Part shown: positions 1-56,898 of the stretch, piece by piece
Layout of the letters: each line of letters begins with the position of its first letter
How positions within the stretch are numbered: position 1 is the first letter of the stretch
Assembly: GCA_946553095.1 (NCBI GenBank)
Contig: CAMNRN010000001.1
Span: 1 to 56,898 of the forward strand
Length of the DNA stretch: 56,898 nt
Direction of reading: 5' to 3'
Source: an uncultured Mycoplasmatota bacterium
GTDB taxonomy: Bacteria > Bacillota_I > Bacilli_A > RF39 > UBA660
Position numbers and translations under genes: made by a program
Notes under the pieces: model-generated
The model's database searches: none
The model's input: the letters and a program-made list of their open reading frames with translations, nothing else
Told to the model about the DNA's origin: nothing

Positions 1-136
1 TTCCTAATTGATTACTCTCTCTACTATGCCCATTTTACAAAAAAAAAAAAAAAAACTTCCATACATTTTTGAAAATTTTTCTTAATTTCGATGTAAATTG
101 TCATAACTTGACGCTTCAAAAAGAAAAAACAAAATA

Positions 137-574
137 TCACATACTTTGTTCTTCATCCTCATCGATAACCATAAAATCTTGTAATTCATCATCAACGACA
201 TCTTCTGTATCATCTTCTTTTTCATAAAAGATATCTTCCTCTTCTGATACTTCATCTGTATTATCATCAACAATATCTTCGACTAAATCTTCTTCATCAA
301 AAGCATCTTCTATCACAATATTGACATTATGTCTTGATTGTAAATCCCAAAATCCATTTTCCAGCATCGTAAATTTTTTATTCGTTGACATTAATTCAAA
401 AAAATCTAATAATTGATCTTGAGCAACGCCTTGTGACAACTCTAAAGCATCACATACTTTTTGAAAAATGTCTACAAGTTTCATTTTCTTTCCAGATTCT
501 TGCAAAATTATATATGCTATATCATCATAGCCCATCAATTCTAATTCTTCCTTAGGTATTTCTTTTAATTTCAT
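137..574 (-). CDS. rpoE: DNA-directed RNA polymerase delta subunit
   Basis: The N-terminus MKLKEIPKEELELMGYDDIAYIIL... is the HARE-HTH type, followed by the long D/E-rich tail typical of Firmicute RpoE. ATG at 574 is preceded by AGGGAGGA. The ORF-track start at 613 would overlap argS. Stop codon is TGA. Confidence 0.8.
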   Translation of the reverse strand: MKLKEIPKEELELMGYDDIAYIILQESGKKMKLVDIFQKVCDALELSQGVAQDQLLDFFELMSTNKKFTMLENGFWDLQSRHNVNIVIEDAFDEEDLVEDIVDDNTDEVSEEEDIFYEKEDDTEDVVDDELQDFMVIDEDEEQSM

Positions 575-584
575 GTTATCCTCC

Positions 585-2201
585 CTACATTTTTTCTGGT
601 GGAATGACACCAATCAAATCAAGCGCATTAAAAATAGTTTGCTTAACACATTTAATCAAATTAATTCTTTCCAAAGTTTCTTCCTCATTATCTGTGATAA
701 TTCTTGTTTTACTATAATAAAGATGGAACAAACTTGCAAGTTCATAAACATAATTCGTAATCAAATGAGGTAGTTCCTTCATCGCAGCATTTTCTACAAT
801 TTCAGGGAACTCATAAACTTTTTCTAAAACATTATATGATACATCATCATTTAATGCAACATATTTAGCAATATCTTTTTCTTTTTTTACTTCTTTTAAT
901 ATTGAACAAATTCTTGCATAAGCATAACACACGTAATAAACAGGGTTTTCATTAGACTTTGCCTTAGCTTGTGTCAAATCAAAATCCATCTGAGTATCAA
1001 GACTATATCTAGAGAAAAAATATCGAGCAGCATTAACTCCTACTTCGTCCATTAACTCTTTCAAAGTTACAGATTTCCCTGTTCTTTTACTCATTTTAAC
1101 AACTTCACCGTTTTCCACTAGTCTCACTAATTGCAAAAGTTTAACATCCAACTTTTTTTCATCATTATGAAGAGCCATCACACTGCTTTTTAACCTTGCA
1201 ACATAACCATGATGATCAGTTCCTAAAATATCGATCATTTTGTCATACCCACGTTGATATTTATCTAAATGATAGCAAATATCTGGAACAAGATAAGTCA
1301 TACTTCCATCACTACGCACTAAAACATGATCTTTATCATCTAATAAATCACTACATTTAAACCAAATAGCGCCTTCACTTTCATAAGTATAGCCATTATC
1401 TTTTAAAATATGAATAATTTTTTTTGCATCTACTTTTTTTACAATATCTTTTTCACTTGATAGAACATCGTATTCTATTCTATATTCCCTTAAATCAGCC
1501 AAAATATGTTGTAATAATTCTTTTTTTCCTTTTTCTTTAAAAAACTCTATATCCTTATCTAAAGCAGATGTGCCAAATTCATTATATATTTGTTCAGCAA
1601 TTGCAATAATTTCCTTCCCATAATACCCATTTGCAGGCATCTCAAAACTCTCTTTACAAATTTCTTGATAACGGGCCAAGATTGATAAACCTAAGTTATC
1701 AATTTGACTCCCAGCATCATTAATATAATATTCTTTTGTCACATCAAACCCAGCAAAAGTCAAAATTCTTGCCAAAGAATCTCCATAAGCACCGCCTCGT
1801 GCATTACCCAAATGCAAAATACCTGTAGGATTCGCACTAACAAACTCGATATTGATGGATTTCCCATCTCCCATATGACTTCTTCCATAATTACTTTTTT
1901 CTTCTAAAACCTTATTTATATTAGCAAACAAATAATCTTTTTTCATAAAAAAATTAATAAAGCCCGGTTTTTTTATTTCCACTTTTTCTATTTCATCATC
2001 TTGTAAGCTTTTTACAATACTTTCTGCCACATCCATTGGACTTTGATGCAATAAACCAGCCAATTTCATCGCTACATTAGTCGCATAATCTCCATTATCC
2101 TTTTCTTTAGGTTTCATAACTTCAACTAAAACATCTTCACTACTAATTTCTTTTACAGCTTTAGAAATAATTTCTATCAACTTTTGTTTCATATTACTCA
2201 C
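585..2201 (-). CDS. argS: Arginyl-tRNA synthetase
   Basis: 538 aa. Class I aaRS with SANPTGILHLGNARG (HIGH-type) and MSKRTGK (KMSKS-type) motifs, full length. Confidence 0.95.
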   Translation of the reverse strand: MSNMKQKLIEIISKAVKEISSEDVLVEVMKPKEKDNGDYATNVAMKLAGLLHQSPMDVAESIVKSLQDDEIEKVEIKKPGFINFFMKKDYLFANINKVLEEKSNYGRSHMGDGKSINIEFVSANPTGILHLGNARGGAYGDSLARILTFAGFDVTKEYYINDAGSQIDNLGLSILARYQEICKESFEMPANGYYGKEIIAIAEQIYNEFGTSALDKDIEFFKEKGKKELLQHILADLREYRIEYDVLSSEKDIVKKVDAKKIIHILKDNGYTYESEGAIWFKCSDLLDDKDHVLVRSDGSMTYLVPDICYHLDKYQRGYDKMIDILGTDHHGYVARLKSSVMALHNDEKKLDVKLLQLVRLVENGEVVKMSKRTGKSVTLKELMDEVGVNAARYFFSRYSLDTQMDFDLTQAKAKSNENPVYYVCYAYARICSILKEVKKEKDIAKYVALNDDVSYNVLEKVYEFPEIVENAAMKELPHLITNYVYELASLFHLYYSKTRIITDNEEETLERINLIKCVKQTIFNALDLIGVIPPEKM

Positions 2202-2530
2202 ACCATTTCTATTACAATCATTTTTATTTCATCATCTATTTGATACTCTAATTTTATTTCCTTTTCCCCCACCACTAACTTAGAAATAATATCAATCGTA
2301 CACTCTTCACCATTACTAAATTTAAAGTACGCCTGATTTAATACAAAATTAATTTTCATAGTTACATCATTTAGCTTTCTTTCGTACACTTTATTTTCTA
2401 AATCAATAGTATTCTCGCCATCTTTATCTTTATATATAAACTTACTATCTTTTTTTTCTATAAAAATATCTTTTAGATCTATTACAACTTGACCATTATT
2501 AAACAATTTCCAATTTATCTTACATTCCAA
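2198..2530 (-). CDS. DUF1934 (YwiB-like) small beta-barrel protein
   Basis: It sits immediately upstream of argS and overlaps it, as ywiB does in Bacillus. The likely start is TTG at 2530, preceded by AGAGAGGGA. The ORF-track ATG at 2590 has no RBS. Confidence 0.5.
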   Translation of the reverse strand: MECKINWKLFNNGQVVIDLKDIFIEKKDSKFIYKDKDGENTIDLENKVYERKLNDVTMKINFVLNQAYFKFSNGEECTIDIISKLVVGEKEIKLEYQIDDEIKMIVIEMV

Positions 2531-2657
2531 AAAATATCCCTCTCTTTTTTCCCAAACATTATAGCATGTATACTTTAATATGTAAAACAATTTTTTAGAA
2601 ACTTTATACTTATAAAATTTCTAAATATTTCCATAATAAAAATAAAGGTGAACATTC

Positions 2658-4622
2658 ATGAAATTTATTAAGTTTTTAATAAAATCAGCAATATTTTGTT
2701 TTATATCATTTATTGTTATCATAATAGGACTTTATACATATGCTTATCTAAGTCCCAAATTAGATTTAAAAACCAGTGGTAGTTTATACATATATGACAA
2801 TGAAGATAATTTAATATACCAAGGATCTAGTTCCAATGAATGGGAAACACTAGAAAATATTAGTCCTTATCTTTTAGATGCCGTCGTCGCTGTTGAAGAT
2901 AAAAATTTTTATAAACACAATGGTTTTGATTATTTAAGAATAGCCAAAGCAATGATGTTAAATATAAAAAAAGGCACAATTGTCCAAGGTGCTTCAACTA
3001 TTTCTCAACAATACATTAAGAATTTATATTTAGATTTCAATCAAACATGGCGAAGAAAAATTGAAGAGGCTTTTTTAACGCTAGAATTAGAAGTTCATTA
3101 TGAAAAAGAAGACATTTTAGAAGGCTATTTAAACACCATTAACTATGGTCAAGGAAATATTGGTATAGTAAATGCTGCCAGTTACTATTTCAACAAAAAG
3201 CCGAGTGAACTTTCTCTAGAAGAAGCCATAATGCTTGCTGGAATACCTAAAAATCCCAGTAGATATAATCCTGTCACAAGCTACGAAAACTGTCTTAAAA
3301 GAGCTAAAACTGTGGCTAAAAGTATGTTAAAAAACAATTACATCACGGAAGATGAATATAACAATTTATATCAAACAGAAATACCCATTCATAAAGACCA
3401 TAAAGAAGGAAATTTACAAATGCTAATGTATTACAATGATGCCGTTCATAAGGAATTAAACAGCTTAAGTGAAATCCCACCTTCTTTAATTGACTCTGGA
3501 GGTATTAAAATTTATACCACTCTCGATTTTGAAGCTCAAAAAGATATGGAAGAAAGCATTCTTGAGAATAAAGCAGATGAAGAGGTTCAAGTTGCAAGCA
3601 TCATTGTCGATCCTCAAACTGGAGCAGTAAAAGCCTTAACTGGAGGAATGAACTACGCAAAAAGTCAATATAATCGTGCCTTAAGTTCCAAAAGACAAGT
3701 AGGATCAACCATGAAACCTTTTCTTTACTATTCAGCTCTGGAAAATAATCTAACCATGTCATCAACATTTGCTAGCACTCCGACGACTTTTAATCTATCG
3801 AATGGCCGAACATATTCGCCAATTAACGCTAGTAATGTTTATGCAGGAAAAGACATCACTATGGCCGCAGCAGTTGCCTTTTCTGATAATATTTATGCCA
3901 TTAAAACCCACCTTTTTTTAGGAGAAGACAAGATGATTGAAGTGGCCAAAAGAACTGGAATAGAAAAAGAATTAGATGAAGTAGCCTCACTCCCATTAGG
4001 AACAAGTGAGATAAATATCCTAGATTTTGCCACTGGCTATACTACTTTTGCCTCTGGAGGATACCGCAAAGACTTATATTTTATTGAAAAAATCGAGGAT
4101 TTAGATGGAAATATTATTTATGAACATGAGCAAGAAAAAACTCTCGTTTTAAACCCTAATTACACCTACATTTTAAATGAAATGTTAACATCAACAACTA
4201 ATAGTGCATTTGTTGATTACACTACACCGACAGCATTAAATATTTCTAAAAAACTCACTAATAAATATGCCATCAAAACTGGCACAACCAATACAGATTA
4301 TTGGATTGTAGGCTACAATAAAGATCGATTAGTTATAACTTGGATGGGATATGACAATAACCTATCAATGAACAATAAAGTCCGCAACAGTGCTAAGAAT
4401 GCTTGGGCTGAAACAATTGAAAAATCTTTAAAAAATGTTGAAACTGCTTGGTACGAAACTCCTAAGAATATTGTAGCCCTCCCACTTAATGCTATCACCG
4501 GAGTTACAACAACTAATTCTAATAAAGCGACATTATTTTACTATTTAAAAGGTTCTGAACCGACCTATACCAAAGAACAATATGTATCAACAGAAGATAA
4601 AAAAGAATCTTCCAAAAAATAG
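2658..4622 (+). CDS. Class A penicillin-binding protein (GT51 transglycosylase plus transpeptidase)
   Basis: N-terminal TM anchor. GT51 motifs EDKNFYKHNGFD, GASTISQQ and RKIEEA. Transpeptidase motifs STMKP (SxxK), SDN (SxN) and KTGTT. Confidence 0.9.
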   Translation: MKFIKFLIKSAIFCFISFIVIIIGLYTYAYLSPKLDLKTSGSLYIYDNEDNLIYQGSSSNEWETLENISPYLLDAVVAVEDKNFYKHNGFDYLRIAKAMMLNIKKGTIVQGASTISQQYIKNLYLDFNQTWRRKIEEAFLTLELEVHYEKEDILEGYLNTINYGQGNIGIVNAASYYFNKKPSELSLEEAIMLAGIPKNPSRYNPVTSYENCLKRAKTVAKSMLKNNYITEDEYNNLYQTEIPIHKDHKEGNLQMLMYYNDAVHKELNSLSEIPPSLIDSGGIKIYTTLDFEAQKDMEESILENKADEEVQVASIIVDPQTGAVKALTGGMNYAKSQYNRALSSKRQVGSTMKPFLYYSALENNLTMSSTFASTPTTFNLSNGRTYSPINASNVYAGKDITMAAAVAFSDNIYAIKTHLFLGEDKMIEVAKRTGIEKELDEVASLPLGTSEINILDFATGYTTFASGGYRKDLYFIEKIEDLDGNIIYEHEQEKTLVLNPNYTYILNEMLTSTTNSAFVDYTTPTALNISKKLTNKYAIKTGTTNTDYWIVGYNKDRLVITWMGYDNNLSMNNKVRNSAKNAWAETIEKSLKNVETAWYETPKNIVALPLNAITGVTTTNSNKATLFYYLKGSEPTYTKEQYVSTEDKKESSKK

Positions 4623-4634
4623 CTTAGAAAACAA

Positions 4635-4666
4635 AAAAATGCTTCATTTTCGTGAAAGCATTTTTT
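4635..4666. terminator. Bidirectional rho-independent terminator between convergent genes
   Basis: AAAAATGCTT..AAAGCATTTTT hairpin flanked by an A-run and a T-run, between the PBP stop (4622) and the thioredoxin-like stop (4670). Confidence 0.6.
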
Positions 4667-4669
4667 AAT

Positions 4670-5299
4670 TTACTTATTACAATCTGTACAGACTTCTAAA
4701 GCCTCTTTAACTTTTTTCATCGATGCAGACAATTTTTTCTTTAAATCTTTTATCTCATCATCATTCCAATAATCTTTAGGATTTTTTAATCCATGTGTAT
4801 CTTTAGAAGTTTCATAATCATTAGCAATTATTTTCCCATCAATATGAAAAGAAACATTAGGAACAAATATCCACTCCTCCCCTTCATCAGTAAATTGTAA
4901 ATGACCAGATAAAATAGAAATCAGCTTATGATATTTATCCATATCTTCTTCCTTAATTTTTTTAGTATTACCATAATATATTTTATCAATTCCAACTTCT
5001 TTAGCTACTTCATTAAGATACTTCACATATTCTTGGCACCAAGGACATTCAGGATAACCTAAATAAACAACCCCAGTTCCATTTTCCATAATCTTAATTA
5101 TTTCATCAACATCTTTATAAACAAAAACGTTATCTTCATCAATTTCTTCATAATCTGCTGCAAACCTTTCTGCATCAGTCTGTTTTTCTTCTATTTGATT
5201 TTGATTATCATCATCTTTATCTTTTAAAAGAAAATATCCTCCAACACCTAACCCTAAAATAACTATCAAAAATAAAATTACAATATTTCTCTTTTTCAT
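4670..5299 (-). CDS. Membrane-anchored thioredoxin-fold protein (CxxC)
   Basis: N-terminal TM segment. YLGYPECPWCQ carries a CPWC redox motif in a thioredoxin-like context. Confidence 0.6.
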   Translation of the reverse strand: MKKRNIVILFLIVILGLGVGGYFLLKDKDDDNQNQIEEKQTDAERFAADYEEIDEDNVFVYKDVDEIIKIMENGTGVVYLGYPECPWCQEYVKYLNEVAKEVGIDKIYYGNTKKIKEEDMDKYHKLISILSGHLQFTDEGEEWIFVPNVSFHIDGKIIANDYETSKDTHGLKNPKDYWNDDEIKDLKKKLSASMKKVKEALEVCTDCNK

Positions 5300-5394
5300 A
5301 CTTCGCCCTCCAACTTTATTAAACCGCGAATATTATCAATTAACAAGCAAATCTAAGTTGAATATTTTATCAACCTCAAGTTGAGAAATAAACA

Positions 5395-6093
5395 TTAACA
5401 ATTATCATCTAATTGCAAAGGTATTTTATAAGTAGTTATTGTTTCATTTTCTGACATAGCTTCTATTTCTAAAAATAAAGAATTTTCTTTATAAAAAGCA
5501 CAAGCAGCTTCATAATGATCAACATTAAAATTAACATTTTTTAAAAATTCAGCTAAAGAGATTGATTTTTCATCCTCATAATTGCTTTGACTAATTTCAT
5601 ATTTAGCATTTCCTTTTACTTCATATAAAAGACACTTAATTGAAAAGTATTCTTTTTCATCTTCATCACCACAATACGTTATATTAGATATATATATAGA
5701 AGACTTATTATCATTATAAGCTAGACTACCATACAAATTAAAATTATCGCAATTAGCCCGCAAAGTTTTAAAAGTAAAATCATCATCATCTTTCACAAAC
5801 TTAAATATAAAAAAAGCACTTACTGCAAAAACAATAATCAAAATAAACACCAATCCAATATAATGTTTACGTTTTTTCATATCGATTTCTTTTGCATCAA
5901 AAAAATCATCTAAATTTAAATTATATTCTTTGCACATCATTCTTAATATTGTGATATCTGGAATATTCTTTCCAGTTTCCCACTTACTAACAGCTTGATA
6001 CGTAACCCCAAATTTCTCAGCAAACTTTTGTTGACTTAAATTTTCTCGAAGACGAATCTCTTTAATAAATTTTCCAATCTTTTCTTGATCCAT
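5395..6093 (-). CDS. Membrane-anchored XRE-family HTH regulator with Cys-containing extracytoplasmic domain
   Basis: N-terminal HTH_3 (LSQQKFAEKFGVTYQAVSKWETGKNIPD), a central TM segment (IGLVFILIIVFAVSAFFIF) and a C-terminal domain of about 130 aa. Confidence 0.65.
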   Translation of the reverse strand: MDQEKIGKFIKEIRLRENLSQQKFAEKFGVTYQAVSKWETGKNIPDITILRMMCKEYNLNLDDFFDAKEIDMKKRKHYIGLVFILIIVFAVSAFFIFKFVKDDDDFTFKTLRANCDNFNLYGSLAYNDNKSSIYISNITYCGDEDEKEYFSIKCLLYEVKGNAKYEISQSNYEDEKSISLAEFLKNVNFNVDHYEAACAFYKENSLFLEIEAMSENETITTYKIPLQLDDNC

Positions 6094-6186
6094 ACCGCTT
6101 ACTCCTAAATAACAATCTTATTATATCAAAAATTAATCAATTATTAATTAAAATTATAAAAAAATTCATATTCTCCTCAATATGAA

Positions 6187-7335
6187 CTAAATTTTATCTT
6201 TTTTTATTGTTATATTAATTTTATACTCAGTAGGCAAATTAATTTCTTCTACTTTTACTTTATCACTATCTAAGTGTAAATTACGAATCGTCGCAATAAT
6301 ATCATTTAAGAAAGTATTATCTGTAACACTTTTATCTTCCTTAACTGATGGTATAATAAAATCATCCAACATTTCAATTCCATCAGTATTATTAAGAATA
6401 TCTTCCATTGATGGTAACTTGGAATTATCCACAGCTTTTTCTTCCACAGGATTAATAATAGGCACTGGTTTTTCTTCCATACTCATATTTGCAGCTTCAT
6501 CTTCTAAAAAATTAAAAAACTTATTTGGCATACTTTGAGCACTAGGAAAACCATTATTAACAGGTGCTATATCGACATTTGGCGTATTATCCATTGCTAA
6601 ATCCAAATCCTTCTGTTCATCACTTGCAACTGGTTTAACCGGAGTTATATCCACTGCATTATTAATCATACTTTTTAAATCCGGCCCATTTACAATAGGC
6701 ACTTCTTCATCTTGACCATTATTTCCTATCATCTTTTTTATTTCCTCTTCTAACTGACGTACAGTCAATCTTTCTTCAATTATTCTTTGTAACATTTTCT
6801 TTTGTTCATCTTGATTTTTTATCTTAAGCAAGCTTCGAGCATGTCTTTCTGAAATCTTTTCTTGTAAGACAGCATCTTGAACAGTCTGATCTAAATTGAG
6901 AAGTCTAAGCTTATTAGATATCGCAGCCTGAGATAAACCCATTTTTTTTGCTAAATCTTCTTGCGTCATATACCCTTTATCAAGTAAAGATTTAAAACTA
7001 CGAGCTTCTTCAATTGCTGTCAAATCTTTTCTTTGTACATTTTCCACTACAGCTACTTCTGCACTTTCAAAATCATTCATATTCTTGATAATTGCTGGAA
7101 CAGAAACAAGACCTGCCATCATAGCTGCTTTATATCTTCTTTCTCCAGCAATAATTTCATATTTATCGCCTAATCTTCTCAAAACTAAAGGTAAAATAAT
7201 ACCATGTTGTTTTATTGAACTTGCTAACTCTTCCATTGACTTTTCATCAAAAGAAAGCCGTGGCTGAAAACGATTTGGTATTATATCTTCAATAGGAATT
7301 TGTAAAACCATATTATTCTCTTGTGTATTATTCAC
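6187..7335 (-). CDS. noc: ParB-family protein, Noc-like recognition region, extended linker
   Basis: ParB N-domain with PNRFQPR and IIAGERRYKAA. The HTH region SQAAISNKLRLLNL...ISERHARSL resembles Bacillus Noc rather than Spo0J. It lies next to rsmG, as noc does in B. subtilis. It has about 100 residues more than typical ParB/Noc, from an insertion at about aa 205-340. Confidence 0.7.
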   Translation of the reverse strand: MNNTQENNMVLQIPIEDIIPNRFQPRLSFDEKSMEELASSIKQHGIILPLVLRRLGDKYEIIAGERRYKAAMMAGLVSVPAIIKNMNDFESAEVAVVENVQRKDLTAIEEARSFKSLLDKGYMTQEDLAKKMGLSQAAISNKLRLLNLDQTVQDAVLQEKISERHARSLLKIKNQDEQKKMLQRIIEERLTVRQLEEEIKKMIGNNGQDEEVPIVNGPDLKSMINNAVDITPVKPVASDEQKDLDLAMDNTPNVDIAPVNNGFPSAQSMPNKFFNFLEDEAANMSMEEKPVPIINPVEEKAVDNSKLPSMEDILNNTDGIEMLDDFIIPSVKEDKSVTDNTFLNDIIATIRNLHLDSDKVKVEEINLPTEYKINITIKKDKI

Positions 7336-7371
7336 TATTAATCAACCCTTTACTTATACTATAATTTTATC

Positions 7372-8091
7372 CTACTTACCATTCTTTTGCAATGGTTTTT
7401 TTATTATTTTTTCATAACTTCTTAATTCGTTTTCTTTTGTATCTCTAATCTTCTGAATTTTAATCAAAGATCGTTCACCTTCATCATGATAAAGAAAAAA
7501 AACTTCATTTAAAACTACTTTTCCTCCCATTATATCAATAGTTTGTTGAGCCTCACTGAGTTCTTCTTCTCCTTTTCCCTTCATCGCTACAAAAAATCCC
7601 TCGACATTAACTAAAGGAAGTGAAATTTCTGATAAAACACGCATAGAAGCGACTGCACGTGCCGTAACTAAATCAAAAGAGTTTAAATGATGCAAAGAAA
7701 AATTCTCTACTCGATCATTGACAATTTCGATGTTGATAAGTCCCAGTTTATCAACAACTTGTTTTAAAAATTTCGTTTTTTTGTTATTGGAATCAATTAA
7801 AGTCAAAGATAAATGCGGATAAAAAATTTTCAAAACAAGACCAGGAAACCCCGCACCACTTCCGATATCCAATAAAGTATCAATATCATTTAAATCTACG
7901 GCTTTTACAATAGTGAGTGAATCATAAAAATGTTTTAAATAAACATCTTCTTCATTTCTTATAGCAGTAAGATTGGTATGTTTATTATATTCTAATAAGA
8001 AGTCACAATAAACTTTTAATTGACTTAAACAACGATCTGTCCATTTTATATTCAACCCTTCTAACGCTTTTTTAAATTCTTCTTGCCTCAC
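7372..8091 (-). CDS. rsmG: 16S rRNA (guanine527-N7)-methyltransferase
   Basis: 239 aa. SAM-binding motif LLDIGSGAGFPG. Conserved position upstream of mnmG. Confidence 0.9.
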   Translation of the reverse strand: MRQEEFKKALEGLNIKWTDRCLSQLKVYCDFLLEYNKHTNLTAIRNEEDVYLKHFYDSLTIVKAVDLNDIDTLLDIGSGAGFPGLVLKIFYPHLSLTLIDSNNKKTKFLKQVVDKLGLINIEIVNDRVENFSLHHLNSFDLVTARAVASMRVLSEISLPLVNVEGFFVAMKGKGEEELSEAQQTIDIMGGKVVLNEVFFLYHDEGERSLIKIQKIRDTKENELRSYEKIIKKPLQKNGK

Positions 8092-8120
8092 AATTAATAT
8101 ATCCTCCTTTATTTATCATT

Positions 8121-9980
8121 TTATTTTAAATTATATTCCTTTTTTAAATAGACACTTAACACTGAAATATCAACAGGATTTACGCCACTAATGCGAGCCG
8201 CTTGAGCAATCGTTTTAGGACGCACTGCTTTCAACTTACTTCTTGCTTCACTAGCTAAATTTAAAATATTATCATAATTAATATCAAAAGGTATTTCTTT
8301 TTCTTCCAATTTCAATAATTTTTCTACTTCTTTATAAGCCTTTTTTATATACCCCTCATACTTTACTTCTATTTCTACTTGTTCTTTAATATCCTTTTCA
8401 AAAGGAATATCGATAATCTTCTCCAGAAAAAAGAGTGTTATCTCGGGTCTTTTTAATAAATCGTAAAAAGACATACTAGAATTTGGAACATCTATTTTAG
8501 AAACTTTAAATATTTCTTTAATCTCATTTGTTAACTTTAAATGATTATTTTTCAAAAAATCTATTAATTTTTCAATATTTTGTCTCTTCTTTAGTAATCT
8601 TTTGTATTGTATTTCACTAATTGTCCCTAAAGAATAAGCATAATCACGAAGTCTTAAATCTGCATTATCATGACGAAGTAATAACCTAAATTCTGCTCGC
8701 GATGTTAGCATTCGATAAGGCTCAACAGTCCCCTTTGTAACTAAATCGTCAATTAAAACCCCAATATAAGCATCACTTCTTTTTAAAATAAATGGCTCTT
8801 TTCCATCAATTTTTAAAACTGCATTAATTCCAGCCATTAAACCTTGTCCAGCAGCTTCTTCATAACCACTAGTTCCATTTATTTGTCCAGCTGTAAACAA
8901 ATTTTCTAATACTTTATTTTCTAAGGAAGCACTAATTTGCAAAGGATCAATTGCATCATACTCAATTGCATAAGCATATTTTGTAATAACAGCATGCTCT
9001 AAGCCTTTCAAACTATGAACCATTTTTTCTTGAACATCTCTCGGCATACTTGTCGAAAAACCTTGAATATACCAATCATCATAATATAAACTCTCAGGCT
9101 CCAAAAATAATTGATGTCTTTCTTTATCGCTAAATCGCACAATTTTATCTTCAATCGACGGACAATATCTAGGACCAACTCCTGTAGCATATCCTCCATA
9201 CATCGCTGATTTTTCTAAATTATCTCGAATTATTTGATGAGTTTCCTGATTAGTATAAATAAGATAACATGGACTTTGATTCTCGATATCATAAGTTGGC
9301 TTATCATCATTACTAAAAGTCCAATATACTTTATCTCCTTCTTCTTTTTGCATCACACTAAAATCGATCGAATTCTTATCGATTCTCTCAGGAGTTCCTG
9401 TTTTTAACCTAATTATCTTCAAGCCATATTCTTTTAACTTATCTGATAAATAATTACTTCTTGCCTCACCATGTGGCCCACCTGGAGTATTTTCACTGCC
9501 AATCAAAATATTCCCTTTTAAATAAGTACCCGTAGTTAAAATTACAGTTTTAGATAGAATCTTCTCTCCATCAGCTAGTACTACTCCTTTTACACAACTT
9601 TGTTCAACTATTAAGTCTTCTACCATAGCCTCTTTTATTTCTAAATTATTCATTTGCAACAAATATTCTTGCATATTTTTAGGATAGGTTACTTTATCAG
9701 CTTGAGCCCTTAATGATCTGACCGCTGGCCCTTTAGAATTATTAAGCATTTTAATCTGAATATGACTTCTATCAGCTATTTTTCCCATAAGCCCACCTAA
9801 AGCGTCAATTTCTCGAACAATAATCCCTTTAGCTGTCCCACCAATTGACGGATTACACGGCATATCGGCTATGTTTTTTATATTTCCAGTTATTAATAGG
9901 GTCTTTTTTCCCATATAAGCAGCAATATGACATGCCTCACTTCCTGCATGTCCACCACCTACTACAATAACATCGTACAT
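8121..9980 (-). CDS. mnmG: tRNA uridine 5-carboxymethylaminomethyl modification enzyme
   Basis: 619 aa. N-terminal FAD motif YDVIVVGGGHAGSEA, full-length GidA family. Confidence 0.95.
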   Translation of the reverse strand: MYDVIVVGGGHAGSEACHIAAYMGKKTLLITGNIKNIADMPCNPSIGGTAKGIIVREIDALGGLMGKIADRSHIQIKMLNNSKGPAVRSLRAQADKVTYPKNMQEYLLQMNNLEIKEAMVEDLIVEQSCVKGVVLADGEKILSKTVILTTGTYLKGNILIGSENTPGGPHGEARSNYLSDKLKEYGLKIIRLKTGTPERIDKNSIDFSVMQKEEGDKVYWTFSNDDKPTYDIENQSPCYLIYTNQETHQIIRDNLEKSAMYGGYATGVGPRYCPSIEDKIVRFSDKERHQLFLEPESLYYDDWYIQGFSTSMPRDVQEKMVHSLKGLEHAVITKYAYAIEYDAIDPLQISASLENKVLENLFTAGQINGTSGYEEAAGQGLMAGINAVLKIDGKEPFILKRSDAYIGVLIDDLVTKGTVEPYRMLTSRAEFRLLLRHDNADLRLRDYAYSLGTISEIQYKRLLKKRQNIEKLIDFLKNNHLKLTNEIKEIFKVSKIDVPNSSMSFYDLLKRPEITLFFLEKIIDIPFEKDIKEQVEIEVKYEGYIKKAYKEVEKLLKLEEKEIPFDINYDNILNLASEARSKLKAVRPKTIAQAARISGVNPVDISVLSVYLKKEYNLK

Positions 9981-10041
9981 TTATCTCACCACTCATTCGT
10001 TTTCATTTCTATCATTACATCGATCACTTTACCTACATCTC

Positions 10042-10059
10042 TATTTCCTGGGAAATATT
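10042..10059. promoter_or_regulatory. Noc-binding-site-like palindrome (TATTTCCTGGGAAATATT)
   Basis: The first 16 nt match the NBS consensus TATTTCCCGGGAAATA at 15 of 16 positions. The identical 18-mer recurs at 29895-29912. This copy is intergenic between mnmE and mnmG. Confidence 0.55.
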
Positions 10060-10064
10060 CCCAT

Positions 10065-11420
10065 TTATTTCCCTAAACAAAAATGGCTAAAAATATAATC
10101 AACTAATTCTTCTTTATACGACTCACCAATTAATTCCCCTAATATTTCCCAAGCCTCTTTTAAATCAATTTCAATCATATCAATTGGAATTCTATCTTTA
10201 AAACTATCAAAAGCATTAGCAAATAATCTATAAGCTTTCTCGATTAAATCCACTTGTCTACTATTCGTTAAATAAGTCATATCTTTAACAACGATTTTAT
10301 CTAAAGAGAAACGTTTAAGAATTTCTTCTTTTAAAGCGTTTAAACCATCATCACTTTTCGTATTTCCATAAACAGTTTCATAAAAAGCCAATTCTTTTTT
10401 ATCAATCTTACATTCTAAATCATTCTTATTAACAAAAACGATAACTTCCTGACTTTTTAATTCCTTTAATAATTGTCTATCTTCTTCGGTAATAGCTTCA
10501 TTATAATTAACTACAAAAAGTACCAAATCTGCTGCTAAAGCAACTTCTCTACTTTTTTTAACTCCCATCTTTTCTACAATATCACTAGTTTGTCTAATTC
10601 CCGCTGTATCAATAAAATTTAAGAGTACTCCATTTAAAGAAACAGCCCCTTCGACAATATCTCTAGTAGTTCCTGCAATATCAGTTACTATTGCTTTATC
10701 TTCTTCTAAAAAGCAATTAAGAATACTACTTTTTCCTACATTAGGACGACCAACAATCGCCACTTTTATGCCTTCGTTAATAATTTTGCCACATTTCGTT
10801 TCATCCACTAACCTTTTTAACTCTACTTCTACATCTTGTAAAAAATTTTCTAATAAATCGTGTGTTACTAATACCTCATCTTGATATTCAGGATAATCAA
10901 TATTTACTTCTATATTAGCTAATATTTGTGCTAATTTTTCTCTTAAACCTTGAACTTTATTCTTAAGTAATCCACTCATATTATTAAGAGCGAGTGTCCT
11001 TGCAGCATCTGTCTTAGCTACAATCAAATCATTAACGGCCTCAGCCTCAATTAAACTAATTCTGCCATTTAAAAAAGCCATTTTCGTAAATTCTCCTGGC
11101 ATTGCCATTCGACATCCACTTTTAAGCAATACTTCTAAAACTTTCTTAGTGGTATGAATTCCACCATGACAATTAATTTCCACTGTATCAAACGTCGTAT
11201 AAGTTTTTGGTCCACACATTAACATAACTAAAACTTCATCAATTTTTTCATCCTCATCATAGATATATCCATAATGAATTGTATGTGTTTTTTGTTTTGT
11301 CAAATCTTTTCCCTTAAAAACTTGATTAACAATCGAAATAGCATCTATGCCAGTTACTCGCACAATCGAAATAGCACCAACACCCAAAGCAGTTGAGATA
11401 GCTACAATCGTATCATCCAT
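10065..11420 (-). CDS. mnmE: tRNA modification GTPase
   Basis: MDDTIVAISTALGVGAISIVRVTG N-terminus, GRPNVGKSS P-loop and C-terminal CLGK. ATG at 11420 fits homologues better than the ORF-track GTG at 11429. Confidence 0.92.
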   Translation of the reverse strand: MDDTIVAISTALGVGAISIVRVTGIDAISIVNQVFKGKDLTKQKTHTIHYGYIYDEDEKIDEVLVMLMCGPKTYTTFDTVEINCHGGIHTTKKVLEVLLKSGCRMAMPGEFTKMAFLNGRISLIEAEAVNDLIVAKTDAARTLALNNMSGLLKNKVQGLREKLAQILANIEVNIDYPEYQDEVLVTHDLLENFLQDVEVELKRLVDETKCGKIINEGIKVAIVGRPNVGKSSILNCFLEEDKAIVTDIAGTTRDIVEGAVSLNGVLLNFIDTAGIRQTSDIVEKMGVKKSREVALAADLVLFVVNYNEAITEEDRQLLKELKSQEVIVFVNKNDLECKIDKKELAFYETVYGNTKSDDGLNALKEEILKRFSLDKIVVKDMTYLTNSRQVDLIEKAYRLFANAFDSFKDRIPIDMIEIDLKEAWEILGELIGESYKEELVDYIFSHFCLGK

Positions 11421-11487
11421 GAAAATCACCGCTTTCTTTTATGTATTATAACAAGTAAAAAAAAAGAAAACAATCATTTTATTGTTA

Positions 11488-11817
11488 TCATCTTATCTTC
11501 AATAATGCATCCATATAACCGATAAGTCTTAATTTATCCTCAGCTGCCAAAAGACTAAACTTATTAATGAATTCAATTTCTTCACTTGTCAATTTTGCTT
11601 CATCCATAAATCTTATAGGTGTCTCATCATCAGTTAGCCCTAATAAATAATCTGTACTTGTATCCAAATATTTTGCTAATTTAATTAAAATCTCTCCAGA
11701 AGGATAAGAACGTCCTGTCTCATAAGAACTAATCATTTCTTGCGTAACTCCTACTCGAGTAGCCACTTTTAATTGATTAAGATTTCTTTTTTCTCTAATA
11801 ATTCTTAGATTTTCCAT
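11488..11817 (-). CDS. XRE-family HTH transcriptional regulator
   Basis: 109 aa. HTH_3 motif (LNQLKVATRVGVTQEMISSYETGRSYPS). Inserted between mnmE and jag. Confidence 0.7.
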   Translation of the reverse strand: MENLRIIREKRNLNQLKVATRVGVTQEMISSYETGRSYPSGEILIKLAKYLDTSTDYLLGLTDDETPIRFMDEAKLTSEEIEFINKFSLLAAEDKLRLIGYMDALLKIR

Positions 11818-11916
11818 ACTTCACCACACAATTACTTTTTATATAATTTTATAACAATTGCTTATTAAAAAAATAATTGATGATTGTACTTTTATATAAG
11901 ATAAATTTATAAAAGC

Positions 11917-11944
11917 AAAAACTCTCATCTAAAACGAGAGTTTT
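11917..11944 (-). terminator. Rho-independent terminator downstream of jag
   Basis: AAAACTCTC-N9-GAGAGTTTT hairpin with flanking A and T runs, just below the jag stop. Confidence 0.55.
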
Positions 11945-11948
11945 ATTT

Positions 11949-12554
11949 TTATTCAGGCTTAATCACAACATGACGATTTGGTTCTTCGCCTTCGCTTTCT
12001 GTTTTAACTCCTTTAAAATCCGCAAGAATGTTATGCACAATTCTTCTTTCATAAGAAGACATATTTAAAAGTTCTATAGGCATTTTAGTTCTAACAACTT
12101 CCTTTGCCATTTTATAAGCCATTCTTTCTAAGTTTTTATCCTTACGCGCCTTATAATTTTCTACATCTAAACTTACTCGATAGAAAATATTATATTTTAC
12201 TTGGAGCATTTGCTTAACCAATATTTCTAAAGCTCGAATAGTTTGTCCATTCTTTCCAATCAAAATTGGATTATTATCTGAATACATTTTAATTGTTGTA
12301 ATATCATCCTTGTATGAGATCTCAAATTGTACAGATAGTCCCCAACTAGTTAAAATATTAGTTAAATAATCTTTTATTTCTTCATGAATTGCTTCTTTCG
12401 AAAAAACATTTACTTCAATTAAATTTCCTTGAAAGAGTTTTCCTTTTTTAGAAGATGAAGTATAAATAACATTTTGTCTTTCTAAATTATTTTCTATTAG
12501 AATTTCTTCCAAAACTGTTTCTAGTTCTTTTCCTTCTTTAGTTATCTTTTCCAT
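11949..12554 (-). CDS. jag: Jag/KhpB RNA-binding protein (KH plus R3H)
   Basis: 201 aa. IGKNGQTIRALE (KH) and SYERRIVHNIL (R3H) motifs. Follows yidC as in Firmicutes. Confidence 0.88.
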   Translation of the reverse strand: MEKITKEGKELETVLEEILIENNLERQNVIYTSSSKKGKLFQGNLIEVNVFSKEAIHEEIKDYLTNILTSWGLSVQFEISYKDDITTIKMYSDNNPILIGKNGQTIRALEILVKQMLQVKYNIFYRVSLDVENYKARKDKNLERMAYKMAKEVVRTKMPIELLNMSSYERRIVHNILADFKGVKTESEGEEPNRHVVIKPE

Positions 12555-13587
12555 ACTTCATTCCTTCTTTCTTCTCTAAACGCTTTTTAATCTTCTCCTT
12601 TTTATTCTTCTTATTTCCTTTTTTATCTGCTCCAATTGTTTTTTCATTAATATAATTTAATAGGATATTTTGAACAGCTATAAATGCATAAGTAATAATC
12701 CAGTAAAAAGCTAAAGCAGTTGGAAGAGAAAATGAACCATATATAATGACAATCAACATCACATAAATCATAATTTTCATTTGGCTTTCAGCCTCTGGTG
12801 TAGTCTGAGGAGTTTGCTTTAAAGTTTGTTTAAAAGAAAAGTAAGTAGAAGCTGCAATTAATACTAGCAATAAAATATACAAATAATTTCCACTTGTAAT
12901 CCCTTTTAAAGGTGACATTCCTAAATTAAAACCTAATAATGATTCCTCATATATAGCTGGTACTCGATAAATTGCATGTAAAAATGCTATAAATACTGGT
13001 AATTGAATAAAAGCAAGTAAACAGCCTAACATCGGATTAACTTTATATTTTTTATATATCAGCATCATTTCTTGACTTTTCGCCATCAAAGCATCATTAT
13101 CATTACGATTACGATACTTTCTTTCTAATTTTTCTAACTCGGGTTGCGCCTTCCGCATATTATACGTTTGTCTAGAACTTTTGATTGTAAAAGGAAGTAA
13201 AATAAGTCTTATCAGCAAACCGATTATAATGAGTGATAGCCCTAAATTATTTACAACTCGTCCCAAAGCTAAGATAAGATAAGCAAGAGGTTTTACAAAC
13301 AATCCTTCCCATAGCCCCGTGCTAGCATTTGAATTAACTTTAAAATCAGTACATTTTGGCAATTCGTCAAAAGGAATCTTTAATTGATCGTTATATTTTT
13401 CATACACTTCATAAAGCTTTCCATTACTATCTGGCAGACATAAGATATCTTTTTGAAGCATTTGATCAGTTTCCTCATACTTAACTATTTTTTTCTCATC
13501 ATCTATAATATATTTCTTATTTCCACATCCCGTTGTCATTAATAAAAAAATCATTAAAACAAGAATTTTAATTCTATTATTTTTCAT
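12538..13587 (-). CDS. yidC: Membrane protein insertase YidC/SpoIIIJ (lipoprotein type)
   Basis: Lipobox LMTTGC, multi-TM 60-kDa insertase core, basic C-terminal tail. Lies between rnpA and jag. Confidence 0.9.
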   Translation of the reverse strand: MKNNRIKILVLMIFLLMTTGCGNKKYIIDDEKKIVKYEETDQMLQKDILCLPDSNGKLYEVYEKYNDQLKIPFDELPKCTDFKVNSNASTGLWEGLFVKPLAYLILALGRVVNNLGLSLIIIGLLIRLILLPFTIKSSRQTYNMRKAQPELEKLERKYRNRNDNDALMAKSQEMMLIYKKYKVNPMLGCLLAFIQLPVFIAFLHAIYRVPAIYEESLLGFNLGMSPLKGITSGNYLYILLLVLIAASTYFSFKQTLKQTPQTTPEAESQMKIMIYVMLIVIIYGSFSLPTALAFYWIITYAFIAVQNILLNYINEKTIGADKKGNKKNKKEKIKKRLEKKEGMKYGKDN

Positions 13588-13913
13588 TTGTTTCCTTTCA
13601 TCAATAAATTTACTAAAGATTTTTCTAGCAAATCATAAGAGACATTAACACAGTCCTTCTTAATCATTATAATATAATTATAATAATTTTGAAATAAAAA
13701 CTTGTTTTTATCGACGATATTTCTTATTTGTCTTTTAAATTTATTTCTTACAACCGCATTCCCAAGTCGCTTACCGACAGCTATCCCAAAAGAAGGACTA
13801 TAGGTATTTTTTTTTAACGAAAAGATTACCAAAAATTTATTTGCCTTTCTCGTTCCTTTATTTATAATCTCATTAAAATCATCTTTAGATTTAACCATTT
13901 CGTATCGTTTCAC
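13584..13913 (-). CDS. rnpA: Ribonuclease P protein component
   Basis: 109 aa, basic. VGKRLGNAVVRNKFKRQIR motif. Directly downstream of rpmH. Confidence 0.9.
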   Translation of the reverse strand: MKRYEMVKSKDDFNEIINKGTRKANKFLVIFSLKKNTYSPSFGIAVGKRLGNAVVRNKFKRQIRNIVDKNKFLFQNYYNYIIMIKKDCVNVSYDLLEKSLVNLLMKGNK

Positions 13914-13962
13914 AAAAAAACCTCCAATTTCAAAAAAACCACAATAATTTGTGGCTTTTCAT

Positions 13963-14085
13963 TTACTTACTTAAGACCTTACGACCTTTTCTACGACGTT
14001 TGTTTAAAATATCTGTTTCCTTTCGAGCAAAAAATCCGAATTTTTTAGCTCTTTTTCTTTTATTTGGTTGATATGTTCTTTTCAT
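13963..14085 (-). CDS. rpmH: 50S ribosomal protein L34 (40-aa form)
   Basis: Hand-translated as [40 protein letters not shown]. Below the ORF-track size cutoff. Canonical rpmH-rnpA arrangement next to oriC. Confidence 0.85.
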
Positions 14086-14115
14086 AACGCATACTCCCTT
14101 TCCTCAAGTAGCATT

Positions 14116-14145
14116 ATTATAATATTAAAAAAAAGAAATTGTCAA
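14116..14145 (-). promoter_or_regulatory. Sigma-A-type promoter for rpmH-rnpA operon
   Basis: On the minus strand, TTGACA (14140-14145), an 18-nt spacer, then TATAAT (14116-14121). Confidence 0.5.
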
Positions 14146-14191
14146 GGAAAATTCATAATATAAATCAATAAAAATGTTAATAACTGTTGAA

Positions 14192-14437
14192 CTATCCACA
14201 AAATATTTTTAATCCCAACTAAAATCAACAACTTATCCACCATAAAAAATATCCAAAATAGCACTTGTCCACCAAAAACAAATTACAAACTGTCCCATAA
14301 AACCAGGCTAAAATCACTATTGATGGGGATTGTGGATAATTTGTGGATAACTTTCAACACAATTAACAAAAGCTTAATAACACGATGTGGATAATTTTAA
14401 TGATTTTGTGTATAGTTCACAATCTTTTTGTGGATAG
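14192..14437. promoter_or_regulatory. oriC upstream DnaA-box cluster
   Basis: Perfect TGTGGATAA boxes at 14331, 14342 and 14386. Near-consensus boxes at 14192 (CTATCCACA), 14233 (TTATCCACC), 14265 (TTGTCCACC) and 14429 (TGTGGATAG). Gene-strand polarity switches here. Confidence 0.85.
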
Positions 14438-14580
14438 TGTTGAAAACATTTGTTTCCACTGAATACACCGACTAAATTCAGTTGATAAAATTGTTATTAT
14501 CACGTTTTTAACATTTTTTTCTTTCATTTTCCCCATTTTTATATTACAATTTAATTGGACAGTGTTAGTGGGGTGAGGTT

Positions 14581-15930
14581 TTGAAGACGGAAGTACTTTG
14601 GAGCAGCTTTTTAACAGAAATTTCTAATCAAGTAAATCAAAATACTTATGCCATTTGGTTTTCAAAATTAGAACTGCTATCAGTTAATAACAATGATATA
14701 ACAATAAAAGTTCCCATGGAAATTCACAAGCAAATGCTTGGTGAAACATATCAGGAACTAATAGATTCAACTTTTTTTTCGTTAACCGGAAAAAATTATA
14801 ACCTTATATATAAAACAGAAGATGAAATAGAGACATTTTCACCTCCAATTATGGAGACTAAACCTAATAAAGAAACTGAATATGAAACAGGATTAAATCC
14901 CAAATTCACCTTTGATAGCTTTGTTGTTGGAAATTCCAATCGATTAGCTTTTGTAGCAGCTCGAGCCGTTGCCGAAGCACCAGGAACAATTCACAATCCA
15001 TTATTTATATATGGCCGAAGCGGCCTTGGAAAAACTCATTTAATGCAAGCTATAGGAAACTATATAAAAACCCACAGCGATAAAAAGGTTATTTATACTA
15101 CAAGTAATGAATTTATGACTGACTTCACGGGCATTGCGACGATTGACAAAGGAAGCAATAATATAAACTATGCCAACGAATTTAAAAATAAATATCGAAA
15201 TGTTGACGTTTTAATAATTGATGACATTCAATTCTTAGTAGGAGCTGAAAGAACTCAACAAGAATTTTTCCACACATTCAACACACTTCACCAAGAAAAC
15301 AAACAGATCATTATCAGCAGTGACAAATCCCCAGACGACTTAAAAAAAATAGAAGAACGATTACGTAGTCGCTTTATGTGGGGACTTCCAGTTGATATTT
15401 ATCCACCAGATTTTAATCTACGATGTGACATAATCAACGCTAAAATTAAAAATACCAGCATAGAAAACAAACTAAGTGAAGACGTCATAGAATATATTGC
15501 CAACTCATGTGTTAATGATGTTCGTCACATTGAAGGAACAATTAACAGATTATTAGCATATACCGCTATGATGGTTCCCGACATGATAAATCTTGATTTT
15601 GCAATTGAAGCATTAAAAGATTATGTTAATACCAACATATTTATCAACAATTCGATTGCATCTATCCAAAATGCTGTGGCTGATTACTTTAAAATATCGA
15701 TCGACGATTTAAAAAGCAAAAGAAGAACCAACAATGTTGTAAGACCTCGACATATTGCAATGTATTTATGTCGAATGGAAACAGATGAAAACCTCGCCAA
15801 AATTGGTCTAGAATTCGGTGGACGCGACCATTCAACTGTATCAACAGCTATTGATAAAATAACAAGTGAACTCGAAACAGATGATAACTTGAATAAGATG
15901 TTGAAAGAAATAAAAAATAAGTTACAATAA
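14581..15930 (+). CDS. dnaA: Chromosomal replication initiator protein
   Basis: 449 aa. TTG start after GGGGTGAGG. Walker A GRSGLGKTHL and the C-terminal DnaA-box-binding domain (RPRHIAMYLCR, GGRDHSTV). Confidence 0.97.
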   Translation: MKTEVLWSSFLTEISNQVNQNTYAIWFSKLELLSVNNNDITIKVPMEIHKQMLGETYQELIDSTFFSLTGKNYNLIYKTEDEIETFSPPIMETKPNKETEYETGLNPKFTFDSFVVGNSNRLAFVAARAVAEAPGTIHNPLFIYGRSGLGKTHLMQAIGNYIKTHSDKKVIYTTSNEFMTDFTGIATIDKGSNNINYANEFKNKYRNVDVLIIDDIQFLVGAERTQQEFFHTFNTLHQENKQIIISSDKSPDDLKKIEERLRSRFMWGLPVDIYPPDFNLRCDIINAKIKNTSIENKLSEDVIEYIANSCVNDVRHIEGTINRLLAYTAMMVPDMINLDFAIEALKDYVNTNIFINNSIASIQNAVADYFKISIDDLKSKRRTNNVVRPRHIAMYLCRMETDENLAKIGLEFGGRDHSTVSTAIDKITSELETDDNLNKMLKEIKNKLQ

Positions 15931-16050
15931 TGTGGATAAATAAAAAAAAGAAATCACGGTTTTTCGGATGAATAGTTAATAATTATAAAGTTATTAACAC
16001 AACTAACGCTATTAATAAAATAAATAATATTATATATATAAAGAAAGAAG
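15931..16050. promoter_or_regulatory. oriC downstream part: DnaA box plus AT-rich candidate unwinding element
   Basis: A perfect TGTGGATAA lies at 15931-15939, directly after the dnaA stop. It is followed by an extremely AT-rich stretch (..ATTAATAAAATAAATAATATTATATATATAAAG..) before dnaN. Confidence 0.55.
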
Positions 16051-16059
16051 GAATAATTT

Positions 16060-17178
16060 ATGAAATGGACTATTGAAAAAAATATAATACTTGAAGCTTT
16101 AAACAATGTAACTAAAGCTTTATCCCAAAGAACAACTATCCCAGTTTTAAACGGAATTGTTTTTGACATAACTGAAAATGGAATCGATTTGTTAGCAAGT
16201 GATTCAGAACTAACAATAAAAGTATCTATTGCCGAAAAAGATATAAAGAATATCGAAGGAAAGGGTAGAATTATCATTCAAAGTAAGTATTTTGTCGAAA
16301 TGATTCGGAAAATGCCATCTGATATAATTGATTTTGAGATAGAAGATAATTTAAAAATAAAAATATCAACACCTAACAATCAATATCGCTTAAATTGTTA
16401 TAACCCTAATGATTATCCAAACATCAATCTTGAAAAAAGTGAAGATGCTATAACTATCAAATCTCCAATTTTAAAAGAAATAATCAACCAAACATCATAT
16501 GCTTTATCTACACAAGAAGTACGACCTTTATTAACAGGAATAAATTTAAAAATAAACGGTGATATTTTAGAATGTATAGCAACAGATTCTTATCGTTTAT
16601 CAAAGAAAAACATAAAACTAAATACTCCAGTGAACAAACTAATAAATATCGTAATTCCTGGACGAAGTATTACTGAACTAGAAAAAATCGTTGCTGAAGA
16701 TGATGATGTTGAAATCCACGTATTTAGTAACAAAATATTATTTATATATAAAAATATCTACATTCAAAGTAATCTATTAAGTGGAACTTACCCGGAAACA
16801 TCCCATTTCATCCCAAGTGATTTTGCTTATATGATAAACTTAAATTTAAAAGAATTTTTCGATGCGGTTGATAGAGCTGCCTTACTTGCTCAAAATAAGG
16901 AAAAAAACATCATTAAAATGCATATTGAAGATAAAGAAATGGTTATAACATCGACATCTAATGAACTAGGAAATGCTGAAGAAAAACTTAAAATTGATAG
17001 TAATAACAAAGAAAAAATTGAAATTTCCTTTAGTTCAAAGTATATGATGGATGCTTTAAAAGTAATCAAAGAAGAAAATATTCTATTACTACTTAATACC
17101 GATGATAAACCGATCCTTGTAAAACCAGTGACAGATGAAACTTTAATTGAATTAATTCTCCCAATTAAAACCTACTAA
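16060..17178 (+). CDS. dnaN: DNA polymerase III beta sliding clamp
   Basis: 372 aa, three-domain clamp. Conserved position after dnaA. Confidence 0.95.
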   Translation: MKWTIEKNIILEALNNVTKALSQRTTIPVLNGIVFDITENGIDLLASDSELTIKVSIAEKDIKNIEGKGRIIIQSKYFVEMIRKMPSDIIDFEIEDNLKIKISTPNNQYRLNCYNPNDYPNINLEKSEDAITIKSPILKEIINQTSYALSTQEVRPLLTGINLKINGDILECIATDSYRLSKKNIKLNTPVNKLINIVIPGRSITELEKIVAEDDDVEIHVFSNKILFIYKNIYIQSNLLSGTYPETSHFIPSDFAYMINLNLKEFFDAVDRAALLAQNKEKNIIKMHIEDKEMVITSTSNELGNAEEKLKIDSNNKEKIEISFSSKYMMDALKVIKEENILLLLNTDDKPILVKPVTDETLIELILPIKTY

Positions 17179-17180
17179 TA

Positions 17181-17212
17181 GTTGATAAATGCCGAGTTAT
17201 CAACTTTTTTTT
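17181..17212 (+). terminator. Rho-independent terminator after dnaN
   Basis: GTTGATAA-N8-TTATCAAC hairpin followed by T8. Confidence 0.7.
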
Positions 17213-17282
17213 GCCTTTAACAAGAAACGACAATTTTCGCGGAAATCTTATGTTAGGATAATACCCATTTCGAGGTGTTATA

Positions 17283-17732
17283 ATGCAAAAAAACTATATA
17301 ATTAATGAAAAAACTTATTATTTAAATGAATCTAATAATGACTTAATTGTTAATGAATTAGGAGAAGAGCACATAATAAATGATCTGAGCGAAAAAAAAG
17401 TATTAGAACAAAGTTGTCTTTATTATGGCTGTAGTTTAAAAGGACGAAAGGATGGAACTAAAAATCTTATCAACGAAAAATACAAAGTCCCAGTGATGGT
17501 CAACGAGAAGAAGTTATTAACATTCTTTTCCATAATTTCCAGGGGTAATACGACCACCGTTTGGTTGAGTTACAACAATATTGAAAGTTACCATCAAATA
17601 TCTAAGAATAAAGTTCTTATTAATTTCAAAAATAACTATAGTAAGACTTTTCATACATCATATTATGTCTTCCATCATCAAATTTTAAAATGTAGTCGTC
17701 TTATAGTCATTTATAATAACAGAAATTCATAA
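17283..17732 (+). CDS. comK: ComK-family protein (short)
   Basis: QSCLYYGCSLKGRKDGTKNLINEKYKVPVMV...WLSYNNI aligns by eye with the B. subtilis ComK core RSCRFFGSSYAGRKAGTYEVTKISHKPPIMV...WISHVHV. RBS GAGGTG. Confidence 0.65.
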   Translation: MQKNYIINEKTYYLNESNNDLIVNELGEEHIINDLSEKKVLEQSCLYYGCSLKGRKDGTKNLINEKYKVPVMVNEKKLLTFFSIISRGNTTTVWLSYNNIESYHQISKNKVLINFKNNYSKTFHTSYYVFHHQILKCSRLIVIYNNRNS

Positions 17733-18037
17733 ATAGACACATTTAGACAGCATAAGTATGCTAAAAATTACTTTCTCCATCTTGAGGTAAACAATATTAG
17801 ACATAATTCTAAAAAAAGTGTCAAATAAGCCCAATTTTACTATGTAATTAACATCGTAATTGTTTTTTAATGTCTATTAATGTCAATAAATAATTTTATT
17901 GTGAATAACTGCCAATTTATCAACATTTTTTTATAAATTTTGCTTTAAAATGCTCAAATTTTATGTTATAATTAATATGCGTATAGGTATACAATAAATA
18001 CCTAAAAATTAAAATATCGTCATAAAAGAGGGCAAAA

Positions 18038-19132
18038 ATGAAAATAGAGAGTTTGACTATCACCAATTATAGGAATTATGACAAATTATATTTAAATTTT
18101 TCAAATAATTTAAATATTATCTATGGATTGAATGGAACTGGGAAAACAAATCTCATTGAAGCGATTTATCTTTTAGCTCTAACCAAATCATTTAGAACGA
18201 ATCATGACGAAAGTTTAATTAAAAAAGGCAAAGAAAAGACAATTGTAGAGGGGGAATTTCGAAAAAAGAATGATTTATCAAGATATAAAATTGAAATGAG
18301 CAAAATGGGCAAAAAAGTAGCTATAAATGATAATAAAATTGAAAAGTTAAGCGACTATGTATCTAAGATTAATATAATATTATTTTCTCCAAGTGATGTA
18401 GCTGTAATAATGAATGCGCCAAGTGATCGAAGAAAAATGTTGAATATTGAAATTAGCAGTCTTCATAAGGAATACTTAACAATATTGGCTAATTATAATC
18501 GCATTTTAAAGCAGCGCAACTTTTATTTAAGAAATTTATATATTAATGGCAATGGATCAAAAGAATATTTGCAGATATTAACCAAAAAACTAATAGAATA
18601 TGGTTTAACTATTAATAATTATCGTCAAGAATTTTGCGCAAAGGTTAATAAATTTATTACGGACATATACATGCAAATTTTTGGCGAAGGGAATTTAACC
18701 TTAAAATATGTTTCCACATACAATCAAAAAACTGTGGATGAATTAATAAAAATGTATGACAAATATTACGAAAAAGAATTAGCAAATGGTAAGACTTTAT
18801 TTGGAATTCACCACGATGACTTAGTATTTAAGCTTGATGGAAATAATTTAAAAGAATGGGGCAGTGAAGGCCAACGAAAAAACAGCATTATATCGTTTAA
18901 ATTAGCTGAATTAAATGTCATTTATTCCCTAAAAGGTTTTTATCCCATATTAATATTAGATGATCTATTTAGTGAATTAGATCGCATAAAGATAAATAAT
19001 ATCTTACAAATGTTAAATAACAATATTCAAACATTTATAACAACAACAGAAATTGATGGTTTAAATGAATTTATTATCAAAACGAGTAAAAAGTACCATA
19101 TCGAAAATGGCACAATCAAGGAGGAAGTATGA
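18038..19132 (+). CDS. recF: DNA replication and repair protein RecF
   Basis: 364 aa. Walker [13 protein letters not shown]-like signature SEGQRK and Walker B ILILDD. Confidence 0.93.
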
Positions 19133-21054
19133 AAGAAGAAGAAAGACATTATAATGATAGTGACATTCAAGTATTAGAAGGCTTAGAAGCAGTTCGAAAA
19201 AGACCTGGTATGTACATAGGATCAACAGGTGAAAAAGGATTACATCATTTAGTTTGGGAAATTGTGGATAATGCTGTCGACGAAGCTCTAGCTGGATTTT
19301 GCGATGATGTCGAAGTAATAATAGACAAAGGAAATATAATTGAAGTTCGAGATGATGGGCGGGGTATGCCAACAGGTATAAATGCTAAAACTGGTTTATC
19401 AACGATCGAAACAATCTTTACGGTTTTACATGCCGGAGGAAAGTTTGGTGGTGAAGGTTACAAAGTAAGTGGTGGTCTTCACGGAGTTGGAGCCAGTGTT
19501 GTAAACGCTTTATCTGAATGGTTAGAAGTTACAGTATATCGAGATAATAAAATCTATCATCAACGATTTGCTGATGGCGGAAAACCGGCTACAAGTTTAG
19601 AAGTAATTGGTGAATGTGAAGATAATAGAACAGGAACAACAGTCCGTTTTAAAGCTGATCCAACCATTTTCCAAGAAACGACAGTATATAATTATGATAC
19701 TTTATATAAAAGATTACAAGAAATAGCTTTTTTAAATAAGGGGCTAGGAATAAAGTTAATAGATTTGCGAGAAGATGAAAAAAAAGATACATTTCTTTAT
19801 AATGGAGGAATTATTGAATACGTCGCTTTATTAAATAAAACTAAAAAGCCTATTCATGATGATATTGTTTATTTAGAAGGTGAAGAAAATGGTATTCAAC
19901 TAGAAGTTGCTTGCCAATATAACGATTCATATACGCCAGCCATTTATTCTTTTACAAATAATATCAATACTTATGAAGGTGGAACCCATGAAGATGGCGT
20001 CAAAATGGCTTTGACGAGAGTAATTAATAATTATGCGAAGAATGCTAAAATATTAAAAGAAAATGAAGATTCTTTAACGGGTGAGGACTGCCGAGAAGGG
20101 CTAACAATGATTATTTCTTGTAAACACCCAGATCCCCAATTTGAAGGTCAAACTAAAACCAAACTAGGAAATAGTGAAGTAAAGAAAATAGCTAATGATG
20201 TCTTTGCCAAAGGCTTAGAACGTTACTTAATGGAAAATCCAAATGATGCTCGAGTTATTATTGATAAATGTATGACAGCATCACGCGCTAGAATGGCCGC
20301 CAAAAAGGCTCGTGAATTAACTAGGCGAAAAAGTGATTTAGATGTCGTTAATTTTGGTGGAAAACTAGTTGATTGTAAGGAAAAAGATCCAAGTGTTTGT
20401 GAAATATTTTTAGTCGAAGGGGACAGTGCAGGTGGTTCTGCAATAAAAGGAAGAGACAGTATGACTCAAGCAATCCTTCCGCTTCGTGGAAAAATATTAA
20501 ATGTTGAAAAAGCTCGTTTAGATAAGGCATTATCAAATGAAGAAATTCGTACTATTATCACGGCTTTTGGTACAGGTATAGGTGGAGAATTTGATCTTAG
20601 TAAATTACGATATAACAAAATTATTATCATGACCGATGCCGATGTCGACGGATCCCACATTCGTGTATTGTTATTAACCTTATTCTATCGGTTTTTCCGA
20701 CCAATCGTGGAAGAAGGTCATGTCTATGCCGCTCAACCACCATTATTTTGCATAAAACATGGAAAAAATATTAAATATGTACTAGATATCAAAGAAAGAG
20801 ATAAATATATTGCCATGTTAAATGAAAAAAAGACCAGTTATGAAATAACCCGAATGAAAGGTTTAGGAGAAATGGACGCCGAAGAATTAAATGAAACAAC
20901 TATGGATATAAATAAACGTATCCTAAGAAAGATCACAGTTGATGATATAATTGAAGCAGATGCTGCTTTCTCAAAACTAATGGGAGAAGAAGTAGAGCCA
21001 CGCCGTAAATTTATAGAAGAAATGGCCTTATCTGCCAAGAATATTGATATATAG
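19129..21054 (+). CDS. gyrB: DNA gyrase subunit B
   Basis: 641 aa. GHKL ATPase, Toprim motif EGDSAGG and [14 protein letters not shown] overlap with recF. Confidence 0.97.
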
Positions 21055-21065
21055 GAGGTGAAAAA

Positions 21066-23633
21066 ATGGACGAAAATAACAAAACAAATGAAGAACTTAA
21101 TAATAACAACGAATTAGAAAATAATGCAAAAGAAAACACTACTGAAGAAACTGATTTACAAAATACAACCGATCGACTAATGGAAAATAACATTGTAAGA
21201 GAAATAGAAGATTCCTTCATAGATTATTCCATGAGCGTAATTACAGCTCGTGCTTTGCCAGATTTACGAGATGGATTAAAACCGGTTCATCGCCGAATTT
21301 TATACTCCATGTATGAATCGAGTTATACACCAGATAAGCCTCATAAAAAGAGTGCAAGAATAGTCGGGGATGTCATGGGGAAATATCACCCTCATGGAGA
21401 CTCTTCAATATATGAAGCAATGGTTAGAATGGCTCAAGATTTTAACTATCGTTATATGTTAGTAGATGGTCATGGTAATTTCGGTAATATTGAAGGATAC
21501 GGTGCCGCAGCAATGCGTTATACAGAATCACGTTTATCTAAAATATCTTTAGAATTACTAAAAGATATCAATAAGAATACCGTTGATTTTGTCTCAAATT
21601 TTGATGAATCTGAAAAAGAACCAGTCACTATACCAAGTCGGTTTCCTAATATTTTGGTAAATGGAACAATGGGAATAGCCGTTGGTATGGCCACAAATAT
21701 TCCGCCTCACAACTTAGGTGAAGTAATTGATGGTTGTGTTGCGTACTTAGATAATCCAGAAATTGATACAAGTGGCTTGATGGAATACATAAAAGGACCA
21801 GATTTTCCAACCGGCGGTATTATTTTAGGCAACAGTGGAATTAAAAAAGCTTATGAAACTGGTCGTGGAACTGTAACAATCAGGAGTAAAGCGACTATTG
21901 AAGAAAAAAATGGCCGACAATACATCATTATAGATGAAGTGCCATATGGTGTTAATACATCCGATTTGAAAAATAAAGTAGCTGATTTAGTCCATAATAA
22001 AGTCTTAGAAGGAATATCCGACTATCATACCGACTTAAAAAATGGGGTTAAAATAACCATTACACTAAAAAAAGACGCTAATGCGCAAATAGTTTTAAAT
22101 AACCTATACAAACACACTGCATTTCAATCTAATTTTGGGGTCATATTTTTAATGCTAGACAAAGGCGTTCCAAAGACTTTGGGCCTAAAAGATATAATCT
22201 CCAAGTACATTGACTATCAACGCGAAATAATCATCAGAAGAACGCAATTTGAATTAGATAAAAATGAAAAAAGAGTTCATATTTTAGAAGGTTTAAAAAT
22301 AGCTTTAGATAACATTGATGAAGTTATAAAGATTATTCGTGGAGCCAGCAATGATGATGAAGCTAAAGAAAAATTAACTTCAAGATTTGGTCTTGACGAT
22401 ATTCAAGCGAATGCTATTTTAGAAATGCGTTTACGTCGTTTAACAGGCTTAGAAAGAGAAAAAATTGAAGCAGAACTCGCTGAATTAATGAAAGAAATTG
22501 AAAAATTACGTGCGATTCTTGCTGATCCAAAGAAAGTTGACGAAGTAATCAAAAATGAAATGTTAGAAATAAAGAACAAATATGCCGATGAAAGACGTTC
22601 AAAGATAGATATGACTGCAATCGACTATATCGAAGATGAATCTCTTATTCCAAATGAAGACATCTTAGTAGTTTTAACTAATCGTGGATATATTAAAAGA
22701 ACGACTTCTGATACATTTAAATCCCAAAAACGTGGTGGTGTCGGCATCAAAGGAATGTCTACAAATGATGAGGACTTTGTGGTTAATATGATTAATCTGC
22801 AATCACACGATTATATTTTGTTCTTCACCAACAAAGGACGTGTTTATCGATTAAAAGGTTACGAAATACCTGAATTTAGCAGGCAATCGAAGGGACTGCC
22901 AATTATAAATCTATTGTCTATCGATAAAGATGAAAAAGTAAATAGTGTTATAAAAATAGAAAAAGATGAGAAAAATGAATTTTTACTATTTGCCACAAAA
23001 GAAGGTATTGTTAAGAAAACGTCATTAAGTGAATTTGAAAATATTCGCAATAATGGAAAAATCTGTATTAGTTTGAAGGAAAATGACGAATTAATCGATG
23101 TTAAGAAAACCAGTGGAAATGACTTAATATTATTAGGATCAGATGCTGGTCGAATGGTGAAATTTAATGAAAATGAAATAAGAAATATGGGTCGAACTGC
23201 CTCAGGTGTCAGAGGAATTAGCTTAGAAGAAGCTAAATGTATCTGCTGTGAAGTGGTAAAAGATGAAGATATTATCATATTAGTAACAGAAAAAGGATAT
23301 GGAAAACAAACAAATGTTTCGGAATTTAGACAAACAAAACGAGGAAGCAAAGGAGTCAAAGCCTTAAATATCACGGAAAAGAATGGAACCATATCTTCAA
23401 TAAAAATAGTAAACTTAGATAAAGACATTATCATTATGACTGATTCGGGAATGACAGTAAGAATGGATGTTAACCAAGTATCTCTATTAGGAAGAGTAAC
23501 GCAAGGAACTAGATTGATTAATTTAAAAGATAATCAAAAAGTTGCAACTATAAGTATTGTCGATAAAGAAGATCCAGAAGATACTACAAGCGAAACTAAT
23601 CCAGATATAGAAACAAACGAAACAAATGCTTAG
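21066..23633 (+). CDS. gyrA: DNA gyrase subunit A (with N/E-rich N-terminal extension)
   Basis: 855 aa. Active-site region AAMRYTE, QRDR region [12 protein letters not shown] and C-terminal beta-pinwheel repeats. Strong RBS AGGAGGTG at the long start. Confidence 0.96.
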
Positions 23634-23648
23634 TCATTTGTTTTTTTA
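23621..23648 (+). terminator. Rho-independent terminator after gyrA
   Basis: ACAAATG-N6-CATTTGT hairpin overlapping the stop codon, followed by a T-run. Confidence 0.6.
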
Positions 23649-23713
23649 TGTTGCAAAAACGAACAAATATTCGAAATAAAAAAAGATGTTGATAACTTTT
23701 GGGCACAAATATA

Positions 23714-23729
23714 TGTTTCACGTGAAACA
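23714..23729. promoter_or_regulatory. parS: parS site 1 (TGTTTCACGTGAAACA)
   Basis: Exact match to the symmetric ParB/Spo0J parS consensus. Confidence 0.85.
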
Positions 23730-23890
23730 TTCCTCTTTTTTAGAAAATAAACAAAAGATTTTAAGAAAATCAAACCTCAATCACAAATATTTATAAATAA
23801 TATTAATAATTTTAATGATATATGTTTTAATATATTTGGTTTGGAATTATTTTTTACAGAAAAAAGTACATTCGAAATACTTATCAACAA

Positions 23891-23906
23891 TGTTTCACGT
23901 GAAACA
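23891..23906. promoter_or_regulatory. parS: parS site 2
   Basis: Exact 16-mer, preceded by TTATCAACAA. Confidence 0.85.
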
Positions 23907-24110
23907 TCATATCTCGATACAGTTTATCTAGCATTGAAACATTTAAATTCAAATGAACCATATTTTATTTAAAGCAACGCATGCCCAATAAATTAAATGA
24001 TTATTTATATGAACCACAAATACTAAGGTATGACGCGATCACAACTATAGCCGACCTTAATTTCTATACCACATACGTAAGAATAATAACATATTTAGAG
24101 TTATCAACAA

Positions 24111-24126
24111 TGTTTCACGTGAAACA
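24111..24126. promoter_or_regulatory. parS: parS site 3
   Basis: Exact 16-mer, preceded by AGTTATCAACAA. Confidence 0.85.
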
Positions 24127-24238
24127 TTGCCAGCAAAGCCCAAGTAGCTGCAAGCTACTTGGGCGTAAGTTTTATATTTTAGCAAAGACCGATAAAGAAC
24201 ATCAATTGCGGAATGAAAATCTAAAGTTATCAACACAA

Positions 24239-24254
24239 TGTTTCACGTGAAACA
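24239..24254. promoter_or_regulatory. parS: parS site 4
   Basis: Exact 16-mer, preceded by AGTTATCAACACAA. Confidence 0.85.
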
Positions 24255-24373
24255 TTCCTTGTAATAAAAAAAATACAAAGGAAGATCTAAATATATTAAC
24301 TTTCTGTTTTATAAAACTAATTCAGAAATTCATTTCAATATAATTTGCAAATCATATACATTATCACTGCCAA

Positions 24374-24389
24374 TGTTTCACGTGAAACA
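24374..24389. promoter_or_regulatory. parS: parS site 5
   Basis: Exact 16-mer, preceded by TTATCACTGCCAA. Confidence 0.85.
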
Positions 24390-24555
24390 TCACATCTTTT
24401 TGTGAAAATATAAAAAAGTGTTAATAAAAGTCATAAAAAATGAATTAATATACTTGTATATATTGATTTTAATGTTAATATCGTAGTTTTGATGTAATTT
24501 TTGTTAAAAATGAATGTTGATAACTCAAAAACGAACATATATTTGCGCAAAATTA

Positions 24556-24584
24556 TTGACATATTCTGTCTCTTATGCTATAAT
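24556..24584 (+). promoter_or_regulatory. Strong sigma-A promoter of ffs
   Basis: TTGACA (24556-24561), a 17-nt spacer, then the extended -10 TGCTATAAT (24576-24584). Confidence 0.7.
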
Positions 24585-24590
24585 TAATAC

Positions 24591-24667
24591 GTGCAACAAG
24601 TATGCCGTAAACTGGTCAGGATTGGAAAATAGCAGCCACATCGGTCTCTTCTTGTGTGCACTTTTTT
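24591..24667 (+). ncRNA. ffs: Small (4.5S-type) signal recognition particle RNA
   Basis: The 5' GTGCAACAAG pairs with the 3' CTTGTGTGCAC. Conserved domain IV core CTGGTCAGGATTGGAAAATAGCAGCCA (compare GGUCAGGUCCGGAAGGAAGCAGCC). Terminal T-run. Lies next to tadA and dnaX as in Bacillus. Ends are approximate. Confidence 0.75.
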
Positions 24668-24691
24668 AATCATTAAATGGAGAACAAATGT

Positions 24692-25102
24692 ATGGATTAT
24701 TGGAATGAATTAATAGAATTAACTAAAAAAGCTGCTAAAAAAGGCGAAGTTCCAGTCGCGGCTTTAATTGTGAAAGATGGAAAAATTATAGCAAAATCTT
24801 ACAATCTACGAGAAAAAAAACAAAATATATTAGGTCATGCCGAGATTATTGCGATTAACAAGGCAAGTAAAAAGCTTCGTACATGGAAATTGTCAGATTG
24901 TGAACTATATGTGAGTTTAAAACCGTGCAAAATGTGTGAAGAAATTATAAAGCAATCACGCCTAAAGAGCGTTTTTTATCTGCTAGAAAAGCCAGAAAAT
25001 AAGAAAGAATATAGAAAAACGACATTTAATCAGGATGAATCACCTGTTTGGCAAGCAAAATATAAAACTATAATGGCCAATTTTTTCAAAAATCTTCGTT
25101 GA
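24692..25102 (+). CDS. tadA: tRNA-specific adenosine deaminase
   Basis: Zinc motifs HAEIIAI and PCKMCEE. ATG at 24692 has GGAG 9 nt upstream. The ORF-track ATG at 24677 lacks an RBS. Confidence 0.85.
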   Translation: MDYWNELIELTKKAAKKGEVPVAALIVKDGKIIAKSYNLREKKQNILGHAEIIAINKASKKLRTWKLSDCELYVSLKPCKMCEEIIKQSRLKSVFYLLEKPENKKEYRKTTFNQDESPVWQAKYKTIMANFFKNLR

Positions 25103-25190
25103 TATTTGCCATAAACTAGTAAAAATATATCTTTCCTTAGTTCACATCTTACGACATACATGGTATAATCTTTGTATACGGAGGAACAAC

Positions 25191-26804
25191 ATGAATTATA
25201 AAGTGCTATATCGGAAATATCGACCAGATAGTTTCAAAAATTTAGTGGGACAAAAACATATTATAAACATCCTGAAAAATTCCATCAAAGCGCAGAAAAT
25301 TTCACATGCATATCTTTTCTCAGGTCCAAGAGGAACAGGGAAAACTAGTACCGCTCGTATTTTAGCCAAAAGTGTCAATTGTCTAAATCCCGAAGAAGGA
25401 ACTGCCTGTGGAAATTGTGCCAATTGTCAAAGTTTTTCTACTAATCCAGATATAATTGAAATTGATGCAGCGTCTAATAATGGTGTTGATGAAATTCGAG
25501 AATTAATCAATAATGTGAAAATAATGCCTACAACTTCAAAATATAAAGTGTATATTATCGATGAAGTTCACATGTTGAGTCAAAGTGCCTTTAATGCTCT
25601 ATTACTAACATTAGAAGAACCACCAGAACATGTAATCTTCATTTTAGCTACGACTAACTTAGAAAGTGTTCCAATAACAATCTTATCCCGTTGTCAGAAA
25701 TACGATTTTAAACGAATTACAACTGAAGATATTATAGAGAGATTAAAATATGTATGTCAAAGTGAAGCGATAGAATATGAAGAAAACGCTTTAAAAGAAA
25801 TTGCTTTATTATCAGACGGAGGATTGCGAGATGCGCTAAGCATATTAGATCAATTATCTAAAAATGCGAGTAAAATAACCATGGATATTATCACCAACGA
25901 GATTGGGACAATATCGAATCAAAAAATTGAAGAATTTATCGTAGCAATTGATCAAAATGACATTGATCAAGTCGAAAATCAAATTGAAGAATTAAAAAAT
26001 ATAAACTTGAACTACAAAGTATTCATCAAAAAAATGATTGAATCATTAGGAAAAAGGGCAATAAAGTATCTAAAAAATGATGTAACCAGCCGACTATCAT
26101 ATGATGATTATAAAAATATGACTTTAGAATTAAATGAAATTATTAACAAAATAAATGTAAGTGTTGAGCCATATTCGCTCATAGAAATGATTCTCTTAAG
26201 TTACATTAAAACAAACAGCAGTAATAACAGTGATAATAACGTTGAAGATAATAATAAACCATCAAAATCGGAAAATCAAGTAATCGAACAAGTTTCTCAT
26301 GATAAGGAAACAAACGTAAAAGAATCGGTAAAAAAGCCAATTCCAAAGATAAAAGATAACTTTATCACCACCCGTATTAACAATTGTTTTGTAAATGCTC
26401 GAAAAGACTATCTAAAAAACATCAAAGAACTATGGCAAAACTACGAAACGAAGGCAACAAGCCAAATTCGCGGAATGATCAGTGACACGATTCCTGTAAC
26501 CGCCTCGGATGAATACATCATTTGTGTTACGACGATTAAGCATAAAGACCAAGAATTAAATGAGAACGTTAATTTCATAGAAGAAGACTTTGCCACATAT
26601 GCCCAAAGTAAATACAAGATGGTCTTCATAGATGAAGAAACTTGGTCATTAGAGAAAACAAAATATATAAACAATTTACAAAGTGGCTATAAATATGAAA
26701 TAATAGACGAAAAAAGCCCTATTAAAGATGAAAAAAAGGAAAATTTATCAATCGAAAATATCGCCAGTGACATTTTTGATTCAGAAAAAATTGAAATAGA
26801 GTAA
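25191..26804 (+). CDS. dnaX: DNA polymerase III subunit gamma/tau
   Basis: 537 aa. GPRGTGKTS Walker A, zinc module CGNCANC and SRCQ sensor. Confidence 0.93.
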   Translation: MNYKVLYRKYRPDSFKNLVGQKHIINILKNSIKAQKISHAYLFSGPRGTGKTSTARILAKSVNCLNPEEGTACGNCANCQSFSTNPDIIEIDAASNNGVDEIRELINNVKIMPTTSKYKVYIIDEVHMLSQSAFNALLLTLEEPPEHVIFILATTNLESVPITILSRCQKYDFKRITTEDIIERLKYVCQSEAIEYEENALKEIALLSDGGLRDALSILDQLSKNASKITMDIITNEIGTISNQKIEEFIVAIDQNDIDQVENQIEELKNINLNYKVFIKKMIESLGKRAIKYLKNDVTSRLSYDDYKNMTLELNEIINKINVSVEPYSLIEMILLSYIKTNSSNNSDNNVEDNNKPSKSENQVIEQVSHDKETNVKESVKKPIPKIKDNFITTRINNCFVNARKDYLKNIKELWQNYETKATSQIRGMISDTIPVTASDEYIICVTTIKHKDQELNENVNFIEEDFATYAQSKYKMVFIDEETWSLEKTKYINNLQSGYKYEIIDEKSPIKDEKKENLSIENIASDIFDSEKIEIE

Positions 26805-26825
26805 AAATTGCAATAAAGAAAGGAA

Positions 26826-27131
26826 ATGATAAAAATGAACATGCAAGCAATGATGCAACAAGCTCAAAGATTACAAAGAGAGATTACCAAAAAGAAAGAA
26901 GAATTAGAAAAACAAGAATTTATTGGCACTTCTGAATGGGTTGAAGCCAAATACAATGGAAAAAAGGAATTAATCTCAATTAAAATAACTTATGATTTTG
27001 AAAATACCACAGAAGATAAAGAAATGTTAGAAGACATGATTCTTTTAGCTTCCAAGGATGCATTAAGAAAAATAGATGCAGCAACTGAAAAAACGTTAGG
27101 ACAATATGCATCTTTAAACGGATTGATTTAA
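26826..27131 (+). CDS. ybaB: Nucleoid-associated protein YbaB/EbfC
   Basis: About 100 aa, MQQAQRLQ... N-terminus. Conserved dnaX-ybaB-recR order. The start could be 26835. Confidence 0.85.
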   Translation: MIKMNMQAMMQQAQRLQREITKKKEELEKQEFIGTSEWVEAKYNGKKELISIKITYDFENTTEDKEMLEDMILLASKDALRKIDAATEKTLGQYASLNGLI

Positions 27132-27132
27132 T

Positions 27133-27729
27133 ATGGTTTATCCAGAATCATTAGAAAATCTTATTAATTATTATAAAAAACTTCCAGGAATTGGCGAAAA
27201 GAACGCTGAACGGATGGCCTTAGCTACCTTAAATTTTTCTGAAGAAGACATTGAAAATTTTGCAAAATATTTAAAAGACGCTAAATACAAGACTGATAAA
27301 TGTTCCATATGTGGAAACTTAGCTGAGGGAAATACTTGCCAAATTTGTCAAAATGAATCTCGAGACCACAACTTAATATGTGTAACCGAAGATGTAAAAA
27401 GTGTTATCTCCTTTGAAAAAGCTGGTAGTTTCCGTGGAGTTTATCATGTTTTAAATGGACTAATATCTCCAGCAAACGAAATTGGTCCTGATGATATAAA
27501 TTTAGGATCATTAATAAAAAGGCTAGATAAACTGGATCATCCAGAACTTATATTAGCATTAAAATCCACAATTGAAGGAGAAACAACGACATTATACATA
27601 AAAAAGATATTAGAAAATAAAAATGTATCCATATCTCGGCTATCATACGGTATTCCCATGGGAGCAGACATTGATTACATCGACATTCTCACATTAGATA
27701 AGGCTTTATCGGATCGCAAACAAATATAA
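27133..27729 (+). CDS. recR: Recombination protein RecR
   Basis: 198 aa. LPGIGEKNAERMA HhH motif, C4 zinc finger CSICGN..CQIC and Toprim domain. Confidence 0.93.
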   Translation: MVYPESLENLINYYKKLPGIGEKNAERMALATLNFSEEDIENFAKYLKDAKYKTDKCSICGNLAEGNTCQICQNESRDHNLICVTEDVKSVISFEKAGSFRGVYHVLNGLISPANEIGPDDINLGSLIKRLDKLDHPELILALKSTIEGETTTLYIKKILENKNVSISRLSYGIPMGADIDYIDILTLDKALSDRKQI

Positions 27730-27773
27730 CATAAATAAAAGACAACACTCATATATAGTATAAGAGGTTACAT

Positions 27774-27959
27774 ATGAAAAAAATATTATATGTTGTTCGT
27801 CGCATTATATTTGCCTTTTGTATAATATATGCATTTAATTTAGTAGTCGTGGGATTAAATATTTTTATACCCTTAAATATAATAACGATTAGTGTTGTAT
27901 CTACTTTAGGAATGCCAGGACTTTTGTCTTTAATCGGAGTGTATTATGTCTTAATGTAG
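27774..27959 (+). CDS. bofA: BofA-like small membrane protein (pro-sigma-K processing inhibitor family)
   Basis: 61 aa, two TM segments. IPLNIITISVVSTLGMPGLLSLIGV resembles the BofA C-terminal region. Position after recR as in Bacillus. Confidence 0.55.
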   Translation: MKKILYVVRRIIFAFCIIYAFNLVVVGLNIFIPLNIITISVVSTLGMPGLLSLIGVYYVLM

Positions 27960-27968
27960 GAGGAAAAA

Positions 27969-28823
27969 TTGGCAGAAAAGAGCATTATAAAAAGACTTGT
28001 TGAATACTACCATGGGAACAAACTATCCCATGCTTATTTAATTGAAACAAATGACATAGAAGCGTGTTATCAAGATATCAAAGAATTTATCAAAAGAATT
28101 AATTGTCCTCAGGAATACCAAAAAAATTGTGAAAAATGCAATTTTTGTAATTTATTAGAATCAGGAAACTTGCCTTCGATCATTGAAATAAATAGTCTTG
28201 GAAAGAATATAAAAAAAGAACAAATTCTCGACCTAAAATCTCGTTTTTCTACCATGCCTACTTACACTAAAGAAAATATCTATATAATTAAAGAAAGTGA
28301 AAAGTTAAATGCCTCTTCTGCCAACACCATGTTAAAATTTTTAGAGGAACCAGAAAATAACATAATAGGCTTTTTCCTCACCAAAAATCAAAATAACTGT
28401 CTTAACACCATTAAAAGTCGTTGTGAAATAATAAAATCTATCTATGAAGAAAAAGATACATCGGACATATTAGCCAACCAGTATTTAGATACAGTAATAA
28501 GTTATTTAAAAAATCTTTCATTAGAAAATCCCACTATTATGCTAAATAAAGAAATAATCTTGAATAATTATAATGAAAGATCAGAAATTGAAGAGATATT
28601 TCAATTAATGTTAAAAATCGTCCAAAAGAGTATAAAAGAAAAAAACAAAACAAATGACCAAGATTTCCGCGAAAAACTTTCATTTTTAATAAATAAAGAT
28701 ATTGAGAAATTAGTAAAATTAGAAAAACTTCTTATGAAATACAATGAAGAATTGAATTATAATGTAAATATTGAGTTATTTTTAGATAAATTTATTATAG
28801 AATTGAGTGGTAAAAATGAATAA
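27969..28823 (+). CDS. holB: DNA polymerase III delta-prime subunit
   Basis: TTG start after AGGAGGAAAAA. LSHAYLIE, a zinc-module-like CEKCNFC and SRCE sensor motif. Confidence 0.8.
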   Translation: MAEKSIIKRLVEYYHGNKLSHAYLIETNDIEACYQDIKEFIKRINCPQEYQKNCEKCNFCNLLESGNLPSIIEINSLGKNIKKEQILDLKSRFSTMPTYTKENIYIIKESEKLNASSANTMLKFLEEPENNIIGFFLTKNQNNCLNTIKSRCEIIKSIYEEKDTSDILANQYLDTVISYLKNLSLENPTIMLNKEIILNNYNERSEIEEIFQLMLKIVQKSIKEKNKTNDQDFREKLSFLINKDIEKLVKLEKLLMKYNEELNYNVNIELFLDKFIIELSGKNE

Positions 28824-29595
28824 AACATATGTTGTAATATTTAAAGAAAATGGCAAAAAATACTTCTTTTTTTCCGAAGAAAATTACAAAGAAAATGATT
28901 ATGTAATAGTAGAAACTGAAAAAGGATTGCAATACGGTAAAATAATAAATGTTCTTAATAAACCACATGATGAAAATCTTCGAAAAATCTTAAGACTTGC
29001 CGACGAAAACGATTATAAAACTCACTTAAAAAATCTCAAAGATGCGAGTACAGCGCTAAAAAAGGCCACGAATATAGTACATGAATTAAAGCTTCCGATG
29101 AGTATTGTCAGTGCGAGTTTTACGTTTGATCGTAATCAACTTTTATTTAATTTTGTCTCCGATGATCGAGTTGACTTCCGTGAATTAGCCAAAAAGCTTG
29201 CATATATATACCATACTCGTATCGAGCTTCGGCAAATTGGAGCAAGAGATAAAGCAAAAGAAATTGGTGGTCTTGGGATATGTGGCAAACGTTTATGTTG
29301 TAACAATTTTTTAAATCAAATTGAAGCAGTTTCTATGAACATGGCTAAAAATCAAAATTTAGCCTTAAATCCCAGTAAAATCAACGGTTTATGTGGAAGA
29401 CTTCTGTGTTGTTTAGCTTATGAAGATGCAAATTACACTGCCTGTTCAAAGAATCTTCCTAGGGTTGGTTCAGAAATAAAAATAAATGATAAAAAGGGAA
29501 TTGTCCACAGTGTAGATATATTAAATCGTAAAATAACAATCATTGTAAATGGTGAAAAAGAGGAATTGAATCTAGATGAAAATGATCAAAAATGA
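28816..29595 (+). CDS. ricT: PSP1-domain regulatory iron-sulfur protein RicT/YaaT
   Basis: PSP1 C-terminal domain and Cys cluster (GICGKRLCCNNFL, CGRLLCC). Follows holB as in Bacillus. Confidence 0.85.
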   Translation: MNKTYVVIFKENGKKYFFFSEENYKENDYVIVETEKGLQYGKIINVLNKPHDENLRKILRLADENDYKTHLKNLKDASTALKKATNIVHELKLPMSIVSASFTFDRNQLLFNFVSDDRVDFRELAKKLAYIYHTRIELRQIGARDKAKEIGGLGICGKRLCCNNFLNQIEAVSMNMAKNQNLALNPSKINGLCGRLLCCLAYEDANYTACSKNLPRVGSEIKINDKKGIVHSVDILNRKITIIVNGEKEELNLDENDQK

Positions 29596-30289
29596 TTTAT
29601 TTGATTACCCGAATCGATATATTTATCAACTGCCAGATGCCTTTAAATTCTCTCTTGATTCTATTTTACTCGCAGAATTTGTCAAAATCTCCCCAACTAA
29701 AGAAATGACAATTTTAGATATGTGTACGGGAAATGCTCCAATACCTTTAATTCTATCTACCAAAACATCATCCCCCATAATTGGTTTTGAACTTCAAAAA
29801 GAAATATATGATTTAGCTATAAAATCGGTAGAACTTAACAACTTAACCCAGCAAATAACGATCTATAATGAAGATATAAATAATTTAAAAATGGTATTTC
29901 CTGGGAAATATTTCGACATTATAACCTGCAATCCTCCATATTTCCCAACCACTGAAAGTTCAAATGTCAACAAATCTACTTTTCAAAAGATAGCACGCCA
30001 CGAATTAACTATTACGTTAAGAGATATTTTTTATCTTGTCAAAAATCATCTTAAAGAAAATGGTGTATTTTATTTAGTTCATCGACCAAACCGATTAGAC
30101 GAAATAATTCTTTATGCAAATGAATGTAAAATGAAAGTAAAAGAAGTTCAATTAATCACCACGAAAAACAACATTCCTTCACTTGTGTTGGTAAAAATTG
30201 TAAAACATGGTCAAAAAGGTATTAAATTCGCGGGAATAATCAATATAAATGAGTATAAAACATATCAAAATATATTTAAGGAGGAGTAA
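29576..30289 (+). CDS. trmN6: tRNA1(Val) (adenine37-N6)-methyltransferase (YabB/TrmN6-like)
   Basis: SAM-binding ILDMCTGNAPIP and catalytic CNPPYF motifs. Confidence 0.8.
   Translation: MKMIKNDLFDYPNRYIYQLPDAFKFSLDSILLAEFVKISPTKEMTILDMCTGNAPIPLILSTKTSSPIIGFELQKEIYDLAIKSVELNNLTQQITIYNEDINNLKMVFPGKYFDIITCNPPYFPTTESSNVNKSTFQKIARHELTITLRDIFYLVKNHLKENGVFYLVHRPNRLDEIILYANECKMKVKEVQLITTKNNIPSLVLVKIVKHGQKGIKFAGIININEYKTYQNIFKEE
29895..29912. promoter_or_regulatory. Second copy of the NBS-like 18-mer TATTTCCTGGGAAATATT (intragenic)
   Basis: Identical to 10042-10059. It lies on codons VFPGKYF of trmN6. Confidence 0.5.
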
Positions 30290-30291
30290 AT

Positions 30292-30843
30292 ATGAAACTA
30301 ATCATCGGACTAGGAAATCCTGGCAAAGAATATGAGAATACACGTCATAACATTGGCTTTATGGTTCTCGACCGATACTTAAAAAATGTAGACTACCGAG
30401 AAAAATTTCAAGCGAAATATTATAAAACAACCTTATATGGAGAAATAGTTTATTTTGTAAAACCTCTTACATACATGAACTTATCTGGTATATCAGTCAA
30501 AGAATTTGTTCGTTTTTTCAATATTTCAATTGCTGATATCCTTGTAATTCAAGATGATCTCGATCAACCATTCGGAAAATATAAATTGAAAAAAAATAGT
30601 TCCTCAGGTGGCCACAATGGCATCAAATCCATCATCAATGAATTGAAAAGTGATGAATTTATTCGTTTAAAAATTGGCATTAAAAATGATACCTTAAAAG
30701 ATGCCGCCAATTTTGTTTTAAACAAATTTACTTCCCAAGAATTAAACATAATAGAAGATATGTTTCCCGAATACATAGAAATAATTGATTCATTTATTAA
30801 ATATGGCAGTGATAAAACGATGAACAATTATAATACAAAATAG
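30292..30843 (+). CDS. pth: Peptidyl-tRNA hydrolase
   Basis: 183 aa. GLGNPGKEYENTRHNIGF N-terminal signature. Confidence 0.93.
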   Translation: MKLIIGLGNPGKEYENTRHNIGFMVLDRYLKNVDYREKFQAKYYKTTLYGEIVYFVKPLTYMNLSGISVKEFVRFFNISIADILVIQDDLDQPFGKYKLKKNSSSGGHNGIKSIINELKSDEFIRLKIGIKNDTLKDAANFVLNKFTSQELNIIEDMFPEYIEIIDSFIKYGSDKTMNNYNTK

Positions 30844-30852
30844 GAGTTAACT

Positions 30853-33800
30853 ATGGATTTTTTAAACAAAATATTTAAATATGACAATAATATTGTCTTA
30901 TCTGGATTTACAGAAGAACTATTATATTTATATATCTTAAAACTTTATCAAGAAAAAAAACAAAATGTTTTAGTAGTCACAAGTTCATTGTATGAAGGAA
31001 ATTTAATTTATAATGGTTTATCGACATATACTGATAAATTATTTCTTTTTCCTATGGACGATTTTTTATCTGCCATGATAGTTGCAGAAAGTCCTGACCT
31101 CAAATATAAGCGCCTAGAGACCCAAAATCGTTTAAAGGAAAAAGAAAGTGGAATAATTATAACCAATCTAATGGGATATCTTCACCACCTTCCAGCATTT
31201 GAATCCCAAAACTACTACGAAATTGCCCAAAATAGTGAAAAGAAGCGAGAAGAAATAATAAATCATTTAATTTCGCTCGGATATCACAAAGAGAGTTTAG
31301 TATTACAAACTGGTGACTTTGCAGTCCGAGGTCTTATCATCGACATATATCCTATCCACGAAGAACATCCAATTCGGATTGAATTTGATGGCAATAAAAT
31401 AGAATCGATTCGTTATTTTGATGAAAACACTCAGATATCTGAAAACGAGATAAAAGAGATAAAAATAATGGCTCTAGAAGAAGTCAATACTGAAGAAAAA
31501 AGTTCATTATATGATTACACAAACAATGCCATCACTGTTTTTATCGATAATTCTCAAATTGAAGCCTCATATGAAAAATTAGTTTCTGATGTTTTTGACT
31601 ATCAAGTAGCAACAAATACAAAAGAAACGCTTATGTATGATAAAGATGAGATAAAACCTCAATATACGATATATTTAAATCGTTTTTCAACCGAAGGAAC
31701 AAACCTAAGTGCCAAAACAATTAATAATTATAATCAAGATTTTGACAAATTAACGAGCGATGTAAAAAAATATCAAAAGGAAAACAAAGAAGTAATCTTC
31801 TATTTATCAACCGATTCACAGATAAAAAAGATAAAAGAATATCTTCCCGATGTAAAGGTAGAAAAATTTCGAATTAATCATGGCTTTATTATTGATAATT
31901 ATTGTATTATAAGTGAATATGATATTGAAGAAACAGAGCATAAAAAAGTAAACTATAAAAATAACTATCATATTGGTAAAAAAATAAAAGATTACAATCA
32001 ATTACAAAATGGTGATTACGTTGTTCACATATCTCACGGAATTGGTATATATCAAGGCATAACATCACTATCAATAAGAGGAGTAGCCAAAGACTTTTTG
32101 CAAATAGCCTATGAAGGAAAAGACAAGATATATGTACCAGTTGAAAAAATAACGACGATATATAAGTATACAGACAAAGAAGGTGTTCCACCCAAAATCA
32201 ACAAACTTGGAGGAATAAGTTGGGAAAAGACCAAAAAATATGTTGAAAGCAAAGTAAAGGATATCTCAGCTGACTTAATCCGTCTATATAAAGAACGAAT
32301 TAAAGTAAAAAGTCCTATTTATAAAGATTATCCCGAAGAAGATGCCTTTGCAACATCTTTCCAATACGAACTTACAAAAGATCAAAAAAAGACAATATTA
32401 GAAATAAACGAAGACTTAAAAAGCAGTGTTCCTATGGATCGGCTTCTATGTGGAGACGTAGGTTTTGGTAAAACAGAAGTAGCTATGCGAGCTATTTTTA
32501 AGACAATTGTGAACAATCATCAAGTGATGTATTTATGTCCAACAACGATTTTATCTAAACAACAATATTTAGTAGCCAAAGAAAGATTTAAAGATTGGCC
32601 TATTGAAATAGCATTATTAAATCGTCATATAACCGGGAAAAAACTAAAAGAGATTACAGATGGTTTAAAATCTGGTCGGATTGATTTTGTAATAGGTACA
32701 CATCGCCTTTTAAGTGATGACATAGAGTTCAAAGATCTTGGTCTGCTAGTTGTTGATGAAGAGCAAAGATTTGGTGTAACTCATAAAGAAAAACTAAAAA
32801 AATACAAGAATAATATCAACGTTCTAACATTAAGTGCCACCCCGATTCCTAGAACATTAAAAATGGCATTATCTGGGTTAAGAGATTTATCCGTTATTGA
32901 TACACCGCCAGTTAATCGTTATCCTGTTCAAACTTACGTCATATTAGAAAGTGACTTTATCATCAAAGATGCAATATATAAAGAATTATCTCGCGGAGGC
33001 CAAGTATTTATTTTATATAACTACGTTGAAAGTATCGAAAAATACATGCATCATATCGCCGAACTTATACCTGAGGCTAAGATAATGTATGCTCATGGTC
33101 AAATGGAAAAAAATCAACTAGATACAATTATGAGTGATTTTATAAGTGGTAAATACGATATATTAGTATGTACTACAATAATCGAAAGTGGTATTGATAT
33201 TCCAAATGTAAATACATTAATCGTTCATGACGCCGACCGATTTGGTTTAAGCCAACTATATCAAATTCGTGGTCGAGTTGGCCGAAGCAATAAAATAGCT
33301 TATGCCTATTTATTATATGCCCAAAATAAGATTTTAAATGAAATAGCAATTAAACGTCTAGAAACAATCAAAGAATTTACCGAGCTTGGAAGTGGCTATC
33401 GAATAGCAATGCGCGACTTAAGCATTCGTGGTGCTGGTGATATCTTTGGTGCTTCACAAGCTGGTTTTGTAGATTCGGTTGGGATATCATTATATATGAA
33501 AATGATAGATGATGAAATAAAGCGTCAGCAAGGTCAACCTGTGGAAGAGGAAGAAGATACAAAAGCATTAATCAATGTTGCAACTCACATTAGTGATGAA
33601 TATGTTAGTGACGAAAGTATTAAAATCGAGATTCACCAAAAAATCAATGAAATAGACTCATATGACAAATTGCTAACAATTAAAAATGAACTTGAAGACC
33701 GATTTGGTAAAGTTGATGATAATCTTCTAATTTATATGTATGAAGAATGGTTTGAAAAAATAGCTATAAAGCATGGTATAAAGAATGTTATTCAAACAGA

Positions 33801-33999
33801 TCGATCAATTTGCATTGAGCTTCCAGAGGAGACTACGAATAATATAAAAGGAGATAAACTCTTAATAGAAGCATTATCTTTAAGTCGCAGCTTTAACATC
33901 AAATATCAAAACAAGCGAATCAAAATAGAACTTTATTATAAGAATCTTGAAAAACATTTCATATTTTATCTTGTAAATTTATTAGAAAAGGTATTATAG
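30853..33999 (+). CDS. mfd: Transcription-repair coupling factor
   Basis: 1048 aa. UvrB-homology N-terminus, CarD/RID domain, superfamily 2 helicase motifs GDVGFGKTE and DEEQRFG, and TRG motif. Confidence 0.95.
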
Positions 34000-34053
34000 T
34001 ATAAATTTTTTCTAACTCTCCAAACTAAGAATAAGAATTGGAGTGAAGTGTAC

Positions 34054-34569
34054 TTGAAAGCCACTGGAATAACAAGAAAAATTGATGAATTAGGAAGAAT
34101 TGTCATTCCTAAAGAAATCAGAAGAAATCTCGGAATCAGAGATGGAGAAACATTAGAAATATTTACCGAAGATGAAGCAATTTTGCTAAAAAAGCATTCT
34201 ATCATGCAAAATTTTGAAGAATTAGGTACTAAATTATGCAATATTATAAGTTCTATTCTTTCCGTTGATATTATCATAACCGATCGTGAAAAAATAATAG
34301 CTACTTCGAAAGAATCAACCTATTTGAATTGCACTTTATCAAAAGAGTTAATGAGTTTAATAGATAATCGAGAAACAAATCTCAGTGAAGAAAAAAGAAA
34401 AATAATCCTTGAAGATCAAACTATTGAAGGCTATTTTTCCATTTGTCCTATTATTTCTTCAATTGACTCTCTCGGGTTAATCATAATAATATCTGAGAAA
34501 CAAGAAGATTACATATATTTAGCCAAAGTTTTATCAAAAATTATGTCTGATAAATTAGATATATATTGA
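34054..34569 (+). CDS. spoVT: Stage V sporulation protein T (AbrB-type N-domain plus GAF-like C-domain)
   Basis: KATGITRKIDELGRIVIPKEIRRNLGIRDGETLEIF closely matches the SpoVT/AbrB swapped-hairpin domain. TTG at 34054 aligns with MKATG of homologues. GTG at 34048 is an alternative start. Confidence 0.85.
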   Translation: MKATGITRKIDELGRIVIPKEIRRNLGIRDGETLEIFTEDEAILLKKHSIMQNFEELGTKLCNIISSILSVDIIITDREKIIATSKESTYLNCTLSKELMSLIDNRETNLSEEKRKIILEDQTIEGYFSICPIISSIDSLGLIIIISEKQEDYIYLAKVLSKIMSDKLDIY

Positions 34570-34606
34570 TTCCTTCCTAAAAGTGTGATAACATTTTAAT
34601 ATATTT

Positions 34607-34810
34607 AGCAATGAAGGAAAGAGTAAAGATAAATCATTTTAAAAAAGAGAGTTCTCTAAATGGTGAAAAAGAACAAAATGAAATCTTGAACATGGCTCTG
34701 GAGCTAAACCGGAAAAAATTCATTTCCGTTATCAAAATAAGAGCATGAACAAATCATGAATTAAGGTGGTACCGCGGGATATCAACTCGTCCTTAACTCG
34801 TGATTTTTTT
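34607..34810 (+). promoter_or_regulatory. T-box riboswitch leader, Met specifier
   Basis: Stem I start GCAATGAAGGAAAGAGTA and an AGAGAG box. The specifier-loop ATG at 34660-34662 matches downstream metG. T-box sequence AAGGTGGTACCGCG at 34763-34776. Terminator TCATGAATTAAGG..CCTTAACTCGTGA plus T7. The 5' end is approximate. Confidence 0.8.
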
Positions 34811-34836
34811 ATTGTTAAAAGAAAGAAGGAACAAAA

Positions 34837-36366
34837 ATGAACAAAAAATACTATATAACAACCCCTATTTATTATCCTAGTGCTAATTTTCACATTGGAC
34901 ACTGTTATACAACTATTATAGCTGACTCGCTTGCCCGTTACAAAAGGCTGGACGGGTACGAAGTTTTATTTCAAACTGGAACTGATGAACATGGAGAAAA
35001 GATTGAAAATAAAGCTAAAGAAGCTGGTATCACGCCTAAAATGTACGTAGATGAAGTAGTAAGCAACGCTATTGATTTATGGAAATCTCTAAATATTTCC
35101 TATGATAAATTTATTAGAACAACTGACAAACTTCATGAACAAACGGTAAGTAAGATATTTACAAAACTATATGAACAAGATGATATCTACAAAGGCGAGT
35201 ATAAGGGATTATATTGTACTCCTTGTGAATCATTTTGGACTCCATCACAGGCTAAAGATAATCTTTGTCCTGACTGTGGCCGTGAGCTTAAAGAAGTAAG
35301 TGAAGAAGCCTACTTTTTACGCTTATCAAAGTATCAAGATCGTTTATTAGAATATATAAACAGTCACCCAGATTTTATTGAACCAATATCTCGTAAGAAT
35401 GAAATGATCAATAATTTTATCAAACCCGGCCTAGAGGACCTTTGTGTATCTCGAACCTCTTTTAAATGGGGAATTCCCGTATCTTTTGACCAAAATCATG
35501 TTATTTATGTATGGATCGATGCTCTATCAAATTATATTACATCTTTAGGATATTTAACAAATAATGATGAAGAATTTCAAAAATTCTGGCCCGCCGACCT
35601 TCATTTAGTTGGAAAAGAGATAGTTCGATTTCATACTATCATTTGGCCAATTATTCTCATGGCGTTAGATCTTCCTCTTCCACATCAAGTCTTTGGTCAT
35701 GGTTGGCTAATTGTTAATGGAAAGAAACTGTCGAAATCGTTAGGAAACTATAAAGATCCTCGTGAATACATAAATAAATATGGAGTTGATGCAATCCGCT
35801 ATTTTTGTCTAAGAGAAGTTCCCTTTGGAAATGATGGCAATTTCTCTGAAGAGTCCTTAATTCTAAGAACCAACGCCGATTTAGCTAATGTGCTTGGAAA
35901 TCTAGTAAATCGTACAATAGGTATGGCCGAAAAATATTTTGATGGCATCATAACAAATACTAAAGTAAAAGAAGATATTGATGAAAAATTAATTGATTTA
36001 GCAATTAGTACGAAACAGAAAGTGGATAAAAACATGTCCGAATTGCATATAGCAGATGCTCTTGATAATATTTTTGAAATATTTCGTCAATCAAACAAAT
36101 ATATTGATGAGACAACTCCTTGGGCCTTAGCAAAAGACCCTGAAAAAAATGATCGTTTAGCAACAGTTATCTACAATTTGATTGAATCGATTCGATTTGG
36201 AACAGTTTTACTACAAGCATTTTTACCAGAAACAAGTGCTAAAATATTTGCTCAAATCAATACCGATGCCTGCTCATTTAATACTCTAGATAAATTCGGA
36301 TATTATAAAGAAAACACAAAACTTGGGAAAAAAGAAGTTTTATTTGCTCGTATCGAGGAGGAATAA
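34837..36366 (+). CDS. metG: Methionyl-tRNA synthetase (short form, no C-terminal tRNA-binding domain)
   Basis: 509 aa. HIGH-type NFHIGH, KMSKS-type KLSKS and zinc knuckle CTPC..CPDC. Confidence 0.93.
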   Translation: MNKKYYITTPIYYPSANFHIGHCYTTIIADSLARYKRLDGYEVLFQTGTDEHGEKIENKAKEAGITPKMYVDEVVSNAIDLWKSLNISYDKFIRTTDKLHEQTVSKIFTKLYEQDDIYKGEYKGLYCTPCESFWTPSQAKDNLCPDCGRELKEVSEEAYFLRLSKYQDRLLEYINSHPDFIEPISRKNEMINNFIKPGLEDLCVSRTSFKWGIPVSFDQNHVIYVWIDALSNYITSLGYLTNNDEEFQKFWPADLHLVGKEIVRFHTIIWPIILMALDLPLPHQVFGHGWLIVNGKKLSKSLGNYKDPREYINKYGVDAIRYFCLREVPFGNDGNFSEESLILRTNADLANVLGNLVNRTIGMAEKYFDGIITNTKVKEDIDEKLIDLAISTKQKVDKNMSELHIADALDNIFEIFRQSNKYIDETTPWALAKDPEKNDRLATVIYNLIESIRFGTVLLQAFLPETSAKIFAQINTDACSFNTLDKFGYYKENTKLGKKEVLFARIEEE

Positions 36367-36367
36367 C

Positions 36368-37129
36368 ATGTTAATCGATACACACGCCCACATAGAAGAA
36401 AAGTATTATGGCAAGATCGAGCAAATAATCAGAAATGCGAATGCTAACGATGTTTCCATCATCATTAATAATGGTACAGATATGCAAAGTAATCAAGAAG
36501 TAGTCAAAAATCTTTCTCATAACATGTATGGAGCGATAGGTATTCATCCTGAAAATGTTGAAACATATCAAAAAGAAGACATAGACTATATTATTAAAAA
36601 CATTCATAATCCTAAGATAGTTGCAATTGGAGAAATTGGTTTAGACTATCACTACGGTAAAGAAAATCGCCTTGCTCAAATTAAGTTATTTGAAACACAA
36701 CTAGCAATTGCTGAGAATTACAATATACCTGTAATCATTCATTCCCGTGATGCTACAGAAGATACCATTAATACTTTAAAAAAATTTCATTTAAAAGGGG
36801 TAATTCATTCCTTTTCGGGATCGATTGAAACCGCCAAAACTTATTTAAATATGGGCTTCGTCCTAGGCGTCAATGGGGTCATAACCTTTAAAAATTGCCA
36901 GTTAAAAGAAGTATATAAAAATCTAACCTTAAATGATTTTGTCCTAGAAACAGATTCTCCATACTTAACACCCCATCCTTATCGTGGGACGCAAAATGAA
37001 CCAAAATACATAAAAGACATTAGTGAATTTATGGCTGAATTATATGGAACTTCTTGGCAAAATATAGCAGAAAATACCAACCAAAATGCCCTTCGAATTT
37101 TTGACAAATTAACTATTCCCATGGTATAA
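36368..37129 (+). CDS. tatD: TatD-family metal-dependent hydrolase/DNase (YabD)
   Basis: MLIDTHAH start after AGGAGGAATAAC. EIGLDYH and HSRDA motifs. The ORF-track start at 36323 would overlap metG. Confidence 0.88.
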   Translation: MLIDTHAHIEEKYYGKIEQIIRNANANDVSIIINNGTDMQSNQEVVKNLSHNMYGAIGIHPENVETYQKEDIDYIIKNIHNPKIVAIGEIGLDYHYGKENRLAQIKLFETQLAIAENYNIPVIIHSRDATEDTINTLKKFHLKGVIHSFSGSIETAKTYLNMGFVLGVNGVITFKNCQLKEVYKNLTLNDFVLETDSPYLTPHPYRGTQNEPKYIKDISEFMAELYGTSWQNIAENTNQNALRIFDKLTIPMV

Positions 37130-37154
37130 TTTTCTTATCCATTAAGGAGGAAAA

Positions 37155-37697
37155 ATGAAAAAAACAATGAATTATGTCGTTCGTATTTCGATTATAATTC
37201 TTTTATTAATAATTTCAAAAGCATCAATTAATGTTTTTGAAAAAGAAGTAGAAAATGATAATATTAATAAGACAATAAACTTATCAACGATGGCATTAAA
37301 AGTAATTGAAGTAAATTCCGAAGATTTATATAATTCAATTGATTCCTACACAGGCGATTTAACTGGATATGTTTACAACTGTCCCTTATGCAATGGTAGT
37401 CTAGCATGTTCTCCTAATTATAATATTAGGGATGGAAAAACGACATATGAAGATAAAGATTATGGCACAGTCAAAATAGTAGCATCATCTAAGAATCTTC
37501 CATGTGGTTCGATTGTAAGATTTAACAGCAAACGAGTATCTGAGGAACCAGTAATTGCAATTGTCTTAGACCGTGGAGTCAGAGGAAATGCTCTCGATTT
37601 ATTAGTGCCAACAATCTCTTATGCTTATGATGTAATAGGCAGAAGCACAATTAATTACGAAGTATTAAGAAATGGTTGGGAAAGACTTGAAGGCTAA
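37155..37697 (+). CDS. Membrane-anchored 3D-domain (MltA/YabE-like) cell-wall protein
   Basis: N-terminal TM or signal segment. LTGYVYNCPLCNG and IAIVLDRGVRGNALDLLV resemble the 3D domain. Occupies the yabE position before rsmA. Confidence 0.55.
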   Translation: MKKTMNYVVRISIIILLLIISKASINVFEKEVENDNINKTINLSTMALKVIEVNSEDLYNSIDSYTGDLTGYVYNCPLCNGSLACSPNYNIRDGKTTYEDKDYGTVKIVASSKNLPCGSIVRFNSKRVSEEPVIAIVLDRGVRGNALDLLVPTISYAYDVIGRSTINYEVLRNGWERLEG

Positions 37698-38463
37698 AAA
37701 AAGATATGGACAAAATTTTTTAATAAAAGAAGAATACATTAATAGTATTATCGAAGCTATTAGTGTTTTTCCTAATGACTTAATTATAGAAATAGGTCCT
37801 GGAAGAGGTGCCTTAACTAAAAAAATAAAAACGCTAGGAGCAAAAGTTATAGCTTATGAAATAGATACAGATTTAAAGTCAATTCTTAACCAACTAGAAG
37901 ATGAAAATACCCAAATAATCTATCAAGATTTTTTAGAGGCCACCAAAAGAGACATTTTCCAAGAATATAACAAGCTTCATATCGTAGGAAATCTTCCATA
38001 CTACATTACAACCCCAATTATTGAGCATATTATAAAAGAAAATTTTGATCCTATTGATATTATAATCATGGTTCAAAAAGAAGTAGCAGATCGCCTACTC
38101 GCAAAACCGCACAATAAAGAGTATGGCTATTTCACGCTTTATTTAAAATACCACTTTACTATCGAAAGAATTGTAGATGTTCCGAGAACAGCATTTAGTC
38201 CTATTCCCAAGGTTGAAAGTACAGTTATAAAACTAACTAAAAGATCTATTATGCCAGACATAGATTTTCCAATATATAATAATTTTCTAAAGGATTGTTT
38301 TCGTCAAAAAAGAAAACAATTAAAGAACAACTTACAAGCCTATAACTGGACAGTTGTCGAAGAAGTGCTAAAAACGCATCAGTTAAGTGAAAACGTTAGG
38401 GCTGAGGAATTAAGTGAAGAAGTTTTAGTAGAAATATGTCAAAAATTAACAAAGAATTTGTAG
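37672..38463 (+). CDS. rsmA: 16S rRNA (adenine1518/1519-N6)-dimethyltransferase
   Basis: YGQNFL motif, SAM site IIEIGPGRGALT and NLPYYITTPI. Confidence 0.92.
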   Translation: MVGKDLKAKKRYGQNFLIKEEYINSIIEAISVFPNDLIIEIGPGRGALTKKIKTLGAKVIAYEIDTDLKSILNQLEDENTQIIYQDFLEATKRDIFQEYNKLHIVGNLPYYITTPIIEHIIKENFDPIDIIIMVQKEVADRLLAKPHNKEYGYFTLYLKYHFTIERIVDVPRTAFSPIPKVESTVIKLTKRSIMPDIDFPIYNNFLKDCFRQKRKQLKNNLQAYNWTVVEEVLKTHQLSENVRAEELSEEVLVEICQKLTKNL

Positions 38464-38481
38464 GAGAAACTCCTACTTTTT
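38460..38481 (+). terminator. Rho-independent terminator after rsmA
   Basis: GTAGGAG-AAA-CTCCTAC hairpin overlapping the TAG stop, followed by T5. Confidence 0.65.
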
Positions 38482-38501
38482 ATTTTTTTCTAAAAAATTA
38501 C

Positions 38502-38532
38502 TTGACACTACCCCTAGGTTATAGTCTATATT
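38502..38532 (+). promoter_or_regulatory. MerR-type promoter with 19-nt spacer
   Basis: TTGACA (38502-38507), a 19-nt spacer containing ACTA..CCTAGG..TAGT, then TATATT (38527-32). The over-long spacer is typical of MerR-controlled promoters. Confidence 0.4.
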
Positions 38533-38554
38533 GTTTTTTGAGAGGAGGAAAAGT

Positions 38555-39199
38555 ATGTTTATAAATGAAGTAGTTCATATTGTAGGACTATCTCGAAAAA
38601 GCATTCGTTATTATGAAGAAAATGGGTTATTGACTCCTACACGCAACAAGGATAATAAGTATCGCATCTATAACGAAGAAGATATCAAAAAATTAAAAAT
38701 AATTAAATTTTTAAGGGAACTCGATGTCCCAATAAACGATTTAAAAAGACTAAATACAAAGGAAATAACTTTGAAAGAGTGCTTAAATGAAAAAATAAGA
38801 CAAATAGAAAATGAAGAAAAAAGATATGCTAAAGTCAAACATATGTGTAATGAAATTAATAAAACAAACGAAACCATCGAAACATTAAATATTACTAATT
38901 ATTTTTGTGAAATGAATAAACTTAATAAGGAGGGATTTACAATGAGAAATACTAAGACCAAAAAAAGCAAGAAGATAATAGGTGCCTGTCTTTCCAGTTT
39001 CATATTTGGTACCATATTTATCTTTTTAATAGCCATAATTAGCTATTTTCAATTTAGCGAGGAACATAATATTCCTTGGTTAGTATATTGGTTCATTATG
39101 CTTATACTTGGCATTCCGCTTTTAGGAATAATATACAATTTAGTAGCAAGAATAAAAGAGATTTTAGGAGGAGAAGAAGATGAAGCTAGTAAATATTGA
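38555..39199 (+). CDS. MerR-family regulator with C-terminal double TM anchor
   Basis: MerR HTH INEVVHIVGLSRKSIRYYEENGLL, a coiled-coil region, then two hydrophobic helices. ATG at 38555 follows AGGAGG. Confidence 0.7.
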   Translation: MFINEVVHIVGLSRKSIRYYEENGLLTPTRNKDNKYRIYNEEDIKKLKIIKFLRELDVPINDLKRLNTKEITLKECLNEKIRQIENEEKRYAKVKHMCNEINKTNETIETLNITNYFCEMNKLNKEGFTMRNTKTKKSKKIIGACLSSFIFGTIFIFLIAIISYFQFSEEHNIPWLVYWFIMLILGIPLLGIIYNLVARIKEILGGEEDEASKY

Positions 39200-39503
39200 T
39201 TATGTCCCAGGTTATACCATTACAGAAGCCTTAGGTGTAGTAAAAGGACAAATTGTTCAATCAAAAAACATAGGTAAGGATTTTATGGCTGGAATGAAAA
39301 CTATTGTCGGAGGAGAGATATCTGGATACACTGAAATGATATCGACCGCGAGAAGTATGGCTACCAAAAGAATGGTGGATGATGCCGAAGCTTTAGGTGC
39401 TGATGCCATTATAAATATTCGCTATGGATCATCAACAGTAATGAGTGGAGCCGCTGAAATCATTGCCTATGGAACAGCCGTAAAAATAAGAAAAAGTGAA
39501 TAA
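39180..39503 (+). CDS. ybjQ: YbjQ/UPF0145 family protein
   Basis: 107 aa. GVVKGQIVQSKNIGKDFMAG..GGEISGYT..AR..A..RM...A..LGADAIINIRY is typical of the family. Overlaps the MerR gene by 20 nt. Confidence 0.8.
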   Translation: MKLVNIDYVPGYTITEALGVVKGQIVQSKNIGKDFMAGMKTIVGGEISGYTEMISTARSMATKRMVDDAEALGADAIINIRYGSSTVMSGAAEIIAYGTAVKIRKSE

Positions 39504-39527
39504 CTCTTAAGTTATCAACAAAAATAT

Positions 39528-39550
39528 AGCACAAATCAAGTGCTTTTTTT
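39528..39550 (+). terminator. Rho-independent terminator after ybjQ
   Basis: AGCAC-N7-GTGCT hairpin followed by T7. Confidence 0.55.
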
Positions 39551-39580
39551 CATAGGATAAAAAGCAAGGAGGTGAACAAA

Positions 39581-40165
39581 ATGGAAAACTTATTTACTAC
39601 CAACGAAAATGGTGTAAGTTTAGCAATTAATAATTTAGAAACAAATTGTATAACAAACCCCAATAATAAATTTGGAATTGATAGTGAAGGAAACATTCAT
39701 GCTAATAGTATAAGCCTAGTAAATAATGATATTACTATAGGCTCTTCAAACTATTTAGAAAGTGAAGAAATAGAGCCAGGCCTAGTAAAATTAAAAGACA
39801 ATCAAGCTTTATATGGCACAATAATTGAGCAAAGGTCTAACTCAAATGGCACATACATTAAGTTCTCTGATGGAACAATGATATGTTACAGTACAAAAAG
39901 CTATCGAGCAACGGTAACCCAGAAATTAAATGATTACATTTATTATGGTTATGTAACATTAGAGGATTTCCCTCATGAGTTTGCGAGTATTCCATCCGTG
40001 ACATACAGTCATAATACCAGTACAGAGATATTTGCAATTCAACCATATAACATAGAATCAATAACCACCACAAACCCCGGCGGTGTATATCCAATAGGAC
40101 CAGGGATAAGAAATGAACCAACAGATTTATATATAACAGTTACAGCTATAGGTAAATGGAAATAA
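39581..40165 (+). CDS. Stand-alone phage tail-fibre-like protein (gp53-like C-terminal type)
   Basis: ATG after AAGGAGG. The C-terminal half SNGTYIKFSDGTMICYS...FPHEFASIPSVT...TAIGKWK resembles the receptor-binding tips of phage tail fibres. Assigned from memory of that family. Confidence 0.4.
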   Translation: MENLFTTNENGVSLAINNLETNCITNPNNKFGIDSEGNIHANSISLVNNDITIGSSNYLESEEIEPGLVKLKDNQALYGTIIEQRSNSNGTYIKFSDGTMICYSTKSYRATVTQKLNDYIYYGYVTLEDFPHEFASIPSVTYSHNTSTEIFAIQPYNIESITTTNPGGVYPIGPGIRNEPTDLYITVTAIGKWK

Positions 40166-40167
40166 CC

Positions 40168-40204
40168 AAAAAGCATCAAAATGATAAAATTTGATGCTTT
40201 TTTA
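40168..40204 (+). terminator. Rho-independent terminator after the tail-fibre-like ORF
   Basis: AAAGCATCAAA-N9-TTTGATGCTTT hairpin followed by a T-run. It covers the ORF-track start at 40181. Confidence 0.65.
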
Positions 40205-40261
40205 GATGTTTGTAATTACTGTGAATTATTAAATCGAATAACTTATTTAAGGGGTGATAAA

Positions 40262-40369
40262 ATGCCAAGTTACATCAATATGAAAAATGAAATAGCAATA
40301 TTACAAGAACGACAAAAGCAAATAATTGAAGAACTAAATTATATTGAAATATATTACCAACAAAAATAG
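40262..40369 (+). CDS. 5' part of a split small coiled-coil/HTH gene (phage late-regulator-like)
   Basis: ATG at 40262 after AAGGGGTGA. It stops at 40367-40369, just after an A5 run. The reading frame continues in the -1 frame to 40575 with an HTH-like segment. Confidence 0.35.
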   Translation: MPSYINMKNEIAILQERQKQIIEELNYIEIYYQQK

Positions 40370-40596
40370 AAAGTTTAAAAATAATTGACACAAATTTAAA
40401 AGAACTCCAAGGAATAGAAAATAAATTATACTATAATATAATAGTAACAGGTCTTTCTCCAACAAAAGCAGTTCAAAAAGTATCATTCGATTTTGATAAA
40501 GATGAATCGACAATTTGGAAAAATTACTATCCAAAAGTTAAAGAAAAAATAAATGCTCTAGCGAACATAAAGTAACTTCTTCATATCATACAACGG

Positions 40597-43500
40597 GTGA
40601 AAAAAATGAAAGAATTAACAGAAAAAAGAAAATTGCGCGAAAAGCCTTTTCTAAAGCCAAACGGCGAAATGATTGCTTATGTTTATGACGAAGACGTCCA
40701 TTACTTACAAGATGGCAAGTACTTAGAAATAAACAATACGTTAATCAAAAATAAGGATAGTTTTGAAAACAAACAAAATTCCTTCAAAAGTATTTTTAAT
40801 AAAAAAAATTTATTAGAAATGCGAAAAGGGGATAACTACTTAGTTATCAACTTAAAAAATAGTATGGAACTTTTACCATTTAAAAAAAATAAAGAAGAGA
40901 TTACTTATCGAAATATCTTAAATGATATAGATATTGACTATCAAGTAAAAAATACCAAAGTAAAAGAAGCAATAATTCTACATAGTCAAGAAAATATTCC
41001 TAAATCCCTAGAATTTGAAGTCTCAACAAATCTTGATTTAAATATGAAAGATAACAAAATTATTGCTTCCAAAAACAATGTTGAAATATTTATGATTGAA
41101 GAACCATTCATGTTCGATAGTATTGGTTCTTATAATTATAATATATCCTACCAATTAGACAAGTTGTCAAATAATTATCTAATTACTTTAAAATTAGATA
41201 CAAAATGGTTACATGATAAAAGAAGAGTTTTCCCAATATCTATTGACCCAACCATTACAAATAGTGCAAGCCAAAACAATGTCTATGATACATATATTTG
41301 TAATACTTCTCCAAAAACAAACTATGGTGGAGAAAATATCCTCAAAGTCGGCGTCGATCGCGATGGAAACATCTATCGAAGTCTTTTGAAATTTGACTTA
41401 CCAACCATTGGAACAGGAAGTCAGGTAATTAATGCTTATATTTCTTTGTTTCCTAATTTGCAAATAGCAGACCTTCTTTATCGTGAATATTCCTATATTG
41501 ATGTTCATGAAATGAAAGAAGATTGGCAAGAAAGAAGTGCGACATGGGAAACTACTAATGATAAATATAATCCTCGTTTAGAATACTATAGCGATTATCA
41601 TCTAAATTATCATGATCCAGTCATTCACGACGTTCCATTTGATGTTACAAACTTAGTAAAGAAATGGTACTCTGGAACTCCAAACTATGGTGTGATGTTA
41701 AAATCTCACATAGAAACCAAAGAAAAAAATTATGATGTATGTAAGTATGTTTCTAAAAATAACAATATATCATCAGATCCAAAACCGATATTAGTGATAA
41801 CTTATCGTAATCAAAATGGTTTAGAAGATTATCTAGCCTATAAAACACAAAATTACACCTATGGTACATCTCACATTAACACTTACAATGGTAATTTAAC
41901 AACTGCCTTTGATATTATCTCAACTTTAGGTGGAAAATCTCCGGCTAATGTATTGTTGTATTACAACACTAATGATGTCATTTTAGAAAACAACTATGGA
42001 TATGGTCTAGGATATAAATTAAATTATCATCAAACCCTAAAACCAGTAATAATTGAATCTATTAACTATATTGAATATGTTGATGCAGATGGAACAATTC
42101 ATTATTTTGTTGAAGAAAAATATGGTCATTATAAAGATGAAGATAATTTAAATTTAACAGTTACTCCATACGGCCCAGATGCTAAAGTAATGATTGACAA
42201 GTCCGGTAATAAATCATTCTTTACTCAAAAAGGAGATACCTATTATTTAACACAAATCATATCAACCGAGGGCGATAAAACCCTTATTGATTATGATTCT
42301 GATTTAAAAATAACCAAAATAACTGATCCGGTAAAAAACATTATTAATATTTCATATTCCTCCAACAAAATAACTTTTAAAACCAAAGAAAAAGAAGTTA
42401 CTTTAAACACCAATAATGAATCTCAAGTAGAAGTTCTTAATATTGATCATAAAATAACTAAATTTTTCTATAACTCCCTTCATCTTCTTAATAAAATAAC
42501 TGATACTAAAGAAATATCTCTAACATTCGATTATTACAATTCTATTCCTTATCGAATGAAAAAAATAACTGAATTAGGTCTAAACAACACTTTAGGTAAG
42601 ACATTAGATATAACTTATGATTTTAATGTTACAACTTTTACTGACAATTTAGGTCATAAAAACACTTATGTATTTAATAATGTTGGTAATGCCATAACAG
42701 TAACCAATTTAGATAATACTGATTCATTATCAAATGCTTATGGGAAAAGCTATAATTATTTTGAAACAGCTGCTGATAAAAATCGTTTGCAATCTAGCGA
42801 ACAATTAAATAAGACAATAAAAAATTATCTTTCAAATTCTAGTTTTGAATTAGATAATGAAATATTTACTATTACAGGTGGAACCAAAACCTTTAGCGAA
42901 GACTACTCCTTAAGTGGCAAAAGGTCGTTAAAAGTAACAGGAAATAATCCTTTATTAGAATATACAATTAATATTCCTCAAAATGCCTTTTACACCTTTA
43001 GTATTTATGCCAAAGGAACTGGTAAACTAAAATTAAAAATTGATAATACTACCTCGGAAACATTTAACTTAACCGACAATTTTGAAAGATATCAAATTAG
43101 TCAATATATAAATACACCAAGTTTAAAAATTTCCATTGAACTTGATAGCACAACTACCTACATTGATGATATTCAATTAGAACAAAATGAAGTAGCTAAT
43201 TATTATACAATGATTGAAAATTCTGACTTCAGTAGTAGTCTCTCAAACTGGAATTTAACTGCATATCAAAGTGATGATGGAGGAATACATCTAAATCCAA
43301 ATTATGAGATAATATCTATTGATAATAACTTAAATGCTTTAAAAATTAACCGTGATCCATACATAGCTCATAATTTAGATCAAACATTTAATACATCTGG
43401 AAAAGCAGGCGATAAATATGTTGTCTCATTTTGGTACAAAAACTCTGGTTTAAATAATTCCTATTCAGCAGAATTTCCAGCCAATTGTAAGATTTCTTTT

Positions 43501-46500
43501 AATACCAACGAGGACATTCCAACCGATGATTTCCCTCAAATATGGTTAAATTATAATGAAGAAGAATGGCAATACTATTCTGAAACATTCGTGGCTGAAT
43601 ATGACTACGACAGTCTAGAATTTAATCTATTTTTAGAAGATTCAGCTAATGAATTTTACATTACTAACATTACTCTTTATAAAGATATATCAAGAACAGA
43701 TTACTTTTATGACGATGAAGGAAATATTATTGAAATAAATGATACAGAAGATAATTCATCAACATTTAATTACAATGATAACAACGAATTAATCAAAATG
43801 ATGGACCCTCGTGGAAATAACTTTATATTTGAGTATGATAATAATTTAACCTCTAGAGTTTTAAGTGGTATCTCCAAATCAGGTATATCAAACGAAATAA
43901 GATACGACAATTTTGGTAACCCAATCATTACCAAAACAAAGGTTGTTGGCAAAAATGAAAAAATACCATCAGGTAAATACTTTATTAGAAGCAAAGGAAC
44001 AGACAAATACTTTGAAGCCAACTTTGAAACCAAAAACATCGAACTAAAAGAAAACAACTGTAGTCACGATATTTGGATACTTACTAACACCAAAGACGAT
44101 TTATATACAATTTCTCCGGCATCTCTCCCATCATTTTATATTAATCAAAGTCGAAACGGAGACATAAAACTAGAAAAAACACCTTCATTATTTACTTTAA
44201 ATCCGCAAGAAAACGGTAGTTATTACATTACTATTTTTAGAAGAACCAGAGATGATATTGCATCTGATCTCGGTGCCAACGAAAACGGCATAATTGAAAT
44301 AATTGATGAAGGACCAATTTATCCATATATGTTTGAATTTTACTTAGAAAGTGCCGATTATCCATACTTTATTGAAAACACGGCAGAATATACCGAAGAT
44401 GGTAAGTTTATTAAAAGCACCACGGATACTTTACTAAACAAAACAATTTATGATATTAATGAGACGAATGGCTTAATTAACTCAGAAACAGATCCAAATG
44501 GTGATACTACCTATTACACATATAATGAGAAAAAACAAATAACTAGCATTTCTAAAAATGATAAAACCATAACTTATAGCTATAATGATCAAGATAACTT
44601 AAGTAAAATTATCTCAGGAGCCAAAGAATATAATTTTGAATATGATGAATTTCTAAAGCCTAAATCAGTTAAAATAGGTAATGATATTACTCTAATAACC
44701 AATGAATATGAGTCCCAAAACGGCAACTTAAAAAAATCCACTTATGGAAATGACCACATAACAACTTACACATACGATGAATTAGATCGTCCAAAATCCA
44801 TCACAAAATCTAACCAAAAATTCATCTATAGATATGATAATTTTAATAATATTGCTAAAATAGATTGTTATAACCGTGATGAAGAATTAATTAAATCTCA
44901 TGCTTATGACTATGACAAGAGTAGTAGACTAATAAACTATCAAAGTGGTGATTTTGATATTAAATATAACTATGACCAAAACTCTAATGTCACAGCCAAA
45001 AATTATCGAAAAAATTCCCTCCAAAAAACTAAATCAATTTCTTATAATCTAGACAATGCTGTTACTACATCTGTTTTAGATAATAGTACCATTAACTATA
45101 GTTATGACCCATTAGGAAGATTAACAAACAGCACTTTAAACGATACTTTTAAAACAGACTACACCTACGTTTCAAAAGGTTATAGAACATCACTTTTAAT
45201 TGATTCACTTTCTTCTGGTTCAAACAAATACTCCTACAAATATGACAACCTAAATAACATAACTCATATTTATTACAACGATACTTTAACAAATGAATAC
45301 TTCTACGATAACTTAAATGAACTTATCAAAGAAAATGATTATAAAAATAGTAAAACTATTTCCTATACCTATGATACAGAAGGAAATATTTTAAATAAAA
45401 AGATCCATCCATTAAATAAAGAAATAGTTTTAGACGAAACAACTTATAGTTATGATAACTCTAAATGGGAAGACCAATTAACTAACTTTAATGGCACTTA
45501 CATTACTTATGATGAAATAGGAAACCCTAAAACAATTGGTAATGATATAACTTTAAATTGGCAAAATGGCCGTGAACTATCAAGTTACAAAGATACATCA
45601 AAAAACCTAAATGTTACTTATGAATATAACAAAGATGGAATAAGAACAAGCAAGATAGTAAATGGTGTAAAACATGAGTATAGTCTTGAAAATAGTAACA
45701 TAATATTTGAAACAATAGATAGTAATGTGATATACTATTTACGAGATGCTAACAGTGGATTAATCGGACTAGATTTAAATGGCACTAGATACTACTATCT
45801 AAAAAATGCTCAAGAAGACATAACAGGCATTATGGATAGCAATTATAATGTCATAGCAACATATGAATATGACTCATGGGGTAATATCCTAAGCATCAAA
45901 GATAGAAGTGGAAACTCCATCACCGATGAAACAAACATTGCAATCATAAACCCATATAGATATCGAAGTTACTACTACGATGAAGAAACAAAACTATACT
46001 ACCTAAACTCAAGATATTACAATCCTAAATGGGGTAGATTTATTAATGCAGATGGTATAATAAATGCTGATGAAAACATAAATGGATACAATTTATATAC
46101 ATATACGTGTAATAATCCAGTTAACAATTATGATGAGGAAGGAACTTTTCTTGGCAAAATCATAAATAAAGTAAAAAATATATTTAATAAATCCAACACA
46201 AGTAAAGAAAAAAATTGGGTAAAAAGCGAAAATAAAAACAAATTACCTACAAAATCAAAGCCTAATTCTGTAAAAGAAAATCCAAATGGAGATAAAAGGT
46301 TTTATGGCGATGATGGAAAAGCAAAACACGATTTGGATAAAAGCCACCCCACTCATCATCCAAATTTACCAAATCCTCATGCTCATGAATGGACGTGGGA
46401 TGGAGATAACCCAAGCAGAGGACCAGCAATTGATCCAAAAGATTTACCAGAATCTATAGTAATAGTAGGAACTAATATAACAAGTTCATATATACTATAC

Positions 46501-46575
46501 AGAGTAATGAGGCTTCTACCATCTTTAATACCTGAATTTTGGTGGACTATACCTTCAAATTTAGCAACTCCATAA
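40597..46575 (+). CDS. Giant RHS/YD-repeat polymorphic toxin
   Basis: 1992 aa. DNRLRE-type domain (YRSLLKFDLP...HEMKEDWQERSATWET). Many YD repeats (YTYDELDRP, YSYDPLGRL, YEYNKDGIRT). RHS core PYRYRSYYYDEETKLYYLNSRYYNPKWGRFINADG...NNPVNNYDEEG, then a 143-aa variable tail. No hydrophobic signal peptide or LXG/WXG N-terminus. The start is GTG at 40597 or ATG at 40606. Confidence 0.9.
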   Translation: MKKMKELTEKRKLREKPFLKPNGEMIAYVYDEDVHYLQDGKYLEINNTLIKNKDSFENKQNSFKSIFNKKNLLEMRKGDNYLVINLKNSMELLPFKKNKEEITYRNILNDIDIDYQVKNTKVKEAIILHSQENIPKSLEFEVSTNLDLNMKDNKIIASKNNVEIFMIEEPFMFDSIGSYNYNISYQLDKLSNNYLITLKLDTKWLHDKRRVFPISIDPTITNSASQNNVYDTYICNTSPKTNYGGENILKVGVDRDGNIYRSLLKFDLPTIGTGSQVINAYISLFPNLQIADLLYREYSYIDVHEMKEDWQERSATWETTNDKYNPRLEYYSDYHLNYHDPVIHDVPFDVTNLVKKWYSGTPNYGVMLKSHIETKEKNYDVCKYVSKNNNISSDPKPILVITYRNQNGLEDYLAYKTQNYTYGTSHINTYNGNLTTAFDIISTLGGKSPANVLLYYNTNDVILENNYGYGLGYKLNYHQTLKPVIIESINYIEYVDADGTIHYFVEEKYGHYKDEDNLNLTVTPYGPDAKVMIDKSGNKSFFTQKGDTYYLTQIISTEGDKTLIDYDSDLKITKITDPVKNIINISYSSNKITFKTKEKEVTLNTNNESQVEVLNIDHKITKFFYNSLHLLNKITDTKEISLTFDYYNSIPYRMKKITELGLNNTLGKTLDITYDFNVTTFTDNLGHKNTYVFNNVGNAITVTNLDNTDSLSNAYGKSYNYFETAADKNRLQSSEQLNKTIKNYLSNSSFELDNEIFTITGGTKTFSEDYSLSGKRSLKVTGNNPLLEYTINIPQNAFYTFSIYAKGTGKLKLKIDNTTSETFNLTDNFERYQISQYINTPSLKISIELDSTTTYIDDIQLEQNEVANYYTMIENSDFSSSLSNWNLTAYQSDDGGIHLNPNYEIISIDNNLNALKINRDPYIAHNLDQTFNTSGKAGDKYVVSFWYKNSGLNNSYSAEFPANCKISFNTNEDIPTDDFPQIWLNYNEEEWQYYSETFVAEYDYDSLEFNLFLEDSANEFYITNITLYKDISRTDYFYDDEGNIIEINDTEDNSSTFNYNDNNELIKMMDPRGNNFIFEYDNNLTSRVLSGISKSGISNEIRYDNFGNPIITKTKVVGKNEKIPSGKYFIRSKGTDKYFEANFETKNIELKENNCSHDIWILTNTKDDLYTISPASLPSFYINQSRNGDIKLEKTPSLFTLNPQENGSYYITIFRRTRDDIASDLGANENGIIEIIDEGPIYPYMFEFYLESADYPYFIENTAEYTEDGKFIKSTTDTLLNKTIYDINETNGLINSETDPNGDTTYYTYNEKKQITSISKNDKTITYSYNDQDNLSKIISGAKEYNFEYDEFLKPKSVKIGNDITLITNEYESQNGNLKKSTYGNDHITTYTYDELDRPKSITKSNQKFIYRYDNFNNIAKIDCYNRDEELIKSHAYDYDKSSRLINYQSGDFDIKYNYDQNSNVTAKNYRKNSLQKTKSISYNLDNAVTTSVLDNSTINYSYDPLGRLTNSTLNDTFKTDYTYVSKGYRTSLLIDSLSSGSNKYSYKYDNLNNITHIYYNDTLTNEYFYDNLNELIKENDYKNSKTISYTYDTEGNILNKKIHPLNKEIVLDETTYSYDNSKWEDQLTNFNGTYITYDEIGNPKTIGNDITLNWQNGRELSSYKDTSKNLNVTYEYNKDGIRTSKIVNGVKHEYSLENSNIIFETIDSNVIYYLRDANSGLIGLDLNGTRYYYLKNAQEDITGIMDSNYNVIATYEYDSWGNILSIKDRSGNSITDETNIAIINPYRYRSYYYDEETKLYYLNSRYYNPKWGRFINADGIINADENINGYNLYTYTCNNPVNNYDEEGTFLGKIINKVKNIFNKSNTSKEKNWVKSENKNKLPTKSKPNSVKENPNGDKRFYGDDGKAKHDLDKSHPTHHPNLPNPHAHEWTWDGDNPSRGPAIDPKDLPESIVIVGTNITSSYILYRVMRLLPSLIPEFWWTIPSNLATP

Positions 46576-46596
46576 ATAATAAGGAGGAATTAAAAA

Positions 46597-47037
46597 ATGT
46601 ATGGAATAAGATTTGAAATAAATAATGCTTATGATAATTTTTTGGAAAAAATATTAAATAAAATAAATATTTTGGAATATAATTGGCAAATTCTTCATGA
46701 CGATGTTTTTGATGAAAATAATCAATATAAATTCAATAAAGAATATTACAAAGGAAATGAATTCTCGGAATTAATCAAAGGGAATAAATACTATATTATT
46801 TCATTAAAATTAGCAGCGTATAAAAAAACGTGTTATAAAGAGATAAATAATTATGAAGGGTTTGAAAAAAGTGAAGCACGGCTGTTTATAAAAATAATTG
46901 ACAACATTTTTGTTGATGTTTATGCCAAAGAAAAAAGCCTATTAGATATAATAATAAATAATTTAAAAAGTAATATGATATCAAATATTGAATATATAAG
47001 TCAGTCAAATTTACAAAAATATTTTGATAATGATTAA
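46597..47037 (+). CDS. Candidate cognate immunity protein
   Basis: 146 aa, cytoplasmic-looking. AGGAGG RBS, 21 nt after the RHS stop on the same strand. This is the classic toxin-immunity position. No family recognised. Confidence 0.5.
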   Translation: MYGIRFEINNAYDNFLEKILNKINILEYNWQILHDDVFDENNQYKFNKEYYKGNEFSELIKGNKYYIISLKLAAYKKTCYKEINNYEGFEKSEARLFIKIIDNIFVDVYAKEKSLLDIIINNLKSNMISNIEYISQSNLQKYFDND

Positions 47038-47090
47038 AGAAAAATTATAAGGGGAAAAAAATCTCCTTTTCTTTGAAAGGGGGGATTTAA

Positions 47091-47345
47091 ATGAATATAA
47101 CAATACCATTAATAGTTCCAACAGTTGCATATACATCTGGAGCCATAACAAAGATCTTTATTAAAAAACTACCAAATAGATATATACCAATCCAAAATGT
47201 AATAATCGGAATAATAAGTGCAATTATCTGTGTATCTTCAAACTTAGAGAATAACTTTCTAAATGCATTAGTATTATGTATCATATCAACGATGGGAGCA
47301 GGAGGATTATCAGATCTTGCAAGCAAAAACAAAAAGACAACATGA
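47091..47345 (+). CDS. Phage holin (Hol118/A118-like, three TM)
   Basis: 84 aa, three hydrophobic helices and a charged tail. LPNRYIPIQNVIIGIISAI and STMGAGGLSDLASKNKK parallel Hol118 (VPSKWLPTVSILIGAILGA and AGALAGAGGTGLFE). RBS AGGGGGGA. Confidence 0.6.
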   Translation: MNITIPLIVPTVAYTSGAITKIFIKKLPNRYIPIQNVIIGIISAIICVSSNLENNFLNALVLCIISTMGAGGLSDLASKNKKTT

Positions 47346-47528
47346 AAAATGAAACACCTAAATGCTTCATAATTCATAAACCTCAATAAAACCATCAAGA
47401 TGAAAACTAGATAAGTGGAATATACTTTTATTCCACCTATCTAAATATATAATAGTAAATAATAAAATATAACCCAAAATATGCTTTATTATTTTATAAC
47501 AAAAAAATTCCCAATTATAGCATAATTC

Positions 47529-47936
47529 ATGATCATGTTATTAAAATTTAAAAGAATAATGTCATTGTTAGCAGAAATATTAATAATATTTGTCTCATGT
47601 TTTTTAAATATATATTTATTCGAGGTAATAAATGAAAGCATAGCGTTAATAATATTTATCATATTAATGCCACTCTTGTTTATATTTAAAGACTGTATTA
47701 TAGGATATGAAAGCTTTGGCAAAAAAAGTGCAAAAAGAATCAACAGAATCAATAAAACTATTTGGAAAATCAATGTCTATGCAACTGACGATTATGATTT
47801 TAAAAATGAACACAACAGCAGATGGCTAGTTGACTATTTAAATGATTTTGGAAATACTATGCAAGAATGGGGAGTAATGGAAAAATACGTATGGGAAATA
47901 AATTATGATACATACTATTTTGATAAAAATGATTAA
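47529..47936 (+). CDS. Hypothetical membrane protein (RDD-like fragment plus soluble C-terminus)
   Basis: Two TM helices and a KDCIIGYESFGKK motif reminiscent of the RDD family. No clear RBS. A competing antisense ORF exists. Confidence 0.25.
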   Translation: MIMLLKFKRIMSLLAEILIIFVSCFLNIYLFEVINESIALIIFIILMPLLFIFKDCIIGYESFGKKSAKRINRINKTIWKINVYATDDYDFKNEHNSRWLVDYLNDFGNTMQEWGVMEKYVWEINYDTYYFDKND

Positions 47937-48052
47937 TGTATAAAATAAAAAAACAAATCCAATATTTAATAAAAGGAGTTCACATGATAATTCCAAAGAA
48001 GTAATAAAAAAAATAATATTAAAAAAAATAAAAAATCATAGTTTAGGAGTGA

Positions 48053-48217
48053 ATGACAATGATTATAATTACATTAATATCAATAATAATTTTATTAATA
48101 AGTATATATTATGGTATAGTTTTTAGAAACAATTTTATAAATTGGATAATAATTATATTTCTAACATCACTAAATATCCATAATTTAAAAGATAAATCAG
48201 TCCAATACAAAAAATAA
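48053..48217 (+). CDS. Small two-TM hypothetical protein (54 aa)
   Basis: Hand-found ORF MTMIIITLISIIILLISIYYGIVFRNNFINWIIIIFLTSLNIHNLKDKSVQYKK after AGGAG. Below the ORF-track cutoff. Confidence 0.3.
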   Translation: MTMIIITLISIIILLISIYYGIVFRNNFINWIIIIFLTSLNIHNLKDKSVQYKK

Positions 48218-48285
48218 ATATATGTAGTAATTTAATATCTTTATTAATTATATTCTATATTATTACAATTAATATCTTTACTATT

Positions 48286-48591
48286 ATGCAAAGTAATACA
48301 TTTTTTAAAACCAAAACAGTTGAAGAATTTAAAATAAATAACAAAGAAAACATATTAGTTCAACAAATTATAAATGGCGGTTTATTAACAAATAATTATG
48401 AAATAGCTTATATAAGAAAATTACCTTTTGGTTTATACTGTTATAGTATATTGGATGCATATAACATCCAAGATGATTATCTAACATTAAGCGAAACCAT
48501 GAAAGTCATAAAAGATATAGATAAAGGTTTTTGTTATCATAAAATAAAGTTAAATAATATGCCAAAAACTACTAGTAAAAGAAAATATTAA
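48286..48591 (+). CDS. Hypothetical protein
   Basis: 101-aa ORF with no RBS and no recognisable domain. Possibly an orphan immunity-type gene. Confidence 0.25.
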   Translation: MQSNTFFKTKTVEEFKINNKENILVQQIINGGLLTNNYEIAYIRKLPFGLYCYSILDAYNIQDDYLTLSETMKVIKDIDKGFCYHKIKLNNMPKTTSKRKY

Positions 48592-48665
48592 CAATTAAAG
48601 TAATAATTTTCTAGGAGTAACAAGAATGAAAAAAAGTTAGATATAAACAAAAGGGGGTACAAAAT

Positions 48666-49394
48666 ATGTATGATTATAAAAGTCCTGATGATTTAGTAAA
48701 ATGGGCTACAAACGAATATAAAAAGAAAAATAAATATAAAAATGGGGGCATTGGTAGATATACCAAAGATAAAACAAGATTGTTTGATTGCTGTGGTTTA
48801 TACAAGTGTTTTCTATGGCACGATTATCATACCCAAAATGCTAAGTATTATGGTATAACTCAAAAAGATTTAAACTGCGAAGGTCTACTAAAAGAAGCTG
48901 TAGAAAAAGGCCCAATATCAACCATTCCAGAAATACCTGGTGTATTAGTTTATCAAAAAGGACACATGGGAATTTATCTTGGAGATGGACAAGTAATAGA
49001 AGCTACAGCCAAAAAATACGATGGTCAAAATGGAAAAATATATAAGACATACTTTAAGGGTAAATGTCCAGATTGTGATGGAAAAAGAACAACATGGACT
49101 AAATGGTTTAAAGGTCTAAATTTAAACTACCAATCTTCATTAGAACCATCATTTTTAGGAAAAAAGGGTTATTACTCATATGGTGATAATCATAAGAATA
49201 TTGGAAAAATTGCCAAATTTATGTACAAAGTCTTTCCCGCATACACAAATAAACTTGCATTAGGAAACTACCTAGGAAAAAACCTTGAAAAAGCTCTTAA
49301 AGAATTCCAAAAAAGAACGAAAATAGTAGTAAATGGTCGAATTGATAAAAATACCTTGTCAAAATTAAAAGAATATGGTTTCAAAGAATCATAA
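48666..49394 (+). CDS. NlpC/P60-type endolysin with C-terminal peptidoglycan-binding domain
   Basis: Catalytic Cys context FDCCGLYKCF and His context GHMGIYLGDGQVIEAT. C-terminal PG_binding_1-like repeat (LGKNLEKALKEFQKRTKIVVNGRIDKNTLSKL). No signal peptide. RBS AAGGGGG. Confidence 0.75.
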   Translation: MYDYKSPDDLVKWATNEYKKKNKYKNGGIGRYTKDKTRLFDCCGLYKCFLWHDYHTQNAKYYGITQKDLNCEGLLKEAVEKGPISTIPEIPGVLVYQKGHMGIYLGDGQVIEATAKKYDGQNGKIYKTYFKGKCPDCDGKRTTWTKWFKGLNLNYQSSLEPSFLGKKGYYSYGDNHKNIGKIAKFMYKVFPAYTNKLALGNYLGKNLEKALKEFQKRTKIVVNGRIDKNTLSKLKEYGFKES

Positions 49395-49466
49395 TTACAT
49401 TTATCTTTTAAAAATACCCAATTAAAGAATTTTTGTTAAAACAACAATCTTTTAACATTCTTTCAT

Positions 49467-49497
49467 AGATTAGACAAACTGTTCTAATCTTTTTTTT
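49467..49497 (+). terminator. Rho-independent terminator after the endolysin gene (right edge of island)
   Basis: AGATTAGA-N8-TCTAATCT hairpin followed by T7. Confidence 0.7.
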
Positions 49498-49526
49498 GCG
49501 TCATATACTTAGTTAGGTGAATACTC

Positions 49527-50318
49527 ATGTACATAAAAAAAGGGGATTATGTAACCAGAGACAGTTATAACAACGACACAATATTTAAAGTAATTAAAAT
49601 TCATGATGGAATCTGTTATCTAAAAGGAGTCGAAGTACGACTTTATGCGGATAGCCCAGAAAGAGACTTAAAACTATATAAGAATGAAGATAAAGAGCTA
49701 AAAATAGATGGTGAAGAAGTAGACGATTTAGAAATAAAAGACAAATTATTAAATCGAGCTGATTATTTCTATCTGCCAGCCAAAATTCTTCATATTGATG
49801 GCGACGAAGAGTATTTAAATCGTTGTCTCAAATTTTATAAAAAAAACGGTATATTAGCCATAGGAAAAAAAATCAATGAAAAACACATCTACGAGCAGAT
49901 GAAAGGTTTGCTTTTAGAATATAAACCAGACATTGTTATAATCACTGGTCATGATGCATTTTATGCCAAAAAAGGAAACGCAGAAGATCTAGCTAATTAT
50001 AAAAATTCCGAAAATTTCATCAAAGCCATTAAGGTAGCTCGCAATGTTGAAAAAAGTCATGATAAATTAGTAATAATTGCTGGTGCATGTCAAAGTAATT
50101 ATGAAGAACTAATCAAAGCTGGAGCTAATTTTGCCTCAAGTCCCAAAAGAGTCAATATTCATGCTCTTGATCCTGCTATAATTGCATGTACCATTGCCTT
50201 AACTGAAAGAAATAAAGAGATTGATCTTGTAGATTTACTAAACAAAACAAAATATAAAGAGGAAGGAATGGGTGGATTAATCTGCAATGGTCTCATGTAT
50301 GTGGGATATCCGAGATAA
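49527..50318 (+). CDS. yabG: Sporulation-specific protease YabG
   Basis: LHIDGDEEYL, IVIITGHDA and AGACQSNYEELIKAGANFASSPKRVNIHALDP closely match B. subtilis YabG. Confidence 0.9.
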   Translation: MYIKKGDYVTRDSYNNDTIFKVIKIHDGICYLKGVEVRLYADSPERDLKLYKNEDKELKIDGEEVDDLEIKDKLLNRADYFYLPAKILHIDGDEEYLNRCLKFYKKNGILAIGKKINEKHIYEQMKGLLLEYKPDIVIITGHDAFYAKKGNAEDLANYKNSENFIKAIKVARNVEKSHDKLVIIAGACQSNYEELIKAGANFASSPKRVNIHALDPAIIACTIALTERNKEIDLVDLLNKTKYKEEGMGGLICNGLMYVGYPR

Positions 50319-50327
50319 GGGGGAACT

Positions 50328-50540
50328 ATGAATATAAATATTGTTAAGGAAGATTTAGCCAAAAAAATCAATCGAAAAGTAATTGTATCAGTCCACGGTA
50401 TGCGTAATCGCACCAGCCGTTTTGAAGGACAAATATACAAAGTATATCCAAATATATTCACCGTTTTAGTAAATGGTGAAGAAAAAAGTTTTACATATCG
50501 AGATATTATTACCGGAGAAGTAAAAATAAAATACTTATAA
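50328..50540 (+). CDS. veg: Veg protein
   Basis: 70 aa. The pattern ..G.I...YPNIFTV......SFTY.DI..G is typical of Veg. Follows yabG as in Bacillus. Confidence 0.8.
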   Translation: MNINIVKEDLAKKINRKVIVSVHGMRNRTSRFEGQIYKVYPNIFTVLVNGEEKSFTYRDIITGEVKIKYL

Positions 50541-50642
50541 AATCCGAAGTATTTGACGAAGTTTACAAAAATTATTAATTTTTTGTTGCAAAATATTATT
50601 TTTTATCTTACAATGATATTATCAACATAAAGGAGAGTTTAC

Positions 50643-50900
50643 ATGGAAATTACAAATGTTAAGGTTTTTAAAACCAATGGTGAAGACAGTAAAATGAAAG
50701 GATATGCAACAGTTACATTAGATGATTGCTTTGTTGTAAGAAATTTAAGAATCATCCAAGGTGACGAAAGACTATTCGTAGCAATGCCTAGCCGTAAAAA
50801 AGCTGATGGAGAATACGAAGATGTCGTACATCCAACCAATGCTGAAACAAGAAAAATGTTTGAAGAAAAAATTCTAGAAGAATATAATCGTGCTGAATAA
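50643..50900 (+). CDS. spoVG: Septation protein SpoVG
   Basis: MEITNVKVFK...KGYATVTLDDCFVVRNLRIIQGDERLFVAMPSRK, canonical SpoVG. Confidence 0.95.
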   Translation: MEITNVKVFKTNGEDSKMKGYATVTLDDCFVVRNLRIIQGDERLFVAMPSRKKADGEYEDVVHPTNAETRKMFEEKILEEYNRAE

Positions 50901-50911
50901 TATACGTTTAT

Positions 50912-50934
50912 AGTTGGAAATATCCAACTTTTTT
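50912..50934 (+). terminator. Rho-independent terminator after spoVG
   Basis: AGTTGGA-AATA-TCCAACT hairpin followed by T5. Confidence 0.65.
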
Positions 50935-50998
50935 CTTTGCCCAAAATAAACAATCATAAATTTTTATAAGTAACATAAATTTTTATAGGAGGCATAAT

Positions 50999-51280
50999 AT
51001 GAATGATAGTATTACATTTGGCAGTCAAGAAATAAAAATGATCGATCGTAGTTCCATAAGTTTAACTGGAGTAAGTAAAATAGTGAGTTTTGATGATGAG
51101 GAATTTTTGATGGAATCAAACATGGGGAATATTCGTCTTCTAGGAGAATCACTCGAACTTCTAAAACTCGACACAAACGAAGGAAATGTTAAAATAAAAG
51201 GCAAAATTAATTCTTTTACATACCTAGATGGAAAACTAAAAAATAAAGAAGAAAGTATGATTGCCAAGTTATTCAAATAA
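50999..51280 (+). CDS. yabP: Sporulation protein YabP
   Basis: 93 aa. The SLTGVSKIVSFDDEEFLMESNMGNIRLLGESLELLKLD pattern is typical of YabP/YqfC. Confidence 0.85.
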   Translation: MNDSITFGSQEIKMIDRSSISLTGVSKIVSFDDEEFLMESNMGNIRLLGESLELLKLDTNEGNVKIKGKINSFTYLDGKLKNKEESMIAKLFK

Positions 51281-51582
51281 TGAACAGTTTAACTCAATTA
51301 TATATCTTGTTTATCTCATTCATATACGGAAATATATTTTTCTTAATAGCAAAATACAATTTATATATAATAAAAAAACTGCATGTCTTTTTAAAATATT
51401 TAATTACCCTTATATTTATTATTGATTTAGTGATTGTCTATATTTATATTATATATAAAATAAATCATGGCATATTTCATATCTACTTTTTAATTCTTAT
51501 CAGTCTAGGTTATATATACATGTGTATAATCTATCCCAAAATAGTAAAATTATGTCAAAAAATCAAAAATAAAAAGAGATAG
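51280..51582 (+). CDS. yabQ: Spore cortex biosynthesis protein YabQ
   Basis: 100-aa polytopic membrane protein, translationally coupled to yabP (TAATG). Confidence 0.7.
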   Translation: MNSLTQLYILFISFIYGNIFFLIAKYNLYIIKKLHVFLKYLITLIFIIDLVIVYIYIIYKINHGIFHIYFLILISLGYIYMCIIYPKIVKLCQKIKNKKR

Positions 51583-51635
51583 ACTATAAAATTTGTTTAG
51601 TTCGTGCTATAATGACCCAAAAGGTGGCTAGTGAA

Positions 51636-51920
51636 ATGAAACGGACAAAAAAACAAACTAAAAGATTGATTTTAATCTCAGGATCGATCATTGCATTATT
51701 AACATTATTAGTGACCTCAGTATCTAAAGATTGGACAGCTATCTTAGAAAATAACAAAAAAATCAGTCAATTGACTGAAGAATATGAGACTCTTCTCACT
51801 GAAGAAGAAAAACTAAAAAGTGAAGTAACTAAACTTCAAGACTCAGACTATGTAGCTAGATATGCTAAGGAAAAGTTTTTATACTCTCAATCGGGAGAAA
51901 CAATAATAAGAATGGATTAA
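51636..51920 (+). CDS. divIC: Septum formation initiator DivIC/FtsB family
   Basis: Basic N-terminus, single TM, coiled coil and DSDYVARYAKEKFLYSQSGETII. ATG at 51636 follows AAGGTGG. The ORF-track start is 51612. Confidence 0.8.
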   Translation: MKRTKKQTKRLILISGSIIALLTLLVTSVSKDWTAILENNKKISQLTEEYETLLTEEEKLKSEVTKLQDSDYVARYAKEKFLYSQSGETIIRMD

Positions 51921-51933
51921 AAAAGTTGGAAAA

Positions 51934-52479
51934 TTAAATTTTTCCAGCTTCTTTTAAAATTATCTTAAATTCATCTAAATTATGAGCAACTTTAAAGTAA
52001 TCAAATATAGAATTGTTATTAAACCCGCGATCCACCAAATCTAGAATTAAAGCTAAAGTTGAATCAAAATGGTGATTTTCATCATAAATAATTAACAATT
52101 TATTGGCATCATTACTTCTAATTTCTTCTAAATGGGCAAAAAACTCAGAAATAGTTCCCGTTCCTCCAGCAAGACAAATAATAATCTCGGCATCATAAAA
52201 AATATCTTTTTTTAAATCATAAGTAGTGTCAAGTATTTTATGATCAGCATCAGTTAGATTTTTTAAATCATCTTGGTATTTCTTTGTAGTATATCCATGA
52301 ACCAACTTATTGGCCTCCACAAAAGTATCATAGCAAATTCCCATTATGGATATAGAACAAGCACCCCAACAAAGTTCAGCATTAGGAATAGTAACCAAAT
52401 AATCTAGTAATGTTTTTGCCGATATTTTATATTCATCAGCTATATTATCATTGGAAGATGAACAAATCGTAATTTTCAT
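51934..52479 (-). CDS. LOG-family (TIGR00730-like) nucleotide-binding protein
   Basis: GGTGTISEF corresponds to the PGGxGTxxE LOG motif. ATG at 52479 follows AAGGAGG. Confidence 0.65.
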   Translation of the reverse strand: MKITICSSSNDNIADEYKISAKTLLDYLVTIPNAELCWGACSISIMGICYDTFVEANKLVHGYTTKKYQDDLKNLTDADHKILDTTYDLKKDIFYDAEIIICLAGGTGTISEFFAHLEEIRSNDANKLLIIYDENHHFDSTLALILDLVDRGFNNNSIFDYFKVAHNLDEFKIILKEAGKI

Positions 52480-52518
52480 AGCAACCTCCTTTATCACCAT
52501 TATAACAAAAAATTACTT

Positions 52519-53103
52519 CTAATTTACATTAGAAGTAATAATTGTATCAATTAATCCATAATTTAGTGCTTCTTCTGCCGATAAAAAGTTATCTCTTTCG
52601 GTATCAAGCGCAATCTTTTCTATATCTTGACCAGTATTTTGGGCTAATATTGAATTCAACTTATCTTTAAGTTTTATTATTCTTTCTGCTGCTATTTTAA
52701 TATCGGTTGCCTGTCCTTGAGCCCCACCCAAAGGTTGATGAATCATAACCTCTGCATTAGGAAGGGCACATCTTTTTCCTTTAGTTCCGCTAGAAAGAAG
52801 AAAAGCAGCCATCGAAGCAGACATTCCTAGCGAAATAGTTCTAACATCACTTTTAATAAAATTCATCGTATCATAAATTGACATTCCCGATGTAATACTT
52901 CCCCCAGGACTATTAATATAAAGAGAAATATCTTCATGATTAATATTATCAAGATATAGTAATTCACTAATAACAATATTAGCATTTGCATCATTAATTT
53001 CTCCTACTAAAAAAACAATCCGATCTTTTAAAAGCCTAGAATATAAATCATAAGCATACTCTTTATTACTAGTTTTTTCAATAACAGTTGGAACCATGTT
53101 CAT
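52519..53103 (-). CDS. clpP: ATP-dependent Clp protease proteolytic subunit
   Basis: Catalytic context GMSASMAA (Ser) and MIHQPLGG (His). ATG at 53103 follows AGGTGA. The ORF-track GTG is at 53112. Confidence 0.95.
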
Positions 53104-53350
53104 TTTTTTCACCTATAAATATAATAGTAAAAAACATGATACTTTATTCAAAAAAGACAAAATAATTTGAGAAAATCTGATATAACGATAAAATATGAGA
53201 AAAAGCAAGAATATTCTTAATATAAGAAGTTTCCTCTTTATTACAAATATGTGAAAAACAAAAGACATAAACTTGACAATCTTCTTCAAAAAATGTTTTC
53301 TCCAAAAATAAATTTTATGTTATAATTTAAAAAGAATAAGAGGAAATGCT

Positions 53351-54997
53351 ATGGATACAGTAACAATAACATTTGAAAATATAAATCATGAATATCAAGT
53401 AGGCACAAATTACTATACAATTAGTAAGGATAGTCAAAATATTTCGAATATAGTTGGAGTAAGAATCAAAAATGAAGTATATTCTCTAGATAGAGTGCCT
53501 AGGAAAAATGAAGAAGTAGAATTTATCAATTATACGGATTTAATTGGAAATAAAATTTATAAAGCTGGTTTAAAATTTGTCTTTCAAGTTGCTCTTGCTG
53601 AACTATATCCTGGACTTGACATTATCTATGCTCACAGTGTCCCTAGAGGAATGCTTGGCACCATCACCGGTGATAAAATCTTAACAGGTGATGACATAAG
53701 TAAAATCAAGGCTAAAATGACTGAAATAATTTTAAATAATGAACAGATCGAAAAATTAAATCTTCATCCCAAAGAAGCCATCAAGTATTATAAAAAGATT
53801 AATGAAGAAGAAAAAGCTGACAATGTTCAAAACATTAATGATCGTGTCGTAACTCTTTATAAACTTCGTGATAAAATAAATTATTTTTATTCTTTAATGC
53901 CTTACAGCACTAGCGTTTTAAATAAATTTGAACTAGTCTACTTAGGAAAAAATAATATTATTTTCTTATACCCTAGCAAAAGAACAAACGGTGCAGTTCC
54001 TGAGTATGTTCATTACGACAATATTATTGATTCCTTTTGTAATGGAAAAAAATGGTTAGAAAATTTAGACATGCCTTATGTAACAGATTTAAATAGAACA
54101 ATAAAAACTGGAGGAATAAAAGAATTCATCCGTTCTAATGAAATTATCTTCAATTTAGAAATCGCCCGTATCGCCGAAAAATTTCAACAAAACAAAGATA
54201 TCAAGTTTTTAATGATCGCGGGTCCATCCTCATCTGGAAAAACGACAACTACATCGCGTATTAGTTCTTATTTGAGCTCATATGGTTTTGAGCCGATAAA
54301 AATATCTTTAGATGACTATTTTGTTGATAAAGTTGATACACCTTTAGACGAAGACGGAAATTATGACTTCGAATGTTTAGAGGCTATTGATATAAAGAAA
54401 TTCAATGAAGATTTAAATAAACTATTAAATCATGAAGAAGTAACTTTGCCAAAATATAATTTTATCACTGGAAAAAGGGAAGAAAGTAGAGCGAAAGTCA
54501 AACTAACGGAAAAAAGTGTTTTCTTAATTGAAGGCCTACATGCTCTAAATGATGAATTAACAAAAGAAATAGAAAATAAGTATAAATATAAAATATATTT
54601 AAGTCCTTTTATTCCTCTTAACATTGATCGACACAATTACATCTCAACTTTAGATTTGCGATTGTTAAGAAGAATAATTAGAGATAATCGGACCCGAGGA
54701 TATGATGTCTCTAAAACAATAGATATATGGCAAAGTGTTCGGCATGGTGAAGAAAAGTACATTTTCCCATATATTCATCAAGCTGATGCTATCATTAATA
54801 CGGCATTAGCATATGAAGTAGGGGTAATAAAAGTTTTTGTTGAACCTCTTCTTTACTCGGTAGGAGTTGACTCTATCTATTATGAAGAGGCAAGACGCTT
54901 ATTAGACTTTTTAAAGCAATTTTTCCCAATCCCGGGAGAATACGTAACGGATGAATCAATATTAAGAGAATTTATAGGAGGAAAATATAATGATTAG
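53351..54997 (+). CDS. Uridine-kinase-family nucleoside kinase with ThrRS-like N-terminal domains
   Basis: 548 aa. P-loop MIAGPSSSGKTTT in a PRK/uridine-kinase-like C-terminal half. The long N-terminal region is of the TGS/SAD-like type seen in clostridial homologues. Confidence 0.55.
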   Translation: MDTVTITFENINHEYQVGTNYYTISKDSQNISNIVGVRIKNEVYSLDRVPRKNEEVEFINYTDLIGNKIYKAGLKFVFQVALAELYPGLDIIYAHSVPRGMLGTITGDKILTGDDISKIKAKMTEIILNNEQIEKLNLHPKEAIKYYKKINEEEKADNVQNINDRVVTLYKLRDKINYFYSLMPYSTSVLNKFELVYLGKNNIIFLYPSKRTNGAVPEYVHYDNIIDSFCNGKKWLENLDMPYVTDLNRTIKTGGIKEFIRSNEIIFNLEIARIAEKFQQNKDIKFLMIAGPSSSGKTTTTSRISSYLSSYGFEPIKISLDDYFVDKVDTPLDEDGNYDFECLEAIDIKKFNEDLNKLLNHEEVTLPKYNFITGKREESRAKVKLTEKSVFLIEGLHALNDELTKEIENKYKYKIYLSPFIPLNIDRHNYISTLDLRLLRRIIRDNRTRGYDVSKTIDIWQSVRHGEEKYIFPYIHQADAIINTALAYEVGVIKVFVEPLLYSVGVDSIYYEEARRLLDFLKQFFPIPGEYVTDESILREFIGGKYND

Positions 54998-55997
54998 AGT
55001 TGCAATTAATGGTTTTGGAAGAATAGGAAGATTGGCCTTTCGGCAAATAATGACCCAAACGGGTTTTGATATCATCGCAATTAATGATTTAACAGAAGCT
55101 GAAGACTTAGCATACTTAGTAAAGTATGATACCGTTCATGGATCTTTCCATGAGGATCAAATCACTTACGAAGGAAATGAAATTATCGTTGCTGGCAAAA
55201 AACGTGTCAAAGTGTTTAGTGAAAAAGACCCAGCAAATTTGCCTTGGAAAGATTTGGATATTGATTTAGTATTAGAATGTACAGGAAAATTCACTTCTGT
55301 TGAAGATGCTAATCAACATATAAATGCTGGGGCAAAGAAAGTTTTAATATCTGCTCCTGGAAAAGGATTGATGAAGACAATCGTATATGGTGTAAACGAT
55401 CAAGAATTAAGTGAAAGTGATAAAATTGTTTCTGCTGCAAGTTGTACGACGAACTGTTTAGCGCCAGTATTAAAAATAATTGAAGATCATATAGGAATCA
55501 AAAAAGGATTTATGACCACGGTTCATGCCTATACTAATGATCAAGCTACTCTTGACATAGCGCACAAAAAAGGGATCCGTGCTCGTCGTGGGCGTGCGTG
55601 TGCCCAAAATATTGTTCCATCATCAACTGGGGCAGCCAAAGCTATAGGTTTAGTCATTCCAGAATTAAAAGGAAAATTAGATGGAGGAGCCTTCCGTGTA
55701 CCGGTTGCAGATGGATCAATGATTGATGTTACTTTAGAATTAAAGAAAAATACATCTGTTGAAGAAATCAATTCCTTATTTCAAAACAATCAGAGTGATA
55801 CTTTAAAATTTACTTTAGACCCTGTTGTATCTAGTGATATAATTGGCAAAAAATATGGAGCATTAGTGGATGGTTTATCGACTAATATCGTAGAAAGCGA
55901 TGAAAGTCAGTTAATAAAAATCGTGGCATGGTACGATAATGAATTTGGCTATACTGCCCAAATGCTTAGAACAGCCAAAAAAATGTTTGAAGAATAG
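54990..55997 (+). CDS. gap: Glyceraldehyde-3-phosphate dehydrogenase
   Basis: INGFGRIGR NAD motif and active site SCTTNCLAP. 335 aa. Confidence 0.96.
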   Translation: MIRVAINGFGRIGRLAFRQIMTQTGFDIIAINDLTEAEDLAYLVKYDTVHGSFHEDQITYEGNEIIVAGKKRVKVFSEKDPANLPWKDLDIDLVLECTGKFTSVEDANQHINAGAKKVLISAPGKGLMKTIVYGVNDQELSESDKIVSAASCTTNCLAPVLKIIEDHIGIKKGFMTTVHAYTNDQATLDIAHKKGIRARRGRACAQNIVPSSTGAAKAIGLVIPELKGKLDGGAFRVPVADGSMIDVTLELKKNTSVEEINSLFQNNQSDTLKFTLDPVVSSDIIGKKYGALVDGLSTNIVESDESQLIKIVAWYDNEFGYTAQMLRTAKKMFEE

Positions 55998-56063
55998 TCA
56001 TAACAAAATCTTTAATGATTTTGTTTTTTCTGCTATAATTTTAATATAAAGGAGATATGTAAT

Positions 56064-56898
56064 ATGAATAAAATAAATGATTTAGATCTAAAAGATAAAA
56101 AAGTTGTAATTCGACTTGATTATAACGTGCCAATCCATGATGGTAAAATAACTGATAATTCAAAAATTGTAAAAAGTATACCAACACTTAAATACTTATT
56201 AAACAATAATTGCCGAATAACAATTCTAAGCCATCTAGGACGTGTAAAGAGTGAAGAAGATAAACTCAAAAATAGTTTAAATCTCATCGCCAAAGAATTA
56301 GCAAATTTAATTGAAAAACCGGTTAAATTTATTGATGCTTGCTATGGAAAAAAAGTAAGTGATCTTGTAAATGAATCAACCAATGGCGAAATTATATTAT
56401 TAGAAAACACGCGACACATGGATTATCCTGAAAAATTAGAAAGCAAAAATGATTTAGACTTAGCTAAATTTTGGGCAAGCCTAGGAGACATCTACATAAA
56501 TGATGCATTTGGCTCTCTTCACCGTGCTCATTCTTCGACCGCTGGCATAGCTAAATATTTACCTCATGCCATAGGTCTTTTAGTTGAAAATGAATTGAGC
56601 AACTTAAACATATTAATTGAAAATACCCCGCATCCTTTTACTGTTTTTATGGGAGGAGCTAAAGTAGATGACAAAATTAAAATCATTTCATCTCTTCTAC
56701 CTAAATGTGATGCTTTATTACTTGGTGGTGGTATAGCTAATTCATTTTTAAAAGCTAAAAAAGCTAATATTGGTTCTAGTCTTGCCACAGATGATCCTAA
56801 AATATTAGAAGAATTAAATCAACTAATGGAAAAATATAAGGGCAAAATAATACTACCTATAGATTTTGTTATTGATGATGGCATAATCTACGACATCG
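56064..56898 (+). CDS. pgk: Phosphoglycerate kinase (3'-truncated by window end)
   Basis: Hand translation from ATG at 56064 after AAGGAG gives MNKINDLDLKDKKVVIRLDYNVP...SHLGR...NDAFGSLHRAHSST...GGAKVDDKI. It has no stop before the window end, so it is absent from the ORF track. Confidence 0.9.
   Translation, partial: MNKINDLDLKDKKVVIRLDYNVPIHDGKITDNSKIVKSIPTLKYLLNNNCRITILSHLGRVKSEEDKLKNSLNLIAKELANLIEKPVKFIDACYGKKVSDLVNESTNGEIILLENTRHMDYPEKLESKNDLDLAKFWASLGDIYINDAFGSLHRAHSSTAGIAKYLPHAIGLLVENELSNLNILIENTPHPFTVFMGGAKVDDKIKIISSLLPKCDALLLGGGIANSFLKAKKANIGSSLATDDPKILEELNQLMEKYKGKIILPIDFVIDDGIIYDI

Follow-up and report, generated by a model that had tools for sequence, protein, structure and literature searches.

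Why are five copies of the ParB-binding site parS packed into a single intergenic gap, and what might read them there? The question is raised by the window analyzed here (the whole 56,898-nucleotide stretch), in which a gap of 948 bp (23634-24581) separates gyrA (21066..23633, + strand; Pfam DNA_topoisoIV and GyrA C-terminal domain) from ffs, the small SRP RNA gene (24582..24674, + strand; Rfam RF00169, 56.3 bits). An exact-match scan of the 56.9-kb window found TGTTTCACGTGAAACA five times, with cores at 23714-23729, 23891-23906, 24111-24126, 24239-24254 and 24374-24389 and spacings of 177, 220, 128 and 135 bp, just as the original prediction had it. Each core is embedded in an exact copy of the 18-bp palindrome ATGTTTCACGTGAAACAT (23713..23730, 23890..23907, 24110..24127, 24238..24255 and 24373..24390), the parS consensus TGTTNCACGTGAAACA is matched exactly by all five sites, and all of them fall within 0.68 kb of the gap. 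Only 0.04 exact sites would be expected in the window by chance, and none of 100 shuffles of the window contained five or more. Allowing up to two mismatches to TGTTTCACGTGAAACA gave no further site in the whole window, while allowing N at position 5 and up to three mismatches added two weak matches, both distant from the array.

Nothing else appears to be encoded in the gap, as had been predicted. Similarity between its small ORFs (none longer than 89 aa) and relatives is confined to stretches in which parS itself is translated, and a permissive Rfam search of the cassette returned ffs alone, so that a hidden RNA or gene was rejected. A hairpin with a 12-bp stem and a T-rich, terminator-like tail is present between parS 3 and parS 4 (24138..24164, + strand) and had no Rfam match. 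The ffs gene has its own sigma-70 promoter (24556..24584, + strand), which matches the TG-extended consensus TTGACA-17-TATAAT at 12 of 12 positions. The repeats thought to bracket the block do exist, with CAAAAACGAACAWATATT at 23654 and 24526 (one nucleotide beyond the start of 24525 given earlier) and ATGTTGATAACT at 23685 and 24513. The right-hand copy, CAAAAACGAACATATATT (24526..24543, + strand), does not mark the end of the cassette as proposed, however, but belongs to a conserved region upstream of the ffs promoter that is also present in the relative L009, where it is kept as AAAAACGAACAAATATACGC. The left copy of CAAAAACGAACAAATATT (23654..23671, + strand; direct repeat D5) is missing at the equivalent place in L009 and is thus lineage-specific. 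We also rejected CAAAAACGAACA as a conserved boundary motif, since its conservation is limited to the region upstream of ffs in the closest relative.

The array can also be placed relative to the origin. A cluster of DnaA boxes upstream of dnaA (14150..14450, with TTATCCACA at 14331, 14342 and 14386, plus variants), a GC-skew minimum near 15 kb and a switch of gene strands at that point together place oriC upstream of dnaA. The array lies 9.3-10.2 kb from this cluster and is thus origin-proximal, so that consensus match, oriC mapping and ORF check all agree with the view of canonical parS sites in non-coding DNA near the origin. The cassette was 100% identical in four independent metagenome assemblies and 99.2% identical, without indels, in a fifth, showing that it is not an assembly artefact. 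Exact matches to the gyrA protein of the window were carried only by metagenome contigs of at most 47 kb.

To place the array in context, the gyrA-ffs interval was compared across 55 species-level relatives (uncultured, RF39-like gut Bacilli such as CAG:460), with ~21 kb examined per genome. The array turned out not to be peculiar to one genome but clade-wide. At least two parS sites were found in the syntenic interval of 54 of the 55 relatives (range 2-19, median 4 in 883 bp, with a median spacing of 127 bp), so five sites in ~1 kb are typical, and just two parS sites in the relatives lay within 10 kb of dnaA but outside the interval. Across 57 loci, the window included, 247 sites were exact parS or differed only at the degenerate position 5. 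This recurrence of a 16/16 match to the ParB consensus makes it very improbable that the palindrome is an operator of some other regulator, or a selfish MITE/REP-like repeat, that resembles parS by chance. Such an element would be compatible with the CACGTG core of the palindrome and with the placement of the sites after the end of one gene and ahead of a strong promoter, but the palindromes keep to a single origin-proximal interval, they share it with NBS, the sister site of the ParB/Noc family, and the array has neither a transposase nor terminal repeats and is irregularly spaced. Judging from these comparative data, a ParB-loading array, and hence the centromere cassette originally proposed, is the best reading.

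The relatives also inform on how such arrays might arise. Growth by internal duplication, as suggested in the original prediction, fits the clade, where copy number varies by duplication (a 64-bp tandem unit is repeated 6.6 times in L027, and L045 carries 19 parS sites), but no duplication is visible in the window, whose spacers are mutually unrelated; as no tandem repeat was detectable, a tandem-repeat origin was rejected for this array. The predicted flank motifs were all recovered: those preceding copies 2-4 and copy 5, TCCT after copies 1 and 4, and CAYATCT after copies 2 and 5. In addition, the right flank of parS 3 (TTGCCAG) is the inverted image of the left flank of parS 5 (inverted repeat I3). 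Recombination or inversion among palindromic copies of parS would account for this mosaic of flanks better than recent simple duplication. In an unbiased k-mer enrichment across the intervals, ffs sequence dominated the output and no further motif emerged.

The shared flanks are present, but they seem to be more than scars of duplication, as TTATCAAC and ATGTTGATAACT correspond to predicted DnaA boxes. The putative box TTATCAACA is found on the + strand 1 nt from the cores of parS 2 (23881..23889) and parS 3 (24101..24109) and 3 nt from that of parS 4 (24227..24235), and a degenerate form read from the sequence, TTATCACTG, precedes parS 5 (24361..24369, + strand). Two more copies lie on the - strand (TGTTGATAA on the + strand), one at the left edge, with 18 nt separating it from the parS 1 core (23687..23695; TGTTAATAACT in L009), and one at the right edge, on the upstream side of the ffs promoter (24515..24523; with an equivalent in L009). 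The gap therefore holds what defines a DnaA-box cluster, namely several intergenic sites within one mismatch of the consensus TTATCCACA. The reading of TTATCAACA as a DnaA box comes from the origins of the relatives. In the 500 bp upstream of dnaA of 41 full-length relatives, TTATCAACA occurs 81 times versus 35 times for TTATCCACA, with the same strand bias and in tandem with TGTGGATAA. Its co-localization and alternation with TGTGGATAA in these origins led us to reject it as the site of another factor and to regard it as a putative DnaA box, the variant commonest in the oriC of the clade. As exact TTATCAACA was not found in the oriC of the window itself, the assignment leans on the relatives and on the one-mismatch likeness to TTATCCACA.

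The pairing of box and parS is tight and oriented. Exact TGTTGATAA occurs 1-6 bp from 53 parS flanks, compared with ~2 expected, in an orientation ratio of 53:2, and 22 relatives as well as the window carry TTATCAACA at 1-6 bp from a parS; the canonical box TTATCCACA was never found at this position in the relatives or the window. The box is on the oriC-distal side of parS in 49 of 49 cases in 21 relatives. The window and L009 have the opposite polarity, so polarity is either not critical or differs between lineages. A module of ~30 nt, box plus parS, is 100% identical across species whose spacers cannot be aligned (positions 24099-24129 of the window, 31 nt, are 100% identical in L014 and L072, as are 30 nt in L009), and the retention of the module but not of the spacers points to selection on the sites.

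Could the gap then serve replication control first, as a datA- or DBC-like element titrating DnaA or as an auxiliary origin, with parS and NBS modulating DnaA occupancy? Five TTATCAACA boxes within 0.84 kb (23687-24523), and 12 in the whole window against 1.3 expected, would suit such a role, as would the dominance of this variant in the oriC of relatives and the AT-rich spacers of the array (20-24% GC); Noc is reported to influence replication initiation in S. aureus (PMC5540599). We nevertheless regard this role as improbable. Boxes accompany parS in 24 of the 55 intervals and are absent from the other 31, so they are not essential to the array, whereas parS, present as an array in 54 of 55, is the constant element. 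The boxes are, moreover, of the weaker one-mismatch form, the canonical one being avoided (2 canonical versus 69 variant boxes over all gyrA-ffs intervals), and a full oriC with canonical boxes already exists upstream of dnaA.

If the array loads ParB, a reader should be encoded somewhere. The sole ParB-family gene of the window (6187..7335, - strand) adjoins rsmG, like noc, and its product lacks the R173 and G201 of ParB and carries instead the Noc code Q173/K179/R201 (Caulobacter numbering), together with N184. The same three residues are present in 34 of 40 orthologues. R173 and G201 are invariant in ParB, and NBS specificity comes from Q173 and R201 combined with a lysine at 179 or 184 (Jalal et al. 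2020, PMC7383237). The protein matches Noc structures better (207 bits) than it does Spo0J (168 bits), although its score of 269.9 bits against TIGR04285 (NCBIfam Noc) is below the cutoff of 315. It departs from known Noc proteins in having a short N-terminus (MNN...) with no amphipathic membrane-targeting helix and a long acidic linker with a conserved, KFFNFL-like PNKFFNFLED motif; K171 is replaced by L, V or I, and 227 of 270 family members have the start of the PNRFQPR motif at residue 15-20. We predict it to be a Noc-type paralogue that reads NBS, not parS.

The sites themselves are in line with this prediction. The window holds two NBS-like sites, both ATTTCCTGGGAAAT and each one mismatch from NBS (10043..10056, in the mnmG-mnmE gap, and 29896..29909), against 0.03 expected, and several relatives have NBS upstream of dnaA at broadly corresponding coordinates. 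In the loci of the relatives (1.38 Mb), 88 perfect NBS (ATTTCCCGGGAAAT) were found; 32 of the 55 relatives have one in the same interval as parS, and 51 of 96 NBS lie within 300 bp of a parS. The two classes are separated into 272 pure parS and 90 pure NBS sites. In one subclade lacking Q173, S172 and N178, NBS was absent from six of six loci, each of which has 3-5 parS sites.

A ParB with the residues expected of a parS reader (R173/G201) was found neither in the 57-kb window nor within 10 kb of dnaA in the relatives. A tblastn search with B. subtilis Spo0J (from the 6sdk alignment) over the window and 80 loci recovered only the Noc-type gene, a representative-library search gave only the Noc-type family among the best 150 matches, and Pfam detected no ParA or second ParB in the remaining ORFs of the window and no ParA or ParB among the additional genes that L051 and L054 carry between rsmG and the ParB-like gene. 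No ParA, SMC or ScpAB genes were seen in the window. One could thus propose that there is no separate ParB and that the Noc-type protein (or some derivative mode of it) recognizes parS as well as NBS. The window and 39 relatives each show a single ParB-family gene at the locus, parS and NBS co-cluster in one interval, sometimes only 22-33 bp apart, and the protein is, as described above, atypical for Noc. The RF39-like lineage also has reduced genomes. Such double duty is still unlikely. In deep mutational scanning, Q173/R201 variants are NBS-specific and dual binders mostly have T or S at position 201 (PMC7383237). No site combines a parS half with an NBS half, with just one part-converted half-site among ~370, and the parS arrays are unchanged in the subclade that has lost Q173, S172, N178 and NBS. 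Finally, the ~21 kb covered per genome leaves room for a gene elsewhere, and ParA-less Firmicutes with a ParB, such as S. aureus and S. pneumoniae, are known (PMC7333895). The Noc code of the sole gene, the absence of mixed sites and the subclade that keeps parS without Q173 all suggest that parS is read by another protein, most likely a canonical ParB whose gene lies beyond the window.

We therefore consider it probable that the cassette is an origin-proximal centromere, that is, an array for ParB nucleation and loading. ParB binding to parS triggers CTP-dependent clamp closure and sliding. A dimer of the canonical ParB postulated here would bind each 16-bp parS, and five sites within 0.68 kb would concentrate it in a single, very dense partition complex on the right side of oriC, ~9-10 kb away. 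As no ParA was seen near the origin, the main output would probably be SMC-ScpAB loading, with arm alignment or origin individualization, as in S. aureus and S. pneumoniae. With three parS sites abutting TTATCAACA, two more boxes at the flanks and the box being the oriC variant, the array may also be a DnaA-binding cluster. The boxes could link ParB loading to initiator activity or adjust its timing accordingly, or they could titrate DnaA, for which Caulobacter offers the sole precedent. The Noc-type paralogue would read the NBS that co-cluster with parS in the intervals of many relatives, and copy number would turn over fast through tandem duplication and through recombination or inversion between palindromic copies. 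A bolder version is possible, if doubtful: the gap would be a clade-wide hub for parS and ParB, TTATCAACA and DnaA, and NBS and a helix-less Noc-type paralogue, in which the box-parS module, with its 1-6 bp spacing and conserved polarity, couples the initiator to ParB clamp loading or sliding direction. In its most radical form there would be no canonical ParB at all and another reader would act.

How does this array compare with known systems? The ParB/Spo0J-parS systems of Firmicutes have the same 16-bp consensus TGTTNCACGTGAAACA near the origin (10 sites in B. subtilis, 5 in S. aureus and 4 in S. pneumoniae), but their sites are single, dispersed over tens to hundreds of kb and often in genes, in contrast to the five in 0.68 kb of intergenic DNA seen here. 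Clustered parS are found in P. aeruginosa (parS1-4), Streptomyces and Listeria innocua (20-23 sites), Caulobacter, Corynebacterium glutamicum and Myxococcus. These known clusters extend over roughly 10-400 kb with genes among the sites, whereas the RF39-like arrays are wholly intergenic, at a fixed syntenic position, and interleaved with DnaA boxes, NBS or both. Plasmid centromeres such as sopC of plasmid F, with its twelve 43-bp repeats, likewise have dense identical ParB-type sites in non-coding DNA and, as in L027, change copy number in tandem. The array of the window differs from them in being chromosomal, with the chromosomal parS sequence, irregular spacing and no adjacent parAB operon. 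In S. aureus and S. pneumoniae, which have no ParA, ParB-parS serves mainly to load SMC (PMC7022226, PMC7333895, PMC12479847). Clustered parS near oriC act as one centromere, their number varies by species and the cause of clustering is left open (PMC7333895, PMC7022226).

Initiator sites inside a centromere region have also been seen before. At the Caulobacter centromere, DnaA binds DnaA boxes (Mera et al. 2014; PMC6399470), and V. cholerae parS2/rctA with RctB is a similar case. Caulobacter is, however, an alphaproteobacterium with ParA-driven segregation, whereas the lineage studied here belongs to the Bacilli and shows no ParA in the regions covered, and its predicted boxes lie only 1-6 bp from individual parS sites, in a conserved polarity. 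The Noc-NBS systems of B. subtilis and S. aureus share the gene beside rsmG, the Q173/K179/R201 code and the site ATTTCCCGGGAAAT, abundant in our relatives. The proximity of about half of the NBS to parS contrasts, on the other hand, with the description of NBS as scattered around the chromosome (PMC7383237).

Why the number of parS sites varies and why they cluster have been stated as unresolved (PMC7333895). The clade offers a natural series of 2-19 parS sites at one fixed intergenic locus, and with tandem amplification, inversion and site turnover all visible, selection on centromere dosage becomes open to comparative study. It is also an independent natural test of the ParB/Noc code, as Q173/R201 proteins go with NBS and, in one subclade, loss of Q173 coincides with loss of NBS. 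In practice, the array makes the origin region easy to locate in MAGs of the lineage. A DnaA box of the oriC type paired so closely with parS, and in a set orientation, would be, to our knowledge, the first such arrangement noted in Firmicutes, and the co-clustering of NBS with parS in relatives appears to be previously unreported. Together, this suggests that initiation, segregation or SMC loading, and Noc function may be directly coupled in these reduced-genome, uncultured gut bacteria.

A pattern search of the window recovered TGTTTCACGTGAAACA five times without mismatch, with start positions 23714, 23891, 24111, 24239 and 24374, against a chance expectation of 0.04 matches from shuffles. 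Each is enclosed by the 18-bp palindrome ATGTTTCACGTGAAACAT, and the five palindromes of the original prediction, sites for ParB binding (parS), were thereby confirmed in the sequence. The flank motifs, spacings and bracketing repeats described there were also all found, with the start of the second CAAAAACGAACA module corrected from 24525 to 24526. Relaxing the search to two mismatches gave no further TGTTTCACGTGAAACA match in the 56.9-kb window; three mismatches plus N at position 5 gave just two weak ones, near 42 kb. The cassette occupies the gap (23634-24581) between gyrA and ffs, the small SRP RNA gene (24582-24674, Rfam RF00169), whose TTGACA-17-TATAAT promoter (24556-24584) is perfect. 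The small ORFs of the gap are matched in relatives only where parS itself is translated, and a permissive Rfam search of the gap returned ffs and no other RNA. Four independent metagenome assemblies carry the cassette at 100% identity and a fifth at 99.2% without indels, which excludes an assembly artefact; exact matches to GyrA were confined to metagenome contigs. A slightly GC-richer part of the array (23925-24225) contains, between parS 3 and parS 4, a strong hairpin with a 12-bp stem and a T-rich tail (24138-24164, plus strand), which has no Rfam match, is not conserved among relatives and may be an orphan terminator.

The surrounding genes fall into two groups. Left of ~14 kb, the minus strand carries argS, an HTH protein gene, a ParB-family gene (6187-7335), rsmG, mnmG, mnmE, a second HTH protein gene, jag, yidC and rnpA, with a class A PBP gene after argS on the plus strand. 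To the right, dnaA, dnaN, a ComK-like gene, recF, gyrB, gyrA, the cassette, ffs, tadA, dnaX, ybaB and recR follow on the plus strand. A cluster of canonical DnaA boxes upstream of dnaA (14331, 14342 and 14386, with one more at 15931) and a cumulative GC skew minimum near 15 kb place oriC upstream of dnaA, with the parS array to the right of it at a distance of 9.3-10.2 kb. The 56.9-kb window contains neither a ParA nor an SMC gene, and its ParB-family gene is the only one. The ComK-family gene between dnaN and recF (17283-17732, plus strand; Pfam PF06338, 1.4e-27), matched by tblastn at corresponding coordinates in 71/80 relative loci, is unexpected in a lineage often labelled Tenericutes or Mycoplasma. 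Farther right on the plus strand, a 1,992-aa RHS-repeat protein (40597-47037) combines a CBM96 domain with a Tox-WTIP toxin domain at its C terminus; together with the DUF2691 protein encoded next, it resembles a polymorphic toxin and immunity gene pair. A SpoVT/AbrB-type regulator (34048-34569) and a YabG (peptidase U57) homologue (49527-50318), also on the plus strand, are members of sporulation-associated families, found here in a gut lineage with reduced genomes. Judged by its coordinates, the 47-kb JGI contig Ga0081461_1001916 has its left end within ~20 bp of window position 1, suggesting that assemblies repeatedly break just outside the window's left edge, perhaps at a repeat.

A DnaA-based scan with one genome per GTDB species yielded 80 relative loci (L-numbered here; DnaA identity 61-87%, ±10 kb flank), whose record names (uncultured Bacilli, "Firmicutes bacterium CAG:460", "Mycoplasma sp. 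CAG:472", Candidatus Onthocola, "uncultured Tenericutes UMGS") point to an RF39-type gut lineage. Among the 55 loci with a complete gyrA-to-tadA interval, counted at up to one mismatch with N at position 5, 54 held at least two parS, with a median of 4 in 883 bp, a maximum of 19 in 2,064 bp (L045) and a median spacing of 127 bp between neighbours. The copy-number comparison of the gyrA-ffs interval that the original prediction had proposed thus gave a range of 2-19 among these 54. Elsewhere within 10 kb of dnaA the relatives' loci had two sites only, and in the 41 full-length loci all perfect parS fell within the 18.5-21.5 kb bins. Variation was limited to the known degenerate position 5 (for example TGTTCCACGTGGAACA throughout L044 and L048). 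Syntenic parS in 54/55 relatives supports the centromere interpretation in substance, although several corrections are needed. One of these is that the array is not special to this genome; its five sites are a typical member of the clade pattern and no outlier. The sole relative with a complete interval lacking any parS (L040, 18676-19672) has two perfect Noc-binding sites (NBS) there and may have lost the ParB-parS system.

The proposal that the cassette grew by internal duplication was borne out elsewhere in the clade but not in the window itself. Amplification by tandem duplication is directly visible in L027, where a 64-bp unit is repeated 6.6 times at 88% identity (19480-19899) with one parS per unit; L045 packs 19 parS into 1.6 kb (17522-19127) with segmental repeats of ~402 bp. 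In the window's array, Tandem Repeats Finder reported no repeat and the spacers are unrelated to each other. Between species the conserved part is a ~30-nt module alone, often at 100%. The parS4-parS5 segments (~190-200 nt) align in reverse orientation to L010, L011 and L024, and the right flank of copy 3 is the inverted image of the left flank of copy 5. Together with the box polarity described below, these alignments are most simply read as an inversion of the inner array in the window's lineage, an event easy to imagine given that every parS is its own inverted repeat.

What had been described as an extended flank shared by the copies proved to be more than that, as it matches an oriC-type DnaA-box variant. 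The window contains 12 copies of TTATCAACA against 1.3 expected, five of them in the cassette at 23687(-), 23881(+), 24101(+), 24227(+) and 24515(-). Within 500 bp upstream of dnaA, the 41 full-length relatives together have 81 TTATCAACA versus 35 TTATCCACA with the same strand bias, and a second TTATCAACA peak covers the 3' end of dnaA and the gap between dnaA and dnaN; within individual origins TTATCAACA alternates with TGTGGATAA (for example "tgtggatGTGGATAaaTGTTGATAA"). Since it piles up where canonical boxes are and alternates with TGTGGATAA, we read TTATCAACA as the predicted main DnaA-box variant of the clade. Across all loci, 53 parS flanks are accompanied at a distance of 1-6 bp by an exact TGTTGATAA whose TGTT end is proximal, and the opposite orientation was seen only twice, whereas ~2 such pairings are expected from a background estimate of 1.35 per kb. 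The canonical box is essentially missing from the arrays (2 vs 69 variant copies). The box stands on the oriC-distal side of its parS in 49/49 cases from 21 relatives and on the oriC-proximal side in 4/4 from the window and its closest relative, L009. Boxes accompany parS in just 24/55 intervals, and an exact TTATCAACA is absent from the oriC of the window itself. Further copies in the window are an inverted pair, TGTTGATAA-N8-TTATCAACA, inside rsmG (7731-7756) and single copies at 15641 (dnaA 3' end) and 17917 (upstream of recF).

Noc-binding sites share the neighborhood in many relatives. The window has two ATTTCCTGGGAAAT sites versus 0.03 expected; its NBS-like sites, at 10043 and 29896, each carry one mismatch and lie outside the gyrA-ffs gap, where no NBS was found. 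One occupies the spacer between mnmG and mnmE; in several relatives an NBS lies upstream of dnaA at broadly corresponding coordinates. Perfect ATTTCCCGGGAAAT occurs 88 times in the relatives' loci (1.38 Mb), against a median of 0 for palindromes of the same composition. NBS and parS occur together in the gyrA-ffs gap in 32/55 intervals (e.g., L010, L024, L053, L063 and L072); for 51/96 NBS a parS is no more than 300 bp away and for seven no more than 40 bp, at start-to-start offsets of 23-33 bp (L053, L058, L070 and L071). In B. subtilis, by contrast, NBS are scattered (PMC7383237).

The sole ParB-family protein of the window (382 aa, 6187-7335, minus strand; ParB_N and HTH_ParB domains) is closer to Noc structures (207 bits, 7nfu) than to Spo0J (168 bits, 6sdk), and scores 269.9 with the NCBIfam Noc model, under the cutoff of 315. 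Four positions set ParB/Noc specificity (Jalal et al. 2020, PMC7383237): R173 and G201 are invariant in ParB, whereas Q173 reads A1 and R201 reads C6 of the NBS, given Lys at 179 or 184, and Q/R variants were NBS-specific in a mutational scan. The window protein has the Noc-type code Q-K-N-R, and 34/40 orthologues have Q-K-x-R. This Noc-type family comprises at least 150 clusters at 50% identity above 253 bits (lengths ~230 to 980 aa); among 270 sequences, Q173, K179 and R201 were present in 257/264 scorable ones and R201 in 264/264. The N-terminus is short, without the Noc membrane helix, and a long acidic linker carries the motif PEKMPNKFFNFLED.AANM in 143/270 members, which we take to resemble the N-terminal amphipathic FSRFFGL segment of Noc.

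Among 272 pure parS and 90 pure NBS sites, one had a half-converted half-site and none paired a parS half with an NBS half. In one subclade (L051, L052, L054, L055, L057 and L061, the CAG:472 group) the protein lacks Q173, S172 and N178 and reads GIP[LVE]SVLE[AGN]KLKLL; no NBS occurs in any of its loci, and each keeps 3-5 perfect parS. NBS are present in 26/34 Q173 loci (Fisher p = 8e-4 against this subclade, which represents one evolutionary event). The absence of mixed sites, the retention of parS in the Q173-less subclade and the NBS specificity of Q/R variants together point to a different protein as the parS reader, most likely a canonical ParB encoded elsewhere in the genome. Searches for such a ParB in the window, in ~21 kb per relative genome and among the best 150 hits in a representative library returned the Noc-type family only.

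The identity of the sites, their conservation, their association with boxes and the specificity code of the neighboring gene were established directly. From established ParB biology, each parS would be a nucleation point for dimers, which would then close as CTP clamps and slide (PMC7333895, PMC12479847), so that five nucleation sites in 0.68 kb would form one dense complex. With no ParA in the window, its main role would be SMC-ScpAB loading at a point ~10 kb along the right arm; a ParB without ParA has precedents among Firmicutes in S. aureus and S. pneumoniae (PMC7333895). More speculatively, DnaA on the abutting boxes might time, orient or block ParB loading, or the array might instead titrate DnaA. 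The nearest precedent is the Caulobacter centromere, where DnaA binds DnaA boxes (PMC6399470).

The array has the same site and presumably the same function as known chromosomal parS centromeres. What is newer is its extreme density and purely intergenic location, its fixed syntenic position throughout an uncultured lineage with 2-19 copies, its oriented pairing with an oriC-type DnaA box and its co-clustering with NBS; a full-text literature search combining RF39 and ParB found no relevant paper. The array is not categorically new, but as a clean natural system it lends itself to studying both the reasons for parS clustering and the coupling of initiation to segregation.

Follow-up and report, generated by a model that had tools for sequence, protein, structure and literature searches.

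Several described systems share features with the locus reported here, a gene array of ~10 kb (39581-49498, + strand) in a 56,898-nt stretch of DNA from an uncultured Mycoplasmatota bacterium (the window). In the type 10 system that releases YenTc from Yersinia entomophaga (PMC10847048, PMC10847046), a large RHS-cocoon cargo without a usable export signal is linked to phage-derived holin and endolysin genes and dedicated regulators, and is released from a sacrificed subpopulation. Our locus is similar in these respects, the sacrifice of a subpopulation being expected here. It differs in that its host is Gram-positive and therefore no spanin is present, and in that neither a TcA-like translocator nor the SpvB/beta-propeller part of TcB was found in the RHS protein or its neighbours. 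Its cargo appears to be an antibacterial polymorphic toxin with an immunity gene, and the partner of this cargo is a tail-fibre tip protein (TF). PaLoc (TcdR-TcdE-TcdL, with TcdA/TcdB) and Bcn5 (UviA-UviB-amidase) are Firmicute loci in which the toxin or bacteriocin has no signal peptide and its gene is accompanied by those for a holin, for an endolysin or a remnant of one, and for a sigma-type activator (PMC9527704, PMC12485765). In contrast, the cargo here is an RHS polymorphic toxin accompanied by TF and orphan cassette arrays, the window holin is of another family and the regulators are sigma-region-4-like only. Distant relatives of our locus come closer to PaLoc and use Phage_holin_4_1 (cluster c10; loci L157, L175, L118 and L140), which we take to be the Pfam family containing TcdE.

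The N-terminal region of WapA-type RHS toxins (B. subtilis; S. suis, PMC12704120) is homologous to that of our RHS protein, and the DNRLRE domain, RHS shell, polymorphic C-terminal toxin and adjacent immunity gene are shared as well. WapA, however, has a Sec signal peptide and wall-anchoring domains, whereas the clade described here lost the signal and carries TF and lysis genes instead. Colicins, S-pyocins and tailocins are cytoplasmic bacteriocins with immunity proteins, are released by a linked lysis function and exchange receptor-binding modules with phage tail fibres; our locus, in contrast, has an RHS cocoon toxin, no tail tube or sheath, and a holin-endolysin pair rather than the colicin lysis lipoprotein. 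The MuF toxins of temperate Firmicute phages (PMC5576092) are also polymorphic, signal-less and tied to phage biology, but they are proposed to be packaged in the phage head and are encoded in the head-morphogenesis module, whereas the toxin here has tail-fibre-tip and lysis genes as neighbours and is mostly found outside prophages.

The way in which very large RHS toxins exit Gram-positive cells is an open question even for the Sec-dependent WapA (PMC12704120). An initial annotation of this DNA supposed that holin/endolysin release had not been described for Firmicute RHS toxins, and our literature search indeed found no paper linking Gram-positive RHS toxins to holin/endolysin genes or to a tail-fibre partner. 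On balance, we consider the array to be a phage-derived unit, complete in itself, for the production and release of a bacteriocin-like RHS toxin. The comparative pattern described below offers a concrete, testable exit route for a large clade without any signal peptide. Holin/endolysin-assisted release, known for clostridial exotoxins and the Tc toxins of Gram-negative bacteria, would then also apply to antibacterial polymorphic toxins made by gut commensals.

The RHS toxin and its immunity gene

The RHS gene (40597-46575, + strand) encodes a DNRLRE/CBM96-RHS polymorphic toxin of 1992 residues when read from a GTG start. Translation probably begins at the ATG at 40606 instead, giving 1989 aa, as annotated in contigs of 99.98% identity. 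The N-terminus reads MKKMKELTEKRKLREKPFLKPNG, and an in-frame stop immediately 5' of the start makes a hidden leader impossible. Pfam and NCBIfam locate the DNRLRE/CBM96 domain at residues 226-402, followed by the RHS repeats, Rhs_assc_core (TIGR03696) at residues 1758-1849 and Tox-WTIP at residues 1932-1992. The RHS shell is recognized by Pfam RHS_repeat (E 1.7e-24) and NCBIfam RHS_core, and Foldseek matched the AF2 model of the protein to solved Rhs shells. An exact-sequence lookup of the protein returned no record.

No export signal was found in the protein. Signal peptides were scored throughout by hydropathy, not SignalP; by this measure residues 1-60 contain no hydrophobic segment and, with the upstream in-frame stop, leave no Sec signal peptide of the WapA type. 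No Pfam match to an LXG/WXG (T7SSb) domain was obtained. The N-domain is all-beta in the AF2 model (pLDDT 82.7), unlike the helical LXG/WXG domain, and the N-terminus forms the first strand of this folded domain. Foldseek searches with the N-domain returned a weak OspA-like sheet and the expected CBM96/RHS shells, with no secretion-related fold. The initial annotation described a 1992-aa RHS protein without a signal peptide or LXG/WXG domain, and these searches agree: neither a Sec signal nor a T7SS domain was detected.

The Tox-WTIP C-terminus is predicted to be a two-helix pore-former, and Tox-WTIP has been described as a pore-forming toxin (PMC3482391). As in other polymorphic toxins, the Rhs core is followed by a variable C-terminus. 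The same-species locus L097 has another C-terminus after 99.5% identity upstream, so that toxins are swapped within the species. A gene for a 146-aa DUF2691 protein (46597-47037, + strand; Pfam E 1.4e-23) starts 21 nt past the RHS stop. Elsewhere, a DUF2691 homologue directly follows five of five full-length WTIP-type C-termini (L012, L052, L056, L062 and L066). This bears out the tightly coupled immunity candidate of the initial annotation, and DUF2691 is a candidate cognate immunity protein to Tox-WTIP. Three small orphan ORFs seen by the initial annotation were also recovered on the + strand, at 47529-47936 (135 aa, 2 TM), 48053-48217 (54 aa) and 48286-48591 (101 aa). Weak matches to the 135-aa ORF occur in the toxin/immunity arrays of L003, L017 and L021, and in L002, the closest relative, small membrane proteins form an array at the position of the three ORFs. 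They are probably orphan immunity genes or cassette remnants between holin and lysin.

These features bear on whether the toxin, rather than being exported as a weapon, acts inside its producer, for example in abortive infection or programmed death alongside the holin and lysin. The protein is cytoplasmic and its gene adjoins lysis genes and phage-type switches (IrrE/XRE), as such a role would have it. However, the immunity gene, the C-terminal polymorphism and the orphan cassettes are hallmarks of interbacterial polymorphic toxins (PMC3482391), and the binding modules, CBM96 and TF, make sense solely outside the cell. We regard an intracellular role as very improbable.

Lysis genes, regulator and tail-fibre partner

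The holin gene (47091-47345, + strand; 84 aa) begins 53 nt after the immunity gene and has a strong GGGGGG ribosome-binding site. Its product matches PHROG holin families (E 3.7e-6 and 7.7e-5) and has a charged C-terminus. The initial annotation called it a three-TM Hol118-like holin. The position and the holin assignment stand, but three hydrophobic segments are seen by eye and two by a simple hydropathy count, and the family assignment is weak: the window holin belongs to neither the TcdE family (Phage_holin_4_1) nor the BhlA family, and a Hol44 match is below the Pfam cut-off (E 0.0035). Members of its cluster (c24) immediately precede lysins of three different types in L022, L045 and L068. 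As in type 10 systems, a signal-less cargo is linked to a holin.

The endolysin gene (48666-49394, + strand) encodes a 242-aa NlpC/P60-like protein with PG_binding_1, identified by Pfam and by PHROG endolysin profiles. It was first annotated as a signal-less NlpC/P60 endolysin; it does lack a signal peptide and is an endolysin, while PG_binding_1 passes (27 bits) and NlpC/P60 falls just below its cut-off (20.8 bits against 23). A homologue of 64% identity is found in the syntenic locus L002. The linked peptidoglycan hydrolase is thus itself signal-less, again as in type 10 systems, and diverse lysins occupy the same position in relatives. Holin and lysin genes are 1.3 kb apart in the window, separated by the three orphan ORFs and by a 38-nt hairpin just past the holin gene (47407-47444, no strand assigned), which is strong (-16.6 kcal/mol, z -5.8) and has no U-tract on the + strand. 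Between the immunity gene and the holin, no hairpin was better than shuffles (z -0.3). The array is closed by an intrinsic terminator (49467-49498, + strand), an AU-rich hairpin followed by U8. It was initially described as strong, and its values of -7 kcal/mol and z -3.0 make it moderate.

The gene upstream of the RHS gene, c4 (40262-40575, + strand), is frameshifted and a pseudogene here; two frames are needed to read its ~104 residues. The small protein that it specifies combines a long helix with a sigma-70-region-4-like HTH. In its AF2 model (pLDDT 86), the top Foldseek matches are sigma region 4 domains, all weak (E ~0.2-0.3, TM 0.63-0.65). The small HTH-like gene first noted at 40262-40369 is just the first part of this gene. 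c4 is intact in the same-species contigs L097, L101 and L103, the identical frameshift is present in L098-L100 and L104, and c4 lies between the TF and RHS genes in 19 of 81 loci. As a candidate for a sigma factor of the PaLoc/Bcn5 type (TcdR/UviA), the window has only this frameshifted gene; relatives encode a Sigma70_r4_2 protein (cluster c2), and some have an XRE repressor and an IrrE/ImmA protease as phage-type regulators.

The TF gene (39581-40165, + strand) encodes a 194-aa protein without a signal peptide that matches the PHROG 2712 tail fibre (E 3e-18) over profile positions 583-699 of 700. It is absent from the initial annotation. A conserved N-terminal module of ~55 residues is followed by a swappable tip of the phage receptor-binding type, which is Gp10_C in most relatives. 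A word-indexed search gave 3 matches, and relatives were therefore gathered by local clustering. In 78 of 81 loci, the gene immediately preceding the RHS gene encodes a TF homologue with an intact ORF; this association is near-universal and makes TF the most conserved partner of the toxin. The tip is 58-68% identical to the tail-fibre tip of a co-resident prophage in three loci, L027, L028 and L033. Long TF variants bear an extra N-domain of ~170 residues, for which no Pfam, PHROG or PDB sequence match was found.

A tail-fibre tip beside the toxin could mean that a phage or tailocin particle, with its remainder encoded elsewhere, contains the RHS protein and TF as parts or as cargo and delivers the toxin in a virion-like manner. 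The extra N-domain of long TFs could then serve attachment, and RHS residues 1-225 match the N-terminus of PHROG 37549, labelled 'virion structural protein' (E 9.5e-10). However, that label is an automatic annotation, and the N-domain is common to signal-bearing relatives. Sheath, tube, baseplate, capsid and terminase genes are absent from the window and from most loci, and of a tailocin set the window has the tail-fibre-tip gene alone. We give such a particle little credence. Searches of the RHS N-terminus against a phage database gave four weak matches in all, of which one record, H3, is annotated and labelled as a Streptococcus phage. In H3 the match is a large unannotated ORF beside tetO and transporter genes; these neighbours are not tail genes, and H3 is therefore uninformative on a virion role.

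Linkage of lysis genes to signal-less toxins

About 45 of the closest homologues of the RHS N-terminus (40-48% identity) are signal-less and begin MKEIEL..KR..REKHFL..DG, and at 25-35% identity the shared motif and domain come after a signal peptide and a linker. The signal-less state is a clade trait, and in a rough NJ tree signal-less groups take at least two separate positions. The initial annotation asked whether RHS genes without signal peptides co-occur with holin and lysin genes more often than chance. With RHS proteins clustered at 60% identity, a holin or lysin lies within 10 genes on the same strand in 32/53 signal-less and 1/13 signal-bearing clusters (Fisher p = 0.0012), with detection in the control loci resting partly on homology to the case set. 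A Pfam scan, which mitigates this, covered 144 neighbours of signal-bearing genes, and no lysis family was matched by two or more of them; the families seen there were those of conjugation, ABC transporters and two-component systems. At the deep-clade level (40% identity clusters), the counts are 4/5 and 1/9 (p = 0.023). The linkage is thus conserved elsewhere and specific to signal-less proteins. In the close clade, 26 of the 48 loci with at least 4 kb on both sides have a lysin-like gene on the same strand within 3 genes upstream or 8 downstream. About 40% of signal-less clusters have no lysis gene within the flanks examined. In some of them, the flank is interrupted by the end of a contig or by a long array of orphan cassettes. 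A 'lysin' in L134 (MRDRIL clade) was a LysM-only protein and was rejected as a false positive.

The lysis genes themselves vary. Distant signal-less lineages have confirmed Holin_4_1 and Amidase_2 genes, and in higher-GC human-gut contigs IrrE+XRE genes border an RHS-holin_4_1-Amidase_2 array (+SH3 or PG_binding_1). Holins of five clusters and lysins of at least four types (GH25, Amidase_2, M23-like and NlpC/P60-like) hold the same position; holin and lysin families are swapped repeatedly, by non-orthologous replacement, while a lysis cassette recurs in more than half of the loci with good flanks. The independently annotated L185 reads sigma70_r4 - Gp10_C - c4 - RHS - imm - 99 aa - 79 aa - Peptidase_M23, and its sister contig L186 lacks the lysis cassette.

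The whole island in the window spans ~11 kb between ksgA and yabG, with tatD-ksgA-MerR-YbjQ on one side and yabG-veg-spoVG on the other. All of its genes are on the + strand, as the initial annotation had it for those it described. Its view that the window holds no functional prophage is also borne out by these housekeeping flanks, which bound the island with no prophage extending past it. No capsid, portal, terminase, tail or integrase genes adjoin the lysis genes at the flanks, and no att-like direct repeats were found around the island beyond chance-level AT-rich matches. Among relatives, tail genes lie upstream in 4/81 loci, ten large upstream proteins had no structural PHROG match and IMG/VR gave only 3 close matches; the loci appear mostly not to be prophage-embedded.

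Could the linkage be coincidental, in a decayed prophage or accessory island where phage relics persist, the RHS gene was inserted beside them and the toxin leaves by another route or not at all? All the accessory genes are phage-derived, the window regulator is frameshifted, orphan ORFs separate holin and lysin, and in L027, L028, L033 and L035 the TF-RHS pair follows immediately on the tail and lysis module of a prophage. Since lysis genes lie beside true prophage tails in a few loci, a common tendency to settle in phage-derived islands could account for part of the linkage. However, the association is specific to signal-less proteins and recurs in distant lineages with other holin and lysin families, the TF ORF remains intact nearly throughout, housekeeping genes flank most other loci as well, and toxin swapping within the species indicates that the module is still under selection. 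We consider coincidence unlikely.

Proposed release mechanism

Release by cell lysis is the likely route of the signal-less RHS toxin, because among relatives only signal-less RHS toxins keep lysis genes adjacent. This linkage supports the release module proposed in the initial annotation, which did not take the TF partner into account and missed the broken regulator. In the mechanism that we propose, the genes would be co-transcribed. A consensus promoter scan found 77 sites against 81 in shuffles, no excess, and is therefore uninformative. The RHS protein and TF both lack a signal peptide and would therefore fold in the cytoplasm, where they may form a physical complex and where DUF2691 would shield the producer from the pore-forming C-terminus. 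The linked holin would give the signal-less endolysin access to the wall. A fraction of cells would then lyse or turn locally permeable, a lytic or a non-lytic mode, and let the toxin out. Outside, TF and the CBM96 domain of the RHS protein would attach to the surface of a competitor. Expression in relatives may be driven by the sigma-region-4-like c2 or c4 proteins, or be controlled by the XRE repressor and IrrE/ImmA protease. With c4 frameshifted, the module in this strain may be silent or poorly inducible.

The TF partner points to target specificity being set in a modular fashion, which might be put to use in engineering narrow-spectrum antibacterials. More tentatively, we propose that vertebrate-gut Firmicutes widely carry undescribed 'fibre-guided RHS bacteriocins', in which a cytoplasmic RHS toxin and TF are released by a holin-endolysin pair under phage-type switches. 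If so, TF would set their target range, and they would represent a Gram-positive counterpart of Tc-toxin/T10SS release that arose or was kept in several lineages. Related stretches number at least 472 in species-representative genomes and at least 498 in metagenome contigs, the latter found with a signal-bearing query and including both signal-bearing and signal-less proteins.

A proposed release module for a signal-less RHS toxin

The best-supported interpretation of the array is that it is a module of phage origin which would release an RHS bacteriocin folded in the cytoplasm. The proposed module would work in the manner of Tc-toxin type 10 secretion and of the PaLoc and Bcn5 loci of clostridia, likenesses known here from gene comparison alone. 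Lytic release, non-lytic release and a complex of the RHS toxin with the tail-fibre-tip-like protein (TF) encoded upstream would all be compatible with the comparative evidence. In full-text literature searches, we found no description of Gram-positive RHS toxins linked to holin/endolysin genes or with a tail-fibre partner, and the cargo listed in a review of holin-mediated export in clostridia is confined to large clostridial toxins and Bcn5 (PMC9527704).

The RHS protein (40597-46575, + strand; 1992 aa) contains DNRLRE/CBM96, RHS repeats, an Rhs-associated core and a Tox-WTIP C-terminus, a two-helix pore-forming toxin according to Zhang et al. (PMC3482391). The immunity candidate (46597-47037) is a DUF2691 protein, and a DUF2691-type homologue directly follows each of the other full-length WTIP-type C-termini found (5/5).

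The initial annotation described the RHS N-terminus as signal-less, and this was borne out. An in-frame stop upstream of the start makes a longer N-terminus impossible, and the ~45 closest homologues (40-48% identity) likewise begin without a leader, directly with MKEIEL..KR..REKHFL..DG. In remoter homologues (25-35% identity), a classical signal peptide and a linker precede the MKEIEL-type motif. The presence of the same motif behind a signal peptide indicates that the RHS N-terminus is the first strand of a folded domain and not a new targeting signal. The AF2 model (pLDDT 82.7) has an all-beta N-domain, followed by CBM96 and the RHS shell, and a Foldseek search with it did not find a secretion-related fold. 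WapA of B. subtilis and S. suis, published Gram-positive DNRLRE-RHS proteins, are Sec substrates (PMC12704120), whereas the window protein has no signal. In one of the main rival readings, the RHS toxin has an intracellular suicide role.

The tail-fibre-tip partner and regulators

A scan of species-representative genomes gave at least 472 related stretches, and the neighbourhoods of the window and of the 80 best loci (81 in total) were analysed with our own ORF calling and clustering. The strongest linkage seen is that of the RHS gene to a homologue of TF (39581-40165 in the window), which lies directly upstream in 78/81 loci. All ORFs listed in the initial annotation are present in the window, but this most strongly linked partner had escaped mention there. 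TF consists of a conserved ~55-aa module and a variable tail-fibre tip, mostly of the Gp10_C type. Long variants (350-480 aa; L001, L013, L037, L047 and others) carry an additional conserved N-domain of ~170 aa, which has no Pfam, PHROG or PDB-sequence match and could be an attachment domain. TF is likely a targeting partner of the RHS toxin. Among the classified loci, it was seen exclusively with signal-less RHS proteins.

Several regulator-like genes accompany the pair. A sigma-70-region-4 protein (cluster c2) precedes TF in 25 of the 81 loci, and in 19 the TF and RHS genes are separated by the small gene c4. The structural model of c4 has a long helix and a three-helix bundle; its best structural matches are sigma region 4 domains, all weak. 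Other loci encode an IrrE/M78 peptidase with a fused HTH.

Lysis genes and phage context

Among the 48 loci with at least 4 kb on either side, 26 have a same-strand lysin-like gene within 3 genes upstream or 8 downstream, as a rule preceded by a gene for a small membrane protein. Two arrangements recur, RHS-imm-(c6)-holin-lysin and (XhlA-like)-holin-lysin-TF-RHS, where imm is the immunity gene and c6 a neighbour gene cluster. The holins belong to five clusters, Phage_holin_4_1 among them, and the lysin types include GH25, Amidase_2, M23-like and NlpC/P60-like. That non-orthologous families replace one another at this site speaks for selection on the lysis function.

The coincidental residence of RHS, holin and lysin genes in phage-derived islands is another main rival. 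In the prophage-adjacent loci L027, L028 and L033, the TF tip shares 58-68% identity with the resident phage's own tail-fibre tip. The neighbourhoods of signal-bearing homologues served as a control. Three of these, looked up directly, have conjugation and unrelated genes as neighbours, with no TF, holin or lysin beside them. A metagenome scan seeded with signal-bearing sequences added 80 loci, signal-bearing ones mixed with distant signal-less ones; signal status was scored by leader length and hydropathy, and neighbours were flagged by homology. The initial annotation had raised a possible association of lysis genes with signal-less RHS genes, and holin/lysin genes are indeed enriched there: at 60% identity, a same-strand holin or lysin lies within 10 genes in 32/53 signal-less clusters versus 1/13 signal-bearing clusters (Fisher p = 0.0012), and at 40% identity in 4/5 versus 1/9 (p = 0.023). 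When 144 neighbours of signal-bearing genes were scanned with Pfam, no lysis family was present in more than one of them. In a rough NJ tree without support values, signal-less groups fall in two or more separate places among the signal-bearing groups.

The distant signal-less lineages are on contigs of ~41-47% GC, many from human gut. Their operons are compact, with a divergent IrrE/M78 and XRE pair, RHS, Phage_holin_4_1 and an Amidase_2 with SH3 or PG_binding_1. In human-gut contigs of the L157 type, the divergent IrrE/M78 peptidase and XRE repressor (L157:8874-9739) lie directly upstream of a signal-less RHS-holin-amidase operon. This pair is an ImmR/ImmA-like switch, which may be responsive to DNA damage.

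Delivery of the RHS toxin on a phage-like particle, the remaining main rival, would fit the tail-fibre tip of TF. Phage tail genes are found upstream in only 4/81 loci, ten other large upstream proteins have no structural match in PHROG, and IMG/VR holds just three close relatives. The initial annotation saw no capsid, terminase, portal or integrase genes in the window, and the analysis agrees: none is among the family assignments made in and beside the island, nothing in the window-wide ORF list stands out as such a gene, and no att-like repeats flank the island.

By its precomputed Pfam annotation, locus L185 reads sigma70_r4 - Gp10_C - c4 - RHS - imm - 99 aa - 79 aa - Peptidase_M23. This complete module (sigma-TF-c4-RHS-imm-holin-M23 lysin) ends a conjugative element with TraG, TrbL, PrgI, a VirB4-like ATPase and CHAP (L185:1-20387). 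Its sister contig, L186, is without lysis genes and has a GH3 gene instead.

The island and its state in this strain

The island (~11 kb) lies in a low-GC (~29%) Firmicute chromosome between tatD, a 3D-domain gene and ksgA on one flank and yabG, veg, spoVG, yabP and divIC on the other. A MerR-family regulator with a membrane tail and YbjQ precede the RHS array, and every island gene is on the + strand. The nearest genomes come from the gut of mouse, rabbit, chicken, ruminants and humans and are assemblies of uncultured 'Bacilli'. Locus L002 and the window are syntenic, and several sequencing runs contain contigs 99.98% identical to the window. The MerR-family gene, encoding two C-terminal transmembrane segments, overlaps the YbjQ gene (38531-39503); this pair is kept with the island solely in L002.

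The holin call (47091-47345) is supported by PHROG holin families and weakly by Pfam. Elsewhere, members of its cluster lie directly upstream of three lysin types (an SH3-bearing lysin, Amidase_2 and GH25). In the window, a strong hairpin and three orphan ORFs (47529-48591) separate holin and lysin. The hairpin (47407-47444; 38 nt, -16.6 kcal/mol, z -5.8) is directly 3' of the holin stop and has a U-tract on the minus strand only, where no convincing downstream gene was found; it may act as a terminator or be the scar of a recombination event. The lysin (48666-49394), initially called an NlpC/P60 endolysin, has PG_binding_1 and a sub-threshold NlpC/P60 match, and the terminator after it (49467-49498), described as strong, is present and moderate in strength. 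In the same-species contig L098, the public holin gene call (L098:7918-8199) passes through a TGA stop (93 aa versus 84 aa), which suggests that the gene caller used another genetic code. With TGA read as a stop, the window's housekeeping ORFs are full-length.

The small HTH-like gene noted upstream of RHS exists as an ORF; it is actually the front half of the frameshifted c4 (40262-40575). c4 is intact in the same-species contigs L097, L101 and L103, and the frameshift is common to the window, L098-L100 and the 99.98%-identical contigs; the population contains both alleles. Should c4 be an activator, expression of the window's copy of the module may be poor. L097 is 99.5% identical to the window as far as position 46060; beyond it come another toxin and an immunity gene of 105 aa, then a displaced fragment of the window-type C-terminus (swapped region L097:16481-17847 versus window 45223-46575). 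The difference represents classic toxin swapping within one species, and the locus is thus evolutionarily active.

Elsewhere in the window, the GC skew changes sign at ~14000-17000, and the adjoining ORFs are sized, judged by size alone, as for a replication-origin region (dnaA, dnaN, recF, gyrB, gyrA).
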